64,000 bases of DNA from a virus. How positions within the stretch are numbered: position 1 is the stretch's first letter; every line of letters starts with the position of its first letter. The position numbers were made by a program, and so were the translations under genes. A model generated the notes under the pieces. That model ran no database searches. It was not told where the DNA came from and was given only the letters and a program-made list of their open reading frames with translations. Where the stretch lies: IMG/VR virus record IMGVR_UViG_3300036832_001166, positions 61,433-125,432 of that record; one strand, written 5' to 3'. This document shows positions 1 through 64,000 of this stretch, one piece after another.

Positions 1-3000
1 GCTCCATTCCTGACCGGCAAGACGTTCCAGGACATGATCAAGGGCTTCGGCGGCATCTTCCGCGCGAACCTGCCGGGGGTCATGCGAGGGATCGTCAACA
101 TCATCACCGGCCTGGCCAACGCGCTGAAAGTCGTCACCCCGGAGCTGAAGAAGTTCGGGCCGTGGTTCGCGGACTTCACCGACAAGTTTGCGAAGTGGAC
201 GGAGTCGCGGCGGGGCCGCGGCCAGATGAACGACATGATCAGGGCGTTCCGGGAGTGGATGCGGCTGCTCGGCGGCATCGGGCGGTTGCTTGGCGAGATC
301 GTCTCGGGCGGCCAAAAGGGCGGGACGTCGCTCGTGACCAAGATGGCGGACTCGGTCAACAAGCTGGCCGATAACCTGGCTACGCCGCAGGGCAGGAAGG
401 GGACCGCGAACTACTTCAGCAGGGCGCTGGCCGACGCCGACAAGCTGTGGCCGATCCTGCAGAAGCTCGTGGACGCCCTCTCGGGGATCTACAAGATCCT
501 CAAGCCGGTCGGGTCGGCCACCACGTTCATCCTCAGCAAGCTGCCCGCGGGGGCGTTCACGGCGCTGGGGGCCGCATTCCTCGGGTTCAAGATGCTCTCG
601 CCCGCCATCAAGGGCTACAAGGCCGTCAGCGGCTTCTTCACTGGCCGAGACGGCTCGACGCCAACCAAGTCCCTGTGGGTGTCGCTTACTGGCGGCGGTG
701 GCGGCGAGGGCGGTGGCGGCGGCGGTAGCAGCAGGGGCAAGAAGGGCAAGCTGACCGCGGAGGAGGAGCAGCTCGCCAAGGAGGCCGAGAAGAAGCCGGG
801 CTTCTTCGGGCGGTTCTTCCGGCGGATCCCCGGCGTGTCGAAGGTCAGCGACTTCATCACCGGCGGCAAGGAGGGCGCGTCGCTGCTCTCGCGGATCCCG
901 GGCGTCGGCAAGATCACCGGCTTCGGTTCTAAGGCAGCGGGCCTGTTCGGGAAGATCCCCGGACTCTCAAAGCTCGGGAAGGTCGGGGAGATCGCCGGGA
1001 AGGTCGGCTCGCACCTCCCGCTCCTCAGCCTTCTCGCGATGGGGTACGGCGCGGCCGCGTCGCCCGAGAACGCGTCGGCCGCCGGGCGGATCTCTGGCGC
1101 GGCCGAGATGGTCGACCCGACGTCACTCCTGAGCCTCATTCCTGGTCTTGGCGGGTTCCGCGGCGTGGCGGGCTCGATCCTGCATCCGCTTGCGAGCAGC
1201 GGCGGCGCAGGCGGCGTCGCTGCTGGTGCGCTCGGCGGCGCCACGATCGGCGGGACCCTCGGCACGTTTGTCGCCCCCGGGCTCGGTACGGCGATCGGCG
1301 CCGGGATCGGCGGGGTGGCGGGCGGCCTCGGTTCGCTCCTGTTCGGTAGCGGTCCGAACCGGCAGCAGCAGCAGGCCGACCAGGGCCTGAAGAGCTTCGG
1401 GAACCGGATCAAGGGCGTGAAGGACGACCTGGCCGAGTTGACACCCAAGCAGCTCCAGGCGCTGAGGAGCTGGGCGACGCAGCTCGCCAACGACAAGCAC
1501 CTCAGCAAGTACCGGGACCAGATCCTGGATGTGCGCGATGCGCTGAAGAATCCGACCACGGGGCTGCCAAGCGCGCTGGACAAGGTCGCGCCCGCGTTCG
1601 ACTACATGAAGAGGGGCGCCGGGAAGAGCCTCGACGCGATCCAGGTCATGACGAACTTTGCTGTCCAGGAGATTCAGAAGACGCTGCCCGCGGGCTCCAA
1701 GGCCGCGACCGATGCGCTGGCGGTCAACTACTCGATCGCCGCGGACGATGTGAAGGCGTCGATGAAGGACGGTGTCGTCAAGAACACCCGGGAGGGCATC
1801 GCGGAGGTCAACCGGCTGATGGCCGAGGCGTTCAAGCAGCTCGGCATTAGCCCGGCGACCGCGAAGAAGCTCGCAGCCCAGGGCTGGTCGCTGAAGGCCA
1901 TCACCAGCGCTGGGTCAAGCGCGCAGAAGTCGGGCCTGACCGGCTCGGGGGGCGGCCTGACCGGGTCGACGGTCAGCGGGCAGTCCTACCAGTACGCGGC
2001 GGGCGGACGGATCCCCGGACGGGCACGCGGCGATCACATCCCGCTCTACGGCCGCGGCGGCGGCCTGCTCGGGATCGCTGACGGCGGCGAGCTGGTCGTC
2101 AACCGGCATACCGAGAGCCGCATCAACCGCAAGCTGGCGGCATACGGGACAACGCTCGGCAAGGAGGTCGCGAGCGAGACCAAGCCGCATTACCAGACGG
2201 GCAGCTACGCGCACGGCGGACGCGTCCAGGGCTACCAGACCGGCGGGGTCGTCGGGCAGATCAACGCGCTGGCGTCGGCCGCCGGGTTCAACCGGATCGC
2301 GATCGCCGGGCTGCTCGGCAATGCGATGCAGGAGTCGAGCCTGAACCCGAACACGCCCGGCGGCGGCCTGTGGCAGCAGATCTCCAACTTCGGTCAAGGC
2401 ACCGGCGGCTCGGTCGCGCAGCAGTGGGCGCGCATGCTCCCGCAGATCACCGGGCTGCGCGCGGCAATGAACGCGGCAGGCACGCCCGGCGCCGCCGCGA
2501 CCATCTTCGAACAGGGGTTTGAGAAGGCGGGCATCCCAGCCCTGGCCAACCGCATCCGGTACGCAAACGCGGCGTTCGCAGGCAAGCTCGGCAAGATCAC
2601 CGGCGGCGGAGGTGGCGGAGGCGGCGTCTCCATTCCGCTCCTGAGACCACCGAACGTCGGCGGCCAGGCGTTCCAGCACGCGCTTGGTCAAGCGACCGTC
2701 AACCAGTACACCGGCGCTGCGAACTACGTGCTGCAGCGGGTCGCGGCTTCGATGGGCGGCGGTGGTGGTGGCATCGGCATGGGCGGCGCGATCCCACGCG
2801 GCGCAGCGGGCACGGTCATGGACCCGTCCGGCAAGCCGGTCGCGGGATGGATCGAGCCGATCCTGGCATGGGCTCGCACGCACGGCTGGTCGGGCACGGT
2901 CACCAGCGGCTACCGCAGCTACGCGCAGCAGGCCGCGATCTACAACTCGGGCGTGCGCCCCGCCGCGGTGCCCGGCACCAGCAACCATGAGGGCACCGTC

Positions 3001-3387
3001 TACCCGCGCGGCGCGGTGGACGTCAGCAACGCGTCAGGGCTGTCCCGCGTGCTTCTGAGCGGCCCGTACGGGTCCACGCTGGTCTGGGCGGGGGCCAAGG
3101 ACCCGGTCCACTTCTCGCACCCGCACGGCGGCTCCTACGGGCTCGGCGGGCGCGTTCCGTGGTTCGCTGGGGGCGCCGACTTCATTGCGAGCCGTCCGCA
3201 GCTCATCGGCGTTGGCGACCGCCCCGGCGGCGAGCGCGTCCAGGTCACCCCGGCTGGAGGGCGCACCGGCGGCGGCGGGCATCACATCGAGATCCACAAG
3301 ATCGAGGTCAACCGCAAGGGTGACATCCAGAGGATCGTTGATGAGGAGCTGCGGCTTCTCGCTGACTCGCTGGACAGGCAGAGCTGA
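1..3387 (+). CDS. Tail tape measure protein (5' end lies outside the window) with C-terminal phage-tail-lysozyme-like and M15 peptidase domains
   Basis: Long Ala/Gly-rich helical ORF open from the window start. Contains AGLLGNAMQESSLNP (phage tail lysozyme-like) and SGYRSYAQQ...PGTSNHEG...AVDV (M15/VanY-type Zn peptidase). Lies directly upstream of the baseplate genes. Confidence 0.9.
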   Translation, partial: APFLTGKTFQDMIKGFGGIFRANLPGVMRGIVNIITGLANALKVVTPELKKFGPWFADFTDKFAKWTESRRGRGQMNDMIRAFREWMRLLGGIGRLLGEIVSGGQKGGTSLVTKMADSVNKLADNLATPQGRKGTANYFSRALADADKLWPILQKLVDALSGIYKILKPVGSATTFILSKLPAGAFTALGAAFLGFKMLSPAIKGYKAVSGFFTGRDGSTPTKSLWVSLTGGGGGEGGGGGGSSRGKKGKLTAEEEQLAKEAEKKPGFFGRFFRRIPGVSKVSDFITGGKEGASLLSRIPGVGKITGFGSKAAGLFGKIPGLSKLGKVGEIAGKVGSHLPLLSLLAMGYGAAASPENASAAGRISGAAEMVDPTSLLSLIPGLGGFRGVAGSILHPLASSGGAGGVAAGALGGATIGGTLGTFVAPGLGTAIGAGIGGVAGGLGSLLFGSGPNRQQQQADQGLKSFGNRIKGVKDDLAELTPKQLQALRSWATQLANDKHLSKYRDQILDVRDALKNPTTGLPSALDKVAPAFDYMKRGAGKSLDAIQVMTNFAVQEIQKTLPAGSKAATDALAVNYSIAADDVKASMKDGVVKNTREGIAEVNRLMAEAFKQLGISPATAKKLAAQGWSLKAITSAGSSAQKSGLTGSGGGLTGSTVSGQSYQYAAGGRIPGRARGDHIPLYGRGGGLLGIADGGELVVNRHTESRINRKLAAYGTTLGKEVASETKPHYQTGSYAHGGRVQGYQTGGVVGQINALASAAGFNRIAIAGLLGNAMQESSLNPNTPGGGLWQQISNFGQGTGGSVAQQWARMLPQITGLRAAMNAAGTPGAAATIFEQGFEKAGIPALANRIRYANAAFAGKLGKITGGGGGGGGVSIPLLRPPNVGGQAFQHALGQATVNQYTGAANYVLQRVAASMGGGGGGIGMGGAIPRGAAGTVMDPSGKPVAGWIEPILAWARTHGWSGTVTSGYRSYAQQAAIYNSGVRPAAVPGTSNHEGTVYPRGAVDVSNASGLSRVLLSGPYGSTLVWAGAKDPVHFSHPHGGSYGLGGRVPWFAGGADFIASRPQLIGVGDRPGGERVQVTPAGGRTGGGGHHIEIHKIEVNRKGDIQRIVDEELRLLADSLDRQS

Positions 3388-4280
3388 TGGCCGTCAGCAA
3401 CCAGGAGTCGAGAAGCGATGGTCTGAAGGTGACGATCTCCGCGTTCGGCAACGGGCTGACCGTCAACAAGCAGGGCCGTCCGCTGCTGCCGCGCCCGTTC
3501 GTGTTCCAGTGCCCGCCGCTGGAGCAGTTCACGATCGCGCACCAGCAGAACTTCGGCACCTACGACACCATCGACGACGACCAGTACTCGCGCCGCGGCT
3601 CGCGTCAGCTCGACACCTGGTCGTTCGACACGCTGGCCATGTACCTCGGCGTCGACGCGCAGGGCCGCTACGAGCCGAGCTGGGTGCCGTACCCGACCCG
3701 CGAGTCGCATGGCTTGCAGTACCAGGCGCCAGAGTGGTACCGCAAGCAGCTCTGGGATCTGCACGATGCCGGGTCGCCGTTCCGCTTCGTCGCCGCGTTC
3801 AAGCGGTCCACAACGATCCGCCGCACGTACGCGACGCTGACCGCCTTCAACGAGGACTACAAGCACGGCGAGGGTGACGTGATCTACTTCAGTGCGGTCA
3901 GCTTCCAGGAGTGGCGCGACCCGGGCGACGCGTCACAACCCAAGCCCCGCGGCTCGGACAAGCTGCCCGCGCACGTGCGCTTCCGCTTCACCGGCGGACG
4001 CTATCTCGCCTATGACACCGAGACGGGCCGGACCATCCCGGCGCGCGGCGGAGCGGGCACGACCATGAACGATCTCGCGCGCTTCTACTACGGCAACGCG
4101 TCAGACTGGCGGCTGATCGCCAAGGCCAACCACCTACGCGGCGGCAGCGGCCTGACGCAGATCTACAAGCACTGGTATCCGCACCGGATCTCGCGCGGCA
4201 AGCCGAACGCCACGATGACGATCCCCAAGCAGCCACACAAGCCCTCTCCGGCCCGTACTGCCCCGGCCAAGGCGAAGTGA
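3387..4280 (+). CDS. Tail tube initiator / LysM-domain baseplate protein
   Basis: LysM-like TMNDLARFYYGNASDWRLIAKAN near the C-terminus; position between tape measure and hub, as in contractile tails. Confidence 0.75.
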   Translation: MAVSNQESRSDGLKVTISAFGNGLTVNKQGRPLLPRPFVFQCPPLEQFTIAHQQNFGTYDTIDDDQYSRRGSRQLDTWSFDTLAMYLGVDAQGRYEPSWVPYPTRESHGLQYQAPEWYRKQLWDLHDAGSPFRFVAAFKRSTTIRRTYATLTAFNEDYKHGEGDVIYFSAVSFQEWRDPGDASQPKPRGSDKLPAHVRFRFTGGRYLAYDTETGRTIPARGGAGTTMNDLARFYYGNASDWRLIAKANHLRGGSGLTQIYKHWYPHRISRGKPNATMTIPKQPHKPSPARTAPAKAK

Positions 4281-4281
4281 C

Positions 4282-5829
4282 ATGGCCGCCACGATCAGCG
4301 CTGCCGAGCGCCACCAGGAGGTCCGCTTTGAGGACATGGTCGTCGATCAGCTTGAGCACACGATCACGACGCCCGACCTCTGGAAGACGCGCGTGCGAGT
4401 GGTGGCCCGCACCGTCGACGGGAACCAGGACATCTCCAAGCTGTGCGACACCCTGAACTGGCAGGACCAGTCCACCGACGATCTGCGCAACATCAACACG
4501 CAGGCGGCGATGACCGGCTCGATCACGCTGAACAAGCCCGCGCTGCGCCAGTACGCCAAGCTGCTGGCCCCAGCGTTCTCCGCGCGCATCGTCAACGGCA
4601 CCGACCGGTGGGGTGCGATGGGGATCGTGATCATCTGCCAGGTCGGCTACGGCAAGCACTACACGAACATCTGGGCGATGCGCGTTGGGCCTGGCTACGA
4701 CACGGGGATCGCGGAGACGGTGACGCTGTCGAGCGGCAGTGACACGCTGAACCTCGCCGACGATCTGTGGACGCTCGCGCAGACCGTCGCCGACTTCAAG
4801 TACACGAAGGGCAAGGTGTCACGCAAGAACGGCTGGCGTTGTCACGAGATCGCCCATGACGTGTGTCAGCGCTACCGGGTGCCGGTCCGCGCGCTGTCGC
4901 AAGGCACCGCCTACTTCTCGATGGCGGCGTCAAGCACGAAGCTGACGTCGCCGGTGCATGTGATTACCCGCGCCTACCAGGAGGAGACCAAGCGCACCGG
5001 GCGCACGTTCATCATCCGCTGGGGAGCGCCCGACAAGAAGTTCCCGTTCGGAGCGCTGGAGGTGGTCCCCATGCGCCGCAACCGCAACCTCACGAAGTTC
5101 CGCCAGCAGCTCCTCGACGCGACGCTCACCCGCAACCAGGCTGTCGGCTTCGCGACCGTGATCCTGGCGCGCGGAACGATGAAGGGGCCGAAGGGCAAGA
5201 AGACGCAGAAGGTCACCGCGACGGTCACCTCAGATGCGGCGATCCGACGGTTCGGGTTCATCCGCAAGACGATCGACTTCGGCACCGTCTCCTCCCGGCT
5301 GGAGCTGCAGATCCTGGCGCAGCGCACGCTCGCGCAGCGCCTGTCGCCGATCCGTACCGCCGAGCTGAACCATCCGGGGATCGCGACGATCCGCCGCGGC
5401 GACGCCGTCCACATTGACCTGCCCGAGGAGGGGTACTCGGACTCGTGGCTGGCCTCGCTGGCGACACCGGGCACCAAGGGCGACCACTCCAAGGCGCTGA
5501 TCGCAGCGCTGACGGCCGCGGAGAAGAGCGACCCGACGATGTTCGGCCTACCGGACCCGACGCTTGCTGCCCAGGCCGCCAGCGCGACGCCTGCCGCGAA
5601 CGCGCCCGCGTTCATGCCGGTCGCCAACCAGGGGATCGCGTTCGTCACCTCTGCCGCGCACTCGGTGTCGGCCGGGAGCTACACGATGGATCTCACGACG
5701 AGCTTCATCGACGTTCTCGACCCGCGCGAGGTGCGGGCGCAGGTGGACAAGACGGTCCGCGCCTGGAAGGCGTCGCAGGCGACGACGCCGTCCAAGACCG
5801 CGAAGGCCAAGCAGGCGAAGAAGAAGTAG
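4282..5829 (+). CDS. Baseplate hub protein (XkdQ/gp27-like)
   Basis: Size, synteny, and motifs such as EIAHDVCQRYRVPV and AIRRFGFIRK...IRRGDAVHI, typical of XkdQ-like hubs. Confidence 0.7.
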   Translation: MAATISAAERHQEVRFEDMVVDQLEHTITTPDLWKTRVRVVARTVDGNQDISKLCDTLNWQDQSTDDLRNINTQAAMTGSITLNKPALRQYAKLLAPAFSARIVNGTDRWGAMGIVIICQVGYGKHYTNIWAMRVGPGYDTGIAETVTLSSGSDTLNLADDLWTLAQTVADFKYTKGKVSRKNGWRCHEIAHDVCQRYRVPVRALSQGTAYFSMAASSTKLTSPVHVITRAYQEETKRTGRTFIIRWGAPDKKFPFGALEVVPMRRNRNLTKFRQQLLDATLTRNQAVGFATVILARGTMKGPKGKKTQKVTATVTSDAAIRRFGFIRKTIDFGTVSSRLELQILAQRTLAQRLSPIRTAELNHPGIATIRRGDAVHIDLPEEGYSDSWLASLATPGTKGDHSKALIAALTAAEKSDPTMFGLPDPTLAAQAASATPAANAPAFMPVANQGIAFVTSAAHSVSAGSYTMDLTTSFIDVLDPREVRAQVDKTVRAWKASQATTPSKTAKAKQAKKK

Positions 5830-6177
5830 ATGCTCGGACCCGAACCGCTCGTGCTTGCTGGACGTCAGGCATTCCCGGATGCGCAGCAGGACTTCCTGGG
5901 CGTGGTCGCTCCGCTCGGCTTCTTCGCTGTGAGCTGGTACGGCACCGCGGTGTCGGATGAGCGCGGCAGCTTCGGCGTCGTGGATCCAGCGATGGGGCTC
6001 GCTGCCTCCGTTGGCGATGTCGTCGAGGTCGGCTACGGCGGCCGCACCGTCCGCGTGTATGTGATCGGCTCTCAGGCGGGGCTCGGCACCGACCTTGGCA
6101 TCACCCGGCGCTGCTACCTGGCGCTGGCACTGCTCGTGGTCGAGCCGATCACCGCGACGGTGGGCACGGTCTCGTGA
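5830..6177 (+). CDS. RlpA-like double-psi beta-barrel protein (putative lytic transglycosylase)
   Basis: AVSWYG...VGDVVEVGYGGRTVRVYVI...TDLGITRRCYLAL follows the RlpA/DPBB pattern ASWYG...GRSVxVxV...IDLSxxAxxxL. Confidence 0.5.
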   Translation: MLGPEPLVLAGRQAFPDAQQDFLGVVAPLGFFAVSWYGTAVSDERGSFGVVDPAMGLAASVGDVVEVGYGGRTVRVYVIGSQAGLGTDLGITRRCYLALALLVVEPITATVGTVS

Positions 6178-6881
6178 GCGGACGGCTGGCTCTGCGCGAC
6201 GCGCTCGGCAATCACGCCAAGCGCCTCGTTGATCGTCACAGGGGCTCGCACTGGGCAACGGTGTCGGACACGAGCCCGCTGACGCTCGACATGCACGACT
6301 ACGACCATCCGCTGTTCTACGGCGACGACTTCGAGCTGTCGCAGTCGGTCACCAGCTACCGCCAGGCGGTCAGCCTGTTCGTCGGCGACCTGGTGCTGCT
6401 GCAGGAGATTGGTGATGCCTGGGTGGCGGTCGACGTCGTCTCTGAGCGAGCCGTCCCGGCGCTCGGTAGCGTGCCTCCCGCTGCGCCCAAGCCCGCCTTC
6501 ATCCCCTTCGCTCAGCAGGGGTTGTACGCCGCGAGCTGGTCGGACTACGACACGTCCGGGGGCTACCAGATCGGCAGCTTCGTGCTCGACAGGAGCTGGA
6601 TGTCGCTGCGCGGGCTGGTCAAGAAGGCCACGGCGTACGTCGCTGCCGACGTCGTCGCCACGCTAACGCCAGGGTTCCGGCCGGGGCAGACCGAGATATT
6701 CGATTGCATGGCCTACGACTCGGTGATGGGCATCTTCGTCTGCCGCGTCGATGTGGTCGGCGGCACAGGGGCCAGCGCCGGGCAGATCCAGGTCGCGGGC
6801 AACAACGTCCCGAACTTCTCTCCGGCGGGCAACATGGGCTGGCTGTCGCTCGCGAAGATCCGCTTCCTCCAGGAGCGCTGA
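6174..6881 (+). CDS. Baseplate spike-like protein with tail-fibre-type C-terminal domain
   Basis: N-terminal OB-like region after the hub; C-terminal SLRGLVK...VATLTPGFRP motif common at phage fibre C-termini; GTG start overlapping the upstream stop. Confidence 0.55.
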   Translation: MSGRLALRDALGNHAKRLVDRHRGSHWATVSDTSPLTLDMHDYDHPLFYGDDFELSQSVTSYRQAVSLFVGDLVLLQEIGDAWVAVDVVSERAVPALGSVPPAAPKPAFIPFAQQGLYAASWSDYDTSGGYQIGSFVLDRSWMSLRGLVKKATAYVAADVVATLTPGFRPGQTEIFDCMAYDSVMGIFVCRVDVVGGTGASAGQIQVAGNNVPNFSPAGNMGWLSLAKIRFLQER

Positions 6882-6886
6882 GTGCG

Positions 6887-7312
6887 TTGCCCGACATCTA
6901 CCTCGGCGGCACCCAGATGTTGCGCCACGGACTCGGGGCCAACGGCAGCTTGGTCACCGTTCCCGGCGGTGGCTGGGGCGGCACGTTGGGTCCCGGGTTC
7001 ACGCTGCTGTTCCAGTGGCCGGTCACGGTCACCTGCCCGGACGGCAGCTACATCTTCGGACGCACCGAGTTCAGCGCCTACGGCAGCGGCCTGGTTCTCG
7101 AAGGGTGCGCGCAGGAGAACGGCGCCGGGCTCGTCGGCTGGGGCAAGCAGTACACCTATGGGTGGCGGCAGCAGTTCGCCTACACCTGGTACGTGGGACG
7201 CCTCAGCCCCGGCGCGCACACGATCAACAGCGGCGTCTACGTCGAGGCTGGGACGATCTCGTTCGACGGCAACGCGGGTGGCACGTCGCTGGCGTGGGAG
7301 ATGCCAGCGTGA
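6887..7312 (+). CDS. Minor tail protein, paralog A of three (start uncertain: 6878, 6887 or 6917)
   Basis: Real part of ORF 6704..7312; shares GGWGG...GAHTINSG...FDGNAGGTSLAWE with the next two genes. Confidence 0.65.
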   Translation: MPDIYLGGTQMLRHGLGANGSLVTVPGGGWGGTLGPGFTLLFQWPVTVTCPDGSYIFGRTEFSAYGSGLVLEGCAQENGAGLVGWGKQYTYGWRQQFAYTWYVGRLSPGAHTINSGVYVEAGTISFDGNAGGTSLAWEMPA

Positions 7313-7737
7313 GTCCGAGCCAGATCATCGCGGGCGCCAGCCAGCTCAGCGAGCGGGTGCTCGGCCAGAGCATCATCAACGAGGCTGGCGGCGGCTGGGC
7401 GGGCGGGTTCACGGGCCGCGTCGGGCTCAAGCAGCATTCGCTCACCGTGACCAACCCGGCGGGCGCGACGGTCCAGGGGGTCATGGACCTGACGTGCTAC
7501 ACGGGGATCGGCGGGTCGGTCATCCAGGGCAGCCTGTCGGTCGACGGTGGCGGTCAGAGCGTCTGGGGCATTCTGTACTGGAACCTCGTCAGCACCCACT
7601 TTCACTTCTGGTGGCCCTGGTCGGTAGCGGTCGGCCCGGGCGCGCACACGTTCAACGTCGGGATCTGGGTGGCGGCCGGGAACGTCTACTTCGACTCAAA
7701 CGACGGCGGCACCTCGGTGTGCTGGGAGCGGATATGA
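7309..7737 (+). CDS. Minor tail protein, paralog B of three
   Basis: GTGA-coupled start; GGWAG...GAHTFNVG...FDSNDGGTSVCWE. Confidence 0.7.
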   Translation: MSPSQIIAGASQLSERVLGQSIINEAGGGWAGGFTGRVGLKQHSLTVTNPAGATVQGVMDLTCYTGIGGSVIQGSLSVDGGGQSVWGILYWNLVSTHFHFWWPWSVAVGPGAHTFNVGIWVAAGNVYFDSNDGGTSVCWERI

Positions 7738-8165
7738 GCAAGATCCTGCTCGGCGGCGTGGAGATGTGCGAGCACGGCCTCGGCCACGACGTTCAGAACA
7801 GTTGGGGCGGCTGGGCGGGCTCGTTCGGCGTCGGCGGCGTGGGCCTGTTCAACCACTCGATCACGATCAAGCGCGACGGTGGCGCGCCCGTCTACGGCAT
7901 CACCACGTTCACCGGCTACAGCGCCCCGAGCACGATCCCCGGGATCGGTGGCGCGATCTGGATCGACGGCGCGTTCTACGGCGTCGTCTGGGGCGGCGAG
8001 TACCCCGGCTCGGGCAGCACGCACTGGCCGCACACGTTCGAGTGGTGGACCCCGCCGCTGGCGAAGGGCGCGCACACCCTCAACGCGGGCGCCTACGTCA
8101 TCAACCCGACCTGGGTGTTCGACGCCAACGACGGCGGCGTGTCGATCTGCTGGGAGCACCCATGA
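7734..8165 (+). CDS. Minor tail protein, paralog C of three
   Basis: ATGA-coupled start; GGWAG...GAHTLNAG...FDANDGGVSICWE. Confidence 0.7.
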   Translation: MSKILLGGVEMCEHGLGHDVQNSWGGWAGSFGVGGVGLFNHSITIKRDGGAPVYGITTFTGYSAPSTIPGIGGAIWIDGAFYGVVWGGEYPGSGSTHWPHTFEWWTPPLAKGAHTLNAGAYVINPTWVFDANDGGVSICWEHP

Positions 8166-8416
8166 GCGCCCTGCCCGACGCCTACTGGCACACCGACCTC
8201 ACCACCGCCGACGTCCACTGCTGGTGGGATGCCGCGGGTGAGCCGACGCATGAGCTGAGCGCCGACTGCCCATGCGGGCCGACCGGCTACACCGTCGCCG
8301 AGCACGCCTCGGCCGCCGGGGGCACCATCCCGCAGCACGACGTCTACGTCCACCAGGCGGTCGCGACCGACCTTCCGCCAGTCCCCGTCGACCTCACCGC
8401 GGCGATCGCCATATGA
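8162..8416 (+). CDS. Small hypothetical tail-module protein (His/Cys motif HELSADCPCGP)
   Basis: ATGA coupling at both ends; N-terminus MSALPDAY resembles SALPDIY of paralog A. Confidence 0.55.
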   Translation: MSALPDAYWHTDLTTADVHCWWDAAGEPTHELSADCPCGPTGYTVAEHASAAGGTIPQHDVYVHQAVATDLPPVPVDLTAAIAI

Positions 8417-9000
8417 GCGACTACGCGATCGTCAACACCAACGCCACGCCCGGCGACGTCGTCCAGATCGTCACCCACGACCCGGGCGTGGCGAGCTTCC
8501 CCAACCCCACCAGCCCCGAACTGGAGTGGGTTGACGTCACCGACCTCGCGCCGCAGCCCGAGATCGGCTGGACCTACGACGGCACCACGTTCACGCAGTC
8601 CCAGGCCGCCCAGAACGCCGCCAGCACACTCGCCGCCAACGCGACGTTCCTCGGCCTGGCGAGCCCGAACAGCGCGCAGGTGGCCGCTCAGGTCAAGGCG
8701 CTGACATCTCAGGTCAGCGCGCTCATCGAGCAAACCTCCCTGCCTCTGCGCAAGGTCACCGCGGTCACCCCCGCGGAGGGTCCTGTTACGGGCGCGACCG
8801 CGGTCACGCTGACCGGCGTCGGCTTCACCGGCATCACCGCTGTCACGTTCGGGGGCGTGGCTGCCACCGGGCTCGCGGTGGTCGACGACGCGACGATCAC
8901 CTGCCAGACACCCGCAGGGAAGAAGGGCACGGTCGACGTGCAGGCGCTCGACGGCTCGCGGGGCAGCCCCATCCTTCCGAGCGGCTTCACGTACGTGTGA
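8413..9000 (+). CDS. Tail protein with C-terminal IPT/TIG (Ig-like) domain
   Basis: VTAVTPAEGPVTGATAVTLTGVGFTGITAVTFGG...VVDDATITCQTP...FTY is a typical IPT/TIG pattern. Confidence 0.75.
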   Translation: MSDYAIVNTNATPGDVVQIVTHDPGVASFPNPTSPELEWVDVTDLAPQPEIGWTYDGTTFTQSQAAQNAASTLAANATFLGLASPNSAQVAAQVKALTSQVSALIEQTSLPLRKVTAVTPAEGPVTGATAVTLTGVGFTGITAVTFGGVAATGLAVVDDATITCQTPAGKKGTVDVQALDGSRGSPILPSGFTYV

Positions 9001-9010
9001 GGAGACCGAG

Positions 9011-9544
9011 ATGAGCACCATCGAACCCAACGCTCTCGACTACGACCTGATCCCGCCCGACCCGGGGCTGATCAACCCGGATCTCGCGCTCGACGCTGCG
9101 CTCGCGCCCGTCGAGGATCCGGAGACGGACGCGCCGATCCCGTTCGGCAAGAGCTGGCGGTTTGACTTCATCGCCGGACAGTTCGTGCGCAACGGAACCG
9201 CGCCGCAGGAGACCTACGAGCTGGACAGCCTGATCATGTGGATCGAGAAGGCGGCGCGCACCGACCGCTACGCCCACCCGATGTACTCCGACGCGTACGG
9301 CGTCGAGGGCCCGCTGGACCTAATCGGCGTGCAGGCCGACGACGACCAACTCTCCGCCTACCAGGACGCGCTCACTGATGCGCTGCTGGTCCACGACCGG
9401 ATCACCGCCGTCGAGGACTTCAACTTCAGCCAGGATCCGTTTGACGAGGTGCTCTACGCATCCTTCACAGTGGTCGTGGATGCGGCGCCGCCGCTGGAGG
9501 CCCAGCCGCTGGAGTTCTCAAACATCCCCATCACCGGCTCATGA
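9011..9544 (+). CDS. Baseplate wedge subunit (XkdS/gp46/gp25-like)
   Basis: FGKSWRFDF...MWIEKAART.RY..PMYS..YG...DALLVHDRITAVEDF; GGAG RBS; immediately before baseplate J. Confidence 0.8.
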   Translation: MSTIEPNALDYDLIPPDPGLINPDLALDAALAPVEDPETDAPIPFGKSWRFDFIAGQFVRNGTAPQETYELDSLIMWIEKAARTDRYAHPMYSDAYGVEGPLDLIGVQADDDQLSAYQDALTDALLVHDRITAVEDFNFSQDPFDEVLYASFTVVVDAAPPLEAQPLEFSNIPITGS

Positions 9545-11043
9545 GCACCACCAGCCCCACCTCCACCGACGTCATCGACCTCACCGAGATCTTCTCCGAG
9601 ACGCTGGCGCGCGTCCGCGCTCGCATGGATCAGGACGCCAACGCGGGCCTGACCACGGACGACCCGGACTGGATCGACACCCGCGAAGGGACGTTCTACT
9701 GGGACATGACTCAGCCCGCTGCGATGGAGTGCGCGCGGCTATGGGACGCGATGACCGAGACGATCGCTGCGGCGTTCCCGTCGACCGCATGGGGCGACTA
9801 CCTCGACGAGCACGGCGCGACGTTCAACCTGTTCCGCAACCCTGCGCAGGCGGCGACCGGCTCGTTGACGTTCATCGCGTCGTCGGCGACGCTGATCGCG
9901 GCCGGGGCTCAGGCGTCGGCGGTCTCTCCGATCACCGGCGACACGCAGAGCTACCAGACGACCGCGAGCGGCACCACGAGCACGCCGCTACCCGTGCCCG
10001 GCGGCGTGACTGTCACCCCGGCCGCCTCCGGCGGCACGCTGACGGCGGGCACCCGCTACTACCACGTGACCGCGCTGAACGCGTTCGGGGAGACGACCGG
10101 CAGCGCCGACGTCGCGGGTGTCACGACGGGCACGACCGGCCAGAACACGATCGCGTGGACCGCCGTGACGGGCGCGACCTCCTACCGGGTGTACGTCACA
10201 CAGACGCCAAACTCGACCGGCCTGCTGATCGCCTCGATCACCGGCACGAGCTACGTCGACAGGGGGAGCGTCACTCCGGATCCGGCGTCGCCCGAGCCGA
10301 CGACGAACACGACGTCGGGGGTCACGCTCTCGGCGGTCGCGATGACGGCAGGCACGGCAGGCGACGCGGCCCCCAATGCCGTCACGTCGCTCGACACGGT
10401 CATGCCGACGGTGATCTCGGTCACGAACCTGGTCCCGATGGACGGCGGCGCCGAGGTCGAATCCGACGATGACTTCCGCGACCGGATCCTCGGCGAGTAT
10501 GTCGGCACCTCGGGCGGCGGCAACGTCGTGGACTACCAGCGCTGGGCAGCGTCGCAGGGCGTCGCACGCGCGGCGGTGATCCCCGCCTGGCAGGGCGCGG
10601 GCACCGTGCTGGTCATCGCCATGAACTCGAACGGCACGCCGGTCGCAAGCACGGTGGTTACGACGCTCCAGCAGTTCCTCGATCCCGTGCCGGGGCTCGG
10701 TCAGGGCCAGGCGCCGGTTGGTGCGACGGTGACCGTTGTCACGTCCTCGATCCTAGGGGTCGCGATCGTCGCCGGGGTCGACGGCGAGAACGGCTACACG
10801 CTGGACGGCACCGGCAACACCATCGCGACGCGCTCGGCGATCCTGACGGCGCTGACCACCTATCTGCAGGGCCTGCAGCCGGGCGACACCATCGTCTACA
10901 CGCACGTGCAGGCGTGCTTCTTCATCACCGGCGTCCACCAGGTGACGGGCCTGACGGTGAACGGTGGCGCAGCGAACATCACGCTCACGACTACGCCGCC
11001 GCAGGTCGCGCAGCTCGCCAGCGCAACGCTGACTGACGTCTAG
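9541..11043 (+). CDS. Baseplate J-like protein (XkdT/gp47) with inserted FN3-like domain
   Basis: DTREGTFYWD, AWGDYLDEHG, GGAEVESDDDFRDRI, GGNVVDYQRWA motifs; insert YYHVTALNAFGETTGS...IAWTAVTGATSYRVY. Confidence 0.9.
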   Translation: MSTTSPTSTDVIDLTEIFSETLARVRARMDQDANAGLTTDDPDWIDTREGTFYWDMTQPAAMECARLWDAMTETIAAAFPSTAWGDYLDEHGATFNLFRNPAQAATGSLTFIASSATLIAAGAQASAVSPITGDTQSYQTTASGTTSTPLPVPGGVTVTPAASGGTLTAGTRYYHVTALNAFGETTGSADVAGVTTGTTGQNTIAWTAVTGATSYRVYVTQTPNSTGLLIASITGTSYVDRGSVTPDPASPEPTTNTTSGVTLSAVAMTAGTAGDAAPNAVTSLDTVMPTVISVTNLVPMDGGAEVESDDDFRDRILGEYVGTSGGGNVVDYQRWAASQGVARAAVIPAWQGAGTVLVIAMNSNGTPVASTVVTTLQQFLDPVPGLGQGQAPVGATVTVVTSSILGVAIVAGVDGENGYTLDGTGNTIATRSAILTALTTYLQGLQPGDTIVYTHVQACFFITGVHQVTGLTVNGGAANITLTTTPPQVAQLASATLTDV

Positions 11044-12279
11044 ATGGCTGCCGTCCCTCTCACCGCGGGCGCGAGCGCCGTAGCGCAGGCGCTGGCAACA
11101 ACCCGCGCGGGATCCCAGCTCGTCGCTGTCGCCATCGCACGCACCGGAACGACAGCGCTCGTTCTTTGGCCCGGCGAAGCGCCGCCGGTGTCGATCGACC
11201 CTCTCGCTGTGTTCAGCACGCTGCCGGAAGTGGACCCGATTGACCTGCTCGACGAGGTGCCGCCGTACGAGCGCGAGGCCTACGAGATCCAAGCCGTGCT
11301 GCAGGTCGTCGGCAACGAGCTGCTCCGGCTTGAAACGGCACGCCAGGCGGTGGCGCTGAACTTCCTGCCCGGCAGCGCCGACGCGCTGCTGCCGATGTTC
11401 GAGCAGCTTCTCGGCCTGCCCGTCGACCCGCCCGGGCTGACGCTCGCGTCTCGTCAGCAGCTCGTGCAGGCCAGCATGCTGCGCCTGAAGGGTCAAGGCA
11501 GCGGCCTGGACTGGGAGGCAGCAATCAGCTCGCTGCTCGGCGGAAGCTGGAGTTATCAGGAGTCTGACCCGAACAAGGTGGCGACGAACTACGTCCCGAA
11601 TCCGTCGTTTGAGCGCGACACAGTCGGTCAGGCTCCGGTGGGATGGGGGAGCCATCCGGGCGGCTGGTCGCACCTTGTCACCGGGGCGACGCTGATCGTC
11701 GGCTCTGGCGGCTACGTCGGAACGCGGCGTCTGCAGGTCACCACGGCAGGCGCGACGCAGGGCATAGCCATCTCGCTCGGCGCGCTTCCCGCGGGGAACT
11801 ACACGACGCAGATTGCGGTTCGGGGGGATCAGGGCGGCGAGACGATCACCTGCGTAGCAGGTCAGGACGCAGCCTCGGTATCCACGCCGGTCATCACGCT
11901 CACCACGGCATGGCAGCTCGTCACCGTGCCGTCGTTCACCTCCGCTGGTGCGAACCCGAGCTTCGTATGCGTTCAGCAGTCGGGCGCGGGATCCGAGGTC
12001 TTCTACGTCGACGCCGTGATCACCGTACAGGGCACCTTCGTCCCCCCCTACTTCGACGGCGACACCGCCGGGGCTATCTGGAGCGGCACGCCCGGGAACA
12101 GCTCAAGCTCGTGGGCCGCCGCGGTGCCCGCTAACACCGTCTCGATCAAGATTCCCCAGGCGATGGCAGGCATCGCCTGGCCGTTCATCCGCGACCTCAC
12201 GCCCGCGCACCTCGCGATCATCGAGGGCTACTCCGACGGCTTCTTCGTCGACATCTCGACCATCGGAAGCCATCTGTGA
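11044..12279 (+). CDS. Baseplate wedge/tail protein (XkdU/gp48-like) with inserted carbohydrate-binding-module-like domain
   Basis: LPMFEQLLGLP...TLASRQQLV and IRDLTPAHL (gp48-like); NYVPNPSFE...FYVDAV resembles CBM_4_9-type modules. Confidence 0.7.
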   Translation: MAAVPLTAGASAVAQALATTRAGSQLVAVAIARTGTTALVLWPGEAPPVSIDPLAVFSTLPEVDPIDLLDEVPPYEREAYEIQAVLQVVGNELLRLETARQAVALNFLPGSADALLPMFEQLLGLPVDPPGLTLASRQQLVQASMLRLKGQGSGLDWEAAISSLLGGSWSYQESDPNKVATNYVPNPSFERDTVGQAPVGWGSHPGGWSHLVTGATLIVGSGGYVGTRRLQVTTAGATQGIAISLGALPAGNYTTQIAVRGDQGGETITCVAGQDAASVSTPVITLTTAWQLVTVPSFTSAGANPSFVCVQQSGAGSEVFYVDAVITVQGTFVPPYFDGDTAGAIWSGTPGNSSSSWAAAVPANTVSIKIPQAMAGIAWPFIRDLTPAHLAIIEGYSDGFFVDISTIGSHL

Positions 12280-12310
12280 GCGAGCCCAGACCCGAACGTA
12301 GGCTTGAGCC

Positions 12311-13462
12311 GTGAGCAAGCATCGACAGCTCAGCTACGGCCAGCCGATTCCGCAGGACTTCCTGGACGCGCTGCAGGAGTTCATCGGTAGCGCCAGCCGG
12401 AACCTGGTCCTGACACAGATCGGCACCAACCAGATCCAGATCAGCGCGGGCACCGGCAACGCGCAGGTGTCGCTCGGGATCGACGGCCTGTGGCGTTACA
12501 TCAGCTCGACCGTGCAGGCGACCGTGACCGGCGCTGCCGGGACCTACAGCATCTACGCCACCACCGGCAACAACTCATTCGCGATCAACCCGACACCGCC
12601 ACCGCCCGAGATCGACTCAACCGACTACACGTTCGCGCTGACCGCGCTGCTCAGCGGCACCCCCGGGACCGCGCACTTCCGCAAGATCGGGGAGGCGATC
12701 TTCGACGGGACGCGCATCCTGAACCTCCGCCAGCTCGTCGGCGGCATGGACGGCGCGCAGCTCTGGCAGCCGGGCGACATCAAACTGACCGGCGCGGCCG
12801 CCCCCGCCGCCGGATGGCTTGCCTGTGACGGCTCCGCGGTGAGCCGTGCTACCTACCCGGCGCTGTTCGCGGCACTCGGCGGCACCACCTCGCCGTGGGG
12901 TCAGGGCGACGGTTCGACCACGTTCAACGTGCCCGACTTTCGCAGCCGCGCTCCGATCGGAGCGGGCCAGGGCGCGGGCCTGACCAACCGCGTCCAAGGC
13001 TCCTACGGCGGCGGGACGCTTGATGTGGCCAATCCCAAGCGCGGCGAGGAGACTCACGTGCTGGCCGCGGCTGAGTCGGGCACCAACGGCAGCGGCGGTA
13101 CCGGCATCGACTCCAACGACCACTCGCACGGCGTCAACATCAACAGCGGCGGCGCGAGCGCCCGGCACAACCACTACACGGTCGGCAATGCCCAGGCGGT
13201 GCCGTCGGCAGGAAGCTGGCCGGAGGCCGCTGGCGGTGCGAGCATCTCCGCCGGGGCCTACCCGTATATGTATCCCGGCGCGAGCTTCACCGGCAGTCAG
13301 GTTGGAACCAGCAACGACCTGCAGGACCACGCGCACAACGTCAACGGCGGCACCAGCGGGGTCAGTGCCTGGCACACGCACGCGCTCACCGCGCGCAATG
13401 CCGACAGCGCGCACAACAACATGCCCCCCTGGGTGGCGGCGCTCTACATCATCAAGACGTGA
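12311..13462 (+). CDS. Tail fibre protein with phage tail-collar domain
   Basis: PGDIKLT...GWLACDGSAVSRATYPALFAAL...GDGSTTFNVPDFRSR and C-terminal HNNMPPWVAALYIIKT; His repeats (HSH, HNH, HAH, HTH) typical of metal-binding fibre needles. Confidence 0.9.
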   Translation: MSKHRQLSYGQPIPQDFLDALQEFIGSASRNLVLTQIGTNQIQISAGTGNAQVSLGIDGLWRYISSTVQATVTGAAGTYSIYATTGNNSFAINPTPPPPEIDSTDYTFALTALLSGTPGTAHFRKIGEAIFDGTRILNLRQLVGGMDGAQLWQPGDIKLTGAAAPAAGWLACDGSAVSRATYPALFAALGGTTSPWGQGDGSTTFNVPDFRSRAPIGAGQGAGLTNRVQGSYGGGTLDVANPKRGEETHVLAAAESGTNGSGGTGIDSNDHSHGVNINSGGASARHNHYTVGNAQAVPSAGSWPEAAGGASISAGAYPYMYPGASFTGSQVGTSNDLQDHAHNVNGGTSGVSAWHTHALTARNADSAHNNMPPWVAALYIIKT

Positions 13463-13541
13463 GCCACCGTGTATCCTGCGAGGCGCGAGGACGCGAACGG
13501 CCCTCACTCCTCGGTCGGGATTGAAGCGTTCGCGTCTCGCT

Positions 13542-13572
13542 GAAACGGCCGCCCCACAGAGGCGGCCGTTTC
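13542..13572. terminator. Bidirectional intrinsic terminator between convergent tail and recombination operons
   Basis: GAAACGGCCGCC-ccacaga-GGCGGCCGTTTC perfect 12-bp stem. Confidence 0.8.
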
Positions 13573-13612
13573 TGTTCCCGACCCCCAGGTAGGGAGGGGG
13601 GCCCGGAAAGGC

Positions 13613-14548
13613 TTACGCGGCGGTTGTGGGGCTCTCGGGAGCATCCTCGACGGCTTCGCCCTCGATGGGGAGCGATCCGCCGTGGCGCAGCACGAAGTCG
13701 GTGACCTCCTGCAAGATCGCGGTCCGCTGCGCCTGATCGGCTCCGGCGAGCTTGAGCCGCACCTTCTGCGGCAGGAAGCTGCCAGGCCGCAGCCGGTTGG
13801 CCTCCTTGAACGCGCCCTGTAGACGCCGCCCCAGCTCCTCGTCCGGACCCCAGTCGGGCTCCTGCTCGACCGCCTGGTCGGCCTCGACGATCCCGCCGAC
13901 CCGCTCGTCGTAGTGGGCGCCGACCTCGTCCTCGGGGATCAGGCCGGTGATCGAGAACGCCTTGCGTAGCGCCATCGACTCCGCGACCTTCAGGATCATC
14001 GCGTCCGGGTAGTTGGTCCACGCCTTGTTGCTGCGCTTGTAGCTCGCGTACTTGGCCAGGAAGAACGTCGGCTTGCGCCCGTCGCGGAACACGCGGCACC
14101 ACGAGCCGACGATGTTGGACGTCAGCCGCTCCATCGCCGCCACCGGCGCGTAGGTGTGAACGAAACCGTCAGGGCCGCGGGCGATGACGTCCTGGGCGTA
14201 GATGACGTCGCCCTCCATGCCGCCGAACGCGTCGTTGCGGTTGGCGATGGCCAGCAGCCCGTCGCGGGCGACGATCGTCTGGTAGCTCGGCGGCTCGCCG
14301 TCCTTGCCCGGCATCTTCGCCAGGTACACCTGCTTGGCGAACGGGTCGAGCTGGTAGCGCCCGACCAGCTCCAGGAACATCAGGAACGCGTTGTCGTCAG
14401 CGCCGCGGGCGACGGTCCGTTTCATCAGCGCGAGCTGCTCGTTATCGAACGCGAACCGCGCCGGATGCGTCAGCGGCGTCGGCATCGCCCTGACCGTCAG
14501 CTTGCTTCCGGGCCTCTCGGCCTCTGGCTTTACCTCGGTCTCAGCCAT
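13613..14548 (-). CDS. bet: Single-strand annealing recombinase (Bet/RecT family)
   Basis: LDPFAKQVY, IVARDGLLAIA, WTNYPDAMILKVAESMALRKAF; AGAGGAG RBS before ATG at 14548. Confidence 0.85.
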   Translation of the reverse strand: MAETEVKPEAERPGSKLTVRAMPTPLTHPARFAFDNEQLALMKRTVARGADDNAFLMFLELVGRYQLDPFAKQVYLAKMPGKDGEPPSYQTIVARDGLLAIANRNDAFGGMEGDVIYAQDVIARGPDGFVHTYAPVAAMERLTSNIVGSWCRVFRDGRKPTFFLAKYASYKRSNKAWTNYPDAMILKVAESMALRKAFSITGLIPEDEVGAHYDERVGGIVEADQAVEQEPDWGPDEELGRRLQGAFKEANRLRPGSFLPQKVRLKLAGADQAQRTAILQEVTDFVLRHGGSLPIEGEAVEDAPESPTTAA

Positions 14549-15746
14549 TCTGTCTCCTCTGTTCGGCCAGCTCCAGAGAGGCGCGGAGCTGCTCCTCCAG
14601 GTCGGGCTCTGGTTCCATCTGCGGCTTAGGGATGTGGATGTCGAAGCGCGTGCCGATCTCGTCACGGTAGAGATCCTCCGGCGACCGGCCCGTCGCCAGC
14701 GCGTTCGCGGTCTCCTCCCGCGTCGGGCGCCGGACCCGCTTCTGGACGCGGTGGCCGTACACCCGGTTGGCTTTCGCGTCACGGACCGGCACCGGCCCAT
14801 GCACCGCCGCCCACGCCTTCAGCGCCTCCTTGTTCTGAGCGATCGCCTTCTCGCCGACCAGTACCTGCTCGACGGCCAGCTCCGCCTCCTCCTCGCTGCG
14901 GATCGCACCGCGGCGCCGGGCCTTCGGGAAGATCGGGCAGGCCATCGGCCGCGGGCAGTGGCCGCAATGGTTGCCGGGGCTCGGATGCCACACGTCCTCC
15001 TGCACCGACCGGTCAAACCGCTCGATCAGCGCCGCCATGCTCTGCTCGATCTCCGGGAGCTGATCGCGGTACAGCGTCGCCTCCCGCGGCTGCGAGTACC
15101 GCGGATAGAACTCCCGCAGCGTGATCGACGTGAACGGCAGATGGTTGCGGAAGCACAGCAGCGCGTACGCCCGCTGCTGGAAGAACCCCGACTCGGAGAT
15201 CTCCGACGGCGGCGGCAGCCACCAGCCTGTTTTCCAATCCAGGACGATGCCGCGCTCCAGGTTCTCGCCCTCCGCGAACAGGGCGTCGAGCTGCCCGGAG
15301 AAGATCCGCTCGACCGAGCCGCCGTCCGGGTTGGGGTAGTACAGCGTCGCGGCTAGGCGCTCCTCGACCGACACGAGCCCGGCGATGTTCCAGTCCGTCT
15401 CGTGGCAGAACTTCTTGGTCATCCAGATCAGGTCATTGATCTCCTTCATCGGGCAGGTGACCATGTCCTCGATCGGAACGTCGGCCTGCCGCAGCGTCTC
15501 CATCAGGATCGCCAGGCCGACATCAACCTCGATCCGCTCCTCGTCGCGTGCCGCCATCTCGCGCATCATCTTCGCGGCGGCGCGGTGCCAGATGATCCCG
15601 CGTCCGGCCGCCGAGTCAGACCACGTCTTGCGGTAGCGGCGCTCAAACAGGCTGCCGAGCCCGCACTCGTCGAACGCCGACAGAGTGCTCTGGCGCACGG
15701 ACGGGAACTCCTCCAGCGCCCTGGGATACGGCGTGCGCGCGATCAT
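14541..15746 (-). CDS. PD-(D/E)XK exonuclease (RecB/RecE-like partner of Bet)
   Basis: GQLDALF...VLDWKTG...QQRAYA...CGHCP..C; adjacent to bet; preceded by CCGACCGAGGAG. Confidence 0.85.
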   Translation of the reverse strand: MIARTPYPRALEEFPSVRQSTLSAFDECGLGSLFERRYRKTWSDSAAGRGIIWHRAAAKMMREMAARDEERIEVDVGLAILMETLRQADVPIEDMVTCPMKEINDLIWMTKKFCHETDWNIAGLVSVEERLAATLYYPNPDGGSVERIFSGQLDALFAEGENLERGIVLDWKTGWWLPPPSEISESGFFQQRAYALLCFRNHLPFTSITLREFYPRYSQPREATLYRDQLPEIEQSMAALIERFDRSVQEDVWHPSPGNHCGHCPRPMACPIFPKARRRGAIRSEEEAELAVEQVLVGEKAIAQNKEALKAWAAVHGPVPVRDAKANRVYGHRVQKRVRRPTREETANALATGRSPEDLYRDEIGTRFDIHIPKPQMEPEPDLEEQLRASLELAEQRRQNG

Positions 15747-15888
15747 GCGCGGGGTCCTCCTCGGTCGGTTGAGACCATCCTGGCAGGCACGTCGGACGGT
15801 ACTCCGACATCATCCGAATCGAAGTACCGGCGCGTCCTGCATCCAGCGTAGAGTCCGAGCCCGTGTCCCGACCGAACCCGCCCGCTCC

Positions 15889-16476
15889 ATGACCGAAACA
15901 GCCGTTCGGGCTCGGGCGTGGCACCGGCAGGTAGTCGGCAGTCCGCCCAAACCGTGCGCCAAATGCAAGGGCAGGGTGCGCGTGCAAGGCCACCACATCA
16001 TCACGCAGGTGAGGCTTGAGCGCGTCGAGCGCGAGCGTCATCTGGAGCCCGGCACCCTGGTCTGGGATCCACGCTCAGGTGTCGTCCTTTGTGAGCGATG
16101 CCACGCCCGGCATACGAACGCTTTCAGCCGCATGTCACGCTCGCTGCTCACCGCGGAGAACTGGGCGTTCATCAACGAGCTGGAGCTTGACTGGTGGATT
16201 GCTCGCTACTACCCGGCGCCCCCGGCGGGACACGAACCCCACACCGAACCCCGAGGAGAGCGCAATGGCACGGCAGAACAGCAACGGCCAGGTCGTCGAC
16301 GAGCAGGGCGAGCGGGAGTCATTGGACGACATGGACGGGCCGGAGGTGCTGGGCTCCCCGATCGAGGGCACAGCGGAGCAGCTCAGCTTCGATCTCGGGT
16401 CCGAGTGGGATCTGTCGGACTCGACGCTGAAACTGGCGCCGGTGCCGCCGCTGGCGGTGCAGGGACAGTTCTCTGA
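15889..16476 (+). CDS. HNH-like Zn-binding protein (3' end overlaps the next gene)
   Basis: CAKC...QGHHII...GVVLCERCH; the C-terminal ~70 codons run into the next gene and look non-coding. Confidence 0.55.
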   Translation: MTETAVRARAWHRQVVGSPPKPCAKCKGRVRVQGHHIITQVRLERVERERHLEPGTLVWDPRSGVVLCERCHARHTNAFSRMSRSLLTAENWAFINELELDWWIARYYPAPPAGHEPHTEPRGERNGTAEQQRPGRRRAGRAGVIGRHGRAGGAGLPDRGHSGAAQLRSRVRVGSVGLDAETGAGAAAGGAGTVL

Positions 16477-16615
16477 GGGTGACCGGGTCAGGGTCGTGCT
16501 GGAGATCGAGGTGGAGTACATCGCCTTCCCGCCGATCAAGGACAAGGGGTTCAGGGTCGGCACCGAGCGCCGACACTTCGGGCAGATCTTGTCTGCCGCT
16601 CACCTGACGGACTAG
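16265..16615 (+). CDS. Hypothetical acidic protein
   Basis: GAGGAG RBS before ATG 16265; phage-like codon usage. Confidence 0.7.
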   Translation: MARQNSNGQVVDEQGERESLDDMDGPEVLGSPIEGTAEQLSFDLGSEWDLSDSTLKLAPVPPLAVQGQFSEGDRVRVVLEIEVEYIAFPPIKDKGFRVGTERRHFGQILSAAHLTD

Positions 16616-16686
16616 CCCGCAAACTGCGGGATCTTTCCGGTTGTGGGCGCCCGGGGGCGGGTGTAACGTGAATGGTCTACCGGCCA

Positions 16687-16705
16687 AAGCGCACGTCGTG
16701 TGCTC
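16687..16705 (+). promoter_or_regulatory. Palindromic operator copy downstream of a sigma70-like promoter (TTGTGG-N17-TAACGT, 16640-16668) for the primase-helicase
   Basis: AAGCGCAC-GTC-GTGTGCTC matches the genome-wide TAGCRCAC-N3-GTGTGCTA consensus. Confidence 0.55.
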
Positions 16706-16752
16706 GGCTGTCTTGTTCGCGTGGAACGGGCCCGGCGGGCCCTGGAGGTCGT

Positions 16753-18564
16753 ATGCCGTCTGAGGCTGTCACCAAGGTGCTGTCCCGTCTGTGGGCGTTG
16801 GACTGTGACGCGAAGGGCTCAGAGCAGCACGGCTGGAACGCCAAGTGCCCGGCGCACGAGGACCGCAGCCCGAGCCTGAAGCTCGACCAGGGCGACGACG
16901 GCCGCGCGCTGATCTACTGCCACGCCGGATGCACCCTGGAGGCGCTGACGGCCGCGATGGCGCTGGACCCCTCAGACCTGTTTGAGGCCGAGCCCGCGCC
17001 GATCCCCGAGCGGGTCGTGATCGAACGCTACGACTACGTCGACGAGGACGGTACGTTGCTGTTCCAGGTCGAGCGGATGCGCCCCAAGGCGTTCCGCCAG
17101 CGCCGCCCCAACGGCCACGGCGGCTGGGAGTACTCCCTCGGCGATGTGCGCCGCGTCCTGTACCGGCTGCCGAAGGTGATCGAGGCGGTCAAGGCCGGGG
17201 AGATCATCTGTGTCGTCGAGGGCGAACGCGACGTCCACACCCTGGAGGGCAAGGGCAAGGTCGCGACGACGTGCCCCGGCGGCGCCGGGAAGTGGCGCGA
17301 CCAGTACTCAGAGACGCTCCGCGGCGCGAAGGTCGCGATCATCCAGGACGCCGACCCGCTCGATCCGAAGACCGGCAAGCGCCCCGGCCAGGATCACGCC
17401 CTGCAGGTCCGCGCGGCGTTGGACGGCGTCGCTGCTGCTGTCAAGGTGTTCCAGCCCGCCGTCGGCAAGGACGTCACCGACCACGTGAAGGGTGGCCTGC
17501 CGCTGTCTGAGCTGGTCGACGTCACCGACGGGGAGCCTGCTAGACCGAAGATGGAGGTGCTGTCCGCGCGCGCCATGATGGAGCTGCCGGACCCTGACCA
17601 GGAGGGGTACCTGCTCGGCCCGCTGATCTACCGCGGGCACCGCATCGTGATCGGCGGCTGGACCGGCCACGGAAAGACCACCTTCTGCATGCACATGGTC
17701 GCCTCCGCCGTCGAGGGCCGCGAGTTCCTGCGGCCCGGCTGGACCGGCAAGGGCAAGCTCAAGGCGCTGGTCGTCGACGTCGAGCAGGGCACCAAGACCG
17801 TCAAACGCGTGCTCCGCGAGGTTGGCCTGGACCGCTCCGAGCAGGTGCAGTACCTACGCGTCGCTGACGGGCTCGCGCTCGACAACGACCCGGACGCGAT
17901 CGCGTTCATGGAGAAGACGCTGCACGAGGGCCACTTCGACATCGTCCTTGCCGACCCGCTGTACAAGCTCGGCCGCGGCGATCTCAACGACGCGCGCGCC
18001 GCCACCGACCTGATGCGCCGGTTCGATGACTGGCGTGAGCGCTACGAGTTCGCGCTGCTGCTGCCTATGCACTGCCGCAAGCCGAAGGAGACCGCCAAGC
18101 TGTCCGCGCATGACTTGTTTGGAAGCAGTGCCTATCAATGGGGTGCCGAGGCCCTGCTCGGGATCGAGCGCAAGAGCCGGTCGCTCACCTGGCTGCACTG
18201 GTGGAAAGACCGCGAGGGCGAGCTGGTCGAGGACGGCGCGCAGCTCGGCGGCCACTGGAACCTGCACTTCGACCGGCGCCGCGGGTTTGAGAAGTACCCC
18301 GAGCATGAGCAGGACAAGCTCGTCGAGGTGTCCGCCACCCCCCGCTTCGATCTCGACGAGTTCTGCCTCGACGCGATCAAGCAGCTCGGCACCGCCACCC
18401 GCGAGGACATCCACCGCCGCCTGCGCCACCAGGGCCGACTCGATGTCAGCGTCGCGAAGATCACCCGCGCCTGCGAGCGACTCGGCGGCCGCGGCGTCAT
18501 GAGCAACGGCGAACACTTCCTCAAGGACCGCGCCTACTACCTCCAGGACGAGCTGACGGTGTAG
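16753..18564 (+). CDS. DNA primase-helicase (Zn finger + TOPRIM + AAA_25/RepA-type helicase)
   Basis: CPAHEDRSPSL...YCHAGC Zn finger; VVEGERD and QDAD TOPRIM motifs; Walker A GWTGHGKTT; Walker B IVLADP; GGAGG RBS. Confidence 0.9.
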   Translation: MPSEAVTKVLSRLWALDCDAKGSEQHGWNAKCPAHEDRSPSLKLDQGDDGRALIYCHAGCTLEALTAAMALDPSDLFEAEPAPIPERVVIERYDYVDEDGTLLFQVERMRPKAFRQRRPNGHGGWEYSLGDVRRVLYRLPKVIEAVKAGEIICVVEGERDVHTLEGKGKVATTCPGGAGKWRDQYSETLRGAKVAIIQDADPLDPKTGKRPGQDHALQVRAALDGVAAAVKVFQPAVGKDVTDHVKGGLPLSELVDVTDGEPARPKMEVLSARAMMELPDPDQEGYLLGPLIYRGHRIVIGGWTGHGKTTFCMHMVASAVEGREFLRPGWTGKGKLKALVVDVEQGTKTVKRVLREVGLDRSEQVQYLRVADGLALDNDPDAIAFMEKTLHEGHFDIVLADPLYKLGRGDLNDARAATDLMRRFDDWRERYEFALLLPMHCRKPKETAKLSAHDLFGSSAYQWGAEALLGIERKSRSLTWLHWWKDREGELVEDGAQLGGHWNLHFDRRRGFEKYPEHEQDKLVEVSATPRFDLDEFCLDAIKQLGTATREDIHRRLRHQGRLDVSVAKITRACERLGGRGVMSNGEHFLKDRAYYLQDELTV

Positions 18565-18841
18565 GCGCGATCGCGATGGAGCCCCCACCCCGATAGGGCC
18601 ACCAAGGGGACCACGGTCGCTCCTCGCCTGGAGCGGAGGCCGTCCGGTAGACCATTGAAGCGCGGAGCTTGTAGCCCGGGAACGGGGTGAAGTGCGTGGC
18701 GCGCTGAGGTCGACGGAGCCCGACGAACTGTCGATGGACTCAGCGTCGGAAGCTCAGGTTTTTCTGCTCCCCAGGGGCAGTAGGCCTAAGCCCTCGCCTG
18801 CCTCGGATCTTGCATCGGAAGGGCCCGACGGTAAGGGGGGG

Positions 18842-18850
18842 TGCTAACAT
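18842..18850 (+). promoter_or_regulatory. Extended -10 promoter for the stand-alone GGY-NN array
   Basis: TGC-TAACAT (TGnTAnnnT) 12 nt upstream of the first GGCCC unit, overlapped by a partial operator. Confidence 0.5.
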
Positions 18851-18862
18851 CGTGTGCGATGC

Positions 18863-18967
18863 GGCCCGGCCAGGCTGGGCTAGGCGCGGCGAGGGAGGCC
18901 CGGCAAGGCAGGGCTCGGATGGGCTTGGCGCGGGAGGAGGGATCGGCCCGATGGTCGCTCCCTCCTC
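18863..18967 (+). ncRNA. Putative guide-like ncRNA: 14 GGY-NN units plus 3' hairpin
   Basis: GGCCC GGCCA GGCTG GGCTA GGCGC GGCGA GGGA GGCCC GGCAA GGCAG GGCTC GGATG GGCTT GGCGC, then stem GAGGAGGGATCGGCC-cgat-GGTCGCTCCCTCCTC. Intergenic. Confidence 0.7.
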
Positions 18968-19442
18968 AACTCTCCAGCCGCTGCTTGAGTCGCTCGATCG
19001 CGGCTTTGGCGGCTTCAACTTCGCCGGGCTCGGCGTTCGCGGACGGGTCGAGCACGCGTTCCATCAGCTCGATCCGGCGTTGCAGCGGGCGGCGTTTGGC
19101 CATGCTGTTGAGCACGTCGTTGACGCTGTCGCGCAGGTACTCCAGCTCTTCGACGAACCGCTCCTCGTCGTACTCGTCGATCACCTTCTCGACGGCGTTG
19201 TCGTATGTGCTGGTGTAGGTGAGGTCGGCCGCGATCAACTTCTCGATGTACCGGATCACCGCGATCAGGTCTTCGGTCTTGCGGTGGTATTGGTCGCGCA
19301 GGCCGGGCCGGTGCCGGTAGCTCGGCTTGGTCGTCCAGCCGTACCATTGCTGGAACGCGGGCTGGGTGTAGATCGACCCTTCGTTCACGTGGTACAGCTC
19401 GCCGTCGATGACCGACCGGACGTAGATCTTCTTGGGCATCAC
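18966..19442 (-). CDS. Hypothetical protein with DUF2786-like C-terminal helical hairpin
   Basis: Good codon usage; C-terminus RIELMERVLDPSANAEPGEVEAAKAAIERL; coupled to the upstream gene. Confidence 0.65.
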   Translation of the reverse strand: MMPKKIYVRSVIDGELYHVNEGSIYTQPAFQQWYGWTTKPSYRHRPGLRDQYHRKTEDLIAVIRYIEKLIAADLTYTSTYDNAVEKVIDEYDEERFVEELEYLRDSVNDVLNSMAKRRPLQRRIELMERVLDPSANAEPGEVEAAKAAIERLKQRLES

Positions 19443-20095
19443 GCCGCCTCGTCGAGTCGGTCTTCCAGCTCGGCGGCCTTGGTGTAGAAGCTGTCGGCCT
19501 CCTCAGGGTTGCCGAGCGCGAGCACGCTGTCGGCCTTGTCGCGCAGCGCCTTGATCTTGTCGCGGAGCTGCTTGTCGCCGCGCTGCGTGTCGATCCCGGC
19601 CACGAGCCGCGTGAGTGCGTCGAGCGCCGAGACGGCGCCGTCGTACACCTCTTCCAGCTCGTTGTCGGGCACCGAGTCCTTCGACCAGTAGATCATCGGC
19701 TGGATCCGCCGGGCGTGCAGCGCCAGCTCCAGCACCTTGCGGCGCTCCTGGATCCAGCGCGAGCGGCTGGACGTGCCCGCTTCCTTCTCCATCCGGCGGT
19801 AGCCGCTGATCTGCGTCGCGAGCCCGCTTAGCTCGTGCTTGGGCCCGCTGGCGGCGCGCTCCTTGTAGGCGATCACGCACCGGATCCCGAACAGGATCGT
19901 CGGCGACAGCGGCTTACGCTCGGTGCCGTCAGCCCGGCGCGCGGGCCAGTCGTCAGTCCCGGCCTTGGACGCGGCCACGATCGCGTCCCGTGGCTTGCGC
20001 CGGATCAGCATCTTCTCCACCCACTCCACCACGGCATCGTCGTGCGCGATGCTGTCGCGGCCCCCGATCAGGGAGGTCCAGTCTCTTGCCATCAT
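19439..20095 (-). CDS. Hypothetical protein with DUF2786-like C-terminal helical hairpin
   Basis: GACCGAGGAG before ATG 20095; C-terminus KIKALRDKADSVLALGNPEEADSFYTKAAEL. Confidence 0.7.
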   Translation of the reverse strand: MMARDWTSLIGGRDSIAHDDAVVEWVEKMLIRRKPRDAIVAASKAGTDDWPARRADGTERKPLSPTILFGIRCVIAYKERAASGPKHELSGLATQISGYRRMEKEAGTSSRSRWIQERRKVLELALHARRIQPMIYWSKDSVPDNELEEVYDGAVSALDALTRLVAGIDTQRGDKQLRDKIKALRDKADSVLALGNPEEADSFYTKAAELEDRLDEAA

Positions 20096-20195
20096 TGTCT
20101 CCTCGGTCTTTGATGCAGGGGGCCGGGCTGCCGGTGCTAGCGGAGCGAGGTCACCCGTCGCTGGCCTAGCAGCGCCACCCCGGCCCTTCCTGCGG

Positions 20196-20915
20196 TTACT
20201 CGTCCTCTTCGCCGTTCGCTTCGGCGCGGAGGGTGTAGGCGGCCAGGGCCTTGTCACCGGCCTGCTTGGCTGCCTTCTTCAGAGCCGAGCGGGCCCGGCC
20301 CTTGAGCGTCGGAAGCTGCCGGGTGAACAGGCCCACCTGCTCAGCGGCACCGACCAGCGCGATCTCGGCCTTGTCGGTCATCGGTCGGATGATCTCGGCC
20401 TCGACGTACTTCGCCTCGTTGGTCAGGAACAGGTAGTCGCCTGCCTTGACCAGCACGAGGTCGTCCAGCTCGTCGCGGACCCAGCGCTGCAGGGTGCCGC
20501 CGTACTTGTGGTCGACCAGCTTCCAGATGTGCTGCTCGGCCTTGTGCCACGCGGTGCGGGCAAGCGCGTCCTGCGCGTCCCACGCGTCGGCGTCGCCGTG
20601 GGGCGGCGGCACCGGCTCGTTGGTTAGCAGCGCTCCCGCGACCAGGTAGCGGTGGATCGGCACGTCGAGCCGCTCCTCCTTGGCCGCCCCGACAACATGG
20701 TCCTGAGCGATCGCGAAGATGGCCTTCTTGATCGCTTCGTTGTCGACCTTCTCCACGGGCGTGATCTTGCTGTCGTCGACGTACGTGAACTCGTACTCGC
20801 GCAGCAGCGCCCGCATCGCCAATGCCTCGGTGACCGAGACGCTGGCGCTTGACCTGACCGCCTCCTCGTAGGCCTGGACGGCCTCCGCGAGGTGGTCCTG
20901 GGATTGTGTAGCCAT
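20196..20915 (-). CDS. Hypothetical helical protein, first gene of the leftward operon divergent from the RAMP-like gene
   Basis: GGAAGGAAGG RBS before ATG 20915; coding-like composition. Confidence 0.75.
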   Translation of the reverse strand: MATQSQDHLAEAVQAYEEAVRSSASVSVTEALAMRALLREYEFTYVDDSKITPVEKVDNEAIKKAIFAIAQDHVVGAAKEERLDVPIHRYLVAGALLTNEPVPPPHGDADAWDAQDALARTAWHKAEQHIWKLVDHKYGGTLQRWVRDELDDLVLVKAGDYLFLTNEAKYVEAEIIRPMTDKAEIALVGAAEQVGLFTRQLPTLKGRARSALKKAAKQAGDKALAAYTLRAEANGEEDE

Positions 20916-21008
20916 GCCCTTCCTTCCTGCCGGTGCGAGGTTGCCCGTCGCTCGGCGGTTGACTCCGGTGCGAGGGCCTGGCTCGGCCCGTCGCTCGGCA
21001 TGGCCGGG

Positions 21009-21058
21009 ACTGTAGCACACGACTTGTTTGACGGGTCGCACGAATCGTGTGCTACAGT
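21009..21058. promoter_or_regulatory. Divergent promoter pair formed by a perfect 14-bp inverted repeat
   Basis: ACTGTAGCACACGA (21009-21022) and TCGTGTGCTACAGT (21045-21058); each arm carries TGC-TACAGT pointing outward. Confidence 0.8.
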
Positions 21059-21152
21059 TCGCCCCCTCGGCCATGCATGGCACGGTAAGGCTGGTACGGC
21101 CGGGGCACATAATGCGAACTGCCTCAATGACGAGGCAAGGGGGCAAACCCAC

Positions 21153-21869
21153 ATGATGAATGGGCCTGTCCGACGGGTGATCCCCGTCGGATACCAGGTG
21201 TACAGGCTGCGGTTGGATGGACAGTCGCCGCTTCTGATGAACTCGTCCGAGTACGACCGGGCGAGCGACACATACCGAGCGTTCAAGGCGCTCGGCAGCA
21301 AGCGCGGCAAGACGATCGAGGACGAGCTACGTCTCGGCGAGCTGGAGTTCCACCTCGGGCTGCACTACGACGAGAAGGTCGGAGTGTTCATCCCCGGGAT
21401 CAACCTCAAGGAGCTGATCCGCTCCGCCGCCACGAAGTACCGCAAGGGCGAGGAGATCCGGCGCAGCCTGATCGTGCCGGACTACCGGATCCCGCTGATC
21501 TACGACGGCCCGCGCACGCCCGCGGAGCTGTACGCGCAGGGCTATTACGACACGCGCATGGTCGCGAACGCTGGCGCCGGTTCCGGCCGCGTGCCGAGGA
21601 CACGACCCGCGTTTGAGGAGTGGGCGATCGAGACCGACATCGCGTTCGATCCGGAGGATCTCGACGACGACCTCGTCCAGAACGCCATCGACCGCAGCAC
21701 GAAGTACGGCTTCGGGGATGGGCGCTCGATCGGCTTCGGCGCGTTTGAGCCGACGTTGACATTTCTCAGGCGTCAGTCGAAGGTCAGCAAGGCGGATGCG
21801 GTCAAGGCTCCGAACGGCCGCGCGAAGACCAACCTGGCGGCGGCGACGTCGCGGATCCTGAGTTCGTAG
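21153..21869 (+). CDS. Solitary RAMP/Cas7-like RNA-binding protein (Vipr-like candidate)
   Basis: N-terminal strand YRLRLDGQSPLLMN and C-terminal glycine-rich loop YGFGDGRSIGFGAF (GxGxxRSxGxG), hallmarks of the RAMP fold. No other cas gene or CRISPR array in the window. GGY-NN arrays begin at its stop codon. Confidence 0.7.
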   Translation: MMNGPVRRVIPVGYQVYRLRLDGQSPLLMNSSEYDRASDTYRAFKALGSKRGKTIEDELRLGELEFHLGLHYDEKVGVFIPGINLKELIRSAATKYRKGEEIRRSLIVPDYRIPLIYDGPRTPAELYAQGYYDTRMVANAGAGSGRVPRTRPAFEEWAIETDIAFDPEDLDDDLVQNAIDRSTKYGFGDGRSIGFGAFEPTLTFLRRQSKVSKADAVKAPNGRAKTNLAAATSRILSS

Positions 21870-22043
21870 GCCTTGGCGCGGTAGGGCGCGGCCCGGCGGG
21901 TTCGGCACGGACGGCTCGGTTGGCCAGGCCCGGACCGGCAGGGCTCGGCCGGGCGAGGCTCGGCACGTCCGGCTAGGCGGGGCATGGCACGGCACGGGTC
22001 GTTCTATGCGGGGGCCGGTCGAATGATCGGCCTCCTGCGTAGA
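21869..22043 (+). ncRNA. GGY-NN array 1 (about 26 units) with 3' hairpin
   Basis: GGCGC GGTAG GGCGC GGCCC ... GGCAT GGCAC GGCAC GGG, then an 18-bp stem with one bulge and a GAAT loop (22003-22043). Confidence 0.75.
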
Positions 22044-22046
22044 CAC

Positions 22047-22278
22047 GGCTGGGCGCGGTTGGCAAGGCTCGGATGGCGTGGACTGGCTAGGCTCGGAACG
22101 GTTGGGCGTGGTAGGCGAGGCGGGCGAGGCGAGGCGGGCAAGGCCCGGCTTGGCGAGGTTGGTAAGGCGGGGTACGGCATGGCAGGCTTGGCACGGCGTG
22201 ACATGGCGGGGCAATGCCCGGCGTGGCACGGCAAGGCACGGCACGGGATCACCGGCAGCCTTCGGGCTGCCGGTGATC
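22047..22278 (+). ncRNA. GGY-NN array 2 (about 41 units) with perfect 3' hairpin
   Basis: GGCTG GGCGC GGTT GGCAA ... GGCAA GGCAC GGCAC GG, then GATCACCGGCAGCC-ttcg-GGCTGCCGGTGATC (22247-22278) followed by ACTTT. Confidence 0.75.
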
Positions 22279-22311
22279 ACTTTCGTCTGCGGCCGGTCGT
22301 AGACTCACGCT

Positions 22312-22836
22312 GTGATCGAGTTCGTGGTTCTCGGCAGGCCAGTCACGAAGGGTTCGACGACGTCGTTCGCTGCCAAGCGGAAGGACGGCACGCTCGTCAC
22401 GCGCGAGAACGGCAACCCGGTGGTCGTGACCCGCAACGCGTCCGGCGCCCGCGGCCGCACCTGGGAGAACGCCGTTGCGAGCTGCGCCCTGGAGGCGCGC
22501 GAGCTGGCCGGGGGCCGCATCGCCCGCGGCGAGCCGGTCGGCATCGAGGTGGTCTTCTTCCAGCCGCGGCTCGCCTCCCACTTCGGCACCGGCCGCAATG
22601 CGTGCAAGCTAAAGGACTCCGCGCCGCCGTTCCCGGCCACCCGGCCGGACGTCGATAAGTACCTGCGCGCGGTGCTCGATGCGCTCACTTCGGTGCTCTA
22701 CGCCGACGATGGACAGGTCGTGACCGTCCGCGCGGAGAAGCGGTTCGGCGATCCGGCGCGCGCGGAGATCCGCTGCTGGGTAGTGTCTGCGCTACCGGTC
22801 GACGGTCAGCTTGGCTTGGAGCTGGCGGTCGCCTAA
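22312..22836 (+). CDS. rusA: RusA-family Holliday junction resolvase
   Basis: FVVLGRPVTKGS; RPDVDKYLRAVLDALTSVLYADDGQVV. Confidence 0.85.
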   Translation: MIEFVVLGRPVTKGSTTSFAAKRKDGTLVTRENGNPVVVTRNASGARGRTWENAVASCALEARELAGGRIARGEPVGIEVVFFQPRLASHFGTGRNACKLKDSAPPFPATRPDVDKYLRAVLDALTSVLYADDGQVVTVRAEKRFGDPARAEIRCWVVSALPVDGQLGLELAVA

Positions 22837-22895
22837 AGGTTCGTACCGAGGAGACGACCGGCCTGGGTTCCACGCACCCGGGCCGGTCACCCCGG

Positions 22896-23174
22896 CTACG
22901 CCCAGCCCGCGAGCGTGTCGACCTGCTTGCGCCCCTGACGGCTCTTGTCCAGCGCCGCCTTGTGCTCGTCACCGGCGGCGCGACGCTCGTGGTAGATCGC
23001 GCTCTCAAGCTCAGCGATCGCGACGTCGCGCAGCGCCTTGATGTCAAGGTCGGCGTTGAGCTGCGCGATCACGACCGCGTGCAAGAGCGCATCAGCTCGG
23101 CGCCGGGCCTTCCGCGCCAGCGTCGCCCACCTCGGTGGCTGCATCGCCTTGAGCTGTTCGCGGGACAGGCTCAC
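22896..23174 (-). CDS. Hypothetical protein
   Basis: GTGA-coupled to the upstream gene; helical coding sequence. Confidence 0.55.
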   Translation of the reverse strand: MSLSREQLKAMQPPRWATLARKARRRADALLHAVVIAQLNADLDIKALRDVAIAELESAIYHERRAAGDEHKAALDKSRQGRKQVDTLAGWA

Positions 23175-23875
23175 AGCTCCAGCCCGTCCCGCGTGCGCTG
23201 TTCCATCTGGCTGATGATCCGGCGGCCCATCGCCCAGCAGCCGCCCGGCTGCCGCGGCGCCAGCGACCCGTACACGATCCACGGCCAGCGCTTCTGCAGG
23301 CCGTCGGCGAGGATCCGGTGAAAGCCTTCGGTGTGGGTTTGGAGTCGAACTCCCTTCGTCCTCGTCTGGTACGGCGAGGCGAGGTGCGCGGCCTCGTGGT
23401 AGATCAGCTCCAGCCCGCCCTCGTAGCTGGCGTTGCTGCCGAACGTGAACCACACGTCGAACCCGCCGAGGACGGCGCGGCCGGTGTGGTAGTGCTTGTC
23501 GCCGCGGCGGATCGTGATGTTCAGATCGTCGATCGTCGGCTTGCTCCTGGCCGACCAGCCGTCGAAGAAGCCCATGTCGGTCAGGGCGCGGCGCAGCTCA
23601 GCGCGGACGTCCAGCTCGCGCTCGCGTCCGCGCGCGTCGTTCAGCTTGACGATCCAATGCTCGCGTGCCTTCTCCCGCTTCTGACGCGCACGCGCCGCCT
23701 TCGCGACCCGGCCGCGTTCGCGCTCGCGCTCCAATGCCGGAGCGTGACGCTTGACCAGCCGACCGGTCTCAAGTGAGCACGGCCAGCAGAAGCGCCTGAC
23801 GTCGTCGGCGCGCATCCGCTCCGGCGCGAGCACGCCCGAGTGATTCGGGTTGTCGCATATCCACGTCCTGGCCAT
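23171..23875 (-). CDS. SprT-like zincin metalloprotease with N-terminal Cys/His motif
   Basis: LIYHEAAH (HExxH) followed by H..GFHRIL; CDNPNH...CWPC. Confidence 0.6.
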   Translation of the reverse strand: MARTWICDNPNHSGVLAPERMRADDVRRFCWPCSLETGRLVKRHAPALERERERGRVAKAARARQKREKAREHWIVKLNDARGRERELDVRAELRRALTDMGFFDGWSARSKPTIDDLNITIRRGDKHYHTGRAVLGGFDVWFTFGSNASYEGGLELIYHEAAHLASPYQTRTKGVRLQTHTEGFHRILADGLQKRWPWIVYGSLAPRQPGGCWAMGRRIISQMEQRTRDGLEL

Positions 23876-24075
23876 CAGTACCACCGCGGCGTCCGCCGCG
23901 TGGCGAGATGCCATCCGTCGCAGAGTGTGCAGCGGTAGGCGGTGACGTTGTAGCCGTAACGCTCGGCGTAGTGCATCGCCTCCGCGTGGCTGTCGAACCG
24001 GCGCTTGGGTTTGCCGTCAGCGGTGAAGTGCTCGCCGACGATCCGCTGGCGCGAGCGCTGACGCTTGCGCATCAT
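23875..24075 (-). CDS. Small Zn-ribbon protein
   Basis: AYRCTLCDGWHLA motif; preceded by CCGACCGAGGGAG. Confidence 0.7.
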   Translation of the reverse strand: MMRKRQRSRQRIVGEHFTADGKPKRRFDSHAEAMHYAERYGYNVTAYRCTLCDGWHLATRRTPRWY

Positions 24076-24281
24076 CCGCTCCCTCGGTCGGGGTGCTCGG
24101 GGCAGCCTCGGCAGCGCGGCAGGTGCCACTTCTCGCGGCCTGCCGCGTAGTCGAGGTAGCCGTCGTACCAGGCGTCGGGCGCGTTCGTGGCGTCGCCGTG
24201 CTCCAGTGTGGCGGCGCTGCCGCCGGAGTAGCGCCAGCCTCGGTTGTACCAGCGCTTGTACTCAGCGCTCAGGTCGATCAT
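24072..24281 (-). CDS. Small hypothetical protein
   Basis: Preceded by operator-promoter (24331) and CCGACCGAGGAG (24287-24298). Confidence 0.7.
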   Translation of the reverse strand: MIDLSAEYKRWYNRGWRYSGGSAATLEHGDATNAPDAWYDGYLDYAAGREKWHLPRCRGCPEHPDRGSG

Positions 24282-24330
24282 CAAAGCTCCTCGGTCGGAT
24301 GGTGCGGCCACGAGGACCGCACCTCCAGTG

Positions 24331-24349
24331 TAGCACACGTCGTGTGCCA
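24331..24349 (-). promoter_or_regulatory. Operator/extended -10 promoter (leftward)
   Basis: TAGCACAC-GTC-GTGTGCCA; the minus strand reads GTGTGC-TACACT. Confidence 0.75.
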
Positions 24350-24354
24350 GTCGG

Positions 24355-25011
24355 TTAGTCGATGCGCGACTGGGCCCAGGCCTCGATGCCTGCTTCGCGC
24401 AGCACCTTGGCGATGGCCGTGGCCGCCGCATCCCACCGCGCGTAGGACTGCGAGTACCGGTCCCCGCACACCTTCCAGGTGCTCATGGCCACGCCCCCGG
24501 CGTAGCTGTCGCGCCGCGCCATTCCCTCGCTGAGGAGGTAGCGCGCGAACCGTGAGCCGCCGGGTTTGACGTTGACCCAGGCGGTCCCGCAGATACCCTC
24601 GCTGACGCCGTAGATCGGCTGAGAGGGATCCGCGCCGCCGTCGTCGCCGCCGGTCAGGGAGCCCATCACATCGCGGGGCGTGTACACCACCATCGGCGTC
24701 GGCACGGCGCCGCGGAACGCGGCCTCACCGGCCTCACCGGCTCGGGCGATGAGCGCCTTCATGTCGGCCTTGCTCATCTTCACCGACCCGCCGCCCTGGA
24801 CCTTGCGCACGCAGCTCGTGCAGATCGCGTAGTCACGCATACCAGCCGTGTCCTTACGCTCGATCCGCCCGCGGGTCCAGGAGCCACGCCGGTCACCCTT
24901 GATCTCCGCGACGTCCTTACCGCATATCGTGCGTGTAGACTCGGCGTCGGCGGCGTAGTGCCAGCGGGGTTGACGGTAGGCGCCCGGATTAGTTTTCCGG
25001 ATCGCTTCCAC
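24355..25011 (-). CDS. Hypothetical protein
   Basis: GTG start 10 nt after CCGACCGAGGAG (25022-25033); coding-like. Confidence 0.65.
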   Translation of the reverse strand: MEAIRKTNPGAYRQPRWHYAADAESTRTICGKDVAEIKGDRRGSWTRGRIERKDTAGMRDYAICTSCVRKVQGGGSVKMSKADMKALIARAGEAGEAAFRGAVPTPMVVYTPRDVMGSLTGGDDGGADPSQPIYGVSEGICGTAWVNVKPGGSRFARYLLSEGMARRDSYAGGVAMSTWKVCGDRYSQSYARWDAAATAIAKVLREAGIEAWAQSRID

Positions 25012-25066
25012 TTGCTGATACCTCCTCGGTCGGGGGGAGTCGGCCATTCCGGCCGCATCTAGAGTG

Positions 25067-25085
25067 TAGCACACATCGCGTGCTA
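25067..25085. promoter_or_regulatory. Single palindrome acting as two divergent extended -10 promoters
   Basis: TAGCACAC-ATC-GCGTGCTA with TACACT leftward and TATCAT rightward; CCGACCGAGGAG on both sides, facing outward. Confidence 0.8.
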
Positions 25086-25119
25086 TCATTGTCGGCGTAA
25101 CCCGACCGAGGAGAAAACG

Positions 25120-25311
25120 ATGCACTACGGATACGACGAGCTGGACTGGGTCCCGTCGGCTGACGGGTGGGCGCGCGCTACGGTGACGCTCTGGCGGAAC
25201 GACACCGCGTGGAACCCGGCCAGCACCAAGCGCGACATCTACGGTCCGGCGCGCATTGAGTACACGCAGGGACCGGACGGGGGCGTCGACGCCGCCGTGT
25301 CGGACGCGTGA
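25120..25311 (+). CDS. Small hypothetical protein
   Basis: CCGACCGAGGAG at 25102-25113 before the ATG. Confidence 0.7.
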   Translation: MHYGYDELDWVPSADGWARATVTLWRNDTAWNPASTKRDIYGPARIEYTQGPDGGVDAAVSDA

Positions 25312-25595
25312 CGGTGGACACTGACCCGCGCGCGGAGGAGCGAGCTGCGCGCGAACAGCACCGCCAGCTCACGCGCGCTCGCAAGGAGGCCGACCGCAAG
25401 CGCGAGAAGGAGGCCGGTACGAAGCTCGCGGGGATCATCCGCGAGGAGCTGGCCCGACCTCGCGCGCGCGCCTGCCGGTGCGGGATCACCTCACGCACGA
25501 CGCGCGCCGAGCTTCAGGCGCTGGGCGCGGGCTGCACCACCGGTAGGTGGGTCTGTCCGGTGCTGGATACGATCCGGCGCCGGATGGACCGGTAA
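25308..25595 (+). CDS. Hypothetical protein with Cys motif
   Basis: GTGA coupling; CRCG...CTTGRWVC. Confidence 0.6.
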   Translation: MTVDTDPRAEERAAREQHRQLTRARKEADRKREKEAGTKLAGIIREELARPRARACRCGITSRTTRAELQALGAGCTTGRWVCPVLDTIRRRMDR

Positions 25596-25611
25596 CGCCA
25601 ATCGTGTGCTA
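25593..25611 (+). promoter_or_regulatory. Degenerate operator/extended -10 promoter upstream of the HTH gene
   Basis: TAACGCCA-ATC-GTGTGCTA followed by CCCT (TGC-TACCCT). Confidence 0.55.
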
Positions 25612-25702
25612 CCCTGAAGGAATCATGACGACCACCAGGGGGAGCGCGAAAGCGAAGTCGGATCGCGGCCAGGCTCACGTGAGTCGCTCCAGAGAGGGAA
25701 CG

Positions 25703-25966
25703 ATGAGCAAGGAGAACGGCAGCGAGCCGATGGGGCCGCCTAAGCAGCCGCGCGCGGTCAGGCAGCTCGACATCGTCGGGACGGCCGAGGCCGCGAAGCT
25801 GCTCGGCGTCGAGCGTCCGCGCATCGGCCGGTGGGTCAAGCGCGGCGTGATGCCGCCGACCGCGGCGATGCTGCAAGCGACACCGGTCTGGTACCGCCGC
25901 GACATCCTGAAGATGCAGGGCTGGGTCGAGCGCAACCGCCGCAACCGCGAGCCGGTGGCGGGCTGA
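25703..25966 (+). CDS. Helix-turn-helix DNA-binding protein (HTH_17/AlpA/excisionase-like)
   Basis: IVGTAEAAKLLGVERPRIGRWVKRGVMP...PVWYRRDI; GAGAGGG RBS. Confidence 0.8.
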   Translation: MSKENGSEPMGPPKQPRAVRQLDIVGTAEAAKLLGVERPRIGRWVKRGVMPPTAAMLQATPVWYRRDILKMQGWVERNRRNREPVAG

Positions 25967-25970
25967 CTGC

Positions 25971-26189
25971 ATGCACCGCGCCGAACGCGCCCGGCTGGCG
26001 CGCGAAGCGGCGCTGGAACGCATCCGCCGCCAGCAGGAGGAGGGGCTGCTCACGATCCGCCAGATGACCCCGGAGGAGCGGGAGCGTTGGGGGCCGCCGC
26101 GCGACCGCCCGACGGGCCGCAAGCCGGGCTACCGGGCGTCGCTGGCGCGGTTCCAGCAGCCCGCCGACGGCGTCCGCGACGACACGTAG
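25971..26189 (+). CDS. Small basic hypothetical protein
   Basis: Fills the gap in the + operon; LTIRQMTPEERERWG. Confidence 0.55.
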   Translation: MHRAERARLAREAALERIRRQQEEGLLTIRQMTPEERERWGPPRDRPTGRKPGYRASLARFQQPADGVRDDT

Positions 26190-26224
26190 GCTCCCCCGCA
26201 AAACCCGACCCGAGGAGGCCAGAG

Positions 26225-26491
26225 ATGGCAGTAGCGAAGCCCACGACCGCGACCGAGTACGTGGTGCTGGAGCAGCGCGAGCTGAAGGACCCTAAGAACG
26301 ACGAGACGGTCGTCGCATGGGTCGAGTCCGGCGTTGTCACCGGTACGACTCGCACGGGCGTGGCTCTGGAGATCGCGGGAGATCGTGAGGGCATCTGGCG
26401 TCCGGTGCCGACTCGCAACTGGGCCGACGCCATCCGGACGCGCGAGGAAGTCAGCCGGAAGATGAAGGCCGAGCCCGTGGAGGCCTTCTGA
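26225..26491 (+). CDS. Hypothetical protein
   Basis: CCGACCCGAGGAG before ATG 26225. Confidence 0.7.
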   Translation: MAVAKPTTATEYVVLEQRELKDPKNDETVVAWVESGVVTGTTRTGVALEIAGDREGIWRPVPTRNWADAIRTREEVSRKMKAEPVEAF

Positions 26492-26493
26492 CC

Positions 26494-26871
26494 GTGGCCG
26501 TAGGGCGTAAGCCAACCTGCAACTGTGGCGAGTGCCTGAAGTGCAAGCGGCGCGTCTACATGCGGACGTGGTATGGCCGCAAGACGTTTGAGGAACGGCG
26601 AGCCCACGTCGCCAGGCGCGATCCTGAGAGGGTGCGAGCTGCGGATCAGGCCCGCAGGCCTGCCAGGAAAGAGGCCAAGGACTACGCGCTCAAGAAGTAC
26701 GCGAACGGGCAGGTGGCGATTGCTCTGCGGAGCGGGAAGCTCCAGCGTGGCGCATGCGAGGTCTGCGGAGCGCCGGATGCGCAGGCGCACCACGACGACT
26801 ACGAGCGCGCGCTGGACATACGCTGGCTATGCACCGAGCATCACGCGGCGGAGCACAGGGTGTTCACGTGA
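26494..26871 (+). CDS. HNH-like endonuclease (HHxDY type)
   Basis: CEVCG...AQAHHDDYERALDIRWLCTEHH. Confidence 0.7.
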   Translation: MAVGRKPTCNCGECLKCKRRVYMRTWYGRKTFEERRAHVARRDPERVRAADQARRPARKEAKDYALKKYANGQVAIALRSGKLQRGACEVCGAPDAQAHHDDYERALDIRWLCTEHHAAEHRVFT

Positions 26872-27197
26872 CCGAGCCCGAGCCCCAGCCGCCTGCCGAG
26901 GAGAAGCAGGAGGACCCGTTCGAGGGTCTGCGCCGCGAGATTGCGGACTTCGGCGACTACGACGAGCGCGCGCTGGACGACTACCGCACGCTGTCCTACT
27001 ACTTCGCGCTGCGCAGGCAGGGCATGTCGCGCCCCGCCGCCAAGACGCAGACGTGCGCCACGTTCGGGCATGACGCGCCGCGCGGCAAGTGCGAGCGCTG
27101 CGGCATCGGCGTCGACCTCACCAGCGACGAAGGCGCCACCAAGCGCGAGCGCAAGCGGATCGCCGAGCGCGACGCGTGGCTCGCTGCCCGATGGTGA
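26868..27197 (+). CDS. Hypothetical Zn-finger protein
   Basis: GTGA coupling; CATFGH...CERCG. Confidence 0.6.
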   Translation: MTEPEPQPPAEEKQEDPFEGLRREIADFGDYDERALDDYRTLSYYFALRRQGMSRPAAKTQTCATFGHDAPRGKCERCGIGVDLTSDEGATKRERKRIAERDAWLAARW

Positions 27198-27252
27198 TGT
27201 ACAAGAACGGCACGGCGTGGCGCTTCGTCGTCTTCAGTGACGGCGCCTGGGC

Positions 27253-27864
27253 ATGGGTGAGGCAGTGGCGGGACGCCGGTACGATGGCGCCGTGGACGAG
27301 GACGGCGACCGCTCACTCGACGATCTGACCGAACGCCACCTGCGCAAGCGGGGCCGCGTCCCCGGGATGACCGAGATCGACCGCGAGGAGCGCAACGCAG
27401 AGATCGTCCGCGACCGGCTGCGCGGCCAGAGCTGGGCCTACCTCGCGGAGAAGTACAACCTCACCGTCCGCCAGGTCCGGGACATCTACCGGGCGTGGCG
27501 CGCCGACAACCAGCCGACTTACCAGGGCCGCGACCCGATCGAGATCGTCCACTCGATGCTCGACCGGCTCGATAGCTGGGTCGAGCAGCTCGCGGAGGTC
27601 GCCGACTCCGCGACCGTCGACGCGACGCGGATCGCCGCGATCAACGCGCAGCTCAACGCGCTGACGCGCACCGCCGAGCTGATGCAGGCCACCGGCATCC
27701 TCCCGCACGACCTCGGCACCCTGCGCCTGGAGCTGGACGTCCAGACGCTCGCGGTCAAGCTCGTCACCGTCCTGACCGAGCAGGGCGCCACGCCGGAGAT
27801 GAAACGCGCGATCCTGGACACGCTGAGAGCCGATGCGGTGCAGCAGCCCGCGCTGTCCGCTTGA
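27253..27864 (+). CDS. Terminase small subunit-like HTH protein (start uncertain)
   Basis: RNAEIVRDRLRGQSWAYLAEKYNLTVRQVRDIY HTH followed by helical oligomerisation-like region; upstream of terL. Confidence 0.6.
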   Translation: MGEAVAGRRYDGAVDEDGDRSLDDLTERHLRKRGRVPGMTEIDREERNAEIVRDRLRGQSWAYLAEKYNLTVRQVRDIYRAWRADNQPTYQGRDPIEIVHSMLDRLDSWVEQLAEVADSATVDATRIAAINAQLNALTRTAELMQATGILPHDLGTLRLELDVQTLAVKLVTVLTEQGATPEMKRAILDTLRADAVQQPALSA

Positions 27865-28087
27865 CCGCGTCGACGGCTCCCGCTTCTGCGCGAGTCACCA
27901 GGAGCTGTTCGCCTCCATCGCGACCGAGATCGACGATGGCCGAGACGCGCGCCGCCGCTCGCCCGATCGCCGCCGCCGCACGCTGTTCAAGGCCTGTGAC
28001 TGGGCGGGCTGCCCCGAGTGCGCCGCGCCGCGCGAGTCCTACTGCGAGTACCACGTCAGGGTGCTGAGCCATTCCCCTACGGCTTGA
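27833..28087 (+). CDS. Small protein with two C-x4-C-x9-C-x2-H Zn fingers
   Basis: CSSPRC...FCASH and CDWAGC...YCEYH. Confidence 0.5.
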   Translation: MRCSSPRCPLDRVDGSRFCASHQELFASIATEIDDGRDARRRSPDRRRRTLFKACDWAGCPECAAPRESYCEYHVRVLSHSPTA

Positions 28088-28106
28088 TCCGCGCGACCAC
28101 TTCGGG

Positions 28107-29834
28107 ATGACCGTCTCCGACGCGTTCCTGGACGCGCTGGAGTCAGACATCGCCGCGCACGAGCAGCGTCGCGCCAGCTTCCTGGAATGGGCGGTCAAGG
28201 TCCCCGAGACTCGCGGCCCGCTGAACTTCACCCGCTGGCCGTTCCAACGCGAGCTGTACGAACAGGGCTTCGACGACAAGGAGGTCGTCGTCATGAAGGC
28301 CACGCAGCTCGGGATCTCCGCGTGGCTCGTTCGCTGGGCGCTGTGCTGGGCCGACATGCACGCCGCCCGCGTCCTGTACATCTTCCCTCGCGAGCGGCAG
28401 CTCCTGGACTTCTCCGACGGCCGGATCAAGCCGCTTATCTTGGGTGAGTACCTGAGGACTCGCGTGCCGCCCGCGTCGGTGCAGAACAAGACCCTGAAGT
28501 CGGTCGGCCTGGGGATCATCTACTTCCGCGGCTCCGAGGCCGAGGCCGGACTGGAGTCCATCGACGCTGATGCGCTGTGCCTCGACGAGCACGACCTGCT
28601 GGTGCAGGCGCACATCCCGGTCGCTGAGCGCCGCGTCGGCGGCCAGGACTCGCTCGGCATGATCCGCCGGATCGGCTTCCCGACCATCAGCGACCACGGG
28701 ATCCACAAGGAGTACAAGAAGACCGACCAGCGCGAGTGGACGGTCCGCTGCGAGTTCTGCGGCGAGTGGCAGGCGCTGACGTGGGCGGAGAACGTCGACC
28801 TGGAGCGCGCGATCCGGGTCTGCCGCAAGTGCCGCAAGGGCCCGCTCGACGTCGCCACCGGCGAGTGGGTCGCGACGCACCCGAGCCGGACCCGGCGCGG
28901 CTACCACGTGACGAAGCTGCTGCTCCCCCGCCCCGAGATCGTCGGCTCGCTGATCGAGGCCAGCCACGAGCAGGTCGCCTACCAGCGCCAGATCTTCTTC
29001 AACCGCGATCTCGGCGAGCCGTGGGAGGCCGAGGGCGCCCGGCTAACCCCGGCGATGATCGCCGCGGCGCAGCGCGGCTACACGCAGCTCACCGCCTACA
29101 CCGGCACCAACCCGGTGGTCATGGGCGTCGACGTCGCGTCGGTCCGCGCGCTGAACGTGTGGATCACCGAGCAGCTCTCCGAGACGCAGGGCCGTGTGCT
29201 GTGTCTCGGCCTGGTCGACAGCTTCGATGAGCTGGCCAAGCTCATGGACCGCTACCGGGTGGTCATGGCCGGGATCGACCATCTGCCTGAGAACCGGCTG
29301 GCGCAGGCGTTCGCGAACCGGTTTGCCGGGCGGGTGTACATCATCAGCTACGGCACCGAGACGCAGCGTGACGTGCTCTCCGTCGACGATCAGCAGCGCC
29401 GCGCGTCAGTCCGGCGCACCGAGGCGATCGACGCTGCTCAGGAGCGCGTCCGCGCGCAGCACGAGTACCTGCCGCAGGATCTGCCGACGGCGTTCGTGGA
29501 GCAGATGTGCTCCAATGTCCGCTCGGTCGAGCGCGACGACGTCGGCCGGGTGCGGGTGCGCTATCGCGCCGACGGCCCGGACGACTGGATGCAGGCGCTT
29601 ACGTACGCCATCGTCGCGAACGAGTGCTGGTGGATCCGCCAGCAGGTCGACCACGAGGAGATCACCTCCATCGACGAGATGACCGAGCTGGGGTTCGAGC
29701 GTTCGACGCTGCGCGACCCGGAGTCGATGGAGTACAGCCCGGGGCGCTCCGACGGCGACTACCAGCTTCACGACGGGCACGTCAACGGCAGCACGAACGG
29801 GTACGACGACGAGTTCGACGCCTGGGGCGAATAG
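28107..29834 (+). CDS. terL: Terminase large subunit (lambda GpA-like)
   Basis: VVMKATQLGIS (Walker A variant), LCLDEHD (Walker B), CEFC...CRKC Zn motif, VVMGVDV and DDWMQA nuclease motifs. Confidence 0.9.
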   Translation: MTVSDAFLDALESDIAAHEQRRASFLEWAVKVPETRGPLNFTRWPFQRELYEQGFDDKEVVVMKATQLGISAWLVRWALCWADMHAARVLYIFPRERQLLDFSDGRIKPLILGEYLRTRVPPASVQNKTLKSVGLGIIYFRGSEAEAGLESIDADALCLDEHDLLVQAHIPVAERRVGGQDSLGMIRRIGFPTISDHGIHKEYKKTDQREWTVRCEFCGEWQALTWAENVDLERAIRVCRKCRKGPLDVATGEWVATHPSRTRRGYHVTKLLLPRPEIVGSLIEASHEQVAYQRQIFFNRDLGEPWEAEGARLTPAMIAAAQRGYTQLTAYTGTNPVVMGVDVASVRALNVWITEQLSETQGRVLCLGLVDSFDELAKLMDRYRVVMAGIDHLPENRLAQAFANRFAGRVYIISYGTETQRDVLSVDDQQRRASVRRTEAIDAAQERVRAQHEYLPQDLPTAFVEQMCSNVRSVERDDVGRVRVRYRADGPDDWMQALTYAIVANECWWIRQQVDHEEITSIDEMTELGFERSTLRDPESMEYSPGRSDGDYQLHDGHVNGSTNGYDDEFDAWGE

Positions 29835-29847
29835 GGTTGGCGCCATC

Positions 29848-30297
29848 GTGGACCGGCTCTGGGCAAAGATCGACAAGCGCGGGCCTGACGAGTGCTGGCC
29901 CTGGACGGCATACCGGCTCCCCAAGCCGTGGGACTACGGTCACATCATGGTGGCCGGGAGGCCACGACCAGCGCATAGGGTGGTCTATGAGCTGACGGTC
30001 GGGCCGATCCCCGAGGGTCTGTTCGTCCTGCATTCCTGCGACAACCCGCCCTGCTGCAACCCGGCACACCTGCGGGCTGGCACTCAGAAGGAGAACATCG
30101 AGGACGCTGTCGAGCGAGACCGGTTGGCGCGCGGTCGGGCGTTGCCGCAGGCGAAGCTCACAGAGGCCGCTGTACGCGAGATCCGGCGTCGGTCTGGTGA
30201 GGGCAGGTCGCAGCGCGCAGTGGCGGCCGAGTTCGGCGTGTCGCATGACACGGTAGGCAAGATTCTTCGCGGCAAGCGCTGGACTCACGTGACCTAG
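29848..30297 (+). CDS. HNH homing endonuclease with C-terminal HTH
   Basis: AHRVVYELTVGPIPEGLFVLHSCDNPPCCNPAHLRAGTQKEN; KLTEAAVREIR...VAAEFGVS. Confidence 0.9.
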   Translation: MDRLWAKIDKRGPDECWPWTAYRLPKPWDYGHIMVAGRPRPAHRVVYELTVGPIPEGLFVLHSCDNPPCCNPAHLRAGTQKENIEDAVERDRLARGRALPQAKLTEAAVREIRRRSGEGRSQRAVAAEFGVSHDTVGKILRGKRWTHVT

Positions 30298-30300
30298 ATT

Positions 30301-30319
30301 TAGCGCACGATGTGTGCTA
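30301..30319 (+). promoter_or_regulatory. Operator/extended -10 promoter
   Basis: TAGCGCAC-GAT-GTGTGCTA + TCCT. Confidence 0.8.
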
Positions 30320-31062
30320 TCCTCTAGGTGGGCCCAGAGAGGGCCCTCCCCCGACCGAGGAGGACGCGATGGAGTGGACCACGCTGTATCTGGCCAACGG
30401 TCAGGTCCGGACGGTGAAGGGCCGCGCCGAGGACATCGGCATCGCCCTGAAGCGCCGGACGATGAGCGAGGACGACCGGATCCGTCAGTTCACCACCATC
30501 GACGGCGACACGCTGACGATCAACGCGGACGCTGTCGCCATGACCGAGACCGCCGCTGTGCGGACCGACCGAGCGTTCGGCTTTAGCCGAGCCCTGGAGG
30601 CCTGATGAGCGACTGGACCACCAAGTACTACCCGGTCGGATCGCGCTACTGGGTCCTGCCCGGCACCGAGTACACCATCGACACGACCGGCTACAACGCT
30701 ACGAGCTGGAAGTCCGGCGCCGAGAAGGGCCGCCGCATCGGTGGCGGCTACACCCCGAGCCGAGGACGGCAGCGCCTGGGCAGCTACCCCACGCTGCAGC
30801 AGGCCAAGGACCGGGCCGCCCGCGACATCGCCAGCAAGGCGCAGGAGGAGGCAGCGTGAGATCTGCGAGCGAACGGTTCCCGATCGGGACGCGCATCGAG
30901 CACGCCACCGACGGCGAGACCGGCACGGTGATCGGCCACCCCTCCTTCGGCATTCGCGTCGCGGTAGACGTCAACCCCGACGAGTGGCGCGCGAGCATCA
31001 TTGGCCCGCCGTCGAACGTCACCGCGGTGTGGGAGTCCTGGACCTGCGCACGAACGTAGGTA

Positions 31063-31081
31063 GAGCACACGACGTGTGCTA
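31063..31081 (+). promoter_or_regulatory. Operator/extended -10 promoter
   Basis: GAGCACAC-GAC-GTGTGCTA + CAAT (TGC-TACAAT). Confidence 0.8.
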
Positions 31082-32476
31082 CAATGAAGTTGTGGTCAGA
31101 GAGGCCACACGATCCGACCGAGGAGCTGAGATGGCCAGACGACAGATCATGGACGGCACCGAGCAGGTCGCCGTCGAGGGCTACACCGGCCGCGTCAAGG
31201 TGATCGTCGAGGGCGACGACATCGTCGCCATCGCCTGCGCCTGGTTCGCGCGCTGCGAGAACGAGGCCACCACCACCCGGTCGCACCCGATCCTGGGTGA
31301 GGCCCCCATCTGCGGCCGCTGCGACGCGCGGGTCGAGGAGCTGTCGTGACCTACTCCGCCCGGGAGCTGCGCGTCGTGGACAACAACACGCGCGACTACG
31401 AGGGCGGCTACACCGTCGAGCGCGGCAACGTGATCGTTGCCGGGCCGTACGCCAGCAAGACCGACGCCAAGCAGGCCAAGGCCGATCTCGTTGCCGGACG
31501 CACCGTCCGAGCGGCGGGCTAACACCACCGACCGAGGAGACCACGTGACCACCACCACCGAGAAGATCCTGGACGCCGAGGCGGCCGACGCCGCCACGAT
31601 GAACTCCTGGAGCGACCGCAACCCGGCGACGATCGTCAAGCGAACCGCGAAGACGATCTGGGTCCAGGAGGACCGCGTCGCGAACCTGAGCAGCGAGGAG
31701 AGCCGCGAGAGCGGGCTCACCTTCGCCCGCGGGCACGGCGACGTCGTCATCTTCGTTCGCGACTACGACTCGCCGATCCGGAAGTACTCGCTGCGCAAGA
31801 ACGGGCGCTGGATTCAGCAGGGCGCCCCGGCCAACGCGCGGGGCGGCTCCCTGACCGTCGGGCGCCGCGACTACTACCGGGATCCCTCGTTCTGATGAAC
31901 CGCTACCAGACCGGCTACGGTGCCGGGAAGGTCCACCTTGGTGAGGCCGCCCGGCGCCATCGCTTCTACACGATCCTGTACTGCACAGGCCGCGCCGTGA
32001 GCGGCGCGTACACCACCGGCGCCGCCGTGGACTGCAAGGCGTGTCTCAAGCGCGCCAAGGCCAACGGCATCGACCCGACCGAGGAGACCTGATGACAAGC
32101 ACACGACCCCTGGGCAGCATCCAGCGCCACGTCCTGACGTCACTGGAGCGCGAACCGTGGCCCGGCGGCTGGATCTGGGAGAACGCTTCCACGACCGCCC
32201 GCGTTCTCGACTCGTTGGTCAAGCGCGGGCTCGCCTCGCACACGGACGGTGGCCCGTACCGTCGTGGCCGCTACCGCATCACCGAGGCGGGCAAGGAGGC
32301 GCTGACGGCGTGACCGAGCCGGTTCTCCGCCGTCGCTGCCGCATCTACGTCGATGGCGTCTACGTCGGCTGGGTGGTCAAGCGCGAGGGCCGGTTCCGCG
32401 CGTACGTCACGCACCCGCAGGGCGGCTTCATGAGCGTCGAGGGCAGCTCGCGCCGCGCCGCCGCACAGAACGCCTG

Positions 32477-32495
32477 GAGCGCACGATGTGTGCTA
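32477..32495 (+). promoter_or_regulatory. Operator/extended -10 promoter inside the 3' end of the preceding gene
   Basis: GAGCGCAC-GAT-GTGTGCTA + GACT. Confidence 0.75.
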
Positions 32496-33719
32496 GACTC
32501 ACTGTACAAGGAGCAATCGACCGAGGAGCCGAAATGAGCGTGAAGATCCGCGCCGTGTACCGCCTTGAGCCCGCCGGGCTCATAGACCGCACCGATGCGC
32601 GCGTGACGGCGTACGCCGGACGCGAGGTGCAGATGATCCAGCCGTGGGGCTGTCCCCGCAACGGGACGATGGGGATGGTGTACGTCCAGCTCGCCGAGGA
32701 GGGCGAGTTCATCGGGCTCGTCAGCAAGGCGTCGCTGGTCAAGACCGGCCGCACCGCACCGGTGCGCGACCTGGCCGCCGAGGCCCGCGACGCGCGCAGC
32801 CGCGCTCTGCTGGGGCGCTGACGTGAAAATCACCGACGAGCTGGTGCAGCAGGCGTGCCTCGCCTACGGCGGGGACGCCTTCCCCGGGCGCATGCGCCGC
32901 GCGCTGGAGGTGGCGCTCGCCGACGCGCAGCCCGGCCTGCGCGCACCGATGCTGGAGCTGGAGAAGCTCCAGAAGCTCGCGCGCGAGGCCGTTGAGATCT
33001 GGCAGGCCGGATCCGCCATGTACTCCGCCCACGAGTATGAGACCGCGATGGGCGACCTTGCCCGCGCGCTCCCGCCCAAGCCGCATGCACCGATCGAGAG
33101 CCAGCCAGGAGACCCATTCTGATGAGGCACGTCGCAGGTGACATCGTGTTCCAGGTGAGGGGAGTGAAGGTGCGCTACTCGCCGTCGCAGGGCACGTCGA
33201 CGCGCTACCGCACCTTCTGCCCGCACGAAGTCGGGGTCAACTCCCGCACGCGGGCAGACGCCGTTGACGCTGCCCGCCACGCGGGCGACTGGTGCGCCGA
33301 GTGCGCGGCCGAGGGCCAGCCCGGGTACGACGATGCCTGAGCTGGTGACCTGCACCGTCTGCGGCGACGAGGACACGCTCACGTTCTCGGGCGACATCGG
33401 CGCGCGGATGCGCGAGCGCCGCGAATGCTTCCGCTGCGCGTTCTGGCTGACGCTGGCTGAGCTGGACAAGGCGGCGCCCGAGAACGTCGCGATCATCGGC
33501 GGCTGCCACTACATCATCGCGCCGGACCGCACCACCGGTCCCCCCTCGCTGGCGGGCATGGGTGGCGCGCGGTGCGTCATCGCCTTCCACGACGGCCGCG
33601 AGCGGGTCACGCACAACCTGTGGCACCAGGGCACTATCCCTGACCGCTTCCGCGACCTGTTCCCGGACAACGCATCCTGGGGCGAGACGGGGCGACTCAC
33701 GACCCGCCAGAGAACACCG

Positions 33720-33738
33720 TAGCGCACGATGTGTGCTA
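33720..33738 (+). promoter_or_regulatory. Operator/extended -10 promoter
   Basis: TAGCGCAC-GAT-GTGTGCTA + CAAT. Confidence 0.8.
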
Positions 33739-34439
33739 CAATGAACTTGTGACCAGAGAAGAACAGACCGCCCGTTACACCGTCGTCGACCGGTACGCCA
33801 CCACGGCGTCCGCGCTGCGCCCCAAGTCGACCGCCATCAACCCTCGCTACTGGGTGTGGGACACGGTCGAGCACACGATCGTCGACGAGTTCACCACCAA
33901 GCGCCCGGCAACGATGGCCGCGCGCGACCTCAACAAGGAGGCACGCCAGTGACCGGCGCACCGACCTGGAGCCGCGGCCGCGACGACTATGGCCGCAGCG
34001 TCCACTACCTCACCAGCGGGATGACGTTCCGCACCCTCGGCGTCGTCGTCCGCCTCCCGAAGGCGGCGATCGAGACGCACGACGGGTGCAAGTACCTCGT
34101 CAACAACTGGAGCCTGGCGGACCGCGACGCCGCCGTGAGCTACGCGCGCACGCTGTCTGAGGCCAAGCGGCGCTTGATCGAGGCGACCCGATGATCGCGG
34201 CGATCCAAGGCAACTGGTGGCTGGACGAGGGGCGAGACTCCGGCGTCTGGCCGTGCGAGGTGCTCGACGTGAGCATCTTCGGCGTCCGCGTGCGGACCAC
34301 GCACGACGCCAGCCTGTACTACGGCGAGACGATCATCGTGGACCACAACCGCGTCTACGACAGCGGCTTCAACCGCGTCCGCGAGGCGCTGGTCCGTGCC
34401 GAAGACAGGCCGTCAGACCAGCCCGCGACAAGCTGGCTG

Positions 34440-34458
34440 TAGCGCACAACGTGCGCTA
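34440..34458 (+). promoter_or_regulatory. Operator/extended -10 promoter
   Basis: TAGCGCAC-AAC-GTGCGCTA (perfect arms) + GAAT. Confidence 0.8.
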
Positions 34459-35648
34459 GAATGAACAGGGCGGCATGAGCCGCCACCCGACCGAGGAGAC
34501 CCCATGAAACCGACACTGGCAGACGCAACCGCGCGCCTGTCCACCCTGGTGCGCGAGAGCCTGTCCGGCGCCGAGCTGATCGAGTTCAAGCCGCTGGACG
34601 AGACGGCCAACGAGAACCGCTACGTCGTGCGCTGGAAGCGAGCGACGCGCGCCTACGTTCAAGAGGGCACGCACGTCGCCTGCCTGCACATCGACGGCCG
34701 CTCGATGCTGGTCTGGGGCCACTACACCCAAGACGAGGCCGACGCCCGTCGCGACTACCAGGAGCGCGCATGAACACCATCGAGGCCATTATCGACCGCG
34801 CCAGTGACGGCGACGGCTACACCGTCCTGACGCGTGTCGACGGCAACAACCCCTGGGGTGTGGGCGTGAACTTCCCGACATGGGCGGGCGCGCGCACCGT
34901 GGCGGTGACCATCCTGAACGCCACCAACACGACACGTATCGCTGTCAGAACCAAGCTGACCGACCGGACAGCCCGACCGACCGAGGAGACCCCATGACCA
35001 CCACTATCGAGCCGCGCGTCACCTTCAACAAGGCCGCGCGCACGATCAAGGCCGACTACCTGATCGCCACCGACAACGAGGGCCTCGGCGGGCGCGAGCG
35101 CCGCGTCTACGCCAGCTTCCGCGTCGGCTACGACAAGGGAGGCATGAACTACTTCAGCGGCAACCAGACGCCGCGGAGCTACACCGCATCCATCAGCCGC
35201 GTGACCGAGGAGGAGATCTTCGACCGTGACGGCAACCGGATCGGCATGTCGCAGAGCTTCACCCTGTTCAAGGGGCTCGGCCTGGCTCGCTCCGAGCCGG
35301 TGGGGCGCTACTCGGAGAAGGGGCTGCGCGCCTACTACGACGAGATCCAGCCCCGCTTCGACGAGCTGCGGCTGGAGGACGACCGGATCAGCCGGTTCTT
35401 CGACCCGGACGCCGACGCATGACGAGCGAGTTCCCGATCAACCACGAGATGCCCAACGGCGCGTCCATTGCCGACTGGCTCGGCACGGCAGCATCCGCCG
35501 CCCGAGTGGCGGCGGATCACATCGAGGATGTTCGCGGCGGCGTATCGACCCGCATCTCGCGCGCGAAGCTTCGCAAGGCCGTCGAGCAGCTTCAGCAGGC
35601 GCTCAGCGAGATCCAGACCGTCACCCTGTACACCAGGGGGGAGGAGGA

Positions 35649-36203
35649 GTGAGCAAGGGCAACCCGCGCACCTGGGATCCGCTGGTCATCGGGCCAGCGT
35701 CCCGCGGGGACGGCCGCCCGAGCATGGCGCAGGCGTTCTACGAGAGCGGCGGCCGCAAGCACTTCTTCGTCTACCGCACGCCGATGCCCGCGACGAAGTG
35801 CCTCGGCTTCCGCAACCGTCTGTACAACGGGTTCGCGCTCGTGTTTGAGGACGGCTCGATGCACCTGAGCTTCAAGCGCAACGACCGCGCCGCTGTCCGT
35901 GACTGGCGCCACTTCCAGGCGATCAAGAACGAGGTGGCCGGGCCCGAGCGCGAGGCGATCGAGATCTTCCCGCCGGAGTCGATGCTGGTCGACGCCGCCA
36001 ACGAGTACCACCTCTTCGTGCTGCCGGAGAGCCAGATGAGCCCGCTCGGCTTCATCGAGCGAGCGGTGGCGGAGCAGGTGCAGGACAGCACCGTCCACCA
36101 TGACCACGCGCTGTACCGCCAGACCGGCCAGTCCGGCTACCGGCAGCGGCCCTGGGAGCCCGGCCTGCCGACCGGCCCGGCCACCGGCGACGTCGTCACC
36201 TAG
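35649..36203 (+). CDS. Conserved phage protein (DUF7694-like)
   Basis: HLSFKRNDRAAVRDWRHFQAIKNEVAGPEREAIEIFPPESMLVDAANEYHLFV, a motif I recognise from a widespread phage family. Confidence 0.6.
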   Translation: MSKGNPRTWDPLVIGPASRGDGRPSMAQAFYESGGRKHFFVYRTPMPATKCLGFRNRLYNGFALVFEDGSMHLSFKRNDRAAVRDWRHFQAIKNEVAGPEREAIEIFPPESMLVDAANEYHLFVLPESQMSPLGFIERAVAEQVQDSTVHHDHALYRQTGQSGYRQRPWEPGLPTGPATGDVVT

Positions 36204-36219
36204 CGCACGATATGTGCTA
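36201..36219 (+). promoter_or_regulatory. Operator/extended -10 promoter
   Basis: TAGCGCAC-GAT-ATGTGCTA + CACT. Confidence 0.8.
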
Positions 36220-36271
36220 CACTCTAGGTGCGGTCAGAAGAGCCGCGAATCCCCCCGACCGAGGAGACCAA

Positions 36272-36977
36272 GTGACCGAGACCGAGACCTTCCGTCCCTG
36301 CGATACGCAACAGACCGTGGAGCAGATCGGCCGCATGAACGTGTTCGCCATCAGCGGCGGCCGGATCATGCGGCGCGAGACCGGGATCACCCTCCCCGTC
36401 GGATCCGGCTACAGCGTGACCGTCGACCTGGACTGGAACGACACCTACGTCGTTCGCCGGGTCTTCAAGCGCGGCGCCAAGATCTGGATCAAGGGCGAGC
36501 AGCGCGACGTCTACTGCGACGAGGTGGGCGAGGTGGCCTACCGCGCGTCCTGCTTCCGCAACGGCGCATGGGGGGAGGCGGCGGCATGACGGACGAACGA
36601 GCAATCCTGCAGGCGCGTCTGCGCGCGCTGGCGACCCGTCTCAACTCCTACTACCCGCGCCCGGCGGGCTCGCCCATGCCGTTTGGCGAGGAGGCCGCAA
36701 GAGCGGAAGCGCGCGAGGTCGAAGCTCGCTTGCGCGAACTGAGGGAGGAGCGATGACCGTGACCCAGCCCGACATCGTGGCGGTGGAGATCGCCGCCCGC
36801 CGCGGGATCACCGTGGAGCAGGCCGAGGCCATCGTGGCAGCGGCCAGGCCGCTGTGGAACGCGTTGGAGCCGCTGGTAGACGCCTACGGCGGCGCGGAGT
36901 TCGACCGGATCTTTCCGGAGACCATCGACGCGATCCACAAGCTCGCCAACCCGCTGGCGTACGAGGAGACGACGTGA
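36272..36977 (+). other. Three small hypothetical genes (36272-36589, 36586-36756, 36753-36977)
   Basis: CCGACCGAGGAG at 36255-36266; ATGA coupling. Confidence 0.7.
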
Positions 36978-37576
36978 TCACCGTGACCGACACACCACGC
37001 ATCTGGATCGCCGATCTCGCCGCCTACAACAACGGCGTGCTGCACGGCCGGTGGGTTGATGCGACCGACGCCGACGAGCTGAACGAGGCCAAGGACGCGA
37101 TTATCGCCTCCAGCCCCATCGAGGGCGCGGAGGAGTGGGCCATCCACGACTACGACGGCTTCGGCGACTTGACCTACAAGCTCGGCGAGTACGCCAGCTT
37201 CGACACCGTCGCGAAGATCGGCGCGCTGATCGAGGAGTACGGCGACGAGTTCATCGCTTGGGTCGACGCCGTCGAGCCCGACCTGGAGGACATCGACGAG
37301 CGCAGCTTCCAGGAGGCCCGCCGCGGCGCCTGGGACAGCGAGGCCGACTGGGCCCGCGACCGCGTCGAGAGCCTCGGCTACGAGGGTGTCCAGCCCGGCG
37401 AGTACGTCCCGAAGGAGCGCGGTGGCTGGAGCAGCAGCGAGGGCGCGATCGACGTCATCGACCTGCTGCTGAACCACCTCGATCTGGACATGGTCGCGCG
37501 TGACTGCAGCGCCAACGGCGAGGTGGACTTCGCGACCGTCAACGGACAGCTTTACGCGTTTGATCCGAACGCGTGA
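36974..37576 (+). CDS. ardA: ArdA antirestriction protein (acidic DNA mimic)
   Basis: RIWIADLAAYNNGVLHGRWVD...EEWAIHDYDGF...LGEY..F; very Asp/Glu-rich. Confidence 0.9.
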   Translation: MITVTDTPRIWIADLAAYNNGVLHGRWVDATDADELNEAKDAIIASSPIEGAEEWAIHDYDGFGDLTYKLGEYASFDTVAKIGALIEEYGDEFIAWVDAVEPDLEDIDERSFQEARRGAWDSEADWARDRVESLGYEGVQPGEYVPKERGGWSSSEGAIDVIDLLLNHLDLDMVARDCSANGEVDFATVNGQLYAFDPNA

Positions 37577-37596
37577 CCAACTGCGGATGGGGGCAC

Positions 37597-37668
37597 CGGG
37601 TGAGCGGGGCGGCTCACCCGGACGCAGACCAAGCGGGAGGGCCGCGCATCCCCGTGCGCGGCCCTCAC
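37597..37668 (+). terminator. Twin hairpins after ardA
   Basis: CCGGGTGAGC...GCTCACCCGG and GAGGGCCGCGCA...TGCGCGGGCCCTC inverted repeats. Confidence 0.45.
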
Positions 37669-37686
37669 CTCACCCAACCAGGAGAC

Positions 37687-40600
37687 ATGATGATCAGAGA
37701 TGAGCTGAGGGACGCCGCCGTGGCGGTCGTCCAGGAACGCGCCGCCGCGGCGCTCGCAGACGCGGAGGAGCGTCACGTCCGCACCGAGTACATCGAGGCG
37801 TACCAGGTGGCGCACGTCCTCCAAGGGCGCGGGCTGCTCACACACCCCGACCAGGACAGCAAGAGCTGGACCCACAAGGAGGCTGCGCACCGGTCGATCG
37901 ACGGCAAGGCCAAGCGCCTGCTCGACGAGGCGGCCGCCGACGGGCGGATCCTGCGCTTCTCCTCCCGCGACGTCAAGGCGCTGCCCTGGCTGGACGGCTA
38001 CCCCCGGTCGCTGAGCGGCAACTCGGTTGGCTACACCACCCCCGAGCTGTATGAGGCCGCGCAGGCCGCCGTGGCCGCCCGCGAGGAGCGTGAGCGCCTG
38101 GAGCTGGAAGTCCTGACCGACCTGCTCGACCATGCCGACAGGCTCGGCATGCCCAAGCCGGTCAAGGCCAATCGGACGACCGTGACCTACGACGTCCACG
38201 GCCTGCACGACATCGTCCGGCTCCTGGAACCTGACCAGGCCTAACACAAGATTTGCGCTACACTGAGCGCACCACTACGCACCGACCGAGGAGGAAGCAA
38301 TGAGCAAGGTCATGGGCGCCGACACCGTCATCGCCCTCAACAAGACAGCCGTCCGCAAGAAGTACAACCGCACGCTGAGCAGCAAGTTCATCGAGCGGCT
38401 CGCCGACGACGGCGTCAACATCGTCGTCACGCACCTGCTACACGGCGACGGCGAGTATGTCCGCACGCTGACGATGTTCAAGCTCGCCGACCGCGACGAG
38501 CCCGTCGAGGGCTGGCTCGACGTCAGCCTGGAGGACTTCAACCGGCTCGCTGACGTCGAGCGCCAGCCCGACGGCCAGTACACCGTCAAGGCGGCGACGT
38601 GACCCCCGACGAGGATCTGATCCGCGCCGAGATCGACGCCTACCGCGCCGAGGCACGCGCGTTCCGCGCCGAGACAGCAGCCCACCGCGCCGAGGTTCGC
38701 GCCTTGGCCGGGGAGATGGTCGCGTGGCGCGAGCGGTTGGAAGCGCACCTCAACCGTCAGGACGAGGACATCGCCACGATCATCCGCACCCTCATGGAGA
38801 TGCGAGGCGACGGCGGCGGTGCGCAGTGAGGGTCGTGACGCACATCCGCCACGACGGCGGCATCCGCTACGGCAACAGTCAGGGCACGCACGCGTGGTGC
38901 GGGCTGCGGATCGACATCCGCCCCTGGATCACCGTCGAGGACGCCCACGTGCGCAGCGGCCGCGGGCTCGACAGGAACGTGTGCGGCAACTGCAAGGCGG
39001 CGCTGAAGAGGGGCACCGCGAGGGCGGTGACCGGCCAATGACGGCGAGCCCTGCCGCGGCCGCAGGAGTCTCCCGGGCGCTCGACCGCGCAGGCCTGAAG
39101 CGCGCTCGCGAGATCCAGAAGGGCGTCGAGCTTCAGGGCTACTACGCCAGCCCGGCGGGCGACCACGTGCGCGTCGAGTACGTGCCCGGACCGCTTGTTG
39201 ACGAGGACGCAGCACCTGGCGTTACCGCAGACGGCCTTCAGCGCTGCCAGGCAGCGCTGACCGAGAAATACGACGTGCAGCAGAGCACAGCGATGCTCGC
39301 CTATCCCGGCGAGATGCGTGCGGGACAGGTACTTGAGGTCCGCAGCTCGCGTTGGGAGCAGCGCGGCGAGGACGGTGCGTCGTGAGGATCGCCCTGGGCA
39401 CCGTCGAGCTGAGCCTCCGCCAACGCGCGGCGATCGGGTTCTACTACGGCACCGCGATCGCCTCCCGCGACACCTGCCGCCACTTCATCATCGGCAACGG
39501 GCTGGGAGCCATCGACGACCAGATGGCGACGCTCGACGCCTGGGAGGAGCAGTACGGCCCCTGGCGCGGAGACGCCACGCACCCCCGAGGAGGAGGAGAA
39601 CAACCATGCTGACCGATGACCAGCGCGCTGCCCGTGAGCTGGGCGTAGAGCGTGTCGCCGGGCCGTACTTTCTCGATGCGAGATCCGTCGAGCTGAAGCG
39701 GGCGAAGGCTCTGCTTGATCGCGCGGGCGTTCCCTACGTAGATCTGGGGTGGGAGAAGGGCACCCGCGCGCTCTACGTGCCTGAGGGCTCGGACCTGTCC
39801 GGAGTGTTCGCATGAGCGTCAGGATCCTGACCGGTCACGAGCAGGGCGACAGCGGCTACGAGACCGCGCTCGCGTGTCTGTTTGACAGCGTGACCGGCTG
39901 GGCGTTCGGCCCGGTGTTCCGCCGCGGCGAGGACGGCGAGTCGCCCGAGGACGCAGCGCAGGCGTTCCTTGACTGGTTGCCTGAGGACGCCCGCACAATC
40001 CCCGCGCGCGAGCTGGAGGAGCTGTACGGCCGCTGGCTGAACGAGCGCTGAAGCCCGTTTGACCCGGCCGACCCGGCCGGATTTACGCTGGCCTTATGTG
40101 GCGGATCCTTGCGGATCCTTTGTGTGGGCGCCGCGGAGGGCGGCAGTAAGGTTGGCGCGTGAGCGACTACTTCGAACGCGTCGTCATCCCCGACCCCGTC
40201 GAGCCGCCATGCCCCGCCGCTGCCCTGGTGTCGGAAGCGGCTGGGGGCACCGGCTGCGTCTGCCGCATCACTCGGAACCTGATCGACAGCCGACGGAACC
40301 CTTCGACACTGCGGGCCTACTGCTTCAGCTCGGACGGCTATCGGACGTGCCCCACGTGGCGCGCCGACCGCGAGGAGCTGTGGCGCAGCAAGACGATCCG
40401 CGACCTGCTGAACCGGAAGGGCGATCTGGTCTCCGGACACCCGGAGGATCTTCAGCGGACGCAGGGACTGGCGCTGGCGACCGAGGCACAGGAGCGCGAG
40501 GCATGGCTACTGCAACGCGAGCGCGAGCGCTAGCCACGCACGTGTACGTGACCGACGAGGTTGCCTTGCTGTACGTCCTGGAGATCGGCGCGCCGGACGC

Positions 40601-40697
40601 CGCCGTAGTCGAGAACGCCCTCACCGGCGACGTCACCCGGATGAGAGCGTCCGCCTTGCGCGAGTGGCGCGTCGTCACCCCGCGGGAGGGCGACTGA
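37687..40697 (+). other. About ten small hypothetical genes (37687-38244, 38300-38602, 38599-38829, 38826-39041, 39038-39385, 39382-39612, 39606-39815, 39812-40051, 40159-40533, ~40548-40697)
   Basis: Coupled starts and stops; RBS motifs; no recognisable family. Confidence 0.7.
38242..38260 (+). promoter_or_regulatory. Degenerate operator/extended -10 promoter
   Basis: TAACACAA-GAT-TTGCGCTA + CACT, then CCGACCGAGGAG at 38282. Confidence 0.6.
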
Positions 40698-41223
40698 CGT
40701 GCGGGCAGACGCCGAGCATCGCGATGGCGGCGTTGCAGTTCCAGCACAGCAACCGGTACTCCTGTGGCCAGCCCTGACGCTTGAGCAGGGCACAGAGCTT
40801 GTCTGGGGACAGGCGCCCGCTGCGGTGTCTGGCGTTCCGGTGCTCGTCCGGCACTCCGTTCGGATGGTCGAGGCAGAGGAACACCGGCTCGCTCTCGCCG
40901 CAGCAGGCGCACCGGCCACCGTACGCGGCGATCATCTCCGCGCGGAACCGCTGCCGATGCTCGCGCCCGTGCCGCGCTCCGTGGATCGCTGCGGAAGCAT
41001 TGACGGCGGCGCGCTGGTGATCTCGACAGTAGGTCTGCTTGCCGTCCTTGCGCTTCTCATTGGGACCGAAGTCAGCGAGCGGCCGCTCCGCGCCACACCG
41101 CGCGCACCACTTGTAGCCAGGCTGCGCAGGATGGCGACGGCCGTGACCGCGCAGGTACTTGCCGGTGCGCGTCGTCCCGCCGCATCCGCAGGCGCATGGA
41201 AGCTCAACGATTGGAAGAGGCAT
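40675..41223 (-). CDS. HNH endonuclease
   Basis: CACGCG, KWCARC...FG...KDGKQTYC, YGGRCACCGE...LCLDH...LLCWNCN. Confidence 0.8.
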   Translation of the reverse strand: MPLPIVELPCACGCGGTTRTGKYLRGHGRRHPAQPGYKWCARCGAERPLADFGPNEKRKDGKQTYCRDHQRAAVNASAAIHGARHGREHRQRFRAEMIAAYGGRCACCGESEPVFLCLDHPNGVPDEHRNARHRSGRLSPDKLCALLKRQGWPQEYRLLCWNCNAAIAMLGVCPHVSRPPAG

Positions 41224-41248
41224 AGTCTGAATCGTACAGGGGTGAGCC

Positions 41249-43315
41249 GTGGCACGTGAATGGGTGACCCGGCTGCAAGAGGCCGCCGAGGTGCGGACAG
41301 GCAAGAAAGTCGTGGATACCGACTACATCGAGCTGCTTGAGGCAAGCGATGTGGAACGGAGGTCCATGCAGAAAGAGCTGGACCTCTTAGGGTGGTATGT
41401 ATTAGACTATATTGGAGGCCAGCCTCAGGAGGTCAAGCCCCAGGAGCGGCGCCGGATGGCCGCTCAAGCCCGGATGGTGTGGGTGCAGGATCCGGTCGCC
41501 GGGGCGAACGTCGAGCTGTCCTGCAACTTCATCTTCGGCCGCGGCGTCCCCAAGCCGAAGGCCGCCGACGAGAAGGTGCAGGAGGTCATCGACGAGGCGT
41601 GGGATGACCCGGACAACAAGGCGGTCCTGACCACCTATCCGGCGCAGGTGGCGCTCTGCACCGACCTGGTGCTGCAGTCCAACCTGTTCCTGCTGTTCTT
41701 CCAGGGCGACGACGGCAAGGTCAAGCTCGGCCTGCTCGACCACGACTCCGTCGAGGACGTCGTCCGCGACTCCAACAACCGGCTGCGCGTCCTGTACTAC
41801 GTCGCCCGGCGCCGCGTCTACGGCTGGGACTTCGAGAATGACCGCCCGTCGATCAAATCTCAGATGGACCAGCAGGACCCCAGCAAGCCGCGCGTCCAGT
41901 ACTACCAGGCGCTCGCCGCCACCGACACCGAGACCGGCGAGCTGGACACCGAGGATGACCCGTGCCCGCCTAACAAGCTCGCCGAGGGGCTCGTCTACCA
42001 CATTGCGATCAACCGCGGCTCCGAGCAGGTGTTCGGCGTCCCGGCGATGCGCCGACTCGTGAAGTGGATGGCGGCCCTGAACGATTTCATGGCGGCGCGC
42101 GTGGACCTGACGCAGGCCGCGGCCGCGTTCATCATGCGCCGGTCGGTGAAGGGCTCGCCGCAGCAGGTGGCGAACATCGCGGCCAAGGCCATCTCCCGCC
42201 GCTCCAACCTGGCCGCCACCTCGGTCGACGATCCGACGATGGGGCTCGTCCAGGCGGGCCCGCGGCCCGGCTCGATCCTGAACGACTCCGACTCGGTCAC
42301 GACGCAGCCGTTCACCGTCCCGACGCAGGCGCCGCAGGCGGCGCAGGACGCGCAGATGATCCGCTCTCAGATCAGCGCTGCGACGTGGCCGCAGCACTAT
42401 CTCGGCGACCAGTCCAACGCGAACCTGGCGACAGCGACCGCGCTGGAGCTGCCGGTCGTCAAGAAGGTCGAGGCGTTCCAGGAACTCTTCGAGGGCCTGT
42501 TCCGCACGTTCATCGACCGGTCCATCCAGCAGGCCGTCGACAACGGCAAGCTGCCGACGTCGCTGACGCCGGAGGAGCGCGCCCGGCTGAAGTCCAAGAA
42601 GCCGGAGAACCAGGTGCCGGGCGCGCCGGGGATCACGCCGCCCGCCGCGCCGATCCAGACCGAGCCGCCGGAGTCACAGACCGAGCCGAGCACCAACGGT
42701 GCCGGGCCGACCGCGTTGAGCGCGGGCTACGAGGGTCAGACCGAGGACGAGGAGGACACGGAGCGGGATCTCTCGTACGAGTTCTCGATGCCGAGCGCGC
42801 TGAAGCGTCAGATGGCCGATTTGATCAACTCGATCGCGAACATTGCTCGCACCTTCGATCCGAACAACACCAACGTCGAACTCTCCCGCACCTTGCTGGG
42901 CGTCGCGCTCGGCCAGGGCCTGGAGCTGGCCGACCCGGCGGCCGCCGTCGAGCGGATCCTGCCCGAGGGCTACGTCGACCCGATGCTCGCCGCGCAGATG
43001 CAGGCTGCTGGTGGCGCGGCGCCGCCTGGCGCTCCGCCCGGTGGACCGCCGCCGCTGCTGCCGGATCAGCCGAATATGTTCGGGCCCGGCGGCCCGGCGC
43101 CCGGTGAGGGTCCAACGCCTGGTCAGGGCCCTGACGGTGAGCAGAACCCCTACGGCGCTCAAGGCTTCTCCAGCGAGTACCAGGGCAGCCAGGGCCAGAT
43201 GAATCAGGCGTCCGAGCGCCAGGGGACGCTGGAGGCCTTGCTGGAGCAGGAGCTGGGCGAGATCGTCGACGGGCTGCTGGCCGACCCAGCCGTGAACGGC
43301 GACGGCGGCGGATAG
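41249..43315 (+). CDS. Portal protein with Pro/Gly/Gln-rich C-terminal extension
   Basis: About 690 aa between terminase and MuF-like gene; DPVAGANV...FIFGRG, NRGSEQVFGVPAMRRLVKW, PQHYLGD.SNANLATA. Confidence 0.75.
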   Translation: MAREWVTRLQEAAEVRTGKKVVDTDYIELLEASDVERRSMQKELDLLGWYVLDYIGGQPQEVKPQERRRMAAQARMVWVQDPVAGANVELSCNFIFGRGVPKPKAADEKVQEVIDEAWDDPDNKAVLTTYPAQVALCTDLVLQSNLFLLFFQGDDGKVKLGLLDHDSVEDVVRDSNNRLRVLYYVARRRVYGWDFENDRPSIKSQMDQQDPSKPRVQYYQALAATDTETGELDTEDDPCPPNKLAEGLVYHIAINRGSEQVFGVPAMRRLVKWMAALNDFMAARVDLTQAAAAFIMRRSVKGSPQQVANIAAKAISRRSNLAATSVDDPTMGLVQAGPRPGSILNDSDSVTTQPFTVPTQAPQAAQDAQMIRSQISAATWPQHYLGDQSNANLATATALELPVVKKVEAFQELFEGLFRTFIDRSIQQAVDNGKLPTSLTPEERARLKSKKPENQVPGAPGITPPAAPIQTEPPESQTEPSTNGAGPTALSAGYEGQTEDEEDTERDLSYEFSMPSALKRQMADLINSIANIARTFDPNNTNVELSRTLLGVALGQGLELADPAAAVERILPEGYVDPMLAAQMQAAGGAAPPGAPPGGPPPLLPDQPNMFGPGGPAPGEGPTPGQGPDGEQNPYGAQGFSSEYQGSQGQMNQASERQGTLEALLEQELGEIVDGLLADPAVNGDGGG

Positions 43316-43325
43316 TCCGCCCGAG

Positions 43326-43351
43326 GGGCCGCCCCCGCGTGGGGGACGGCC
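43326..43351. terminator. Hairpin between the convergent portal and moron genes
   Basis: GGGCCGCCCCC-gcgt-GGGGGACGGCCC inverted repeat. Confidence 0.65.
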
Positions 43352-43367
43352 CTGTGGGGACAGGCGG

Positions 43368-45068
43368 TTAGCGAACGACGCTGGCCCGCACGCGCACCAC
43401 GCGGCGGTTGAGCATCACACGCAGGACGTGCCCGCGATGCACCTGGCGCGTCGCCCGAGCGACGATCACGCCGTGAGCGGACAGCTCACGCAGCGCGACC
43501 CGGCACACCTCGGCGTTGCCGCGGATCCGGAGCAGCAGCTCCGGGCGCAGCACGCCGTTGACGCGCACCAGGATCACGCGAGCGATCACGACGCACTTGT
43601 TGCCGTGAGCGATCGGCTCAACGACCGGCGTTGGCGTCACCGTGATCGGCGGCGTTGACGTCGGCAGCGTGGTCGGCGCCGTGGTGGTGGCACCGGTGCC
43701 CGACCCGATCACCGGAGCGGTCGTGGCCGTGCCGGTGGTGGCGTTGGTGAACGACGCCTCGGTCACGCCCGTGCCGACGAGAACCTTGAGCAGTCGCCCG
43801 CCCAGGTCGGCTGAGACCAGATCGGCCGCCGGGTCAGACGCCTCGGCGATCACGGACAGCCCGGCGGTCGCGGCCTCCTGGACCGACACTGTCGAGTTGA
43901 ACGCGAACTTGCCCGCGATGGCGCAGTAGCCCGCTGGCACGTCGAGGTTCTGGGTGCCGTTGATCACGAAGTGGAACACCTGGCCCACCGTGACACCGAC
44001 GCCCGCGTTCTTGCAGACCTTCAGGAGCTGGTCAGAGACCACCTGATCGGTGTAGGACACGACCGTCTCGCCCGAGCCGAGGATGACCGACACCTTGCGG
44101 TTGGGCAGGTCGATCGAGCCCGGCACCTGGCGGTTGTTTGACACGTCGATGGCGGACACGTCGGTCCCGGGGGTGATGCCCTCCTGGATGTCGACGCGCG
44201 TCCCGCCGGAGAACGGCGTCTGCACCAGCGCGCAGCCGCCCGGAGCGGCCTGCGCGACGGCCGAGACCGTCTGGCCGTTGGCGGTGAAGCTGAACACCGT
44301 CCCGACCAGCGACGGGGTTCCGGCGATCTTGCAGATCTTCAGCCGCGACGTCGAGTTCACGAACGTCTCGATCGTCTCGTTGTTGACGTCTGCGCCCGGC
44401 GCGATCCGCACCTGGCTGGTACCGGCGGACAGGTTGTCGGTGATCAGATCGCCTGCGTTGACCGTGGACACGCTGACCACGTCGGTGTCGTTGGCGCCGA
44501 TCTCATCGACCTCGATGTTCCCGGCGGGCACGCGAAGCGAGTTGGTGCATGCTCCCACGGGAACGCTGACCGTCTGGCTGAAGCCAAACGGCCCGGTGAT
44601 CTTGAACGAGAACGAGCCGGTCAGGCCCGACCCGGTCTGCGCCGACTTGCAGATCTCCAGATGGCCGAACTGCGCCTGGTTGGTGACCTCAAGCGTGGTG
44701 GTGTTGCTCACATCCCCCGCCGGGACGCTCACGACCGCCGAACGGTTCGCCAGGCTCGACGAGATAAGCCGGTCAGCCGGGATCGTGTCCACCGCGGTCT
44801 GGGCCGAGGCGGCCGTCCCGGACTCGACGATGCTGTGGTTGCCCGCCGCCACCTGCAGCGGCGCCGAACACCCGCCCGAGTTGACACTGACCGACGGCCC
44901 GTTATCGACCGAGAACGCAAACGGGCCCGACACCGGGTCCACCGACGTCGACTTCTTACAGATCTCCAGGTAGCCCGTCTGGGCCACCGTGGCCGAGGCG
45001 AGCGCGGGAAATACCGCGAATGCCAGCGCGATCAATGTCGCGCAGCCCAACAGTGCTGCTTTCTTCAT
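43368..45068 (-). CDS. Secreted protein with four Cys-bridged Ig/prealbumin-like repeats (moron)
   Basis: Signal peptide MKKAALLGCATLIALAFAVFPALA; repeats GYLEICK, GHLEICK, SRLKICK, QLLKVCK, each with a second Cys (SGGCS, VGACT, PGGCA, AGYCA); Thr/Pro linker; opposite strand to the structural genes. Confidence 0.8.
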   Translation of the reverse strand: MKKAALLGCATLIALAFAVFPALASATVAQTGYLEICKKSTSVDPVSGPFAFSVDNGPSVSVNSGGCSAPLQVAAGNHSIVESGTAASAQTAVDTIPADRLISSSLANRSAVVSVPAGDVSNTTTLEVTNQAQFGHLEICKSAQTGSGLTGSFSFKITGPFGFSQTVSVPVGACTNSLRVPAGNIEVDEIGANDTDVVSVSTVNAGDLITDNLSAGTSQVRIAPGADVNNETIETFVNSTSRLKICKIAGTPSLVGTVFSFTANGQTVSAVAQAAPGGCALVQTPFSGGTRVDIQEGITPGTDVSAIDVSNNRQVPGSIDLPNRKVSVILGSGETVVSYTDQVVSDQLLKVCKNAGVGVTVGQVFHFVINGTQNLDVPAGYCAIAGKFAFNSTVSVQEAATAGLSVIAEASDPAADLVSADLGGRLLKVLVGTGVTEASFTNATTGTATTAPVIGSGTGATTTAPTTLPTSTPPITVTPTPVVEPIAHGNKCVVIARVILVRVNGVLRPELLLRIRGNAEVCRVALRELSAHGVIVARATRQVHRGHVLRVMLNRRVVRVRASVVR

Positions 45069-45349
45069 GGTTCCCTCTCGGGTTGACGTAGGAAATGTGC
45101 TGCTCTGACAGCGGTTCTGCTAACGACCCAGACTGCCCCCTTTCCCCATTGCGACCCTGTCTCACCCCCTTGTAACGCCCGGCCCCACCGAAAGATGGTC
45201 TTTCTGGCGCGAGCAGCGCGAAAAGAGTCGCAATTTCCGCCGTTTCTCTGACGCCTGATCTGCCGCAGCGCGATTATCGTCCGTCCTCTTTCGTTGCTGT
45301 CAGGTCTGGTTTGCGCTAGCCGCTTGGTTCGCCCGTAGGCTGGGTTGCG

Positions 45350-48300
45350 ATGGCCGTCGCAGACCCGCAGCCGCCGGAACAGCAGCTTCATCCGGACGCG
45401 CAGCGGATCATCACCGCGGCGCAGACCGGCGCGGCGATCAGCACTGGCGGACAGGTTGCGAAGGCGGCGACCGTAGGTCCGGCGATCGCGGCGTCAGCAC
45501 CCGCGGTCGCCGCGGGCAAGATCGTATCGGCGGGCGTCGAGACCGCGGAGTTCGGCATCAAGGTCGCGCTCGCGCTCCGGATCCTGCGCAAGCTGTTCAA
45601 AGGCCACAAGATGGAGTCGGCGACGTGGCTGGAGAACGAGCTGCGCCGACGCTTCCCGAACGCTGACCCGGCCGTGATCCGCGCGGCGGTGCAGCGCGAG
45701 ATGCAGTTTGAGCAGGCGTTCCAGCGCAAGGCGCTGGCGCGGACCGAGCGTGACATGCACGCCGCCGGGCAGCTCCCGACGCCGCAGGCGCGCGCCAAGC
45801 GTGCCGGGGAGATCATCGCCCGCGAGAAGCACTACAACGCGCTGCGCGAGCAGGCGCTGCTGAACCGGGCGATCGCGCACGTGGAGAACGCCGGGGTCAA
45901 GGCCGTCTCGCCGGACGGCGCGAGGTGGGTGCTGGGCCAGCGCAAGAATCACACGCTCGGCTGCCTGGCGCTGGCCGGGAAGAACTGGCCGTGGGAGGTG
46001 CTCGACACGATCCCGCCGCCGCTGCACACCGGCTGCGGCTGCAGCCTTCAGCCACTGAAGCCCGGCGACACGGTGCCGCCGGTGGCGGACGCGATACGCG
46101 CCGCACGCGCGGCGATGGCGCTGGAGGAGGCCGTCCGCAGCGTCGCTGACGCCGGGGAGATCGACGCCTACCTAGCGGGCCAACCCGCCCGGCCGAGCGT
46201 CTCCAGGGCCCTGGAAATGCTCCAGGAGGCCCGCTACGACGAGGTACTCCACCCACGCGGCCGCGGCGGCCGATGGATCGAGAAGCTCGGCAAGGCGAAG
46301 CTGAAGGTCAAGCCGACCTACGAGGAGCAGGGCGGGTTCACCGGCAAGCGGCTGACCAAGCCTCAGGTGCAGTCGGTCGTGCGCCGCGTGGCGGAGGGAG
46401 TGGTCGACTTCTACGGCGGCGACAAGAAGGCGGTCAACGCCAACTACGACCAGGAGTACACGGCGACCAAGGGCGTCGACGCGCAGTTCCGCCACCCAGA
46501 GGAGGTCTTCCCCGGGATCGCCTACGGCCAGAACGTGGCCGACAAGATCCGCGAGCCCGACATGGGGCTGATCGGCCTGCGGCAGATCGCGCATGAGGCG
46601 GCGCACTCGCTGTCGGGCAACCGGCCTGGACCGCTGCCCGGATTCGCGCAGCATTTTGAGGAGGGCGGCGCGGAGATCCTGTCGATCTGGTTCTGGCATC
46701 ACCGGATGCAGGAGCTTGACCATCGCGACGCGGTCCGCGCGGGCAGCAAGTGGACGGCGCCGGGCGCCGAGACGCTGGCGCACAGCGTGGTCTACCGCAA
46801 CTGGACCGAGGAGTTGATGCGCCGGGCGGCGAGCAAGGTCGGCTGGGACCGCATCGCGATCGTGGATGAGGTGGAGCGCGTGATGCGCGGCGACCACACC
46901 GTCCGGCTGCACTTCCGTGACGAGACCGACCCGAGCTTCGACCTGCCGAAGGATCTGCCCGACGTCGCGAAGGGTGATCACCGCGGCGATGAGGAGGGCG
47001 ACAACGCCGTCGCGCTGATGAAGTGGCTGGTCGACGATGCGGGCGAGCTGCGGGAAGCGGAGTTCACCGAGCGGCTGCATCCGCGCGACCGGCTCGGCAA
47101 GTTCAGCGAGACGCTGCACCGGCTGCACACGATCACGCGCCAGGACGTCGAGGCGGGCCGCGCTCCCGGTCTGAGCGTGTCCGGTGATCTCAGCCCCGGC
47201 GTCGCCGGTCACGCTGGGATTGGCGGGAAGGGGATCCGGCTCAGCCCAAGCTCGTTCGACAAGGAGGGCCGCGTCAGCTCGGCGCTCGTCGCTCACGAGG
47301 CGGGGCACTATCTCGTCAACGACATCATCAAGGACGGCAAGGTCCCCGACGCGCTGGAGCATTACCGCGCCGGATACGGTTACGCCGGTGGCCGCTACCG
47401 GGGCGCTGGGCAGACGATCCTGTTCCGCAACCCGTGGAAGGCGGACGAGGGCGACCGGCCCGAGGAGATGCTCGCGGACGCCTACAGCGCGCTGTTGCAC
47501 GGCGAGAACGAGTTCAGTTACACGCCTGGGCTCGACGGGCCCGACGACCCCGAGTCGCGCGAGCAGGCACGCCAGGAGTTCGAGGCCAGTCCGAAGCACA
47601 AGCTGCTGGACGTCGTAGCGAAGGCGGCGCGCGACGCGGGCTGGCCGGACAAGGCCTTGTACCGGTGGGAGGCCAGCGGCCCGATGTCCAACCGCCAGTA
47701 CCAGCTCAAACTCCGCGAGGCGCACTGGACCGAGTGGCTGCATCCACGCGGCCGCGGCGGAGCGTGGGTCGACGCGATCCACCACGAGATCAAGGAGCCC
47801 AAGGCCGAGGAGCCGCACGAGGGCTTCACCGGCGAGGACTTCGCCCGGGCGATGGACGGCTTTGAGCACGGCGGGATCGTGGCGGTCCGCGCCAACCGCA
47901 CGCAGGTTCAAAACCTGTACGGCGAGGTGTGGCTGAACCTGCAGCGGCCGAGCGAGCCGCGGCCGGTCGGGCTGGCGCGCGTGATCGTCAAGCCGCCGAA
48001 CCACCGTGGCGAGCGCGTCGCGGAGCTGGCGAACATCTACCTGCACGAGGATCAGCAGAGCCAGGGGTTTGGCCGGGCGTTCACCGACCATCTGCTCAGC
48101 ACGCTGCGCGACGGCGGCGTGGACCGCATCAACGTCGAGGCGGTGTCCGTCGGCGGCTACGCGTGGGCGCGCCGCGGGTTCGTGTGGACGGCCGACAAGA
48201 AGGCCGAGCAGCAGCGGATCGTTGCCGACGCGAAGACCGACGGCCGCTGGTCAGAGATCGCCCGGCACACGCTACCGGCGGCGCTGGCCGAGTTTGAGCG

Positions 48301-48490
48301 CAAGATCGACGCCGGGGAGTTCTCGTCGGAGGCGGAGCTGGCCGCCTACGGCATCGACCGGCCGTGGCGCGAGCACGACCTGGAGACCGGCGCGCAGATC
48401 GGCCCGCTGACGTGGCTCGGCAAGCAGCTCATGCTCGGCTCGCGCTGGAAGGGATCACGCCCCGTTGTCGTAGCTCAAGACGTGCGCTAG
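45350..48490 (+). CDS. MuF-like head morphogenesis protein fused to two zincin peptidase modules and a GNAT acetyltransferase
   Basis: CLAL...PPPLHTGCGC (MuF PPxHxxCxC); IAHEAAH...FEEG; VAHEAGH...EEMLADAY; LHEDQQSQGFG...GGYAWARRGF; three LHPR linkers. Confidence 0.8.
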   Translation: MAVADPQPPEQQLHPDAQRIITAAQTGAAISTGGQVAKAATVGPAIAASAPAVAAGKIVSAGVETAEFGIKVALALRILRKLFKGHKMESATWLENELRRRFPNADPAVIRAAVQREMQFEQAFQRKALARTERDMHAAGQLPTPQARAKRAGEIIAREKHYNALREQALLNRAIAHVENAGVKAVSPDGARWVLGQRKNHTLGCLALAGKNWPWEVLDTIPPPLHTGCGCSLQPLKPGDTVPPVADAIRAARAAMALEEAVRSVADAGEIDAYLAGQPARPSVSRALEMLQEARYDEVLHPRGRGGRWIEKLGKAKLKVKPTYEEQGGFTGKRLTKPQVQSVVRRVAEGVVDFYGGDKKAVNANYDQEYTATKGVDAQFRHPEEVFPGIAYGQNVADKIREPDMGLIGLRQIAHEAAHSLSGNRPGPLPGFAQHFEEGGAEILSIWFWHHRMQELDHRDAVRAGSKWTAPGAETLAHSVVYRNWTEELMRRAASKVGWDRIAIVDEVERVMRGDHTVRLHFRDETDPSFDLPKDLPDVAKGDHRGDEEGDNAVALMKWLVDDAGELREAEFTERLHPRDRLGKFSETLHRLHTITRQDVEAGRAPGLSVSGDLSPGVAGHAGIGGKGIRLSPSSFDKEGRVSSALVAHEAGHYLVNDIIKDGKVPDALEHYRAGYGYAGGRYRGAGQTILFRNPWKADEGDRPEEMLADAYSALLHGENEFSYTPGLDGPDDPESREQARQEFEASPKHKLLDVVAKAARDAGWPDKALYRWEASGPMSNRQYQLKLREAHWTEWLHPRGRGGAWVDAIHHEIKEPKAEEPHEGFTGEDFARAMDGFEHGGIVAVRANRTQVQNLYGEVWLNLQRPSEPRPVGLARVIVKPPNHRGERVAELANIYLHEDQQSQGFGRAFTDHLLSTLRDGGVDRINVEAVSVGGYAWARRGFVWTADKKAEQQRIVADAKTDGRWSEIARHTLPAALAEFERKIDAGEFSSEAELAAYGIDRPWREHDLETGAQIGPLTWLGKQLMLGSRWKGSRPVVVAQDVR
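48471..48489 (+). promoter_or_regulatory. Operator/extended -10 promoter for the CCA polyprotein gene
   Basis: TAGCTCAA-GAC-GTGCGCTA + GAAT, overlapping the upstream stop codon. Confidence 0.65.
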
Positions 48491-48502
48491 AATAGGGGGC
48501 AT

Positions 48503-51500
48503 ATGGATTGGGCGACAGCAGCGGCGATCGTGGCGGACAGGACACCGAGCCTGTCCGATCCACCCGACGCGCCAGGGGATGACCATGAGTTCTGGCAGCG
48601 GGTCAAGACGCTCGTCGACGGCGACGGCGACAGCATCGCGCTGAGCGAAGCCGAGCGCTACGACGAGATCCTGCACCCGCGCGACCGCAGCGGCAAGTGG
48701 ATGGCGAAGCTGGGGCTCTCGCATCTCCGCGAGGTCGGCGGAGCGCCGCGCGACGAGCTGCTCGGCAAGATCCCCAAGGACATCGACTACGTCGCCGCCG
48801 AGACCCCGGAGCGGATCAAGCAGGCGGTCGAGCAGGCAGGCGGGAAGACCGAGGAGCTGATGGTCCGCGACCGGCTGGTCGGCGTCCGCGCTACGCACCC
48901 GGCGTTGCCCGTCGGTGGCGTCGAGATCGTTCCCCCACGCGTGGAGGCGAGCACCGGGCCGGGGCGACACGACTTCGAGATCGTGCCGCACCCGGACCTG
49001 TATAGCCACGCCGAGCCGGGCCACGCTATGCCTCGCCACGCCCCACCCCGCCGAGCCGGGCCAGACCTCGCCGGGCCAAGCCCAGAGCAGGTTAGCCGGA
49101 TGCTGGCCGACGACGCGCAGCGTCGCGACTTCACGATCAACACTCTGCTGAGAGATCCCGCGACCGGCCAGCTCACCGACCCGACCGGCCACGGCGAGCA
49201 GGATGCGCGCAACCGGGTGTTGCGCATGGTTCACGACACGAGCTTCCAGGAGGACCCGCTGCGCATGCTGCGCGGTGCGCGCTTCGTCGCCCAGCACGGG
49301 CTGGAGCCCGACGCCGGGACGCTGGCAGCGATGCGCCGCGACTCCGGCGGGATGACCGCGCTGACCAAGAAGGGCGTCTCCGGGACCGTCCAGGACGAGC
49401 TGCGCAAGCTGCTGATGGGCGAGCACCCGGGCAAGGGTCTGCGGCTGATGCGCGACACCGGCATGTTCCAGACGCTGCTGCCCGAGCTGGCGCCGATGGT
49501 CGGATTTGATCAACGTTCGATCTACCACGAGCACGTGCTGGACGAGCACACGTTCAACGTGATCGACGAGCTGGCGCGGATGGGCGCGAGCCACGACGCG
49601 CGGCTGGCGGCCCTGTTTCACGACAGCGGCAAGCCGCTGACCGCCAACCTCAAGCCTGACGGCACGTACCGCTTCCACTCTCACCCCGAGCACGGCGACC
49701 ACGCCGACGTCGGCGCTGACATCGCGCGCCGCACGCTGAACCGCCTGAACTACCCGGCGGACACGATCAGCCACGTCACCGGGCTCGTCCGCGAGCACAT
49801 GCTCACCGCCGTCGAGAAGCCGACGCCGGTCAAGGCCCGCCGTCTGCGCGCCGCTCACTCCGACCGGTTCCTGACCGACCTGCTGGACCACAAGCAGGCC
49901 GACATGGAGGGCCACGGCGAAACGATCGCCAAGAGCCTGGAGGGCGTCCACAAGCTGCGCGACCTGCTGGCTGAGAACGCGCAGGCGCCGCGGTCGCTGA
50001 AGGATCTGAAGATCGACGGCCGCGACCTGATCGCGCAGGGCGTCGAGCCCGGGCCGCGGCTGGGCGCCATCCTGCGCCAGCTCCTGACCGAGGTGGTGCT
50101 CAACCCGGACCTGAACCGCCGCGAATGGCTGCTGCAGCGCGCCGAGCGCCTGGCCGTCACGCCGATGCAGGAGAGCGTCTACTCCGAGCTGCTGCATCCG
50201 CGTGACCGCGCGGGGAAGTGGATCGCGGGACGCCGGAAGCTTGTCGACCTGGACGCTATCGCCAGCCGCGCGCACGCCGGGCAGGTCGACAAGTCGGGGC
50301 GCCCGTACATGGAGCATGTGCGCGCCGTCGCCGACTCGGTCAAGCCCGAGGCGCGGCCGGTCGCGTTCATGCACGACGCGCTGGAGGACACGCAGATGGC
50401 CCCGCAGGATCTGGAGGGGGTCCTGGAGCCGCACGAGATCGAGGCGGTCAAGCTGCTGACCCGGCCGAAGGGCGACGGGATGAGCTACGACGCCTACATC
50501 GAGAAGATCGCGACGGCGCCCGGCCCGGCTGGGGAGCTGGCGCGCGAGGTCAAGGCCGCTGACCTGAACCACAACCTCGGCCGGATGAGCAACCTCGACG
50601 CGAAGACGCAGGCGCGGCTGCGTCCGCGCTACGAGGCGGCTATCGCGCGGCTGTCACCGGCGCCGCACCCGTTTCAGCAGGCGGGCGACCCGGAGAACTT
50701 CGCGGGCGTCACCCGCGAGCAGGCCGAGGCGCACCTCCGGCGGCTGTATGAGATCAGCCTGCGCTCACCCGAGCATGCCGCCAATCTTGCGTGGTACGAC
50801 ACGCAGCATGCGCTGATCCAGGATGTGGCCGCAGAGCACGGCGTCGACCCGGTCACGATGGCAGCAGCGATCTCGGCGACGTCGCCCCAACTCGCGTGGG
50901 ATCACACGTCGAAGGCTGGTGTGTTCACCCGCCCGAACCTGAGCCTGGCGCTCAACGCCCTGCGGCTCGCGCGCGCCTTCCCGGACGAGCCCGCGCCGCT
51001 GCTGGTCGAGCGGCTGCTGGCGGCGGCGGAGGGCCAGAAGGGCCCGAGCGAGGTTCAAGGTCTCGGCAGCTCGGTGGAGAAGGCGATCAGGATCTTTCGC
51101 GGCGAGGATCCCGACAAGGTGCTGACCGCACCGAAGACCCGGTCGTTCTACAACAACCTCGTCTGGCCCGAGCTGAGCACAACGGTCACCGTCGACGCGC
51201 ACATGGCGCGCGCCGGGCTGGGGATCCTGGAGAAGAAGGGCTACGCGCAAGCGGACAAGGCCATCGAGGAGAAGGCCAAGGGATCCGGCTACACGTGGAT
51301 GGCGAACCGCATCGAGGCGATCGCGCGCGAGTTCGGCGTGCTCCCCCACCAGGCCCAGGCCGCGATCTGGGTCGAACGCAAGCGCGAGTCAGACGAGGTC
51401 GAGCGGCTGGCCAAGGAGGCCGAGAAGAAGCGGTGGGCGAGCCTGACGAAGGAGGAGCAGGCGGCGGAGCGCGCGGCGAAGAAGGCCGAGCGCGAGCGCA

Positions 51501-51586
51501 AGAACGCCGAGAAGGCAGCCAAGAAGGAGGCGCGCCAGGCCGCCGGTCTCAAGGTCGCCAAGCGCGAGCACTACAAAGGCTCATGA
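48503..51586 (+). CDS. Polyprotein: CCA tRNA nucleotidyltransferase with HD domain + (p)ppGpp-hydrolase-like HD domain + HhH-GPD glycosylase-like domain
   Basis: VGGAPRDELLG..PKDIDY, DDAQRRDFTIN, FQEDPLRMLRGARF, ALFHDSGK, LKIDGRDL..G..PGP; AHAGQVDKSGRPYMEH...MHDALEDT...VKAADLNHN; AWYD...SATSPQ..W...KTRSFY.N...VTVDAHM...QAAIW. Confidence 0.85.
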   Translation: MDWATAAAIVADRTPSLSDPPDAPGDDHEFWQRVKTLVDGDGDSIALSEAERYDEILHPRDRSGKWMAKLGLSHLREVGGAPRDELLGKIPKDIDYVAAETPERIKQAVEQAGGKTEELMVRDRLVGVRATHPALPVGGVEIVPPRVEASTGPGRHDFEIVPHPDLYSHAEPGHAMPRHAPPRRAGPDLAGPSPEQVSRMLADDAQRRDFTINTLLRDPATGQLTDPTGHGEQDARNRVLRMVHDTSFQEDPLRMLRGARFVAQHGLEPDAGTLAAMRRDSGGMTALTKKGVSGTVQDELRKLLMGEHPGKGLRLMRDTGMFQTLLPELAPMVGFDQRSIYHEHVLDEHTFNVIDELARMGASHDARLAALFHDSGKPLTANLKPDGTYRFHSHPEHGDHADVGADIARRTLNRLNYPADTISHVTGLVREHMLTAVEKPTPVKARRLRAAHSDRFLTDLLDHKQADMEGHGETIAKSLEGVHKLRDLLAENAQAPRSLKDLKIDGRDLIAQGVEPGPRLGAILRQLLTEVVLNPDLNRREWLLQRAERLAVTPMQESVYSELLHPRDRAGKWIAGRRKLVDLDAIASRAHAGQVDKSGRPYMEHVRAVADSVKPEARPVAFMHDALEDTQMAPQDLEGVLEPHEIEAVKLLTRPKGDGMSYDAYIEKIATAPGPAGELAREVKAADLNHNLGRMSNLDAKTQARLRPRYEAAIARLSPAPHPFQQAGDPENFAGVTREQAEAHLRRLYEISLRSPEHAANLAWYDTQHALIQDVAAEHGVDPVTMAAAISATSPQLAWDHTSKAGVFTRPNLSLALNALRLARAFPDEPAPLLVERLLAAAEGQKGPSEVQGLGSSVEKAIRIFRGEDPDKVLTAPKTRSFYNNLVWPELSTTVTVDAHMARAGLGILEKKGYAQADKAIEEKAKGSGYTWMANRIEAIAREFGVLPHQAQAAIWVERKRESDEVERLAKEAEKKRWASLTKEEQAAERAAKKAERERKNAEKAAKKEARQAAGLKVAKREHYKGS
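48959..49082 (-). ncRNA. Antisense GGY-NN array (16 perfectly phased pentamers) plus 3' hairpin, inside the CCA-enzyme coding sequence
   Basis: Minus strand GGCTT GGCCC GGCGA GGTCT GGCCC GGCTC GGCGG GGTGG GGCGT GGCGA GGCAT AGCGT GGCCC GGCTC GGCGT GGCTA (49082-49003); 14-bp stem with one bulge at 48995-48959. Confidence 0.65.
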
Positions 51587-51595
51587 TGTGTGCTA
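51577..51595 (+). promoter_or_regulatory. Degenerate operator/extended -10 promoter
   Basis: AGGCTCAT-GAT-GTGTGCTA + CGAT. Confidence 0.6.
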
Positions 51596-51607
51596 CGATG
51601 GAGTCAT

Positions 51608-53272
51608 ATGATCAGTGACGACCCGCAGCCACTCGACGTCTACGACGGGCCGCTGGACCTGGAGTTGCCCGAGTACGACCTGCAGGAGTGGGCGGGCGGC
51701 GGGGATCTCGACGCGCTGGTCGACAACCTGACCAGCGAGCCGCTGCAGGAGGCGTTCGATCCGACACAGCCGCGCTTCCCGAAGGGCCACGCCCGCGCCG
51801 GGCAGTGGCGCCCCAAGCTCGCGCCCGAGCTGGCCGACGTGCTGGAGAAAGACCTGAAGCCGATCCGCGACAAGATCGACCGGATACACGCCGTCACCGA
51901 CAACGACGACGAGCCCGGCTGGGTCGGCCGCGCCGACGCGCAGAACCTGCAGGCGCTCGGCGACATGCTCGGCACGCTCGCCGCCAAGCACTCGACGTTC
52001 ACCGCCTACCACGACCGCCGCAAGGCGCAGGAAGCCAAGTGGGCGGACCTTGACGAGGAGCGCTACCGCACCCTGAAGCAGCTCGACTCGTACCTGATCG
52101 ACCCGCAGTCCAAGGGGAACGTCATCAGCGACTGGACGGACCGCGCCGGACGCCTGATCGACAGCCCCGAGCGCCAGGCCGAGCGCCAGAAGCTGCTGGA
52201 CCGCGTCGACGAGCTGAACCAGCAGCAGACCGACATCCAAGCCGAGGTGACCCGGCTGGGGGAGGCCGAGAAGCGCGCGCGCCGCGACGCCATCGTCGGC
52301 GTGATCGCGAAGATCCGGCCGATGGGCGGCAAGATCGACACCAGCGTGGGGACCGTCGCGGGCGTGGGGCTGCCGTCGGTGATGACCGAGCACGCACAGG
52401 AGCACGTGCGCGAGATCCAGCGGCTCATTCCAACCGACTGGATCGACGACATGAACCGCGCTGGGACGCTCAAGATCCAGATCCACCAGCCGCCGTTCCG
52501 CGCCTACCACCAGAGCCAGACGCACACCGTCCGCGCCCGGCCAACGAAGGGCGGCGCGCCACCGATCACCCCCGAGCAGCTCGACAGCATCGACTGGGCG
52601 CACAAGGAGGGCGGCGAGTACGTCGGCATGTACGACAACCGCTGGCCGGTGATCCGGCGGCCCGGTACGACGGAGGGCGGCATCGGCCCGAACGCCGCGA
52701 TCTACGACTGGGTCAACGACAACGGCGCGATGCGCAACCTCACGTTCGGTATCCCCGCCGCGGAGGGCCGCGCCGCGGAGGCATACCACCCGGACAAGCT
52801 GAACCGCGAGGCGCCGCTGCCGCCGGTGTCCGAGCAGACGACCGTCGACTCCACCATCCACATGACGTCGGACTCGCCTGCGGCGATCTTCCTGCACGAG
52901 ACGCTGCACCGCGTCCAGGCTGTCCCCGGCTCGCGCACGCTGTCACAACTGGACCCGACCAAGGCGACGAGCACCGTCCGCCACCGTGCCGAGTACAACT
53001 ACCTCACGTGGCGCAGCGGCGGCAGCAACGCGCAGCCCGAGAAGCTCACCGACCTGCAGCCCAACAGCGGCTACGAGGAGCACGAGATGTCGATCCCCGA
53101 CCGGTGGCCCTCGCCGTACTACGGCAAGGTGTACAGCGGCGGCTACGGCGCCACCGAGTACAACGAGCTGCTGACGATGGCGATCCAAGATCTCTACTAC
53201 GACCCGGCGACGCTGTGGGCCACCGACCAGGAGACCTACCAGTGGGCGCTTGGCCTGCTGGCGGCCACATGA
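51608..53272 (+). CDS. Linker-led coiled-coil plus zincin metallopeptidase protein
   Basis: Acidic leader, LQEAFDPTQPRFPKGHARAGQW linker variant, coiled coil, FLHETLHRVQ...YYGKVY...YNELLTMAIQDLY. Confidence 0.75.
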   Translation: MISDDPQPLDVYDGPLDLELPEYDLQEWAGGGDLDALVDNLTSEPLQEAFDPTQPRFPKGHARAGQWRPKLAPELADVLEKDLKPIRDKIDRIHAVTDNDDEPGWVGRADAQNLQALGDMLGTLAAKHSTFTAYHDRRKAQEAKWADLDEERYRTLKQLDSYLIDPQSKGNVISDWTDRAGRLIDSPERQAERQKLLDRVDELNQQQTDIQAEVTRLGEAEKRARRDAIVGVIAKIRPMGGKIDTSVGTVAGVGLPSVMTEHAQEHVREIQRLIPTDWIDDMNRAGTLKIQIHQPPFRAYHQSQTHTVRARPTKGGAPPITPEQLDSIDWAHKEGGEYVGMYDNRWPVIRRPGTTEGGIGPNAAIYDWVNDNGAMRNLTFGIPAAEGRAAEAYHPDKLNREAPLPPVSEQTTVDSTIHMTSDSPAAIFLHETLHRVQAVPGSRTLSQLDPTKATSTVRHRAEYNYLTWRSGGSNAQPEKLTDLQPNSGYEEHEMSIPDRWPSPYYGKVYSGGYGATEYNELLTMAIQDLYYDPATLWATDQETYQWALGLLAAT

Positions 53273-53571
53273 GCCTCACCACCACCATCGACGGCAGCTT
53301 CCGCGGCCGCCCGGTCCGGCTCGTGATCGAGGACGGCAAGATCACTCAAGGCCAGCACGAGAGCGCCGCGAGCTGGGCGATCGGCACCGTCGAAGGCGGC
53401 GGTGAAGTGTCGATCCCGGGCGTGTGGGCGGGTCCCGCCAGCCTCACCGACCCGTGGGCGATCCGCGCGCTGTTTCTCAAGGGCATGGACCCCGACGGGC
53501 TGACGATCACGCAGACGCCACCGGCGCCGTCGCTGACCGAGCCCGAAGCGATGGCCGACACCGTCTACTGA
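53269..53571 (+). CDS. Small protein coupled to the zincin gene (possible partner or immunity protein)
   Basis: ATGA overlap; 100 aa. Confidence 0.6.
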   Translation: MSLTTTIDGSFRGRPVRLVIEDGKITQGQHESAASWAIGTVEGGGEVSIPGVWAGPASLTDPWAIRALFLKGMDPDGLTITQTPPAPSLTEPEAMADTVY

Positions 53572-53867
53572 TGGCCCGGCGCCGCCGGTACGTCATCGCC
53601 TACCAGGAGATCGCCGCCGTCAACGAGCGGCTGTTCCTCAGCGCCACCTCCGGCCAGCTCGTACCCCGGATCATCCCGCATGCGCATTGGTGGTGCGCGG
53701 CCGACAAGCCCGAGATCCAGCAGACCGACCGAGACCGCTTCGCGATCCGCCCGGTCTACAACCGCTCGCCCGTCCCCGAAGACGCCAGATGCGAGACATG
53801 CGCCATAGGCATCCGCGAGCTACAGCAGCTACTAGAAGGCTCTGAGCGCCTCACACGGCCCGCCTGA
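53571..53867 (+). CDS. Hypothetical protein
   Basis: TGATG coupling; CETC motif. Confidence 0.55.
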   Translation: MARRRRYVIAYQEIAAVNERLFLSATSGQLVPRIIPHAHWWCAADKPEIQQTDRDRFAIRPVYNRSPVPEDARCETCAIGIRELQQLLEGSERLTRPA

Positions 53868-53937
53868 GCCCCTCCGCGCCGGAGGCCGGACCCCCGGGTC
53901 AAGTCCGGATCCCGCACCGTCAGCGCCCGCGCGTACA

Positions 53938-54573
53938 GTGCCAGGCGTGAGCCTGAACGGGCGCCTGACCGCCAGTGAGCTGTCCCCCATCGCGGGTGGC
54001 GTGCTCGCTCACGATGCCGCCGCCGCGTGGAACGCCATGAACGTCGAATGTCGCCGCCGTGGTGTCGAGCTGCGACCCAACGGCAGCAAGTCCAGCTACC
54101 GCACCTACGCGCAGCAGGTCGAGCTGTGGGAGCTGTACACGTCGGGCCGCGGCAGCCTTGCCGCGCACCCCGGCACCTCGAACCACGGCTGGGGGCTCGC
54201 CGTCGATCTCGCCACGCGCGAGATGCGCGCCATGCTCGACCAGGTCGGCAACCCGTACGGCTGGAGCAAGGCGACGTCCGACGCTCAATCGGAGTGGTGG
54301 CATATCGCCTGGCGCACCGGATCATGGCGCGGCCCTGACCCCGGGCCCTACGGTCAGACGACACCACCCCCCACACCCCTACCTCAAGGAGCCAAGATGG
54401 CGGATCTCGTCGCCGTCCTCAAAGACAACAAGGCCATCGAACTGTTCGTGCTCGACGACAAGGGCACCGTCTGGCACGCCTGGCAGACCGCCCCCAACGG
54501 CGGCTGGGCGGGCGCCGAAGCAGGCAAACGCAACGCCGCCTGGTACTCGTTGGGCGCGCCCGGCAAGCCATGA
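53938..54573 (+). CDS. Endolysin: M15/VanY-type peptidase with a C-terminal lectin-like repeat
   Basis: SSYRTYAQQ...AAHPGTSNHGWGLAVDL...SEWWHI; IELFVLDDKGTVWHAWQTAPNGGW...WYSLG resembles a beta-propeller lectin repeat. Confidence 0.85.
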   Translation: MPGVSLNGRLTASELSPIAGGVLAHDAAAAWNAMNVECRRRGVELRPNGSKSSYRTYAQQVELWELYTSGRGSLAAHPGTSNHGWGLAVDLATREMRAMLDQVGNPYGWSKATSDAQSEWWHIAWRTGSWRGPDPGPYGQTTPPPTPLPQGAKMADLVAVLKDNKAIELFVLDDKGTVWHAWQTAPNGGWAGAEAGKRNAAWYSLGAPGKP

Positions 54574-54953
54574 AGCTCGACGTCTCCAAGATCGCCAGCG
54601 ACAAGCCGGTCGTGACGATCCTGACCCTCGTCGCGGCGACCGTCGCGATCGTCGTCGGCGGGATCGTCACCATCACCAACCCGCAGTCGCTGAGCTTCCA
54701 CCAGTACGTGCAGGACATCGCGTTCATGGCCGGAGCGCTCGGGCTCGGCTCCGGCATCGGCCGCGGCATCGACAGCTACGGCGGCCGGATCGCGCAGGCT
54801 ACGCAGGCTACGCAGGCGCCGCCACCCGCGCCGCCACCCATACCGCCGCCCGTGACGGCGCCCGCCGCCGACCTGGCGCCCGGACCGCCGCTGCCAGCCG
54901 CGCCCGGCATGCCGCCACCACCACCCGAGCCGCCGCCCGCCCGCCATGCCTGA
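54570..54953 (+). CDS. Holin-like membrane protein with Pro-rich tail
   Basis: Two hydrophobic segments; coupled to the endolysin. Confidence 0.6.
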   Translation: MKLDVSKIASDKPVVTILTLVAATVAIVVGGIVTITNPQSLSFHQYVQDIAFMAGALGLGSGIGRGIDSYGGRIAQATQATQAPPPAPPPIPPPVTAPAADLAPGPPLPAAPGMPPPPPEPPPARHA

Positions 54954-54973
54954 CCAACACGAGGAGAGCTGAA

Positions 54974-55210
54974 ATGGCCATCACCGTCGGAACCAGCGCC
55001 ACAAAGATCTACCCCGCATCCGCCGTCGAGCACGAGGTCCAGGTACGCAACAACGGCGCCGCGATCATCTCCGTCGGCAAGAGTTCGACCGTCACCGTCG
55101 CATCCGGCATGACGATCGCCAGCGGCGCCACGCAAGAGGTCGATCTCGCGCCCGGCGAAGAGCTGTACGCCATCGTCCCGTCCGGCACCGCCACCGTCGA
55201 CGTCCTCTGA
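54974..55210 (+). CDS. Small beta-rich protein (possible virion decoration protein)
   Basis: GAGGAG RBS; VRNNG...G...VT...G..IASG...LAPGEELYAIV...GTATVDV pattern seen in actinophage small structural proteins. Confidence 0.6.
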   Translation: MAITVGTSATKIYPASAVEHEVQVRNNGAAIISVGKSSTVTVASGMTIASGATQEVDLAPGEELYAIVPSGTATVDVL

Positions 55211-58200
55211 TGGACGAACCGAAAGACCAGCTCGCCGTCATGCGCGCCCAGCTTGACCAGATGATCGCGCTCATGCCCGAGATCGCGCACACCGCGCAAG
55301 CCTGGTACGCCGCGTTCCTGGCCGAAGGGTTCGCCGACCGCCAAGCGCTCTACCTCACCGCCGCGGAGATCCTCCAGAACCCCGGCTCTGCGCCCTGATG
55401 GCCGACGTCGCCGCTCTCTCCGACGTCGAGTTCGACCGCTACGTCCAAGAGAAGGCCCACGCGCACCTGGAGGCCTGCCTGGAAGCCGAAGACGACCCGG
55501 GCGCTGTCAGCCCCGCGTACGGCCCGTTTGACGGCTGCTACACCTGCATCGTCCGCGAAGTGCTGATGGTCGTCTGGGACGAGATGTGGGCGCGCGCCCA
55601 GGCCGACGCCCGCCGGGCACTCGACACGAGCTAACCGAAAAGCTCGCAACGTGCGGTAAGACGCCGCGGCGCCGTCTCAACCGATGGCGTACGATGCGCG
55701 CGATGCCGCTGGCAAGGATGATCGACAAGTCCGAGGGTGAGCCCACCGACCGGCTCGGCCGGATCGCGGCGGCGATGCTCAAGGCGGGCGAGGATCACGT
55801 CGAGTCCCGAGTGGACGACAAGGCGATCATCATGCTCGACGACAGCGACGACCACGGCATGGTCGCTCACGGCGGCTACACCGAGGACGAGAGCGCCGCC
55901 GCGTTCGTGAACATGCTCGCGCACCTCACCATGCTCGCGCAGGCGAACGGCATGCAGCTCGACGTCATCCCGATGGCCGAACCACCCGGACAGGGATGAC
56001 CGAGCCCGAGATCGACGTGACCGAATGGGAAGCATTCCTCGATGAGGCGCTCCGGATCCCCGAGTCCGCCGCCGACAAGGACCGCCGCCTGCGCCAGCTC
56101 CAACGCGACATGCTCACCGCCAACCTCCCGCCCGGCGGCGACGCGCTGATCGCCCGCACCGAAACCGCGATCATGGCCCTGGAGCAGACGCAGTGACCGC
56201 CTGCGAACACTGCGGCGTCGACGACGCGCTCGGCCGCCACGACCCCGCCTGCCCGCACGCGCTCGCCATCGACCTGCCCCGACTCGCCGAAGGCGAAGAG
56301 CCGATCGCGCCGCACGAAGACGACGACCCGCTCGCCGAATCCGGCTACGACGGCCCACCCTCCGACGAGGTGTCACCCAACCATCCCGCCTACCTGATCC
56401 GCGACGAGCCCGGCAACATCCAACGCGCACCCAACCCCGACGCCGGGCTGTACACCGGCCTGTGGATCTCCTACCGCGGCGAACGCGACGACGGCAAGTT
56501 CGACGCCGTCATCTTCGCGTCCGAGCTGGACGCGCTCCGCCACGCCGTCCGCGAGGGCTACAACGTCCACCCGCTGGAACTCGGCCGCAGCCTCCGCCAG
56601 CAACTCCAAGCCGCCGAATGACCAACCACGCATGCCCGCACTGCAAAGACACCGGCATCGAACCCGGAACCATCGTCATCTCACCCGGGAAGGGATACGG
56701 CTTCAACTCGCTCGACCCCGACCCGCTGAACCGCGGCAGCTATGTGCCATGCAAACAGTGCGGCGGCGGCGTCAACGCCGACCAGACGATCCGCGAGCGA
56801 AACGCCGAATGAGCCGAACCCCCGACAGCCCGCGCTGGTGCGACAAATGCCAAGCATGGGGCGACCATCACACCGACCGTCACCCCGACGCGCGGCAAGC
56901 CATGACCGTCGCCGTCCGCATCGAACAGCACCCGCGCGTCACCGTCGCCGTCCGCATCGACCCGCGCCTGGTAGACCGCGCCAACGCCTACGGTGCCGAG
57001 CACGGACTGAAGCTCCGCCAAGTCATCGAACTCGCCCTGGCCGAAAAGTTCGCTGTTCCGCCCGCGCTCGAAGGCCACGAGATCGGCCTGACCCTCTGCC
57101 CCGCTTGTGAGCAGGCGATCATCGCCCAAGGCCGCTGCGAAGCGTGCAACTGGCACGTCTATCCGCGCCCGTGGAAGCCGAAACGCGGCACGCGCGCGCG
57201 ACAAAGCATGAGCACACAACAAAAGGCCAGCAAACTGCGATGAGCACCCTCGTCATAGCACTCATCTGGAGCCTAGCCTTCCTCGCTGTGATCATGCTCG
57301 TCCGCCGCATCCGCCGCAACAAACGCCGCCGCCCCGTCTGCATCACCGAATGGCAAGCCCGCCAAAACGCCGCGCCGCTCACCAACGCGTTCATCGCCCG
57401 CCACACCCGCACCGACTACCCGCCACCCGAACCATGATGACCCCCGCCGCCCGCAAGAAACCCGCCAAGACCGAACCCGCCAAACCCCAACCACCACGCC
57501 CCGACAGCACCGACAACTACCCCGGCGCGCCCACCAACCCCACCGCCCGCCTCGCCTACATCCGCCGCCGCAACGCGCTCATCCAAGGCGTCGACCCCGA
57601 CACCTACATGGACCTCATCCAAGACCAAGACCGACGCCGCGCCACCATCGCCCAACGAGACCCGACCGGAGCCCGCAACCACACATGACCCCACCGTTCA
57701 AAGTCATCTGCACCGTCAGCATCGCCTTCGACACCCCGAGCTACCAGAACGCAGGCGAGAAGCTCGACCAGATCGACCGCAAGCTCACCAAGATCCTCGA
57801 CGGCCACGGCCACCACGAGATCACCAGCTTCCAGACCCGCCCATGCAACGCCGTCAAGTTCGACCGCTACGTCAACGACAGCCAGGAGGCGATGGCCATG
57901 CCCGAGCCCGAGCCGATGACGTCCCTGGCCGAGCCCTACCCCCGATGAGCCACCCCAACGACCCGATCCACCGGCTGATCGGCAACAACAGCGCGCAGGA
58001 CTGGGCCCGAGCGTTCATCGACATGCTCACCGAACAGGAAGGCGAAGGCGCGCAGCTCCCCGTCGACGAAGGCACCATGATCGGCTGGTTCGCGAACGCG
58101 ATCATGACCGGCTACGACGCAGGCGCCGAACACGAACGCAAACGCCCGATCGACGACAAGATCCGCGAGATCGCGTTCATGGCTGCAGGCGCCGCCACCG

Positions 58201-60135
58201 TCCCGTTCATGGAAGACCACCCCCACGACGTCATGCCCTCCCAACGCGTCAGCGAAGGCGTCGACCGAGTCCTCGCCGAGTTCGGGATCGCACCCGACCC
58301 GCCCGAAGTCATACCCCCACCCGCCGAACCGCTCGCCCGCGCCGTGCATGATGAGATGGCGCCACCCGACCCCAAGCACTCCGCCTACCACAACCCCGCC
58401 GCATGACCGCCCTCCGCCACGGCGCCGTCGACCCGCACGAACACCGGTGGACCATCGCCGTCCACCTCGACGGCTGCCACTACTACACCAGCACCTACAC
58501 CTGCCCGTGCGGAGCCACCGCATCCAGCACCCGCGAACGCGACCCCACCGAAGACCCGTACTCGCTCGTCTGGATGGAACCGCCCGTCATCCGCGTCAAC
58601 CGCGACGAACGAGGCCGGTACTGCACGCCCCGCTGGGTTGAACGCCCGTGTGAACGTTGCCAGGCGTTGCAGAAAGGCGCCCAACCCAAGTTCGATCTTG
58701 TCATCACCGACAACCGCGGCAACGTGCTCAAGGAAGAGCGCCGGTGACGCTCGCGATCATGGCCGTCTTCACCACCATCATCGCCACGCAATCGCTGATC
58801 ATCGCGCGCCGCCACCGCCGGATCCGCCGGACGCTCGACCACATCGACCACACCCTCGACCAGATCGAAGCATGACCACCAACCCGGTCACCCTGACCAT
58901 CGGCGAACCCGGCCACTCCGACCTCGTCCTCTACGAGCTGGAGCACGCCGCCCGCACGCTCGGCCTCACCACCCAAGACGCCGCCGTCTGGCTGATCGGC
59001 ATGGGGCTCGGCGTCGCGTACGAGACCGGCATGCTCACGCGTCTCAGCCCCTCCGGCGTCGGGCTCGACCCTGACTGGCGGCCACCCCGCGAACCGAACC
59101 GAGGCTGATGACCATGACTGTGGGGCGCACAGGGGGTGCGGGCGGCGTCACCGAAGACGCCGCCCGCTACGACACCCGGCCGTGTGCTCCCAGCCGGGCA
59201 CCCGAAGTATCACCCCGCCCGAGCCGGTACCCGCAATGGAAGATCGACCTGTTCCGCGCCTGGCAGGCCGAACGCCAACGCAACTATCAGCGCATCCGAG
59301 ACCCGGGCGCATGAGCGCAGGCCGGATCTGCCCGTGCGGAGCCACGCTCCTGACCCGCGCCGAGTGTCTCGCCAGCGACGACGAACTTCTCCGGCACGTC
59401 GGCGAGGCGTACCTGGGTGACGAGGACGGCTTCTGCGTCGAGGAGGACGACGTTGTGCCGCTCGCATGGTCGTTCGGGACCGAGGCCGAGCGCCAGCAAC
59501 GGATGCGGCCAAGCGAGGGATTCTGATTGCGCCACCTCCAGCGGCGCACATCCGAGTTCAACTCGACTCCGCTGGCGGCGCGCGTCATCGCGGTCCTGCT
59601 GGTGACCGCCGCGATTCTCGCCGTTGCTGTCGTCGTCATCACCGCCACTCGATGACCCCGCATCCACCGCCATCACCCGGACCGCCGCCGCCGCGCATGC
59701 CGCCCGGCGGACTGCCGAGGTCACCCGCGGAGGAGCGCGACAGGGCGTACCGCGACTGCGCGCTCGCCGCCGCTGACCTCGCCAATGCGCTCACCGACGT
59801 GCTCCGCGGCGAGCTGCCCGAAGCGATCGCCGAAGCGCTGCGAGTGTGGACGTCCAACCACGACCGACGAACGAATGGCTGACGCCTGCACCGCCTGCGG
59901 CTGCAGGCTCGTGTGGGCGCTCACCCCGACCGGCGCTCGCGCACCGATCGAACGCGACCCGAGCCCGGCCGGGAACGTGCTGATCCTCGACGTCTCCCAC
60001 ATCGGGCTGATGGCCGTCACGCTCAGTAAGGAAGGGCTGCAGCTCGTGCGCGACCACGGGCTCCCGCTCCGCCTCAATCACTTCGCTTCCTGCCCGGAGA
60101 AGGAGCAGTTCCGCCGCCAGAAAGCTCCGGCGTGA
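55210..60135 (+). other. About 18 small hypothetical genes (e.g. 55210-55398, 55398-55634, ~55703-55999, 55996-56196, 56193-56621, 56618-56812, 57240-57437, 57434-57688, 57685-57948, 57945-58406, 58403-58747, 58744-58875, 58872-59108, 59108-59314, 59311-59526, 59652-59882, 59875-60135)
   Basis: Chain of coupled ORFs on +; the long minus-strand ORFs here are shadows. Confidence 0.65.
56809..57243 (+). CDS. Ribbon-helix-helix-like DNA-binding protein with Zn motifs
   Basis: TVAVRIDPRLVDRANAYGAEHGLKLRQVIELAL (RHH pattern); WCDKC and CPAC...CEAC. Confidence 0.5.
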   Translation: MSRTPDSPRWCDKCQAWGDHHTDRHPDARQAMTVAVRIEQHPRVTVAVRIDPRLVDRANAYGAEHGLKLRQVIELALAEKFAVPPALEGHEIGLTLCPACEQAIIAQGRCEACNWHVYPRPWKPKRGTRARQSMSTQQKASKLR

Positions 60136-60212
60136 ACTGGCAGGGCTGGGCGTTCCTGGCGCTGCTGGCAGCGCTGCTGGGGCTCGGCTATTGGTACTGG
60201 TACAACAGCCGC

Positions 60213-60231
60213 TAGCGCGCATCTTGTGGTA
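60213..60231 (+). promoter_or_regulatory. Degenerate operator/-10 promoter
   Basis: TAGCGCGC-ATC-TTGTGGTA + CCCT; CGACCGAGGAG at 60358. Confidence 0.4.
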
Positions 60232-60373
60232 CCCTGAGCGGGACCAGAGGCGGCGGCCGTTGTGGCGCGCGGACGGACCAGGACAGCTCGGCTGCCCCAC
60301 CGGCCGGGCTCGACCGTCCGCGACCCCCGCCGATCCCGCGGCCGCCGCTCTGGCAATCGACCGAGGAGACCGC

Positions 60374-62898
60374 ATGACCGACCCGTTGAGCCGCGAGAAG
60401 CTGTACCTGTGGGCGCTGCTACGCATCGCCAGAGGCGACGCGACCGGCGACCCGGAGCTGGACGCGGCCGGGTTCAGCAAGCCGGTCACCGCTCCTGTAG
60501 CGCTGGCTGAGGCGGCGCTCCACGGCGAGGAGGAGATCGTCACCGAGACCTGTCCCGTAGGCCTTGACCGCGCGATGATCGTCTACTCGCCATGAAGGGC
60601 TCACGGCTCGGCGCTCCGCAAGCCAGCCTCAAACGCGGGCAGCGCGTGACCGTTACTGCTGACTGCTACGTGCGGCTGCCGCGAGACAGCACCGGCACCG
60701 TGACCGACGCATGGCCGGGAGAGTCGATCGTCCGCTTCGACGTCGACGGCTCCCGGCGGCTGATCATCAACCGCAACCTGAGGCATGCGCGATGACCGAC
60801 GAGCCGCTACTGCGCGAGGCGCTGGAGCGCATCGTGCGCGAGGACCACGAGGGTGGAGCGGGCTGGATGGCGGAGATCGCGCAGGCGGCGCTTGACGCAG
60901 GCGGACGCATGACCGACCGCGAGCAGATCGCCGCGATCCTCGACCGCGCGGGCGTCGTGTTCACCACCGACGAGGAGAGCGGCGAGGTGTCCTACGGCTA
61001 CGACAAGGCTCACGCCTACGCGTCGACGCTGACCGTGGAGGAGTCGCATCTCGACCGGACACGGCAGCCACTCCTCCGCGAGCACACGCGCAACATCGGC
61101 TACACCGGTTTCATGACGATCTTCTACTTCGACCCGGCCGGGATGCTCGTCTGCATGGGAGCGTGGGAGTGACCGCCCGCGAGCTGATCGCACGGCTCCA
61201 ACAGGGGGATCTCGACGTGGCGGTGAACTTCGGCTACGAGGGCGTGTTCGAGGAGGTGGCCCGCGTCGAGCGGATCTCTGACACGAGCGCGTGGGCGGGC
61301 GAGATCCTGCTGCTGGGCGATGACGGGTCGGGGCTGACCGAACGGGAGCGCCTGGTGCTCGCCTGGAACAAGGGCCCGGAGGAGTGGTATGCCGAGTACG
61401 GCGGCCAGTACGGCGCGGAGCTGGTCGACGCCCAGCGCAAGCGCGCCGCTCACAAGGACGGCCCGTGAGCCCGGTCCTGCCGGTCACCATCGGCACCGCC
61501 AGCGGCGACTGGGCGCCCCCGAAGCTGGTGGCGTTTGAGCTGACCGACAACCTGAACATCGTCAACGCCGACGAGATCCGCTGGACGATCCAGAAGGCGA
61601 CACGGATTCGCTACGCCGCCATCTTTGTCCGCGGCGGCTGGTACGTGGCGTGGTCCGTTGACGTGCCCGTCGGGCGCGGCCAGGATGTCGTGCTCGCCGC
61701 CCGGGAGATGAGCATCGACGTCGAGATGCCGCCGGAGCGCGTCTCGCCTCCCGAGCGGCCGTCCCTGAATCCGGGGCAGGAACAGCTCCAGCGGGGCGCG
61801 GCATGATCGAGACCGTCATCCCCGTCATCGTCGCGACCGTCATCGGCTACCTGGCGGGCGTCCGCGCTGCCCGCCGCGCGATCCGCGACGCGTTCCGCCA
61901 GCTCGACGAGCATCAACGCGAACGCGCGCATGAGCGGATGCGTCCGTACCCGTTCACCGAGCCGCGGATCGTTGCTGCGCACGGCAACCCGTTCGCGCCG
62001 GTCGGGACGATCGCTGCGAAGGAGGTGATCGGCGACACCGCGCTGACCCTGCCCGTTGATGGGTCGTCGTTTGACCCGGACCGGTACCCCGACCTGGCTG
62101 TCGCGCTGGAGCCGCTCGGCCTGCCGCGCGGGCAGCTCCCGGATCTCCGCGGCCGCGCAGTCCGACCGATGAACAACCACGCGAGGAGACGGCGATGACC
62201 ACCGACGCTGAGAGCATCGACCCGGACGAGCACATCGACCCGGATGACCCGCGCTACGACGGCTTCCGGATCCGGGAGATCTGGGCCGCGACCGCGATCG
62301 CCCCGGATAACCAGGAGGCGATGCTGTGGGTCGACCACCACGACGCTGTCAAGCATCACGTCGCGGTCGGGCCCGCGTTCGCGGCGGATCGGCGGCGCCT
62401 GAATCATCTCCGCGCGTACGCGCAGGAGCAGGCGACCCTCCATGAGATCGAGGTGCGGATCCGGCATTTCGGGCCGCTGGCGGATGACGGTGAGGTGATC
62501 TCGCCGTGACTGGCGGCGAGCTGCTGGAAAGCATCGACCAGGCCGTCCGGATGATCGTCGAGCTGGACATGCCCGACCTGCCTGAGGACACGCGCGAGAT
62601 GCTGATCGGGCACTTGACCGGCGCCGTGTTCGTGACCGTCGACCCGGACTTGAACAGCGGGCCGCGCCGCGATACCGAGCTGTGGCTGCAGAGCTTCAGC
62701 CCGAACATGCGCGCGTGGGTTCTCGCGAGCTTCCCGGATGAGCTGGTCGGCAGTCCGCTGCTGGCAGCGCTGATCGAGCGGGAGGGCGGCCGGATGCAGA
62801 CGCCGGAGGTGGCCGCGGCGATCATCGCGGCGATCCTGCAGGCGGACGCGGAGACGGGGGCGTCGCCGCTGCCCGGCGATCCCGACCAGCCGTTCTGA
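60374..62898 (+). other. Small hypothetical genes (60374-60595, 60592-60795, 60792-61172, 61169-61468, 61465-61806, 61803-62198, 62195-62509, 62506-62898)
   Basis: ATGA/GTGA coupling throughout. Confidence 0.7.
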
Positions 62899-63171
62899 GG
62901 CCGCGTCGTTGGGGGGCTGAGAGGACTCCGCCGTGGGTCAGATGGGTGATTGTGACGAGGCACCCGTCTTTATTGTGGGCTCGCGGCGGGGTCCTCTGAG
63001 TCTCTCAAGGCTTGACGCTGGGTCTACGATTCGGCGCGAGATCGCCGCAAGGCTGGCGCGAGATCCCCGCCCGCAGCTCTGTTCGCTGGTACGAGGCCGG
63101 TTCATCTGAAGCGAAGGCCCTCCCACCCGCCGAGCGAAGGTCTCCCATCACGAATAGACCCCTCTCGCGGA

Positions 63172-63190
63172 TAGCGCATGACGTGTGCTA
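63172..63190 (+). promoter_or_regulatory. Operator/extended -10 promoter
   Basis: TAGCGCAT-GAC-GTGTGCTA + GACT; CCGACCGAGGAG at 63224-63235. Confidence 0.75.
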
Positions 63191-63321
63191 GACTGTGGGT
63201 GTGAGGCGATTGCCTCGCGATTCCCGACCGAGAGGAGCGCTGTGCCACCGAGACCGACGTCGCCTGCGCCGTCCGGCAGCAACCAGCCGAACCCGCACAC
63301 GTGGGACGGGAGCTGGGCGCG

Positions 63322-64000
63322 ATGACGAGATACGAGCGGGTCACCTACCGGCCTGCGGGCGCGACGCGCTCACAGACGGTCATTCTCCGCGACGTGCGCG
63401 AGCTGGACGCGATCCCTGCGATCACCGGCATCGAGGTCGACCGCCACGGCGATGACGTCGCTCCGCGCGGCGTTGACGAGCGGCGGCACATCATCGCGAT
63501 GGAGCTGATCTCCCGGCGCCGAGAGCTGCGCTGGGACCTGCACTACGGGGTGCTGGCATGACCCTGGAGACGATGACGTTCACGGCGTGGGAGCTGATCG
63601 GCTTCGACGGCACCACCGAGGTGATCGACCGGCTGTGGCTCCGCAACTCAAGCTACGCCGAGCCGGGCTACGAGGCCGAGGGCGCGAGCGTCCGGATCCG
63701 CGGCGGCCGCGCCTTGTATGAGGCGGTCGGCAACGACGGCGGCGAGCTGGTCCGGCTGACCAGACTGGCGATCGGCGGGCCGGAGGGCCTGCGCGTGGTC
63801 GTGCGCTACGTCGACCCGGACACTGAGCTTGAGGTGATCGTCGATGAGCATTGAGATTCGTCCCGGACCGGACGGCGGCTGGAGCTGGTCCGTGATCGAC
63901 GACGGAGACTTTGAGCTGGCTCGTGGCTGGGCGCGGACCTGGGCCCGGGCTCAAAGCGAGGCGATTGACGCTCGCGCCGATCTCATCGCTCACGCTCCGA
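63322..64000 (+). other. Small hypothetical genes (63322-63561, 63558-63854, 63844 to the window end, partial)
   Basis: Coupled ORFs downstream of the operator-promoter. Confidence 0.65.

Follow-up and report, generated by a model that had tools for sequence, protein, structure and literature searches.

The GGY-NN repeat array at 18842-18967 is, with a probability of about 0.8, the gene of a detached guide RNA (vrRNA) of roughly 105-110 nt, belonging to a VIPR system and carried by a VIPR-positive phage. As judged from sequence, it is predicted to target the primase-helicase gene in sibling phages; the allele carried by the phage itself falls just under the published threshold for a target.

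The VIPR systems described in 2026 come mostly from phages of enterobacteria and Pseudomonas and comprise the Vipr protein, an ancestral RAMP, and vrRNA guides built of GGY/NN units, with one protomer per unit (2026 bioRxiv preprints). The NN dinucleotides of the vrRNA pair with double-stranded DNA, every third target base being skipped; the targets are mostly genes of competing phages, the skipped base falls on the wobble position, and this alignment has been claimed to prevent escape by silent mutation (2026 bioRxiv preprints). The threshold used to search for vrRNAs is at least 4 GGY/NN (YNNGG) units, and type II guides have 9-16 (2026 bioRxiv preprints). In the type II system of Escherichia phage SUSP1 one vrRNA is located upstream of vipr and three downstream (bioRxiv 10.64898/2026.04.26.720920, 10.64898/2026.04.26.720927), and the tails of type II vrRNAs form conserved pseudoknots (2026 bioRxiv preprints). 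Solo vrRNAs have been found on satellites and on phages lacking vipr (bioRxiv 10.64898/2026.10.15.759431).

The guide analysed here is encoded in a complete genome of 125,432 bp with 68% GC and direct terminal repeats, belonging to a soil-type phage. The right half of this genome constitutes the window, i.e. the whole stretch of 64,000 nt that was analysed. The positions of the relevant features are collected in Table 1.

Table 1 Features of the probable detached guides, the vipr locus and the predicted target in window coordinates
Feature	Position	Strand	Remarks
Primase-helicase gene	16672-18564	+	AAA_25; phrog_239; predicted target: its homologues in related phages
Own copy of the targeted motif in the primase-helicase gene	18109-18144	+	19/24 NN match
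Extended -10-like element TGCTAACAT	18842-18850	+	followed by a 12-nt spacer
GGY-NN array, 14 units	18863-18931	+	sequence reading
Twelve target-reading GGY/NN units	18863-18921	+	gapped in-frame match to the primase-helicase motif
Two 3'-proximal units (GGCTT GGCGC) and GG	18922-18933	+	no target match; candidate 3' handle
Tail hairpin, 14 bp and one mismatch	18934-18967	+	overlaps the convergent stop codon
Convergent core gene	18966-19442	-	separates the detached guide from the vipr cassette
vipr gene	21153-21869	+	sole copy in the complete 125,432-bp genome
Two linked GGY/NN arrays, about 25 and about 41 units	21869-22278	+	both end in strong hairpins
Own copy HPALPVGGVEIVPPRV of the motif of the second detached array	48896-48943	+	21/32; 60 nt from the array
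Second detached array	48956-49096	-	-10-like GCTAACCT at 49096-49089; units 49082-49003; hairpin 48995-48959

Structure and setting of the array

The detached guide is situated in a 400-nt gap between the primase-helicase gene and the convergent 18966-19442 gene. Its units, repeated with a period of 5 nt, follow one another in the order GGCCC GGCCA GGCTG GGCTA GGCGC GGCGA GGGA GGCCC GGCAA GGCAG GGCTC GGATG GGCTT GGCGC. Twelve of the 14 have the form GGC-NN; the GGY rule is broken by the remaining two, the 4-nt unit GG-GA and the unit GGA-TG. When a 125-kb genome was simulated 40 times with a second-order Markov model and both strands were scanned, the longest GGY chain had 10 units, and none of the 40 simulated genomes reached the observed 12 with at most two skipped. 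The array is followed by a hairpin of 9 + 5 bp around a 1x1 mismatch, with a 4-nt loop and a folding energy of -28.3 kcal/mol (z = -2.0; 11 of 200 shuffled sequences fold equally well). Its final two bases are shared with TCA (18966-18968), the stop codon of the minus-strand gene, and the hairpin may act as a bidirectional terminator.

The preliminary description of this DNA had listed 14 units with their NN string, a stem with one mismatch at the stop codon of the convergent gene, an intergenic location 2.2 kb from a RAMP-like gene, and the same design as in the arrays at 21.9-22.3 kb. The NN string agrees exactly, the stem is found where it was placed, and the distance from the array to the vipr start codon amounts to 2186 nt. 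The array is intergenic. Some plus-strand ORFs do run across it, but they overlap with a gene that has 98% identity in a related phage. The shared design was borne out as well: the detached array and the two linked arrays all close with GGCRC-GGG, and a hairpin comes directly after. The hairpin sequences differ among the three guides, and the tail of the detached one is the least pronounced (z of -2.0, against -5.0 and -7.1 for the linked arrays). The junction GGCAC GGCAC GGG of the linked arrays resembles the last two units of the detached guide; these near-constant ends, together with the missing target match of the final two units, suggest that the latter may serve as a 3' handle.

It had also been proposed that the array has its own extended -10 promoter. 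The match to such an element holds: TGCTAACAT contains GCTAACAT, one of exactly two copies of the octamer GCTAACMT in 125 kb, and these copies are positioned 12 nt and 6 nt upstream of the two detached arrays. Its confinement to the two detached arrays lends indirect support to a dedicated -10 element, and with it to a putative promoter of their own. Of the standard promoter/operator motif present in 24 copies in this genome, the element fits only the 3' part, GTGCTAnnnT, the upstream half being missing. A generic sigma-70 promoter and terminator scan of 18400-22500 gave no promoter and a sole terminator at 22247-22278, and the 300-nt spacer upstream of the array has no significant structure. 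Because no terminator was found between the helicase gene and the array, read-through from this gene into the array may occur.

The multicopy motif itself, TAGCGCACGATGTGTGCTAnnnT, is a strong, conserved and partly palindromic promoter/operator sequence with about 24 copies genome-wide. Its sites in the window include 21017(-), 21050(+), 24335(-), 25071(-) and 25081(+), as well as 30315, 31077, 33734, 36215, 51591 and 63186. The motif suggests a phage-wide regulator that would be bound over an extended -10 element. The divergent TAGCGCACGATGTGTGCTAnnnT promoters at 21017 (minus) and 21050 (plus) serve the leftward genes and vipr, respectively. In the leader between the vipr promoter and the start codon the array finder indicated about 7 GGY-spaced units (21069-21108, plus strand).

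Between the detached guide and vipr, beyond the convergent core gene, are the ORFs 19439-20257 and 20196-21152. Neither belongs to an informative family and neither has homologues adjoining vipr in other genomes, so they are not established accessory genes. The closest relative of the phage, the VIPR-less L008/G001 (122 kb, 99% complete), encodes a product 98% identical to that of the convergent gene. Across 13613-26122 of the window the primase-helicase is 77% identical between the two phages and the flanking genes 90-98%, and the place of the 19439-22280 block (the two ORFs above, vipr and its arrays) is taken in the relative by unrelated genes. The gene replacement and the uneven identity indicate mosaicism around the VIPR cassette. 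The search of the window with Rfam gave no match at gathering thresholds, nor was there one in 18400-22400 at E <= 1, and no tRNA genes were found in the window.

Vipr protein and the linked arrays

The protein encoded at 21153-21869 is, on the grounds of sequence homology and predicted structure, a Vipr, homologous to SUSP1 Vipr and with a Cas7/Csm3-like fold. A phmmer comparison with the PDB entry 36pp ('SUSP1 Vipr protein') gave an E value of 1.1e-15, and a profile built from 36 homologues of the phage protein improved it to 3.5e-25. The residues of SUSP1 Vipr that contact RNA have been assigned to the G-loop (D177-W178-R179), the thumb (R138) and the bundle (K33) (2026 bioRxiv preprints). 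In the profile alignment the G-loop (GDWRP vs GDYRP) and the thumb (YRP vs (T)RP) are both conserved, and a basic residue is found opposite K33; H17 is not conserved, its place being taken by Asn/Ser in the phage protein. The AlphaFold2 model of the phage protein has a pLDDT of 89, and its top fold matches are Csm3, Cmr4 and type VII Cas7 chains.

A single-protein search for Vipr relatives returned none in viral contigs; an alignment-based search did find relatives. Same-strand GGY-NN arrays were located directly beside the gene in 9 of the 10 viral-contig loci with a Vipr relative. In the Vipr clade of the phage the arrays are long, ranging from 12 to 127 units, and the GC-rich hairpins that terminate them vary in sequence. 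One Vipr homologue has been annotated from a Solirubrobacteraceae genome. The closest viral-contig relative, with a Vipr of 68% identity, has downstream of vipr one unbroken array with a single hairpin at its end (L025, 8929-9619); its length of about 127 units far exceeds the 9-16 units of the characterised guides. The two linked arrays of the phage contain no 12-unit window that matches its own genome at >=20/24.

Predicted target, own allele and competing explanations

For the target reading the published rule was followed: the NN dinucleotides are paired, one base is skipped after each, and a target has to match at 80% or more of the NN positions. Applied to the dinucleotides in reverse complement, this gives GCN AAN CAN GAN CTN TTN GGN TCN TCN GCN TAN CAN TGN GG. 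The stretch corresponding to 12 of the 14 units, CAN GAN CTN TTN GGN TCN TCN GCN TAN CAN TGN GG, spells HDLFGSSAYQWG of the primase-helicase. The units GGGA and GGATG count as full units since the register passes correctly through both. No target is matched by the units TT and GC nearest to the tail.

The preliminary description had suggested that gapped patterns of this kind be sought in co-occurring phages and hosts, and the scan of IMG/VR with the 12-unit pattern gave perfect matches (24/24) in five contigs of related phages (L003-L007). All five are in frame and fall on the same motif in primase-helicase homologues of 60-69% amino acid identity, the NN dinucleotides occupying codon positions 1-2 and the skipped base the wobble position in every case; over all 14 units they score 24-25/28. 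Two more primase-helicase homologues, with 22/24 and 21/24, are also above the 80% threshold. Scrambled guides reached at most 19/24 in 300 trials on 0.85 Mb of DNA. There was no match to the pattern in 596 Gb of prokaryote genomes, and the metagenome search gave one, in a 110,271-bp record taken as the same contig as the viral L005. None of the target contigs or their genomes has vipr, and the same guide was found in no other carrier among viral or metagenome contigs. The description had further proposed that the RNA is a trans-acting guide acting with the 21153-21869 protein, and this proposal is supported by the homology to SUSP1 Vipr, the Cas7-like fold and the array-adjacent relatives.

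No self-target with at least 80% NN match exists in the whole genome. The best self-match genome-wide falls on the phage's own helicase motif, which precedes the guide by 719 nt and has the same direction of transcription, with 79% over the twelve units, narrowly below the published cut-off, and 20/28 (71%) over all units (18103-18144). The own allele has five mismatches, all of them due to TTG for Leu and AGC and AGT for Ser in place of the CTN, TCN and TCN of the targets. As a result, in the centre of the footprint two neighbouring units do not pair at all and a third pairs by half. Given the codon usage of 19 phage genes (9,861 codons; TTR 3.6% of Leu and AGY 37.8% of Ser), the joint chance that the Leu and both Ser codons all belong to the off-target families is 0.005. 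Furthermore, 7 of the 12 codons of the own motif end in A/T against a GC3 of 0.90, making it the most A/T-ending 12-codon window of the gene and placing it in the top 0.3% of windows in the 19 genes. By the skip rule, the identity of the wobble bases is expected to be irrelevant to targeting. In the homologues inspected by eye, too, the same helicase motif is unusually rich in codons ending in A/T, with approximately 3-5 of 12 in L003, L007 and L008.

The closest relative described above carries identical TTG/AGC/AGT codons at the motif; it has neither vipr nor an array, and its intergenic region is non-homologous. The occurrence of these codons in a VIPR-less phage points to one event shared by descent and not tied to carriage of the guide, so that recoding for the sake of self-tolerance is only partly supported. 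The recoding could be older than the guide, or pressure from phages of this kind could have selected it as an escape allele. Switching between codon families is not discussed in the 2026 VIPR preprints.

If the array is a VIPR guide, its transcription would start a few bases after the TAACAT -10 sequence and end at the tail hairpin. The phage's single Vipr would polymerise along the RNA, one protomer on each GGY-NN unit, hiding the GGY bases and presenting the NN dinucleotides. According to the published mechanism, the resulting filament would bind double-stranded DNA and block transcription. The silencing of a replication gene of a rival would be expected to favour the phage in mixed infections. 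The sequence itself shows the array, the hairpin, the homology of Vipr and the perfect gapped in-frame matches; that the array is transcribed from a promoter of its own, that the RNA is loaded onto Vipr and silences a target, and that the recoding is adaptive are steps that we infer.

In an alternative explanation Vipr would act on the primase-helicase gene of the phage itself and not on that of rivals: guided there by the partial 19/24 match, either of the RNA or of the array as part of the 3' region of the helicase mRNA, it would adjust the expression of this gene. Such autoregulation is improbable. It is favoured by the position of the best self-match in the genome, by the rarity of this score (out of 300 scrambled guides, just one attains 19/24 when compared with the own genome), by a match only just short of the threshold and by the lack of a detected terminator between the helicase gene and the array; however, it is the relatives that are matched perfectly, while the mismatches of the own copy are concentrated in two adjacent units and half of a third, and the preprints report self-matches that are consistently below non-self ones, avoiding autoimmunity. 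The guide might instead be a decoy or anti-VIPR RNA that titrates or redirects the Vipr of a competitor, like the solo vrRNAs of the SUSP1 satellites, since stand-alone vrRNAs have been described in that role (bioRxiv 10.64898/2026.10.15.759431) and a core gene separates the detached guide from the vipr cassette. This is very unlikely in a phage that has its own vipr and whose detached array ends like its own linked arrays; in addition, the predicted target of the guide is no multicopy decoy site but a gene essential to rivals, and none of the target contigs carries vipr.

The two irregular units, the modest z of the hairpin, the weak promoter match and the lack of conserved copies in viral or metagenome contigs would also suit a decaying remnant of an array that once flanked vipr and has ceased to be expressed or loaded. 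Decay would not leave intact a perfect 24/24 in-frame match to the genes of five rivals, and the unique -10 octamer is common to both detached arrays, which makes a remnant highly improbable. Lastly, period-5 GG repeats could in principle constitute a binding site for a TRAP-like ring protein or an array of two-tetrad G-quadruplexes, and the mycobacteriophages Quico and Florinda have similar arrays with no Vipr detectable in their genomes. A repeat RNA unrelated to VIPR would explain neither the gapped perfect match to a conserved string of codons nor the tight pairing of arrays with Vipr homologues; this scarcely credible explanation was dropped, as the VIPR preprints and the target match account for the design.

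Second detached array and comparison with known systems

The second detached array consists of 16 perfectly phased units followed by a hairpin with z of -3.5. It is antisense inside a CCA/polyA-polymerase-like gene (48503-51586, plus strand), where it forms a 25-aa in-frame insertion absent from the relatives G001 and G002. Read by the same rule, it decodes to [FL]P[DE]LPSGGV[DE][IM]VPSVY, a motif of the same gene family. The HPDLPPGGVEIVPPRV motif of the relatives matches it at 23-24/32 (72-75%), the maximum among 500 scrambles being 22; among IMG/VR viral contigs it has no exact 12-unit target. Both detached guides are thus found beside the copy that the phage itself has of the gene they decode to, a copy which they match less well, and the linked arrays have no strong self-match. 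Two further G-rich period-5 signals on the minus strand, at 54865-54955 and 57423-57544, proved on reading not to be clean arrays.

Under the VIPR guide reading, detached guides that are placed beside the resistant allele of their carrier might constitute a linked poison-antidote cassette. We put this forward tentatively, at somewhat short of even odds. In such a cassette the guide and the resistant allele would not be separated by recombination in mixed infections. The arrangement fits with the distances, 719 nt from the first guide to the own helicase motif and 60 nt from the second to the CCA-enzyme motif, and with the private -10 octamer that both detached guides have and that occurs nowhere else in the genome. 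If it is true, a six-fold family switch (Leu CTN to TTR, Ser TCN to AGY) would be the one synonymous escape from wobble-aligned VIPR; the switch occurs in this phage and in the VIPR-less relative, which would then be an escape variant.

As a class, such guides are already known from VIPR. The present case extends the same gapped reading rule to a distant, high-GC Vipr clade, with a target readable as an essential conserved helicase motif. It indicates that 4-nt GG-NN units keep the register and that the final two units need not read a target. The own and foreign alleles make a natural self/non-self pair that differs at the read positions by synonymous Leu/Ser family switches only, a ready test of mismatch tolerance and also of the published claim on escape by silent mutation. 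What would be new, if true, is the linkage of guide and resistant allele, together with codon-family switching as a route of escape; two detached guides with a unique common promoter element, each next to its own-allele counterpart, point to a linkage logic not described before.

The nearest characterised counterpart is vrRNA1 of Escherichia phage SUSP1. Both are built of GGY/NN pentamers, the 14 units being within the range of 9-16; both phages have a separate guide upstream of vipr besides the downstream arrays; in both the target is read wobble-aligned with a 1-nt skip and the predicted targets belong to competing phages; and the Vipr proteins are homologous (E 3.5e-25), with conserved G-loop and thumb residues. 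Unlike in SUSP1, a distance of 2.2 kb with three leftward genes separates the guide from vipr; one of the three is a core gene that a VIPR-less relative has as well. Its tail is predicted to be a plain hairpin of non-conserved sequence, as opposed to the conserved pseudoknot of SUSP1; units of 4 nt are tolerated and keep the register, the last two units read no target, and the linked arrays have about 25-41 units, with up to 127 in relatives.

The solo vrRNAs of F5 satellites and VIPR-null SUSP1-like phages are likewise stand-alone guides outside a vipr operon, with wobble-aligned targeting and a self-match below the match to relatives. They borrow the Vipr of a competitor, whereas the phage analysed here encodes its own, and they target vipr genes, vrRNAs, satellites and host REP decoys and not a replication helicase. 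With vipr 2.2 kb away, the guide is detached, not solo in the sense of Lopez et al. Arrays of 49 GGC-NN units are found at 3951-4204 in each of the Mycobacterium phages Quico (L001) and Florinda (L002), of the genus Cheoctovirus. They follow immediately on gp56, in the early right arm, and in the Florinda annotation the array appears as a hypothetical protein. No Vipr homologue is detectable in the two genomes; gp56 of Quico was considered as a Vipr and rejected, having no detectable Vipr similarity. The array may be solo vrRNA-like and would then be available in cultured, tractable phages.

The guide also resembles the crRNAs of Class 1 CRISPR systems, in which RAMP proteins with a Cas7 backbone assemble into a filament along the guide RNA and bases are flipped at regular intervals, and the fold matches to Csm3 and Cmr4 agree with this. 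It differs in having no repeat-spacer array and no contiguous spacer, specificity being spread over dinucleotides. CRISPR arrays have direct repeats of about 25-40 nt and accompanying cas genes; here the period is 5 nt, no Rfam match is obtained, and the window contains no cas genes besides the Cas7-like Vipr. An analogy for the placement is offered by the free-standing homing endonucleases of T-even phages, which act in marker exclusion as a weapon against the allele of a rival and are encoded beside the resistant allele of the carrier. A detached VIPR guide would be the RNA-guided counterpart of such an enzyme, with the difference that, unlike homing endonucleases, the characterised VIPR systems silence their targets and do not cleave them.

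Follow-up and report, generated by a model that had tools for sequence, protein, structure and literature searches.

A predicted VIPR locus in an uncultured phage of a high-GC lineage, with guides matching genes of related phages and prophages

We identified, in an uncultured 125-kb phage, a locus that is very probably a VIPR (Viral Interference Programmable Repeat) system. Its most likely role, when phages co-infect a cell, is to shut down essential genes of rival phages and of resident prophages. The virus record is complete, with direct terminal repeats (125,432 bp, 68.7% G+C), and the window analyzed here is the 64,000-nt stretch spanning its bases 61433–125432. The first-pass annotation had put forward a candidate RNA-guided system and named VIPR as a possible match; this match proved right, and because VIPR has already been described, the locus adds a family member and is not new in kind. 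It carries VIPR into a phage of a high-GC soil lineage, whose host is probably a member of the Solirubrobacterales (Actinomycetota). Four guides were decoded, three of them against essential genes for replication, recombination and the head in relatives or prophages and one possibly against a host gene; the host prediction, too, follows from these targets. The locus bears in addition on guide length (~24 units), on the tolerance of the filament for 4-nt units and on vrRNA modules inside genes.

VIPR was reported in preprints of 2026 (10.64898/2026.04.26.720920, 10.64898/2026.04.26.720927, 10.64898/2026.10.15.759431), and what is known of its biology comes chiefly from a single phage of E. coli and a single prophage of Pseudomonas (10.64898/2026.04.26.720920,.720927). 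A vap gene is adjacent in most VIPR types, not all, and the repeat tract is capped by a conserved structured 3′ tail, which is a pseudoknot in SUSP1. By the published rule, each GGY stands for one skipped base in the target (10.64898/2026.04.26.720920). Array transcription, RNP formation and silencing are all extrapolated here from the SUSP1 work. Vipr protomers would polymerise on GGY-NN transcripts, one protomer per unit, each sequestering the GGY and presenting the NN dinucleotide; the filament would then bind double-stranded DNA matching NN-x-NN-x, with every third base skipped, and block transcription there.

The gene at the center of the locus (Table 1) has the N-terminal strand and glycine-rich loop originally described for it. 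Its close homologues are 235–241 aa long and can be aligned from residue 2–7 onward, which argues that the 238-aa start is correct; the protein database holds a shorter form of 210 aa, which stems from truncated gene calling. A Pfam search with the 238-aa protein returned no family, Cas families included, and the PHROGs search returned a single family of unknown function (phrog_4652, E 6.5e-35). Homology to the SUSP1 Vipr was evident by tblastn (29.5% identity, E 5e-13) and BLASTP (E 8e-21). Among isolated phages, tblastn matched 130 records, one of them Escherichia phage phiSUSP1, in which the match is a 195-aa ORF with GGT-NN arrays on its flanks, the founding Vipr of the VIPR preprint. A profile built from 40 close relatives (alignment A1) matched one solved protein, PDB 36pp "SUSP1 Vipr protein" (E 1.6e-25, 186 residues), and the family comprises 1616 representative clusters at E ≤ 0.001. 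Judged by this homology, the ORF product is a Vipr protein.

The fold agrees with the earlier assignment to RAMP/Cas7-like proteins. An AlphaFold (AF2) model of the 238-aa protein (pLDDT 87.8, pTM 0.76) had Csm3, Cmr4 and type VII Cas7 as its best Foldseek matches (E down to 7e-8, probability 1.00), in a library older than the release of the Vipr structure. As modeled, the protein is a minimal RAMP fold, with a single RRM core, a G-loop and a thumb. Alignment to SUSP1 places the G-loop at residues 186–197 and a beta-hairpin bearing R151 at residues 146–165. The SUSP1 residues reported to hold the GGY are H17, R138, D177, W178 and R179, with W178 stacking on G2 (VIPR preprints). Of these, R138, D177 and R179 correspond in the alignment to R151, D189 and R191, all invariant in the clade. 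In contrast to SUSP1, the W178 position is occupied here by Gly, where most of the clade has Tyr, and the H17 position by Asn, so GGY recognition may differ in detail. A C-terminal extension of ~40 aa, ending in a predicted helix (residues 222–237), is conserved in the clade of ~237-aa proteins.

The window holds tail and baseplate genes, RecT, an exonuclease, a primase-helicase, RusA, the large terminase and a CCA-enzyme fusion. The next gene downstream of vipr, past the arrays, is RusA. No vap accessory gene adjoins vipr, with arrays beginning at its stop codon and RusA following them, and no neighboring gene was common to the eight closest vipr loci. This lack of a conserved neighbor in the clade indicates that vap is absent here, and the description of the gene as solitary was borne out. 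Two minus-strand ORFs (19439–20257 and ~20196–20915) were considered as vap candidates and rejected, as they had no Pfam or PHROG match and were not conserved beside vipr elsewhere. A sister phage (G002; 99% complete, ~84% nucleotide identity over 62% of the genome) has neither vipr nor any array in a whole-genome comparison, and lacks the window segments 18288–18975 and 19440–22297. The region had no megablast match among isolated phages, and an Rfam search of 18000–23000 gave sub-threshold noise only, with no hammerhead ribozymes. A scan for sigma-70 consensus promoters found none; the TANNNT-type hexamers cited below were read by eye, and we infer a promoter role for those near arrays.

GGY-NN pentamers begin directly after the vipr stop codon, as the first-pass annotation had noted. 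It had described about 400 nt of such units; these do not form one unbroken run, since a hairpin spacer of 45 nt divides them into two arrays (A and B), and some units, several in all, measure only 4 nt. Nor do they form a single guide string, as had been assumed, for they hold several guides with separate targets. Beyond these, we found an array at 18863–18931 on the plus strand (the orphan unit U) and one at 49003–49082 on the minus strand. The arrays stand out clearly from a null of 100 dinucleotide shuffles of the whole genome, scanned on both strands. Across the 125,432 bp there were 12 chains of at least four perfect units (1.5 in shuffles) and eight of at least five (0.07 in shuffles), and the longest perfect chain had 11 units, compared with at most five in shuffles. 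Every array is closed by GGG and a stable hairpin, strong in both A and B, and the tail sequences are not alike. The last two units are identical in arrays A and B and do not pair with the RusA target of the last guide of array B (B8), which makes them look like a 3′ handle.

Table 1. Positions of the vipr locus, its arrays and guides, and related sites in the window
Feature	Position	Strand	Basis or remark
primase-helicase	16672-18564		
Own primase-helicase copy of the U target	18108-18143	+	19/24 on 12 pairing units
Orphan vrRNA unit (U): TAACAT -10-like hexamer, 14 GGY-NN units (18863-18931; 12 pair), 3′ hairpin	18845-18966	+	
vipr gene, 238 aa, RAMP/Cas7-like VIPR-family protein	21153-21869	+	homology, AF2 model, Foldseek
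Array A, about 24-25 GGY-NN units, four of them 4 nt	21870-21995 (about)	+	parse; one guide string vs prohead protease-capsid gene
GGG and 3′ hairpin tail of array A, then TAGACA -10-like hexamer just before array B	21996-22045	+	fold -36.6 kcal/mol, z -5.8; hexamer read from sequence
Array B, whole block	22047-22244	+	parse
5′ part of array B, 16 units	22047-22122	+	parse
Middle guide of array B, 12 units	22123-22180	+	candidate target sulfatase gene
Last guide of array B (B8), 10 units	22185-22234	+	target RusA codons 4-13 in sister phages
3′ handle (two AC units and GGG) and 14-bp terminator-like hairpin	22235-22278	+	fold z -5.3
Own RusA region: TAGACT -10-like hexamer, GTG start 22312, diverged copy of the B8 site 22321-22350	22300-22350	+	
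RusA	22312-22836	+	PHROG assignment; leaderless GTG start at 22312
16-unit GGY-NN array, perfectly phased, with TAACCT -10-like hexamer 6 nt upstream (units 49003-49082)	49003-49094	-	predicted vrRNA

The association of gene and arrays held wherever we examined it. Same-strand GGY-NN arrays lay beside the vipr homologue in 14 out of 14 loci (six isolated phages and eight IMG/VR contigs), and none lay on the opposite strand, in line with the expectation that homologues are consistently accompanied by such arrays. The six isolated-phage loci, all positive, were those of SUSP1, Gordonia phages Trine and MakoManhole, Mycobacterium phages LittleE and prophiBWHA-1, and Pseudomonas phage LESphi2. In all eight of the closest IMG/VR loci, which were retrieved with the alignment as query (the single protein retrieved none), arrays start within ~100 nt of the stop codon.

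We proceeded to decode the guides with 1-nt-skip patterns (NN-x-NN-x), and the earlier idea that the string of dinucleotides encodes a gapped target was confirmed by three guides with exact or near-exact matches to phage genes. Guides B8, U and A all matched in register with the codons of their targets, the wobble base being the one skipped. Their scores were 20/20, 24/24 and 45/48, respectively, compared with 14–30 for other skip lengths and shuffled unit orders, a comparison that is partly circular because the target loci were themselves found with 1-nt-skip patterns, the exceptions being the array A extension and the re-parsed middle-B positions.

The 20-base gapped pattern of B8 had two exact matches in IMG/VR, both at the RusA start (codons 4–13) of related phages (107 and 122 kb), with control maxima of 16–17. 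In both targeted phages the site is immediately preceded by a leaderless start and a TAGACT hexamer, which is conserved; the guide would thus act just downstream of a promoter-like motif. Both of these sister phages are without VIPR. RusA function could come in trans during co-infection, which counts against the gain from silencing RusA.

Array A would be directed at a conserved motif close to the start of the prohead protease-capsid gene in prophage-like elements of Solirubrobacterales. Its 9-unit core was found exactly in nine IMG/VR contigs, in all nine cases in one motif of a fused Peptidase_S78 and Phage_capsid gene, antisense. A search of 596 Gb of prokaryote genomes gave 20 matches to the core, of which eight were in the protease motif, all in Solirubrobacterales, Paraconexibacteraceae or Actinomycetota MAGs, and 12 were scattered as expected by chance. 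Beyond the 18 searched bases, 27 out of 30 further positions matched, so that the whole string is in phase at 45 of its 48 NN positions. One of these sites belongs to a prophage-like element, as it lies within a contig of 2 Mb and has genes for portal and terminase beside it. The core had no match in the two sister phages. A silencing role would fit the position of both sites, that of array A close to where the capsid gene begins and that of RusA next to a promoter-like motif.

The U guide had five exact 24-base matches in IMG/VR, all five in primase-helicase orthologues (60–68% identity) at the motif HDLFGSSAYQWG, and it would act on this invariant 12-residue motif in five other related phages. 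The 4-nt unit of U gave no match when read as GGY and one N, and the five exact matches when read as a 2-nt constant and NN. The middle guide of array B matched a conserved motif in the C-terminal part of a gene assigned to Pfam Sulfatase, at 21–23 of 24 NN positions, in sense codon phase, at five loci in genomes of Solirubrobacterales order, and had no match in related phages. We regard this bacterial gene as a candidate host target with moderate confidence, because the parse was selected afterwards and its selection raised the score; the guide would possibly be directed at the host sulfatase gene. The guides of 22047–22122, about a third of array B, had no match above controls in the carrier's own genome, the sister phages or the target loci.

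Whether the arrays still work could be questioned on the basis of their irregularity. Four units of array A and nine of array B are 4 nt long, several GGY triplets are degenerate, and several of the runs between 4-nt units are only 2–5 units long, whereas the runs of L007, the closest relative, are much more regular, at 11–16 units. The arrays might then be decaying remnants beside an intact vipr, with most guides no longer assembling filaments. We consider this improbable, as the NN information stays in target phase across the short units (45/48 for array A), which decay would not preserve, and guides B8 and U match without a single error over 10–12 units. An arrangement of staggered arrays, with 4-nt units as borders between separate vrRNAs, was rejected on similar grounds: array A is collinear with its target across its 4-nt units. 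With each 4-nt unit counted as one, the array is in 3-nt phase with the protease gene, and the short units therefore do not break the guide.

Among known systems, the locus is closest to the type II VIPR of SUSP1 and Pseudomonas fulva (10.64898/2026.04.26.720920,.720927; PDB 36pp). The Vipr proteins are homologous (29% identity, with the profile match given above), both systems are phage-borne, and both have GGY-NN units, here of predicted vrRNAs, on the same strand up- and downstream of vipr, followed by a 3′ tail that is structured in SUSP1 and predicted to fold here. They also share 1-nt-skip, wobble-aligned targets in competing mobile elements and the absence of self-targeting. Set against the reported systems, the present one has no adjacent vap and a Vipr that is longer by the C-terminal extension with its helix. 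Its guide string of ~24 units exceeds the reported 9–16, and its 4-nt units keep the target phase. The tails are predicted to be simple GC hairpins, where SUSP1 has a pseudoknot, and the predicted host belongs to a high-GC actinobacterial lineage.

The carrier's own copies of the targeted genes were diverged at the guide sites. The own RusA site differs from B8 at four NN positions and encodes V, L and R instead of T, I and K. The own primase-helicase specifies an identical 12-residue stretch, but has TTG for Leu and AGC/AGT for Ser in place of CTN and TCN, and scores 19/24 (79%) against 24/24 in the targeted phages; the G002 primase-helicase uses the same codons as the carrier's copy. No self-target reached a match of at least 80% of NN positions, and the best scores in the own genome were no better than those of shuffled-order controls. 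The own RusA would thus escape by three amino-acid changes, and the own primase-helicase by synonymous switches between Leu and Ser codon families. If such a synonymous switch is enough for carrier immunity, it would qualify the published claim that wobble skipping prevents silent escape.

These partial matches could instead be functional, with VIPR mainly regulating the carrier's own genes as a temporal switch on RusA and the primase-helicase. The best own-genome matches of B8 and U do fall on exactly these two genes (17/24 with the handle units on RusA, 20/27 on the primase-helicase), and both guides lie within 0.1–0.7 kb of them. The own-site scores do not exceed shuffled-order controls, however, and the same guides match other phages perfectly; moreover, perturbed NN pairing abolishes silencing according to the published work. 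Self-regulation as the main function is therefore highly improbable, and we retain the silencing of competitors as the preferred reading.

The proximity of guides to the carrier's own alleles admits another explanation. The U guide lies 0.7 kb downstream of the own recoded primase-helicase site, the B8 guide 90 nt upstream of the own diverged RusA site, and the minus-strand array within the CCA-enzyme gene ~100 nt from its own best sub-threshold match. We tentatively raise the possibility, about which we are more doubtful than confident, that each guide and the resistant allele of the carrier are held in tight linkage as a poison–antidote pair. If so, guides may be born from, or captured beside, the target gene as the carrier has it; or else a guide may be retained by selection next to the immune allele, so that recombinants between related phages never self-target. 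In either case, such a pair would be a selfish allelic drive. It would follow that the six-fold-degenerate codons of Leu, Ser and Arg offer synonymous escape from a wobble-skipping code. Self-immunity by a synonymous Leu/Ser switch, linkage of guide to resistant allele and a vrRNA-like module inside a gene have no counterpart in the accessible text of the VIPR preprints.

Structural kinship to class 1 CRISPR effectors invites a comparison. Like Cas7, Csm3 and Cmr4, the protein has an RRM core, a glycine-rich loop and a thumb hairpin, and one subunit would bind per fixed RNA segment. Unlike class 1 CRISPR systems, the locus lacks a CRISPR array and all cas genes, Cas1 and Cas3/Cas10 included; in place of a spacer, the guide is written noncontiguously in 5-nt repeats, and no sequence similarity to Cas families is detectable. 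In agreement with the first-pass annotation, which had reported neither cas1 nor a CRISPR array, no Cas1 family match was found anywhere in the 125,432-bp genome, and Tandem Repeats Finder detected no CRISPR-like repeats. That a stray CRISPR Cas7/Csm3 protein merely sits beside unrelated GC-rich simple repeats is extremely unlikely: the best fold matches among solved structures are indeed Csm3 and Cmr4 (in a Foldseek library that predates the Vipr structure), but the sequence match is to SUSP1 Vipr and to no Cas protein or Pfam Cas family, Cas1 and a CRISPR array are absent, arrays accompany the homologues at 14/14 loci and the guides decode to real genes.

Finally, the minus-strand array lies antisense inside the gene for a CCA-adding enzyme/poly(A) polymerase, in its head domain, where alignment to G002 shows it to be a 75-nt in-frame insertion. 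Three scans for its targets were negative. Its best partial matches (21–23/32) were in the CCA gene of its own phage and of G002, not above controls, and a lone metagenome match was rejected as chance (a contig of 51% GC, without CCA homology). Stand-alone units are likewise known from the solo or orphan vrRNAs of SUSP1-family phages and F5 satellites, as described in 10.64898/2026.10.15.759431, and the units at 18863 and 49003 each have a promoter-like hexamer and a hairpin. As in solo vrRNAs, the non-self match is higher than the self match. The two units differ from the described cases in that the genome is VIPR-positive and in that replication genes of relatives would be targeted, not vipr, vrRNAs or host REP decoys. 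They differ further in that one array is antisense and in frame in a coding gene, as a vrRNA-like module; its TAACCT hexamer resembles the TAACAT ahead of U, and a hairpin (z -3.5) lies downstream.

Arrays of GGY-NN units adjoin vipr homologues in isolated phages as well as in metagenomic relatives. The GGC-NN arrays lying under Trine gp40 and LittleE gp35 have 10–12 units, and these two hypothetical genes are probably misannotated vrRNA (guide-type RNA) regions. At the locus of the closest Vipr relative (L007), runs of 11–16 units are separated by single-base phase shifts. The near-identical tails on two arrays of another relative (L008) give a layout like that of type II VIPR, whereas the window arrays carry hairpin tails.

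Features of the window and of vipr-homologue loci (locus coordinates are within each locus)
Location	Strand	Feature	Context
L002 3125-3182		GGC-NN array overlapped by hypothetical CDS gp40, Gordonia phage Trine	adjoins vipr homologue
L003 2166-2358		GGC-NN array overlapped by hypothetical CDS gp35, Mycobacterium phage LittleE	adjoins vipr homologue
L007 3730-4384		array of ~130 units, ~650 nt	closest Vipr relative (68% identity)
L008 3820-3870 and 3985-4035		two arrays, almost identical 45-nt tail at ends	IMG/VR relative
window 18108-18143	+	primase-helicase patch equivalent to orphan guide's target	TTG and AGC/AGT codons
window 19439-20257	-	second cassette ORF	
window 20196-21152	-	ORF listed at 318 aa	
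window 21007-21056		perfect 16-bp inverted repeat, z -5.85	between divergent upstream gene and vipr
window 49003-49094	-	GGY-NN array, 16 units, own -10-like hexamer	antisense inside CCA-enzyme gene

The public gene call for vipr (P0001; 210 aa) starts at an internal Met and is missing the first beta-strand. Upstream, the inverted repeat may serve as an operator or terminator. Both minus-strand ORFs are confined to the VIPR cassette of the window phage, with no family match found for either in Pfam or PHROG. The true start of the longer-listed one is probably an ATG near 20915; a Shine-Dalgarno-like run, GGAAGGAAGGG, precedes this ATG.

In the phage's own primase-helicase patch, the counterpart of the stand-alone orphan guide's target, A/T-ending codons make up about half, compared with a genome GC3 of ∼90%.

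The antisense array forms a 75-nt in-frame insertion in the CCA-enzyme gene, absent from the sister phage G002, and its plus-strand reading is a loop rich in Pro/Arg/His/Ala.

Follow-up and report, generated by a model that had tools for sequence, protein, structure and literature searches.

A probable VIPR locus with long guide arrays and four-nucleotide repeat units in a complete 125-kbp phage genome

A vipr gene and its neighborhood

The phage genome (IMG/VR record IMGVR_UViG_3300036832_001166) is complete, with 125,432 bp, terminal repeats, and 68.6% G+C, and the window, the whole stretch of 64,000 nucleotides that was analyzed, is its second half. Two tracts of GG(Y)NN repeat units lie on the plus strand between the end of an open reading frame (ORF) at 21869 and the start of a RusA gene at 22312 (Table 1). 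The stop codon of the ORF is overlapped by a first, degenerate repeat unit (GGCCTT), and no gene intervenes between the ORF and the arrays.

A phmmer search with the 238-residue product of this ORF matched PDB entry 36pp_D, “SUSP1 Vipr protein,” at an E value of 1.1e-15 over residues 18 to 199. The product is 29.5% identical to the copy in the phiSUSP1 genome and 31 to 38% identical to hypothetical proteins from phages of Gordonia and Mycobacterium. Its AF2 model (pLDDT, 87) returned Csm3, Cmr4, and type VII Cas7 as the top Foldseek matches. In SUSP1, residues D177, R138, R179, and K33 read G1, G2, and Y3 of the repeat and hold the target backbone; R138, D177, R179, and K33 are conserved here as R151, D189, R191, and K45, and among 40 family members no variation occurs at R151, D189, or R191. 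Conservation extends to the G-loop (GD-R) and the thumb arginine, and a glycine takes the place of W178, which in SUSP1 stacks on G2. Based on this homology and the predicted fold, we identify the product as a Vipr RAMP protein, which is predicted to coat vrRNAs. The family comprises >200 metagenomic proteins of ∼237 amino acids, among which are Vipr proteins of 68 to 74% identity; a search of 401 Solirubrobacterales genomes for close relatives with a homologous array recovered no homolog.

VIPR (Viral Interference Programmable Repeat), reported for the first time in 2026 (bioRxiv 10.64898/2026.04.26.720920), silences DNA in a CRISPR-like manner. It consists of vipr, which encodes a minimal RAMP protein (RRM core, G-loop, and thumb), and vrRNAs built of GGY/NN repeats, with a structured 3′ tail, a rule by which 1 nucleotide (nt) of the target is skipped, and targets in rival phages (10.64898/2026.04.26.720920). 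Since the upstream gene matches both SUSP1 Vipr and the Cas7/Csm3-like fold, the region from 21869 to 22278 is very probably the downstream vrRNA region of a VIPR system. Systems of this kind are already known; the locus adds a further example, in which a few details of the guides are unusual.

The locus has no vap accessory gene next to it, unlike the type II VIPR systems of Escherichia phage SUSP1 and a P. fulva prophage; such a gene is typical of VIPR but not universal (10.64898/2026.04.26.720920). The flanking genes are not common to the five loci of the family that we compared, and sister phages without VIPR likewise carry the downstream RusA gene. The module occupies a variable slot (window positions 18976 to 22312), which corresponds to positions 70000 to 72580 of the sister phage G002. 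The slot is flanked by a gene that is 96% identical in G002 (window positions 18966 to 19442, minus strand) on one side and by RusA on the other. In the same slot, G002 carries ∼2.1 kb of unrelated DNA, and array 0, described below, is absent from G002 as well.

In the vipr leader (21011 to 21101), a promoter-like TTGACG/TACAGT pair, which a consensus promoter scan left unflagged, is bracketed by a 13-nt inverted repeat (CTGTAGCACACGA ... TCGTGTGCTACAG). About seven degenerate GGYNN units follow on its 3′ side (21063 to 21101). The leader could combine an operator with the remnant of an upstream vrRNA, or it could be a leader bound by Vipr.

Table 1. Positions of the vipr gene, repeat arrays, hairpins, and targets, and of vrRNAs with T-arm-like tails in other phages
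Feature	Sequence	Position	Strand	Description
vipr	Window	21153..21869	+	238 aa, RAMP/Cas7-like; ATG, AAGGGGG ribosome-binding site, GC3 frame signal
Array 0	Window	18863..18967 (units 18863-18934)	+	12 pairing units, GGCTT GGCGC GGG, hairpin
Array 1	Window	21875-21995	+	25 units; ends GGCAT GGCAC GGCAC GGG
Array 1 guide part, units 1-23	Window	21875..21985	+	NN match to L134
Array 1 4-nt units	Window	21895-21898, 21909-21912, 21918-21921, 21967-21970	+	
Array 1 handle	Window	21986..21998	+	GGCAC GGCAC GGG; units 24-25 match L134 1/2 each, chance level
Hairpin 1	Window	22003..22043	+	18-bp stem, one bulged U, GAAT loop
Array 2	Window	22047-22244	+	41 units; ends GGCAA GGCAC GGCAC GGG
Array 2, units 1-27	Window	22047..22175	+	No target found; six 4-nt units; NN letters AT-rich
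Array 2 guide part, units 28-39	Window	22176..22234	+	Includes 4-nt unit 29 (22181-22184), degenerate GACAT and TGCCC
Array 2 handle	Window	22235..22247	+	GGCAC GGCAC GGG; 1/4 bases of units 40-41 matched in each RusA target
Hairpin 2	Window	22247..22278	+	Perfect 14-bp stem, UUCG loop, then ACTTTCGTCT
Own RusA codons 2-13	Window	22315..22349	+	19/24 against the guide 65-135 nt upstream
RusA target	G001	101825-101859	-	24/24
RusA target	G002	72582-72616	+	24/24
T-arm-like vrRNAs	L130	3185-3250		
T-arm-like vrRNAs	L131	2242-2300, 2361-2420, 3698-3740, 3816-3880		
T-arm-like vrRNAs	L132	2954-3025, 3085-3145		
T-arm-like vrRNAs	L133	2354-2410		

Repeat arrays and their hairpins

The density of GGYNNGGY is 13 to 15 per 100 nt at the tracts against a window mean of 0.34, and a six-unit pattern found 22 matches in the phage genome and none in the reversed control. 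By both counts, the tracts are not a product of chance. Parsing and folding confirmed the two GGY-NN tracts of the first-pass annotation, with their shared GGCAC GGCAC GGG end and stem-loop. Its unit count held for array 2, whereas array 1, put at ∼26 units, has 25 plus the degenerate GGCCTT at 21869 to 21874. The same build of units, GGG, and hairpin recurs at 18863 to 18967 on the plus strand and at 49082 to 48959 on the minus strand. The former, array 0, is a third vrRNA of this kind, 2.2 kb upstream of the vipr start.

Over the 68 five-nucleotide units of arrays 0 to 2, positions 1 and 2 are each G in 67 (99%); position 3 is C in 59, T in 5, and A in 4 (Y in 64, or 94%); and positions 4 and 5, with entropies of 1.96 and 1.87 bits, come close to maximal variability. 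A further 12 of the 80 units (15%) are only 4 nt long. That such units break the 5-nt phase had been noted before, but the listing then given was short of the number present: they are GGCG, GGAC, GGTT, and GTCC in array 1; GGTT, GGAT, GGTA, GGCG (twice), GGTT, and GGCA in array 2; and GGGA, the seventh unit of array 0.

A GG-rich strand and ORFs that overlap the tracts might also suggest a Gly/Ala-rich repeat that is coding, a neutral microsatellite, or a DNA-level element, for instance a G-quadruplex or an origin, and phage Florinda has a look-alike tract with a coding-sequence annotation. We regard these readings as having a negligible probability. Codon-position G+C bias is absent across 21870 to 22300, and so the ORFs there are spurious; the 4-nt units, moreover, break the reading frame. 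Also against these readings stand the confinement of variation within the arrays to NN, the matches of the NN strings to foreign genes far beyond chance, and the adjacent Vipr gene. Given the Vipr homology and the target matches, we also set aside the ideas of an RNA that acts as a protein sponge, a binding site for a TRAP-like ring, a G-quadruplex, and an origin. Rfam returned no family at threshold in the window, and relaxed E values gave noise only.

The tract in Mycobacterium phage Florinda (NC_028889.1, ∼37481 to 37734; L001 3951 to 4204) has ∼49 GGCNN units and is annotated as the CDS gp59, “hypothetical protein.” It is also present in phage Quico, and its sub-blocks end in GGCAT GGCA|GG. 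A Vipr profile found nothing in the whole Florinda genome, although it found gp34 of phage LittleE at 5e-41; in this cluster F mycobacteriophage, the tract therefore probably represents a solo, or orphan, vrRNA array.

Both tracts close with stable predicted hairpins. RNAfold placed the first at 21997 to 22050 with −39.6 kcal/mol (z = −5.2; 0 of 200 shuffles were as stable), and no U tract follows it. The second reaches −42.0 kcal/mol (z = −6.0 against shuffles) and is followed by a weak T tract, which makes it the only terminator-like site flagged in 18600 to 22500; these predictions suggest that hairpin 2 is likely the terminator of the vipr-vrRNA unit. Among the three or four hairpins there is no common sequence beyond GGG, such that the stems have structure in common but are unrelated in sequence; arrays 1 and 2 additionally share GGCAC GGCAC and a trailing CAC.

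The minus-strand array has 16 in-phase GGYNN units (49003 to 49082) followed by GGG and a hairpin that extends to 48959, and it lies antisense inside a large plus-strand ORF (48503 to 51586). It had no convincing target among the sequences compared here.

We also observed vrRNAs of 8 to 14 units next to the Vipr homologs of phages Trine and MakoManhole (Gordonia) and LittleE and prophiBWHA-1 (Mycobacterium). Their tails are ∼60 nt long, carry a tRNA T-arm-like GGTTCGA(N)TCC enclosed by an outer stem, and end in GAGCAC or GAGCGC. A tRNA identity of these actinophage tails found no support from ARAGORN or Rfam. Both the T-arm-like tails and the invariant tail of SUSP1 are unlike the hairpins here, and the vrRNA tails at five IMG/VR loci of the Vipr family are unrelated to them. 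The closest relative fetched, L154 (IMGVR_UViG_3300047160_009060), encodes a Vipr that is 68% identical. Directly after its vipr gene is one uninterrupted array of ∼127 units (690 nt; 3712 to 4402), the last two of which form the 5′ arm of a terminal hairpin, and a further 27-unit array lies upstream. The arrays of the five family loci and of phage Florinda had no target among the DNA compared here.

Natural targets and the pairing register

We decoded the arrays by the published NNx one-base-skip rule, taking the last two letters of each unit and one wildcard per unit. Exact windows of nine units were searched against IMG/VR, and matches were then extended locally. The first-pass proposal that the tracts are guide-RNA genes was borne out, with vipr directly upstream and NN letters that match phage genes perfectly over 12 to 16 consecutive units.

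Array 1 matched one contig, L134, at 3779 to 3852 on the minus strand. The match covers 44 of 50 bases over all units and 42 of 46 over units 1 to 23, which read one contiguous, in-register stretch of 69 nt; units 8 to 23, the 16 units ahead of the handle, are perfect. Outside the nine units searched, the other 14 guide units matched at 24 of 28 bases (binomial P = 3e-10), and shuffled guides reached at most 29 of 46. This is a single target contig, with four imperfect units among units 1 to 7. Within a protease-capsid fusion gene, the target falls in the stretch for the Peptidase_S78 domain (...IPYGVESRDLGGWKEVIEPGAL...), and a check of the reading frame placed the skipped bases at wobble positions. 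L134 has no nucleotide similarity to the VIPR phage, and no S78 protease was found in the VIPR phage. Sequence comparison thus identifies the target of array 1 as the HK97-type prohead protease (Peptidase_S78) of an unrelated high-GC phage.

Units 28 to 39 of array 2 match RusA codons 2 to 13 at 24 of 24 NN bases in two large contigs of sister phages, G001 and G002. G002 has 80 to 91% identity over 72 kb, and from both G001 and G002 the whole module, vipr and arrays alike, is absent. Between the two RusA targets, 6 of 12 skipped bases differ and 0 of 24 NN bases do. Array 0 gave the same picture, with 24 of 24 NN bases matched in five related IMG/VR contigs (L159 to L163), among which 8 of 12 skipped bases and 0 of 24 NN bases are variable. 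Variation among targets is thus restricted to the skipped bases. In addition, nine units of the RusA guide match the RusA start (FTVIGKPVT) of an unrelated low-GC provirus (L137 382 to 407; 44% G+C), indicating that the guide sits on a widely conserved protein motif.

Within the phage's own genome, the best matches were 19 of 24 bases in its RusA gene, 19 of 24 in its helicase gene (array 0), and 27 of 46 for array 1. None reaches 80%, the cutoff of the VIPR paper, although its own RusA, at 79%, is borderline. The RusA protein differs from that of G002 by four amino acids, all in the first nine residues, and differences at codon positions 1 and 2 number 5 of 24 in the footprint and 24 of 322 elsewhere (Fisher P = 0.04). 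The mismatches to the guide thus stem from amino acid changes concentrated in the footprint. The position of this borderline match, at the very start of the adjacent RusA gene, might indicate a guide that times the phage's own RusA expression and is not directed at rivals. We consider such self-regulation very unlikely, given that the sister phages match at 24 of 24 while the five mismatches of the own copy are spread over the footprint and arise from the four clustered changes. Published VIPR systems, moreover, have no self-targets of ≥80%, and perturbation of NN abolishes silencing (10.64898/2026.04.26.720920).

The targets also bear on the 4-nt units, for which a role in separating sub-guides or in diversifying the code had been suggested. 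The matches run straight through them at 3 bases per unit, contrary to that suggestion: of the six 4-nt units inside mapped targets, five pair perfectly as GG+NN, and the target advances 3 bases. A model that reads the last two letters and advances 3 matches 24 of 24 bases in array 0, 42 of 46 in array 1, and 24 of 24 in units 28 to 39 of array 2. A strict 5-nt register matches 14 to 16 of 22, 25 of 44, and 22 of 22, respectively; the array 2 segment cannot separate the register models, because its sole 4-nt unit comes second. Models in which 4-nt units serve as spacers, or move the target on by 2, gave 14 to 17 matches in array 0, 24 to 25 in array 1, and 20 to 21 in array 2. The fixed-register, spacer, no-skipped-base, and GGY+N readings were rejected for their poorer overall fit. 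Because the GG+NN reading is in register in all three mapped cases, the 4-nt units are not separators; on this pairing pattern, we read them as ordinary units that lack Y, pair with two target bases, and advance three. By analogy with the SUSP1 structure, in which Y is flipped out into the pocket of the neighboring protomer (10.64898/2026.04.26.720927), it is plausible that Y does not set the pairing register, which would make 4-nt units mechanically feasible. Units of 4 nt are not mentioned in those portions of the published VIPR texts that were consulted for the grammar.

Ahead of GGG, the final two units are off target in every mapped case, while the units preceding them are on target. This agrees with the conserved 3′ handle proposed in the first-pass annotation. 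In array 0, units 13 and 14 (GGCTT GGCGC) are unmatched in all five target contigs, and arrays 1 and 2 end likewise (Table 1). Being non-pairing, these last two units point to a constant handle.

The idea of two discrete guides did not survive the mapping. Units 1 to 27 of array 2 neither continue the RusA match nor gave a target of their own, and the guide segments in array 2 therefore number two or more. Exact 9-unit scans with these units gave only chance matches that did not extend, whether against IMG/VR (units 3 to 11 and 17 to 25), metagenomes (units 7 to 15), or GTDB genomes (units 15 to 23). They gave no signal above a shuffled-guide null in the own and two sister genomes and no peptide-level match.

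These 27 target-less units are the most degenerate ones, and satellite solo vrRNAs have been published that redirect Vipr to decoy sites. It might be proposed accordingly that the tracts, or this part of them, only soak up the phage's own Vipr or that of a rival. Three guide segments, however, find perfect natural targets among phage genes that are essential or conserved, and we judge a decoy or sponge role highly improbable.

How the tracts are divided into RNAs admits a more serious alternative. They may be cut into several vrRNAs of ∼10 to 14 units, of which the hairpin marks only the last, such that the locus yields more than two RNAs. According to the legend of fig. S18 in the VIPR paper (10.64898/2026.04.26.720920), other VIPR types have such staggered arrays, in which abutting, tail-less vrRNAs with 1-nt overlaps derive from one uninterrupted run. 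In array 2, two or more mutually unrelated guide segments follow one another without an intervening hairpin, the mapped guides of arrays 0 and 2 are each 12+2 units long, and the ∼127 uninterrupted units of L154 raise the prospect that this Vipr subfamily uses a staggered, tail-less mode. Array 1, on the other hand, reads its single contiguous target over 23 units with no internal non-pairing units, and no internal punctuation motif was found. Cutting at the 4-nt units is excluded, since it would leave pieces of only 2 to 10 units. On balance, we consider this division possible but rather unlikely. As far as that legend describes staggered arrays, the tracts resemble them in their long GGYNN runs with more than one guide (array 2 and L154) and in that the Vipr subfamily here appears to favor long runs; they differ in that the runs here are short, each with its own hairpin, and that array 1 has one contiguous target.

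A possible looser guide grammar

The locus shares with type II VIPR a homologous Vipr RAMP (E = 1e-15), 5-nt GGY/NN repeats downstream of vipr, and a variable tract with a structured 3′ end. The NNx code, skips at wobble positions, targets in rival phages, and the lack of a strong self-target are also shared. It differs in its 238-residue Vipr of ∼30% identity with a basic C-terminal extension and in the 15% of units that are 4-nt GG+NN. The tracts between hairpins have 25 and 41 units, with mapped pairing segments of 12, 12, and 23 units, whereas published vrRNAs have 9 to 16 repeats (10.64898/2026.04.26.720920). Each RNA here closes with two non-pairing units, GGG, and a plain hairpin (by minimum free energy folding) of its own sequence, unlike the invariant tail with its pseudoknot in the SUSP1 clade (10.64898/2026.04.26.720920). 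Array 0, at its distance from vipr, is dispersed in the manner of the solo or orphan vrRNAs that F5 satellites and VIPR-null phages carry (bioRxiv 10.64898/2026.10.15.759431); unlike those phages, however, this one keeps its own vipr, and arrays 1 and 2 are adjacent to it. Further afield, class 1 CRISPR crRNAs on a Cas7 backbone are alike in that RAMP protomers (here with a structural match to Csm3/Cmr4) polymerize on the guide and periodic flipped bases interrupt guide-target pairing. The present system, in contrast, has no CRISPR repeat-spacer array, cas genes, or adaptation module, sequesters three of five guide bases, and skips one of three target bases.

In the published structure, each repeat binds one protomer and the GGY bases are flipped out (10.64898/2026.04.26.720927). 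If the SUSP1 work applies here, the tracts would be transcribed together with vipr, one Vipr protomer would occupy each GG(Y), and the resulting filament would display the NN pairs, bind double-stranded target DNA, and block transcription of rival-phage genes. The phage's own gene copies would escape through their mismatches (19 of 24 bases paired). The two non-pairing units, GGG, and hairpin may act as a 3′ cap or handle, with hairpin 2 possibly serving as a terminator as well, and units 1 to 27 of array 2 would represent at least one more guide segment whose target is absent from the databases.

It is quite possible, though in our judgment slightly short of probable, that this Vipr subfamily (∼237 amino acids, soil actinophage type) follows a looser grammar in which several features occur jointly: Y-less units in register, a 23-unit guide with a 69-bp footprint, a generic 3′ cap, and a guide beside the phage's own, recoded copy of its target. 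The generic cap may consist of two non-pairing units, GGG, and any stable hairpin in place of an invariant tail. The guide and the recoded own copy beside it may together form a “weapon plus resistant allele” cassette directed at sister phages.

The VIPR guide grammar has so far been worked out on one enterobacterial clade, and this locus, which belongs to a distant, high-GC branch, adds three natural pairs of guide and target, together with in-register 4-nt units and a non-pairing two-unit handle. Published VIPR callers, as far as the available text describes them, assume a fixed 5-nt register; callers of that kind would interrupt these arrays wherever a 4-nt unit occurs and overlook the targets. 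Target prediction here should leave out the last two units, and a VIPR footprint can far exceed 12 units. The decoded matches document what this phage appears to aim at, namely, the prohead protease of a rival and the helicase and RusA genes of its sister phages.

Follow-up and report, generated by a model that had tools for sequence, protein, structure and literature searches.

The new finding reported here is that an array of GGY-NN pentamers on the minus strand of a soil phage genome is, as judged from its predicted base pairing, a guide that decodes to the sister phages' version of the gene in which it lies, a class II CCA-adding enzyme gene. The array segment is probably a functional solo vrRNA gene of a VIPR system that is dual-coded with a loop of the enzyme and linked to the phage's own resistant allele. 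In this arrangement, the array looks like a weapon stored within its own resistant allele. VIPR was described only in 2026, with guides reported from non-coding DNA. Its code consists of NN pairs plus one skipped base, and its silencing mechanism is a transcription block (bioRxiv 10.64898/2026.04.26.720920,.720927). Coordinates of the features analyzed are given in Table 1 as positions in the window, the whole 64,000-nucleotide stretch of DNA that was analyzed.

Table 1. Features of the array locus and of the VIPR components in the same genome
Feature	Position	Strand	Details
-10-like box GCTAACCT	49089..49096	minus	TAACCT at 49094-49089, 6 nt upstream of first unit
GGY-NN array, 16 units	49003..49082	minus	unit 1 unpaired, units 2-14 guide, units 15-16 unpaired "handle"
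Array sub-parts	49082-49078; 49077-49013; 49012-49003	minus	unit 1; units 2-14; units 15-16
3' hairpin	48959..48995	minus	5 + 10 bp, one bulged U, 6-nt loop; extendable to 48998-48956
Own copy of guide target (PALPVGGVEIVPP)	48899..48936	plus	61 nt from array; four true mismatches
Loop segment replaced/inserted in CCA gene (YSHAEPGH...PEQVS)	49001..49096	plus	protein and DNA alignments
Lineage-specific divergence patch around target, hairpin, and array	48881..49190		~300 nt
Class II CCA-adding enzyme module + HD domain (predicted)	48710..50167	plus	inside 1027-aa polyprotein ORF 48503-51586
vipr gene	20892..21869	plus	phmmer match to PDB 36pp_D "SUSP1 Vipr protein", E 2e-15, residues 105-286
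Orphan vrRNA, same GCTAAC-T box	18843..18967	plus	reference and positive control

The GGY-NN array and the enzyme loop that it encodes

The initial annotation of this DNA had described 16 perfectly phased pentamers. All 16 units are in phase and the list of NN dinucleotides was exact, but GGY is present in 15 of them, with unit 12 being AGC (AGC-GT). This is the longest in-phase GGY-NN run of the whole 125,432-bp genome, its length falls in the range of 9-16 units of VIPR vrRNAs, and it is more regular than the vipr-adjacent guides of the same phage. When a 6-unit GGY-NN pattern was searched with one mismatch or fewer, 32 overlapping matches were found in the window, compared with 0.02 expected from shuffles, and these were confined to three places (18.86-18.93 kb, 21.87-22.25 kb, and the array). 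No such run was found at any other place in the genome, and the reversed-pattern control gave 0. Synonymous resampling produced a mean of ~8.5 units and reached 15 units in 3 of 30,000 trials; when residue order was also shuffled, none of 30,000 trials exceeded 8 units. From these results, we conclude that the 5-nt phasing is set at the DNA level, against codon preference, and not by a protein repeat, an explanation that the initial annotation had listed as part of what would refute its reading.

Two other identities for the array were considered and set aside. Compared without gaps, it matched the phage's own arrays and those of a related VIPR locus (L057) at best within the shuffled-NN null, so it does not appear to be a copy of another array, and the idea of an array of binding sites for a ring protein of the TRAP or CsrA type was given up once the Vipr match pointed to VIPR. 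Across the whole window, an Rfam scan at gathering thresholds gave no match, and no tRNA genes were found.

By its sequence, the host gene is a class II CCA-adding enzyme gene in which motifs A-E of the polymerase-beta head and neck and the RNA-binding body are present. The module matches the Pfam families PolyA_pol (head, 2.6e-16), PolyA_pol_RNAbd, HD, and tRNA_NucTran2_2, as well as CCA- and A-adding enzymes in the PDB (E values of 1e-16 to 1e-10), and its catalytic residues (GG..RD, D.D, RRD, and ED..R) do not vary across an alignment of 47 sequences.

Relative to the 21-nt loop of its relatives, this gene has a net insertion of 75 nt, equal to 25 codons or 15 pentamers, in frame; the gain was measured against six array-less relatives, and the insert is known from one genome. 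A stretch of ~33 amino acids had been proposed between PHPDL and the template motif. These flanks (PHPDL and RMLADDAQRRDF) were confirmed, but the net gain is 25 amino acids, and the part of the loop segment beyond it replaces a short ancestral loop. Protein and DNA alignments show that the insert is absent from P0001, P0002, and L001-L005, and the four sister genomes (G001-G004) contain neither arrays nor a Vipr homologue. The presence of the segment in homologues lacking any RAMP-like gene had been listed as a refutation; the relatives that are without arrays or Vipr lack the segment. A metagenome scan for closer relatives with the insert returned G001 again and distant cellular genes only, none with arrays; the N-terminal 266 aa used as a query detected no fragment with the insert, and no close relative was found in the phage GenBank collection.

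The insert uses rare codons (CCA four times, CGA, CCT, GCT, and TAT) and is translated as an (A-x-P-x-x)n coil. In an AlphaFold2 model of the module (pTM 0.88, mean pLDDT 91.6), pLDDT across the insert is 52-54, with coil and no secondary structure, so the insert is predicted to be a flexible, disordered loop in an otherwise confident model. Because the array is antisense and in frame in a loop that appears tolerant, the DNA is predicted to be dual-coding, in agreement with the initial proposal.

Decoding of the guide and the phage's own allele

When units 2-14 were decoded with a 1-nt skip, 26 of 26 positions paired (24 Watson-Crick and 2 rU-dG) to the conserved motif PDLPPGGVEIVPP in the CCA gene of the Vipr-less sister phages. 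With wobble allowed, three sisters scored 26/26, compared with a null maximum of 23-24. When decoding was performed without wobble, the best match in each of four genomes was the homologous CCA site, and units 2-13 gave 23, 22, and 23 of 24, compared with a null maximum of 20-21 in 800 shuffles. Of the skip lengths, only the 1-nt skip gives the match, and the skipped bases lie on codon wobble positions. Per-unit pairing to the sister phages was 0 2222 1 2222222 1 00. Units 2-14 match three sister phages at 92-100%, whereas all 16 units match at only 72-75%, below the 80% cut-off of the VIPR preprint; the orphan and A2b guides of this phage likewise leave their two final units unpaired. An exact scan of 2.9 million IMG/VR contigs produced matches only in the CCA genes of two sister phages, and the same guide was not found elsewhere in IMG/VR.

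The phage's own copy of the target differs from the guide at 48903 (A>C), 48905 (C>T, changing Leu CTG to TTG), 48911 (C>G), and 48912 (C>T). All four mismatches are specific to this lineage, and the relatives keep the ancestral state, which the guide matches; TTG is rare, accounting for 9 of 247 Leu codons. Pairing at the own site amounts to 21 Watson-Crick plus 1 wobble, or 22/26, compared with a null mean of 21.5, a score equal to the genome-wide chance optimum. The self-match is therefore below the non-self match (22/26 versus 26/26 in the sisters), but 81-85% of the 13-unit core is still matched at the own site, so some self-repression could occur.

The target, hairpin, and array lie in a patch of lineage-specific divergence. 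Identity to sister genome G002 is 92% in both flanks, falling to 73% at 48881-49000 and 83% at 49097-49190, and the relatives are 86-91% identical among themselves in the patch. Lineage-specific changes, the four that break pairing among them, are concentrated in the patch: they affect 16 of 120 nt there, whereas flanking stretches of 171 and 800 nt have 3 and 18. This ~300-nt patch suggests that guide and allele may move or evolve together as one cassette. The initial annotation had proposed that mobile guide units land in tolerant loops. The loop does appear tolerant, but it is not just any loop; since the array is 61 nt from its decoded site and inside the divergent patch, its placement appears to be tied to the target. 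Mobility of the units gains indirect support from the mosaic patch.

The upstream box, the 3' hairpin, and the other guides of the phage

The array shares a three-part anatomy with the orphan vrRNA: both have a GCTAAC-T box, followed by GGY-NN units and then by a strong 3' hairpin. The position of the TAACCT hexamer in the initial annotation was confirmed, and the -10-like box is part of a 9-nt stretch (plus-strand sequence CAGGTTAGC) that is missing from the relatives' alignment. The octamer GCTAACNT has just two copies on both strands of the 125-kb genome, one before the array and the other preceding the orphan vrRNA at 18843 by 12 nt. Neither a -35 box nor a TG extension was found near the -10-like hexamer of the array, and a scan around the array for sigma-70 and intrinsic-terminator consensus sequences detected nothing. 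Since it failed to detect the orphan vrRNA as well, the scan gives no information for this host.

The 3' hairpin had been described as 14 bp with a bulge; the hairpin is real and has 15 bp with one bulged U. It folds at -31.1 kcal/mol in 45 nt, whereas 3000 random 45-nt genome windows had a mean of -14.1 (S.D. 4.3) and 0.03% of them folded as well. The tails of three other vrRNAs in the phage fold at -26.4, -35.1, and -31.5, and the homologous segment in five relatives folds at -17.3 to -25.8, making the hairpin of this phage 5-14 kcal/mol stronger than theirs. The hairpin DNA is conserved coding sequence (G-R-H-D-F-E-I-V-P-H-P), and two codons in its arm that had been noted as uncommon, GGG and CGA, account for 0.20 and 0.02 of their codon families. 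The hairpin starts 7 nt past the last unit, after GGTCC-GGG, the corresponding sequence before the other tails being GGCAC-GGG or GGCGC-GGG. It has no sequence in common with the other three tails, which likewise share none among themselves, and no U-tract follows it. In SUSP1-type systems, conservation of the tail is important for the loading of Vipr, and VIPR vrRNAs are RNAs of ~100 nt that co-purify with the protein. The fold of the whole 161-nt unit RNA was no better than shuffles (z = -0.83), the terminal hairpin being the only special part.

The vipr gene lies 27 kb from the array in the same genome. The orphan vrRNA decodes to a helicase gene, pairing at 25/28 in G001 and 24/28 in G003, compared with 20/28 in the phage's own helicase copy 720 nt away. 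In both the orphan and the A2b guide, the core pairs perfectly and the two 3' units are left unpaired, and both adjoin the phage's own copy of their target, so that all three decodable guides of the phage lie 61-720 nt from their own target copy. The phage's arrays include 4-nt and off-consensus units, and its other guides are more irregular than the CCA array (in A2b, 10 of 12 units are GGY) yet still match their targets.

Proposed function, alternative readings, and relation to known systems

In the proposed mechanism, a short minus-strand RNA would begin just past TAACCT and end with the hairpin as a cap, and Vipr would coat this guide RNA. During co-infection, the guide RNA would bind the rival's gene in the head/cargo operon and block its transcription, the mode of action demonstrated for other VIPR systems. 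Translation of the plus strand of this DNA would yield a disordered Ala/Pro/Gly/Arg loop that the enzyme tolerates. With the guide inside the resistant allele, recombination between related phages could not part weapon from immunity.

The segment could instead be a silent relic, in which a vrRNA unit or a guide-plus-allele patch was recombined in and persists harmlessly in frame, neither transcribed nor loaded. No full promoter or terminator was found, unit 12 has become AGC through a decay that leaves the encoded protein unchanged, and the 3' structure consists of ordinary coding sequence. An array can easily survive in frame, since 65-75% of random 15-unit arrays contain no stop codon in a given frame (75% in antisense and 65-68% in sense orientation, a difference too small for an argument from orientation), and a very recent insertion would look alike. 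However, 15 of 16 GGY units have been kept against codon bias, the 13 guide units have kept their full pairing to the sister genes, the GCTAAC-T box is common only to the array and the orphan vrRNA, the hairpin is stronger than in the relatives, and more irregular guides of this phage still match their targets. We consider a relic unlikely, and the alternative of a relic or decoy in the initial annotation is disfavored by the complete match, by the -10-like box in common with the orphan vrRNA, and by the gain in hairpin strength. It is very unlikely that the pattern is the footprint of guide genesis, with guides made or captured in cis beside the sequence they copy and the linkage a by-product of this mechanism and not of selection. 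The short distance between all three decodable guides and their own target copies is as such a process would predict, the guide fits the ancestral state of all relatives and not the present own allele, and the origin of vrRNAs is not addressed in the VIPR preprints. Against this stand the lack of any known enzyme or mechanism for turning N-N-x triplets into GGY-NN pentamers, the fit of the patch, with its raised synonymous divergence, to import by recombination, and the fact that selection for linkage accounts for the same pattern without new biochemistry.

The proximity of the guide to its own site, 61 nt, could also be taken to mean that it acts mainly on the phage's own CCA polyprotein gene, timing or damping late-operon expression. 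The own site has seven consecutive perfect units and 21/26 Watson-Crick pairs, and the resulting 81% is at the 80% target-calling threshold of the VIPR preprint. Yet its score equals the chance optimum, the four mismatches are derived in this lineage and one creates a rare Leu codon, pointing to escape and not tuning, and published VIPR systems show self-match below non-self match, making self-regulation a most improbable main role. There is next to no chance that the array is a fortuitous product of a Pro/Ala/Gly-rich, low-complexity linker in a 69% G+C genome. The peptide does have a loose five-residue period and high G+C favors GCC and GGC, but resampling rarely recreates the phasing, no comparable run exists in any other coding region, and the guide decodes to a match that is unique in IMG/VR.

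A functional solo vrRNA, the preferred reading, has counterparts in the solo vrRNAs of F5 satellites and SUSP1-family phages, which are likewise stand-alone GGY-NN guides far from vipr, likewise have a self-match below the competitor match, and are used in conflict between related mobile elements (bioRxiv 10.64898/2026.10.15.759431). These lie in non-coding DNA, have a conserved ~40-nt tail, and occur in elements without vipr (bioRxiv 10.64898/2026.10.15.759431). In contrast, the array described here is inside ORF 48503-51586, antisense and in frame, in a phage that has its own vipr; its 3' structure is a hairpin of coding sequence; and its target would be the rival allele of the very gene hosting the guide. 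Published vrRNAs are non-coding and either flank vipr or are solo, so placement inside coding DNA is a departure from them, and the VIPR preprints contain neither "intragenic" nor "within the coding." The type II VIPR system of Escherichia phage SUSP1 has the same GGY-NN units, the same range of 9-16 units, and the same 1-nt skip (bioRxiv 10.64898/2026.04.26.720920,.720927), with the skipped base on codon wobble positions there and here and a homologous Vipr (E 2e-15). Unlike SUSP1, the phage studied here is uncultured and high in G+C, its tails are plain hairpins after GGYNC-GGG and not a conserved pseudoknot, and its arrays include 4-nt and off-consensus units.

It is possible, though we propose it only tentatively, that VIPR guides joined to resistant target alleles are selfish cassettes that spread between related phages by homologous recombination, hiding in coding genes and generating new protein loops. 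Since stop codons are nearly absent from GGY-NN arrays and the frame is kept with every three units, guides could hide inside coding genes. In T-even phages, free-standing homing endonuclease genes (intronless homing, marker exclusion) are weapon genes that lie beside or within the gene they attack in its rival allelic form. A few substitutions close by protect the allele of the carrier, and a short divergent flanking patch travels along. The array resembles these in having a putative weapon at its target gene, a carrier allele that is probably protected, and a divergent patch. The two differ in that no nuclease is implicated here, as type II VIPR silences transcription and does not cut DNA, and spread by gene conversion would here be read from the patch. 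If the cassette reading is true, it would be a nuclease-free counterpart of intronless homing.

If a guide gene does overlap a coding gene in antisense orientation, guides would be undercounted by vrRNA surveys that cover intergenic DNA alone, and one DNA stretch would serve at once as guide scaffold and enzyme loop. The location of guides 61-720 nt from recoded own targets offers a concrete, testable rule for carrier safety and for possible spread among recombining phages, and it bears on how new vrRNAs arise.

For the enzyme, the insert occupies the same place as the variable loop of CCA-adding enzymes, between the B-x-A element (R-H-D) and motif B (DDxxRRDF). This loop controls the CTP-to-ATP switch. 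In nature the loop is short and specific to the enzyme family, and its replacement by a foreign one often abolishes A-addition, whereas here a 25-residue coil of apparently non-protein origin has been added, a natural experiment in the loop controlling the C-to-A specificity switch. The loops of relatives P0004 and P0009 are also unusual, and the closest cellular CCA homologues come from Gaiellaceae MAGs.

A GGY-NN array in the gene for a CCA-adding enzyme

On the minus strand of the CCA-adding enzyme gene, we found 16 pentamers in phase (GGCTT GGCCC GGCGA GGTCT GGCCC GGCTC GGCGG GGTGG GGCGT GGCGA GGCAT AGCGT GGCCC GGCTC GGCGT GGCTA). The phase and the NN list (TT CC GA CT CC TC GG GG GT GA AT GT CC TC GT TA) are as the initial annotation gave them, but the run is not perfect, as one unit is AGCGT. 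When a pattern of six GGY-NN units with at most one mismatch was searched for, the window gave 32 overlapping matches against 0.02 expected from shuffles, all confined to 18.86-18.93 kb, 21.87-22.25 kb, and the CCA-gene array. The phage genome is complete (125,432 bp, with terminal repeats), and the window makes up its right half; no further comparable run was found elsewhere in that genome, and a reversed-pattern control across it gave zero runs. With a purpose-written caller, no in-phase run is longer than the CCA-gene array; 4-nt and off-consensus units interrupt the other arrays.

Features of the CCA-gene array and of the phage's VIPR loci (window positions)
Feature	Position	Strand	Description
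GGY-NN array	49082-49003	minus	16 in-phase pentamers, GGY in 15/16
3' hairpin of array	48995-48959	minus	15 bp, one bulge
Own copy of array target	48896-48942		61 nt from array
Host ORF	48503-51586		1027 aa; class II CCA-adding enzyme module (PolyA_pol head, RNA-binding, HD, tRNA_NucTran2_2 domains), then DUF7178
vipr	20892-21869	+	matches PDB 36pp_D 'SUSP1 Vipr protein', E 2e-15
Orphan guide	18863-18931		own target copy at 18103-18143, ~720 nt upstream, in AAA_25 helicase gene
Last guide of array 2	22185-22244		own target homolog is RusA-like gene, 22312-22836, ~80 nt downstream

In the loop region, the sequence of the closest proteins, P0001 and P0002 (75-76% identity), is ...VPHPGLDGSATPEQMTADDAQRRDF, as it is in relatives at five IMG/VR loci (L001-L005, 49-83% identity), and the protein of the window reads ...VPHPDL-YSHAEPGHAMPRHAPPRRAGPDLAGPSPEQVS-RMLADDAQRRDF. 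The insertion is in frame and antisense to the array as annotated, but the net gain over relatives is 75 nt (25 codons, 15 pentamers) rather than ~33 aa. It is carried by one genome only, and a 9-nt piece of it contributes the GCTAAC of the upstream box. Its position, with the R-H-D element on one side and motif B on the other, is that of the flexible loop, which varies among class II enzymes and controls the change to ATP (PMC2910056). In an AlphaFold2 model of the CCA module (47-sequence alignment; mean pLDDT 91.6, pTM 0.88), the insert is the sole weak block (pLDDT 52-54, without secondary structure), and the catalytic residues are intact in the alignment.

Among other related proteins, P0003 (from a 125,034-bp contig) begins ~70 residues past the loop, as though the gene had been divided at that point, the P0004 loop exceeds that of relatives by ~15 residues, and P0009 has a D-V-Y-S start in common with the window's loop. 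Both large ORFs in 45350-51586 consist of enzyme modules in series, and every module has an L-H-P-R-x-R-x-G-K/R-W linker in front of it, which is also found ahead of the relatives' CCA modules.

When the amino acid sequence was held fixed and synonymous codons were redrawn from the phage's own usage (30,000 trials), the mean was ~8.5 GGY units, and 15 units were reached in 3 trials; shuffling the residue order gave 8 units at most. Rare codons are frequent in the segment (CCA four times, at a usage of 0.06; CGA, 0.02; CCT, GCT, and TAT). From these results, we conclude that the pentamer scaffold is imposed at the nucleic acid level and that the A-x-P-x-x peptide is a by-product. Chance and a protein repeat, the latter raised in the initial annotation as a possible refutation, are therefore rejected as the source of the 5-nt phasing.

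Flanking signals and the VIPR system

Vipr is a Cas7-like protein that coats vrRNAs built of GGY-NN units, in which every NN base-pairs with two positions of the target and a third, usually the codon wobble position, is passed over; binding silences transcription (bioRxiv 10.64898/2026.04.26.720920,.720927). A vrRNA consists of 9-16 units together with a structured 3' tail (2026 VIPR preprints). The phage encodes a Vipr protein (see table). GGY-NN arrays, a Vipr homolog, and the CCA insert were all absent from the four sister genomes (G001-G004) reached through loci L001, L002, L004, and L005, so the initial annotation is not refuted by homologs that carry the segment without a RAMP-like gene.

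Both flanking elements described earlier, a TAACCT 6 nt upstream and a bulged hairpin downstream, were confirmed. Counting both strands, the octamer GCTAACNT has only two copies in the genome, one located 12 nt ahead of the orphan vrRNA (18843) and the other 6 nt ahead of the array. The 45-nt hairpin segment has a folding energy of -31.1 kcal/mol, a value reached by 0.03% of random genome windows (n = 3000; mean -14.1, S.D. 4.3 kcal/mol) and similar to the tails of the phage's three other vrRNAs (-26.4, -35.1, and -31.5 kcal/mol); the homologous coding segment in five relatives is weaker (-17.3 to -25.8 kcal/mol). A GGYNC-GGG ending precedes all four tails, which have no other sequence in common. 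Neither a -35 box nor a TG extension nor a U-tract was found around the array, and sequence evidence for a putative promoter is thin.

Decoded targets of the guides

The guide was decoded with the 1-nt-skip rule, without wobble (units 2-13, of 24) and then with rU-dG and rG-dT pairs (units 2-14, the core, of 26). In 4/4 genomes, the phage's own among them, the best match was the same homologous CCA-gene site. Without wobble, this site scored 23/24 in G001, 22/24 in G002, and 23/24 in G003, compared with 16-17 for the next-best site in each genome and a maximum of 20-21 for 800 shuffled guides. Both apparent mismatches to the sisters are a guide U opposite a target-strand G, and with wobble all three pair at 26/26 (null maximum, 23-24). 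Pairing is with the motif PDLPPGGVEIVPP, in which the bases passed over are wobble positions. Skips of 0, 2, or 3 bases gave no match apart from the array's trivial self-match, and an exact 13-unit scan of 2.9 million IMG/VR contigs returned two stretches, the CCA genes of G003 and G001.

The orphan guide and the last array-2 guide served as positive controls. The former pairs perfectly over its first 12 units with the G001 helicase gene (12/12 core; 25/28 overall, versus 20/28 for the phage's own copy), and the latter over its first 10 units (10/10 core) with a gene of G002 and G003 (best own score 17/24, in 22300-22755). The last two units of both, like array units 15-16, are unpaired.

For both Pro-Pro dipeptides of the target, the guide has CC-TC (units 6 and 14; 49052-49056 and 49012-49016), which places a guide U opposite a target-strand G. 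This U would pair with Pro (CCN) and Ser (TCN) variants alike, and locus L005 has Ser at the first Pro-Pro position. Wobble may serve to broaden the range of a guide.

The phage's own allele and the proposed role of the array

At four bases of the own site, which reads PALPVGGVEIVPP, pairing with the guide truly fails: D>A, Leu CTG>TTG (TTG is 9/247 Leu codons), and P>V (two bases), all derived in this phage's lineage. It sits within a locally divergent patch: identity to G002 is 73% at 48881-49000 and 83% at 49097-49190 (relatives among themselves, 86-91% and 83-90%) versus 92% in the left and right flanks (75-88%). Lineage-specific changes number 16/120 nt in the patch, about half at wobble positions, versus 3/171 and 18/800 in the flanks. 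Import of the patch from a lineage that has not been sampled fits this pattern no less well than does local selection.

We favor, with moderate confidence, the interpretation that the array functions as a solo vrRNA gene on DNA that doubles as code for an enzyme loop, that it is directed against the versions of its host gene in sister phages, and that it is kept tightly linked to a recoded, resistant allele. The array would be transcribed, its RNA would be loaded by Vipr, the operon of a rival phage would be silenced, and guide and resistant allele would spread as one cassette. That the array is a silent, recent relic is unlikely. All three decodable guides lie near own-genome homologs of their targets, the last array-2 guide and RusA-like ORF being a second case of a guide adjoining the phage's own copy of its target. 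A footprint of guide genesis in cis is quite improbable. Self-regulation of the phage's own gene is about as improbable: core and own site still agree at 81-85% of positions, but the own site's score with wobble (22/26) is close to the null mean of 21.5, whereas the sisters reach 26/26.

VIPR and solo vrRNAs are already known, the latter from non-coding DNA (bioRxiv 10.64898/2026.10.15.759431), whereas this array lies inside coding sequence. The VIPR preprints describe no vrRNA that lies antisense and in frame within a gene and targets a rival's version of that same gene.

An IMG/VR contig of 14.5 kb encodes a related Vipr (61% identity) that is followed by ~650 nt of near-unbroken GGY-NN units (L057:2900-4545). 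As many as 38 of these are in phase, and a single hairpin closes the array. This continuous array is much longer than the 9-16 units described for SUSP1.
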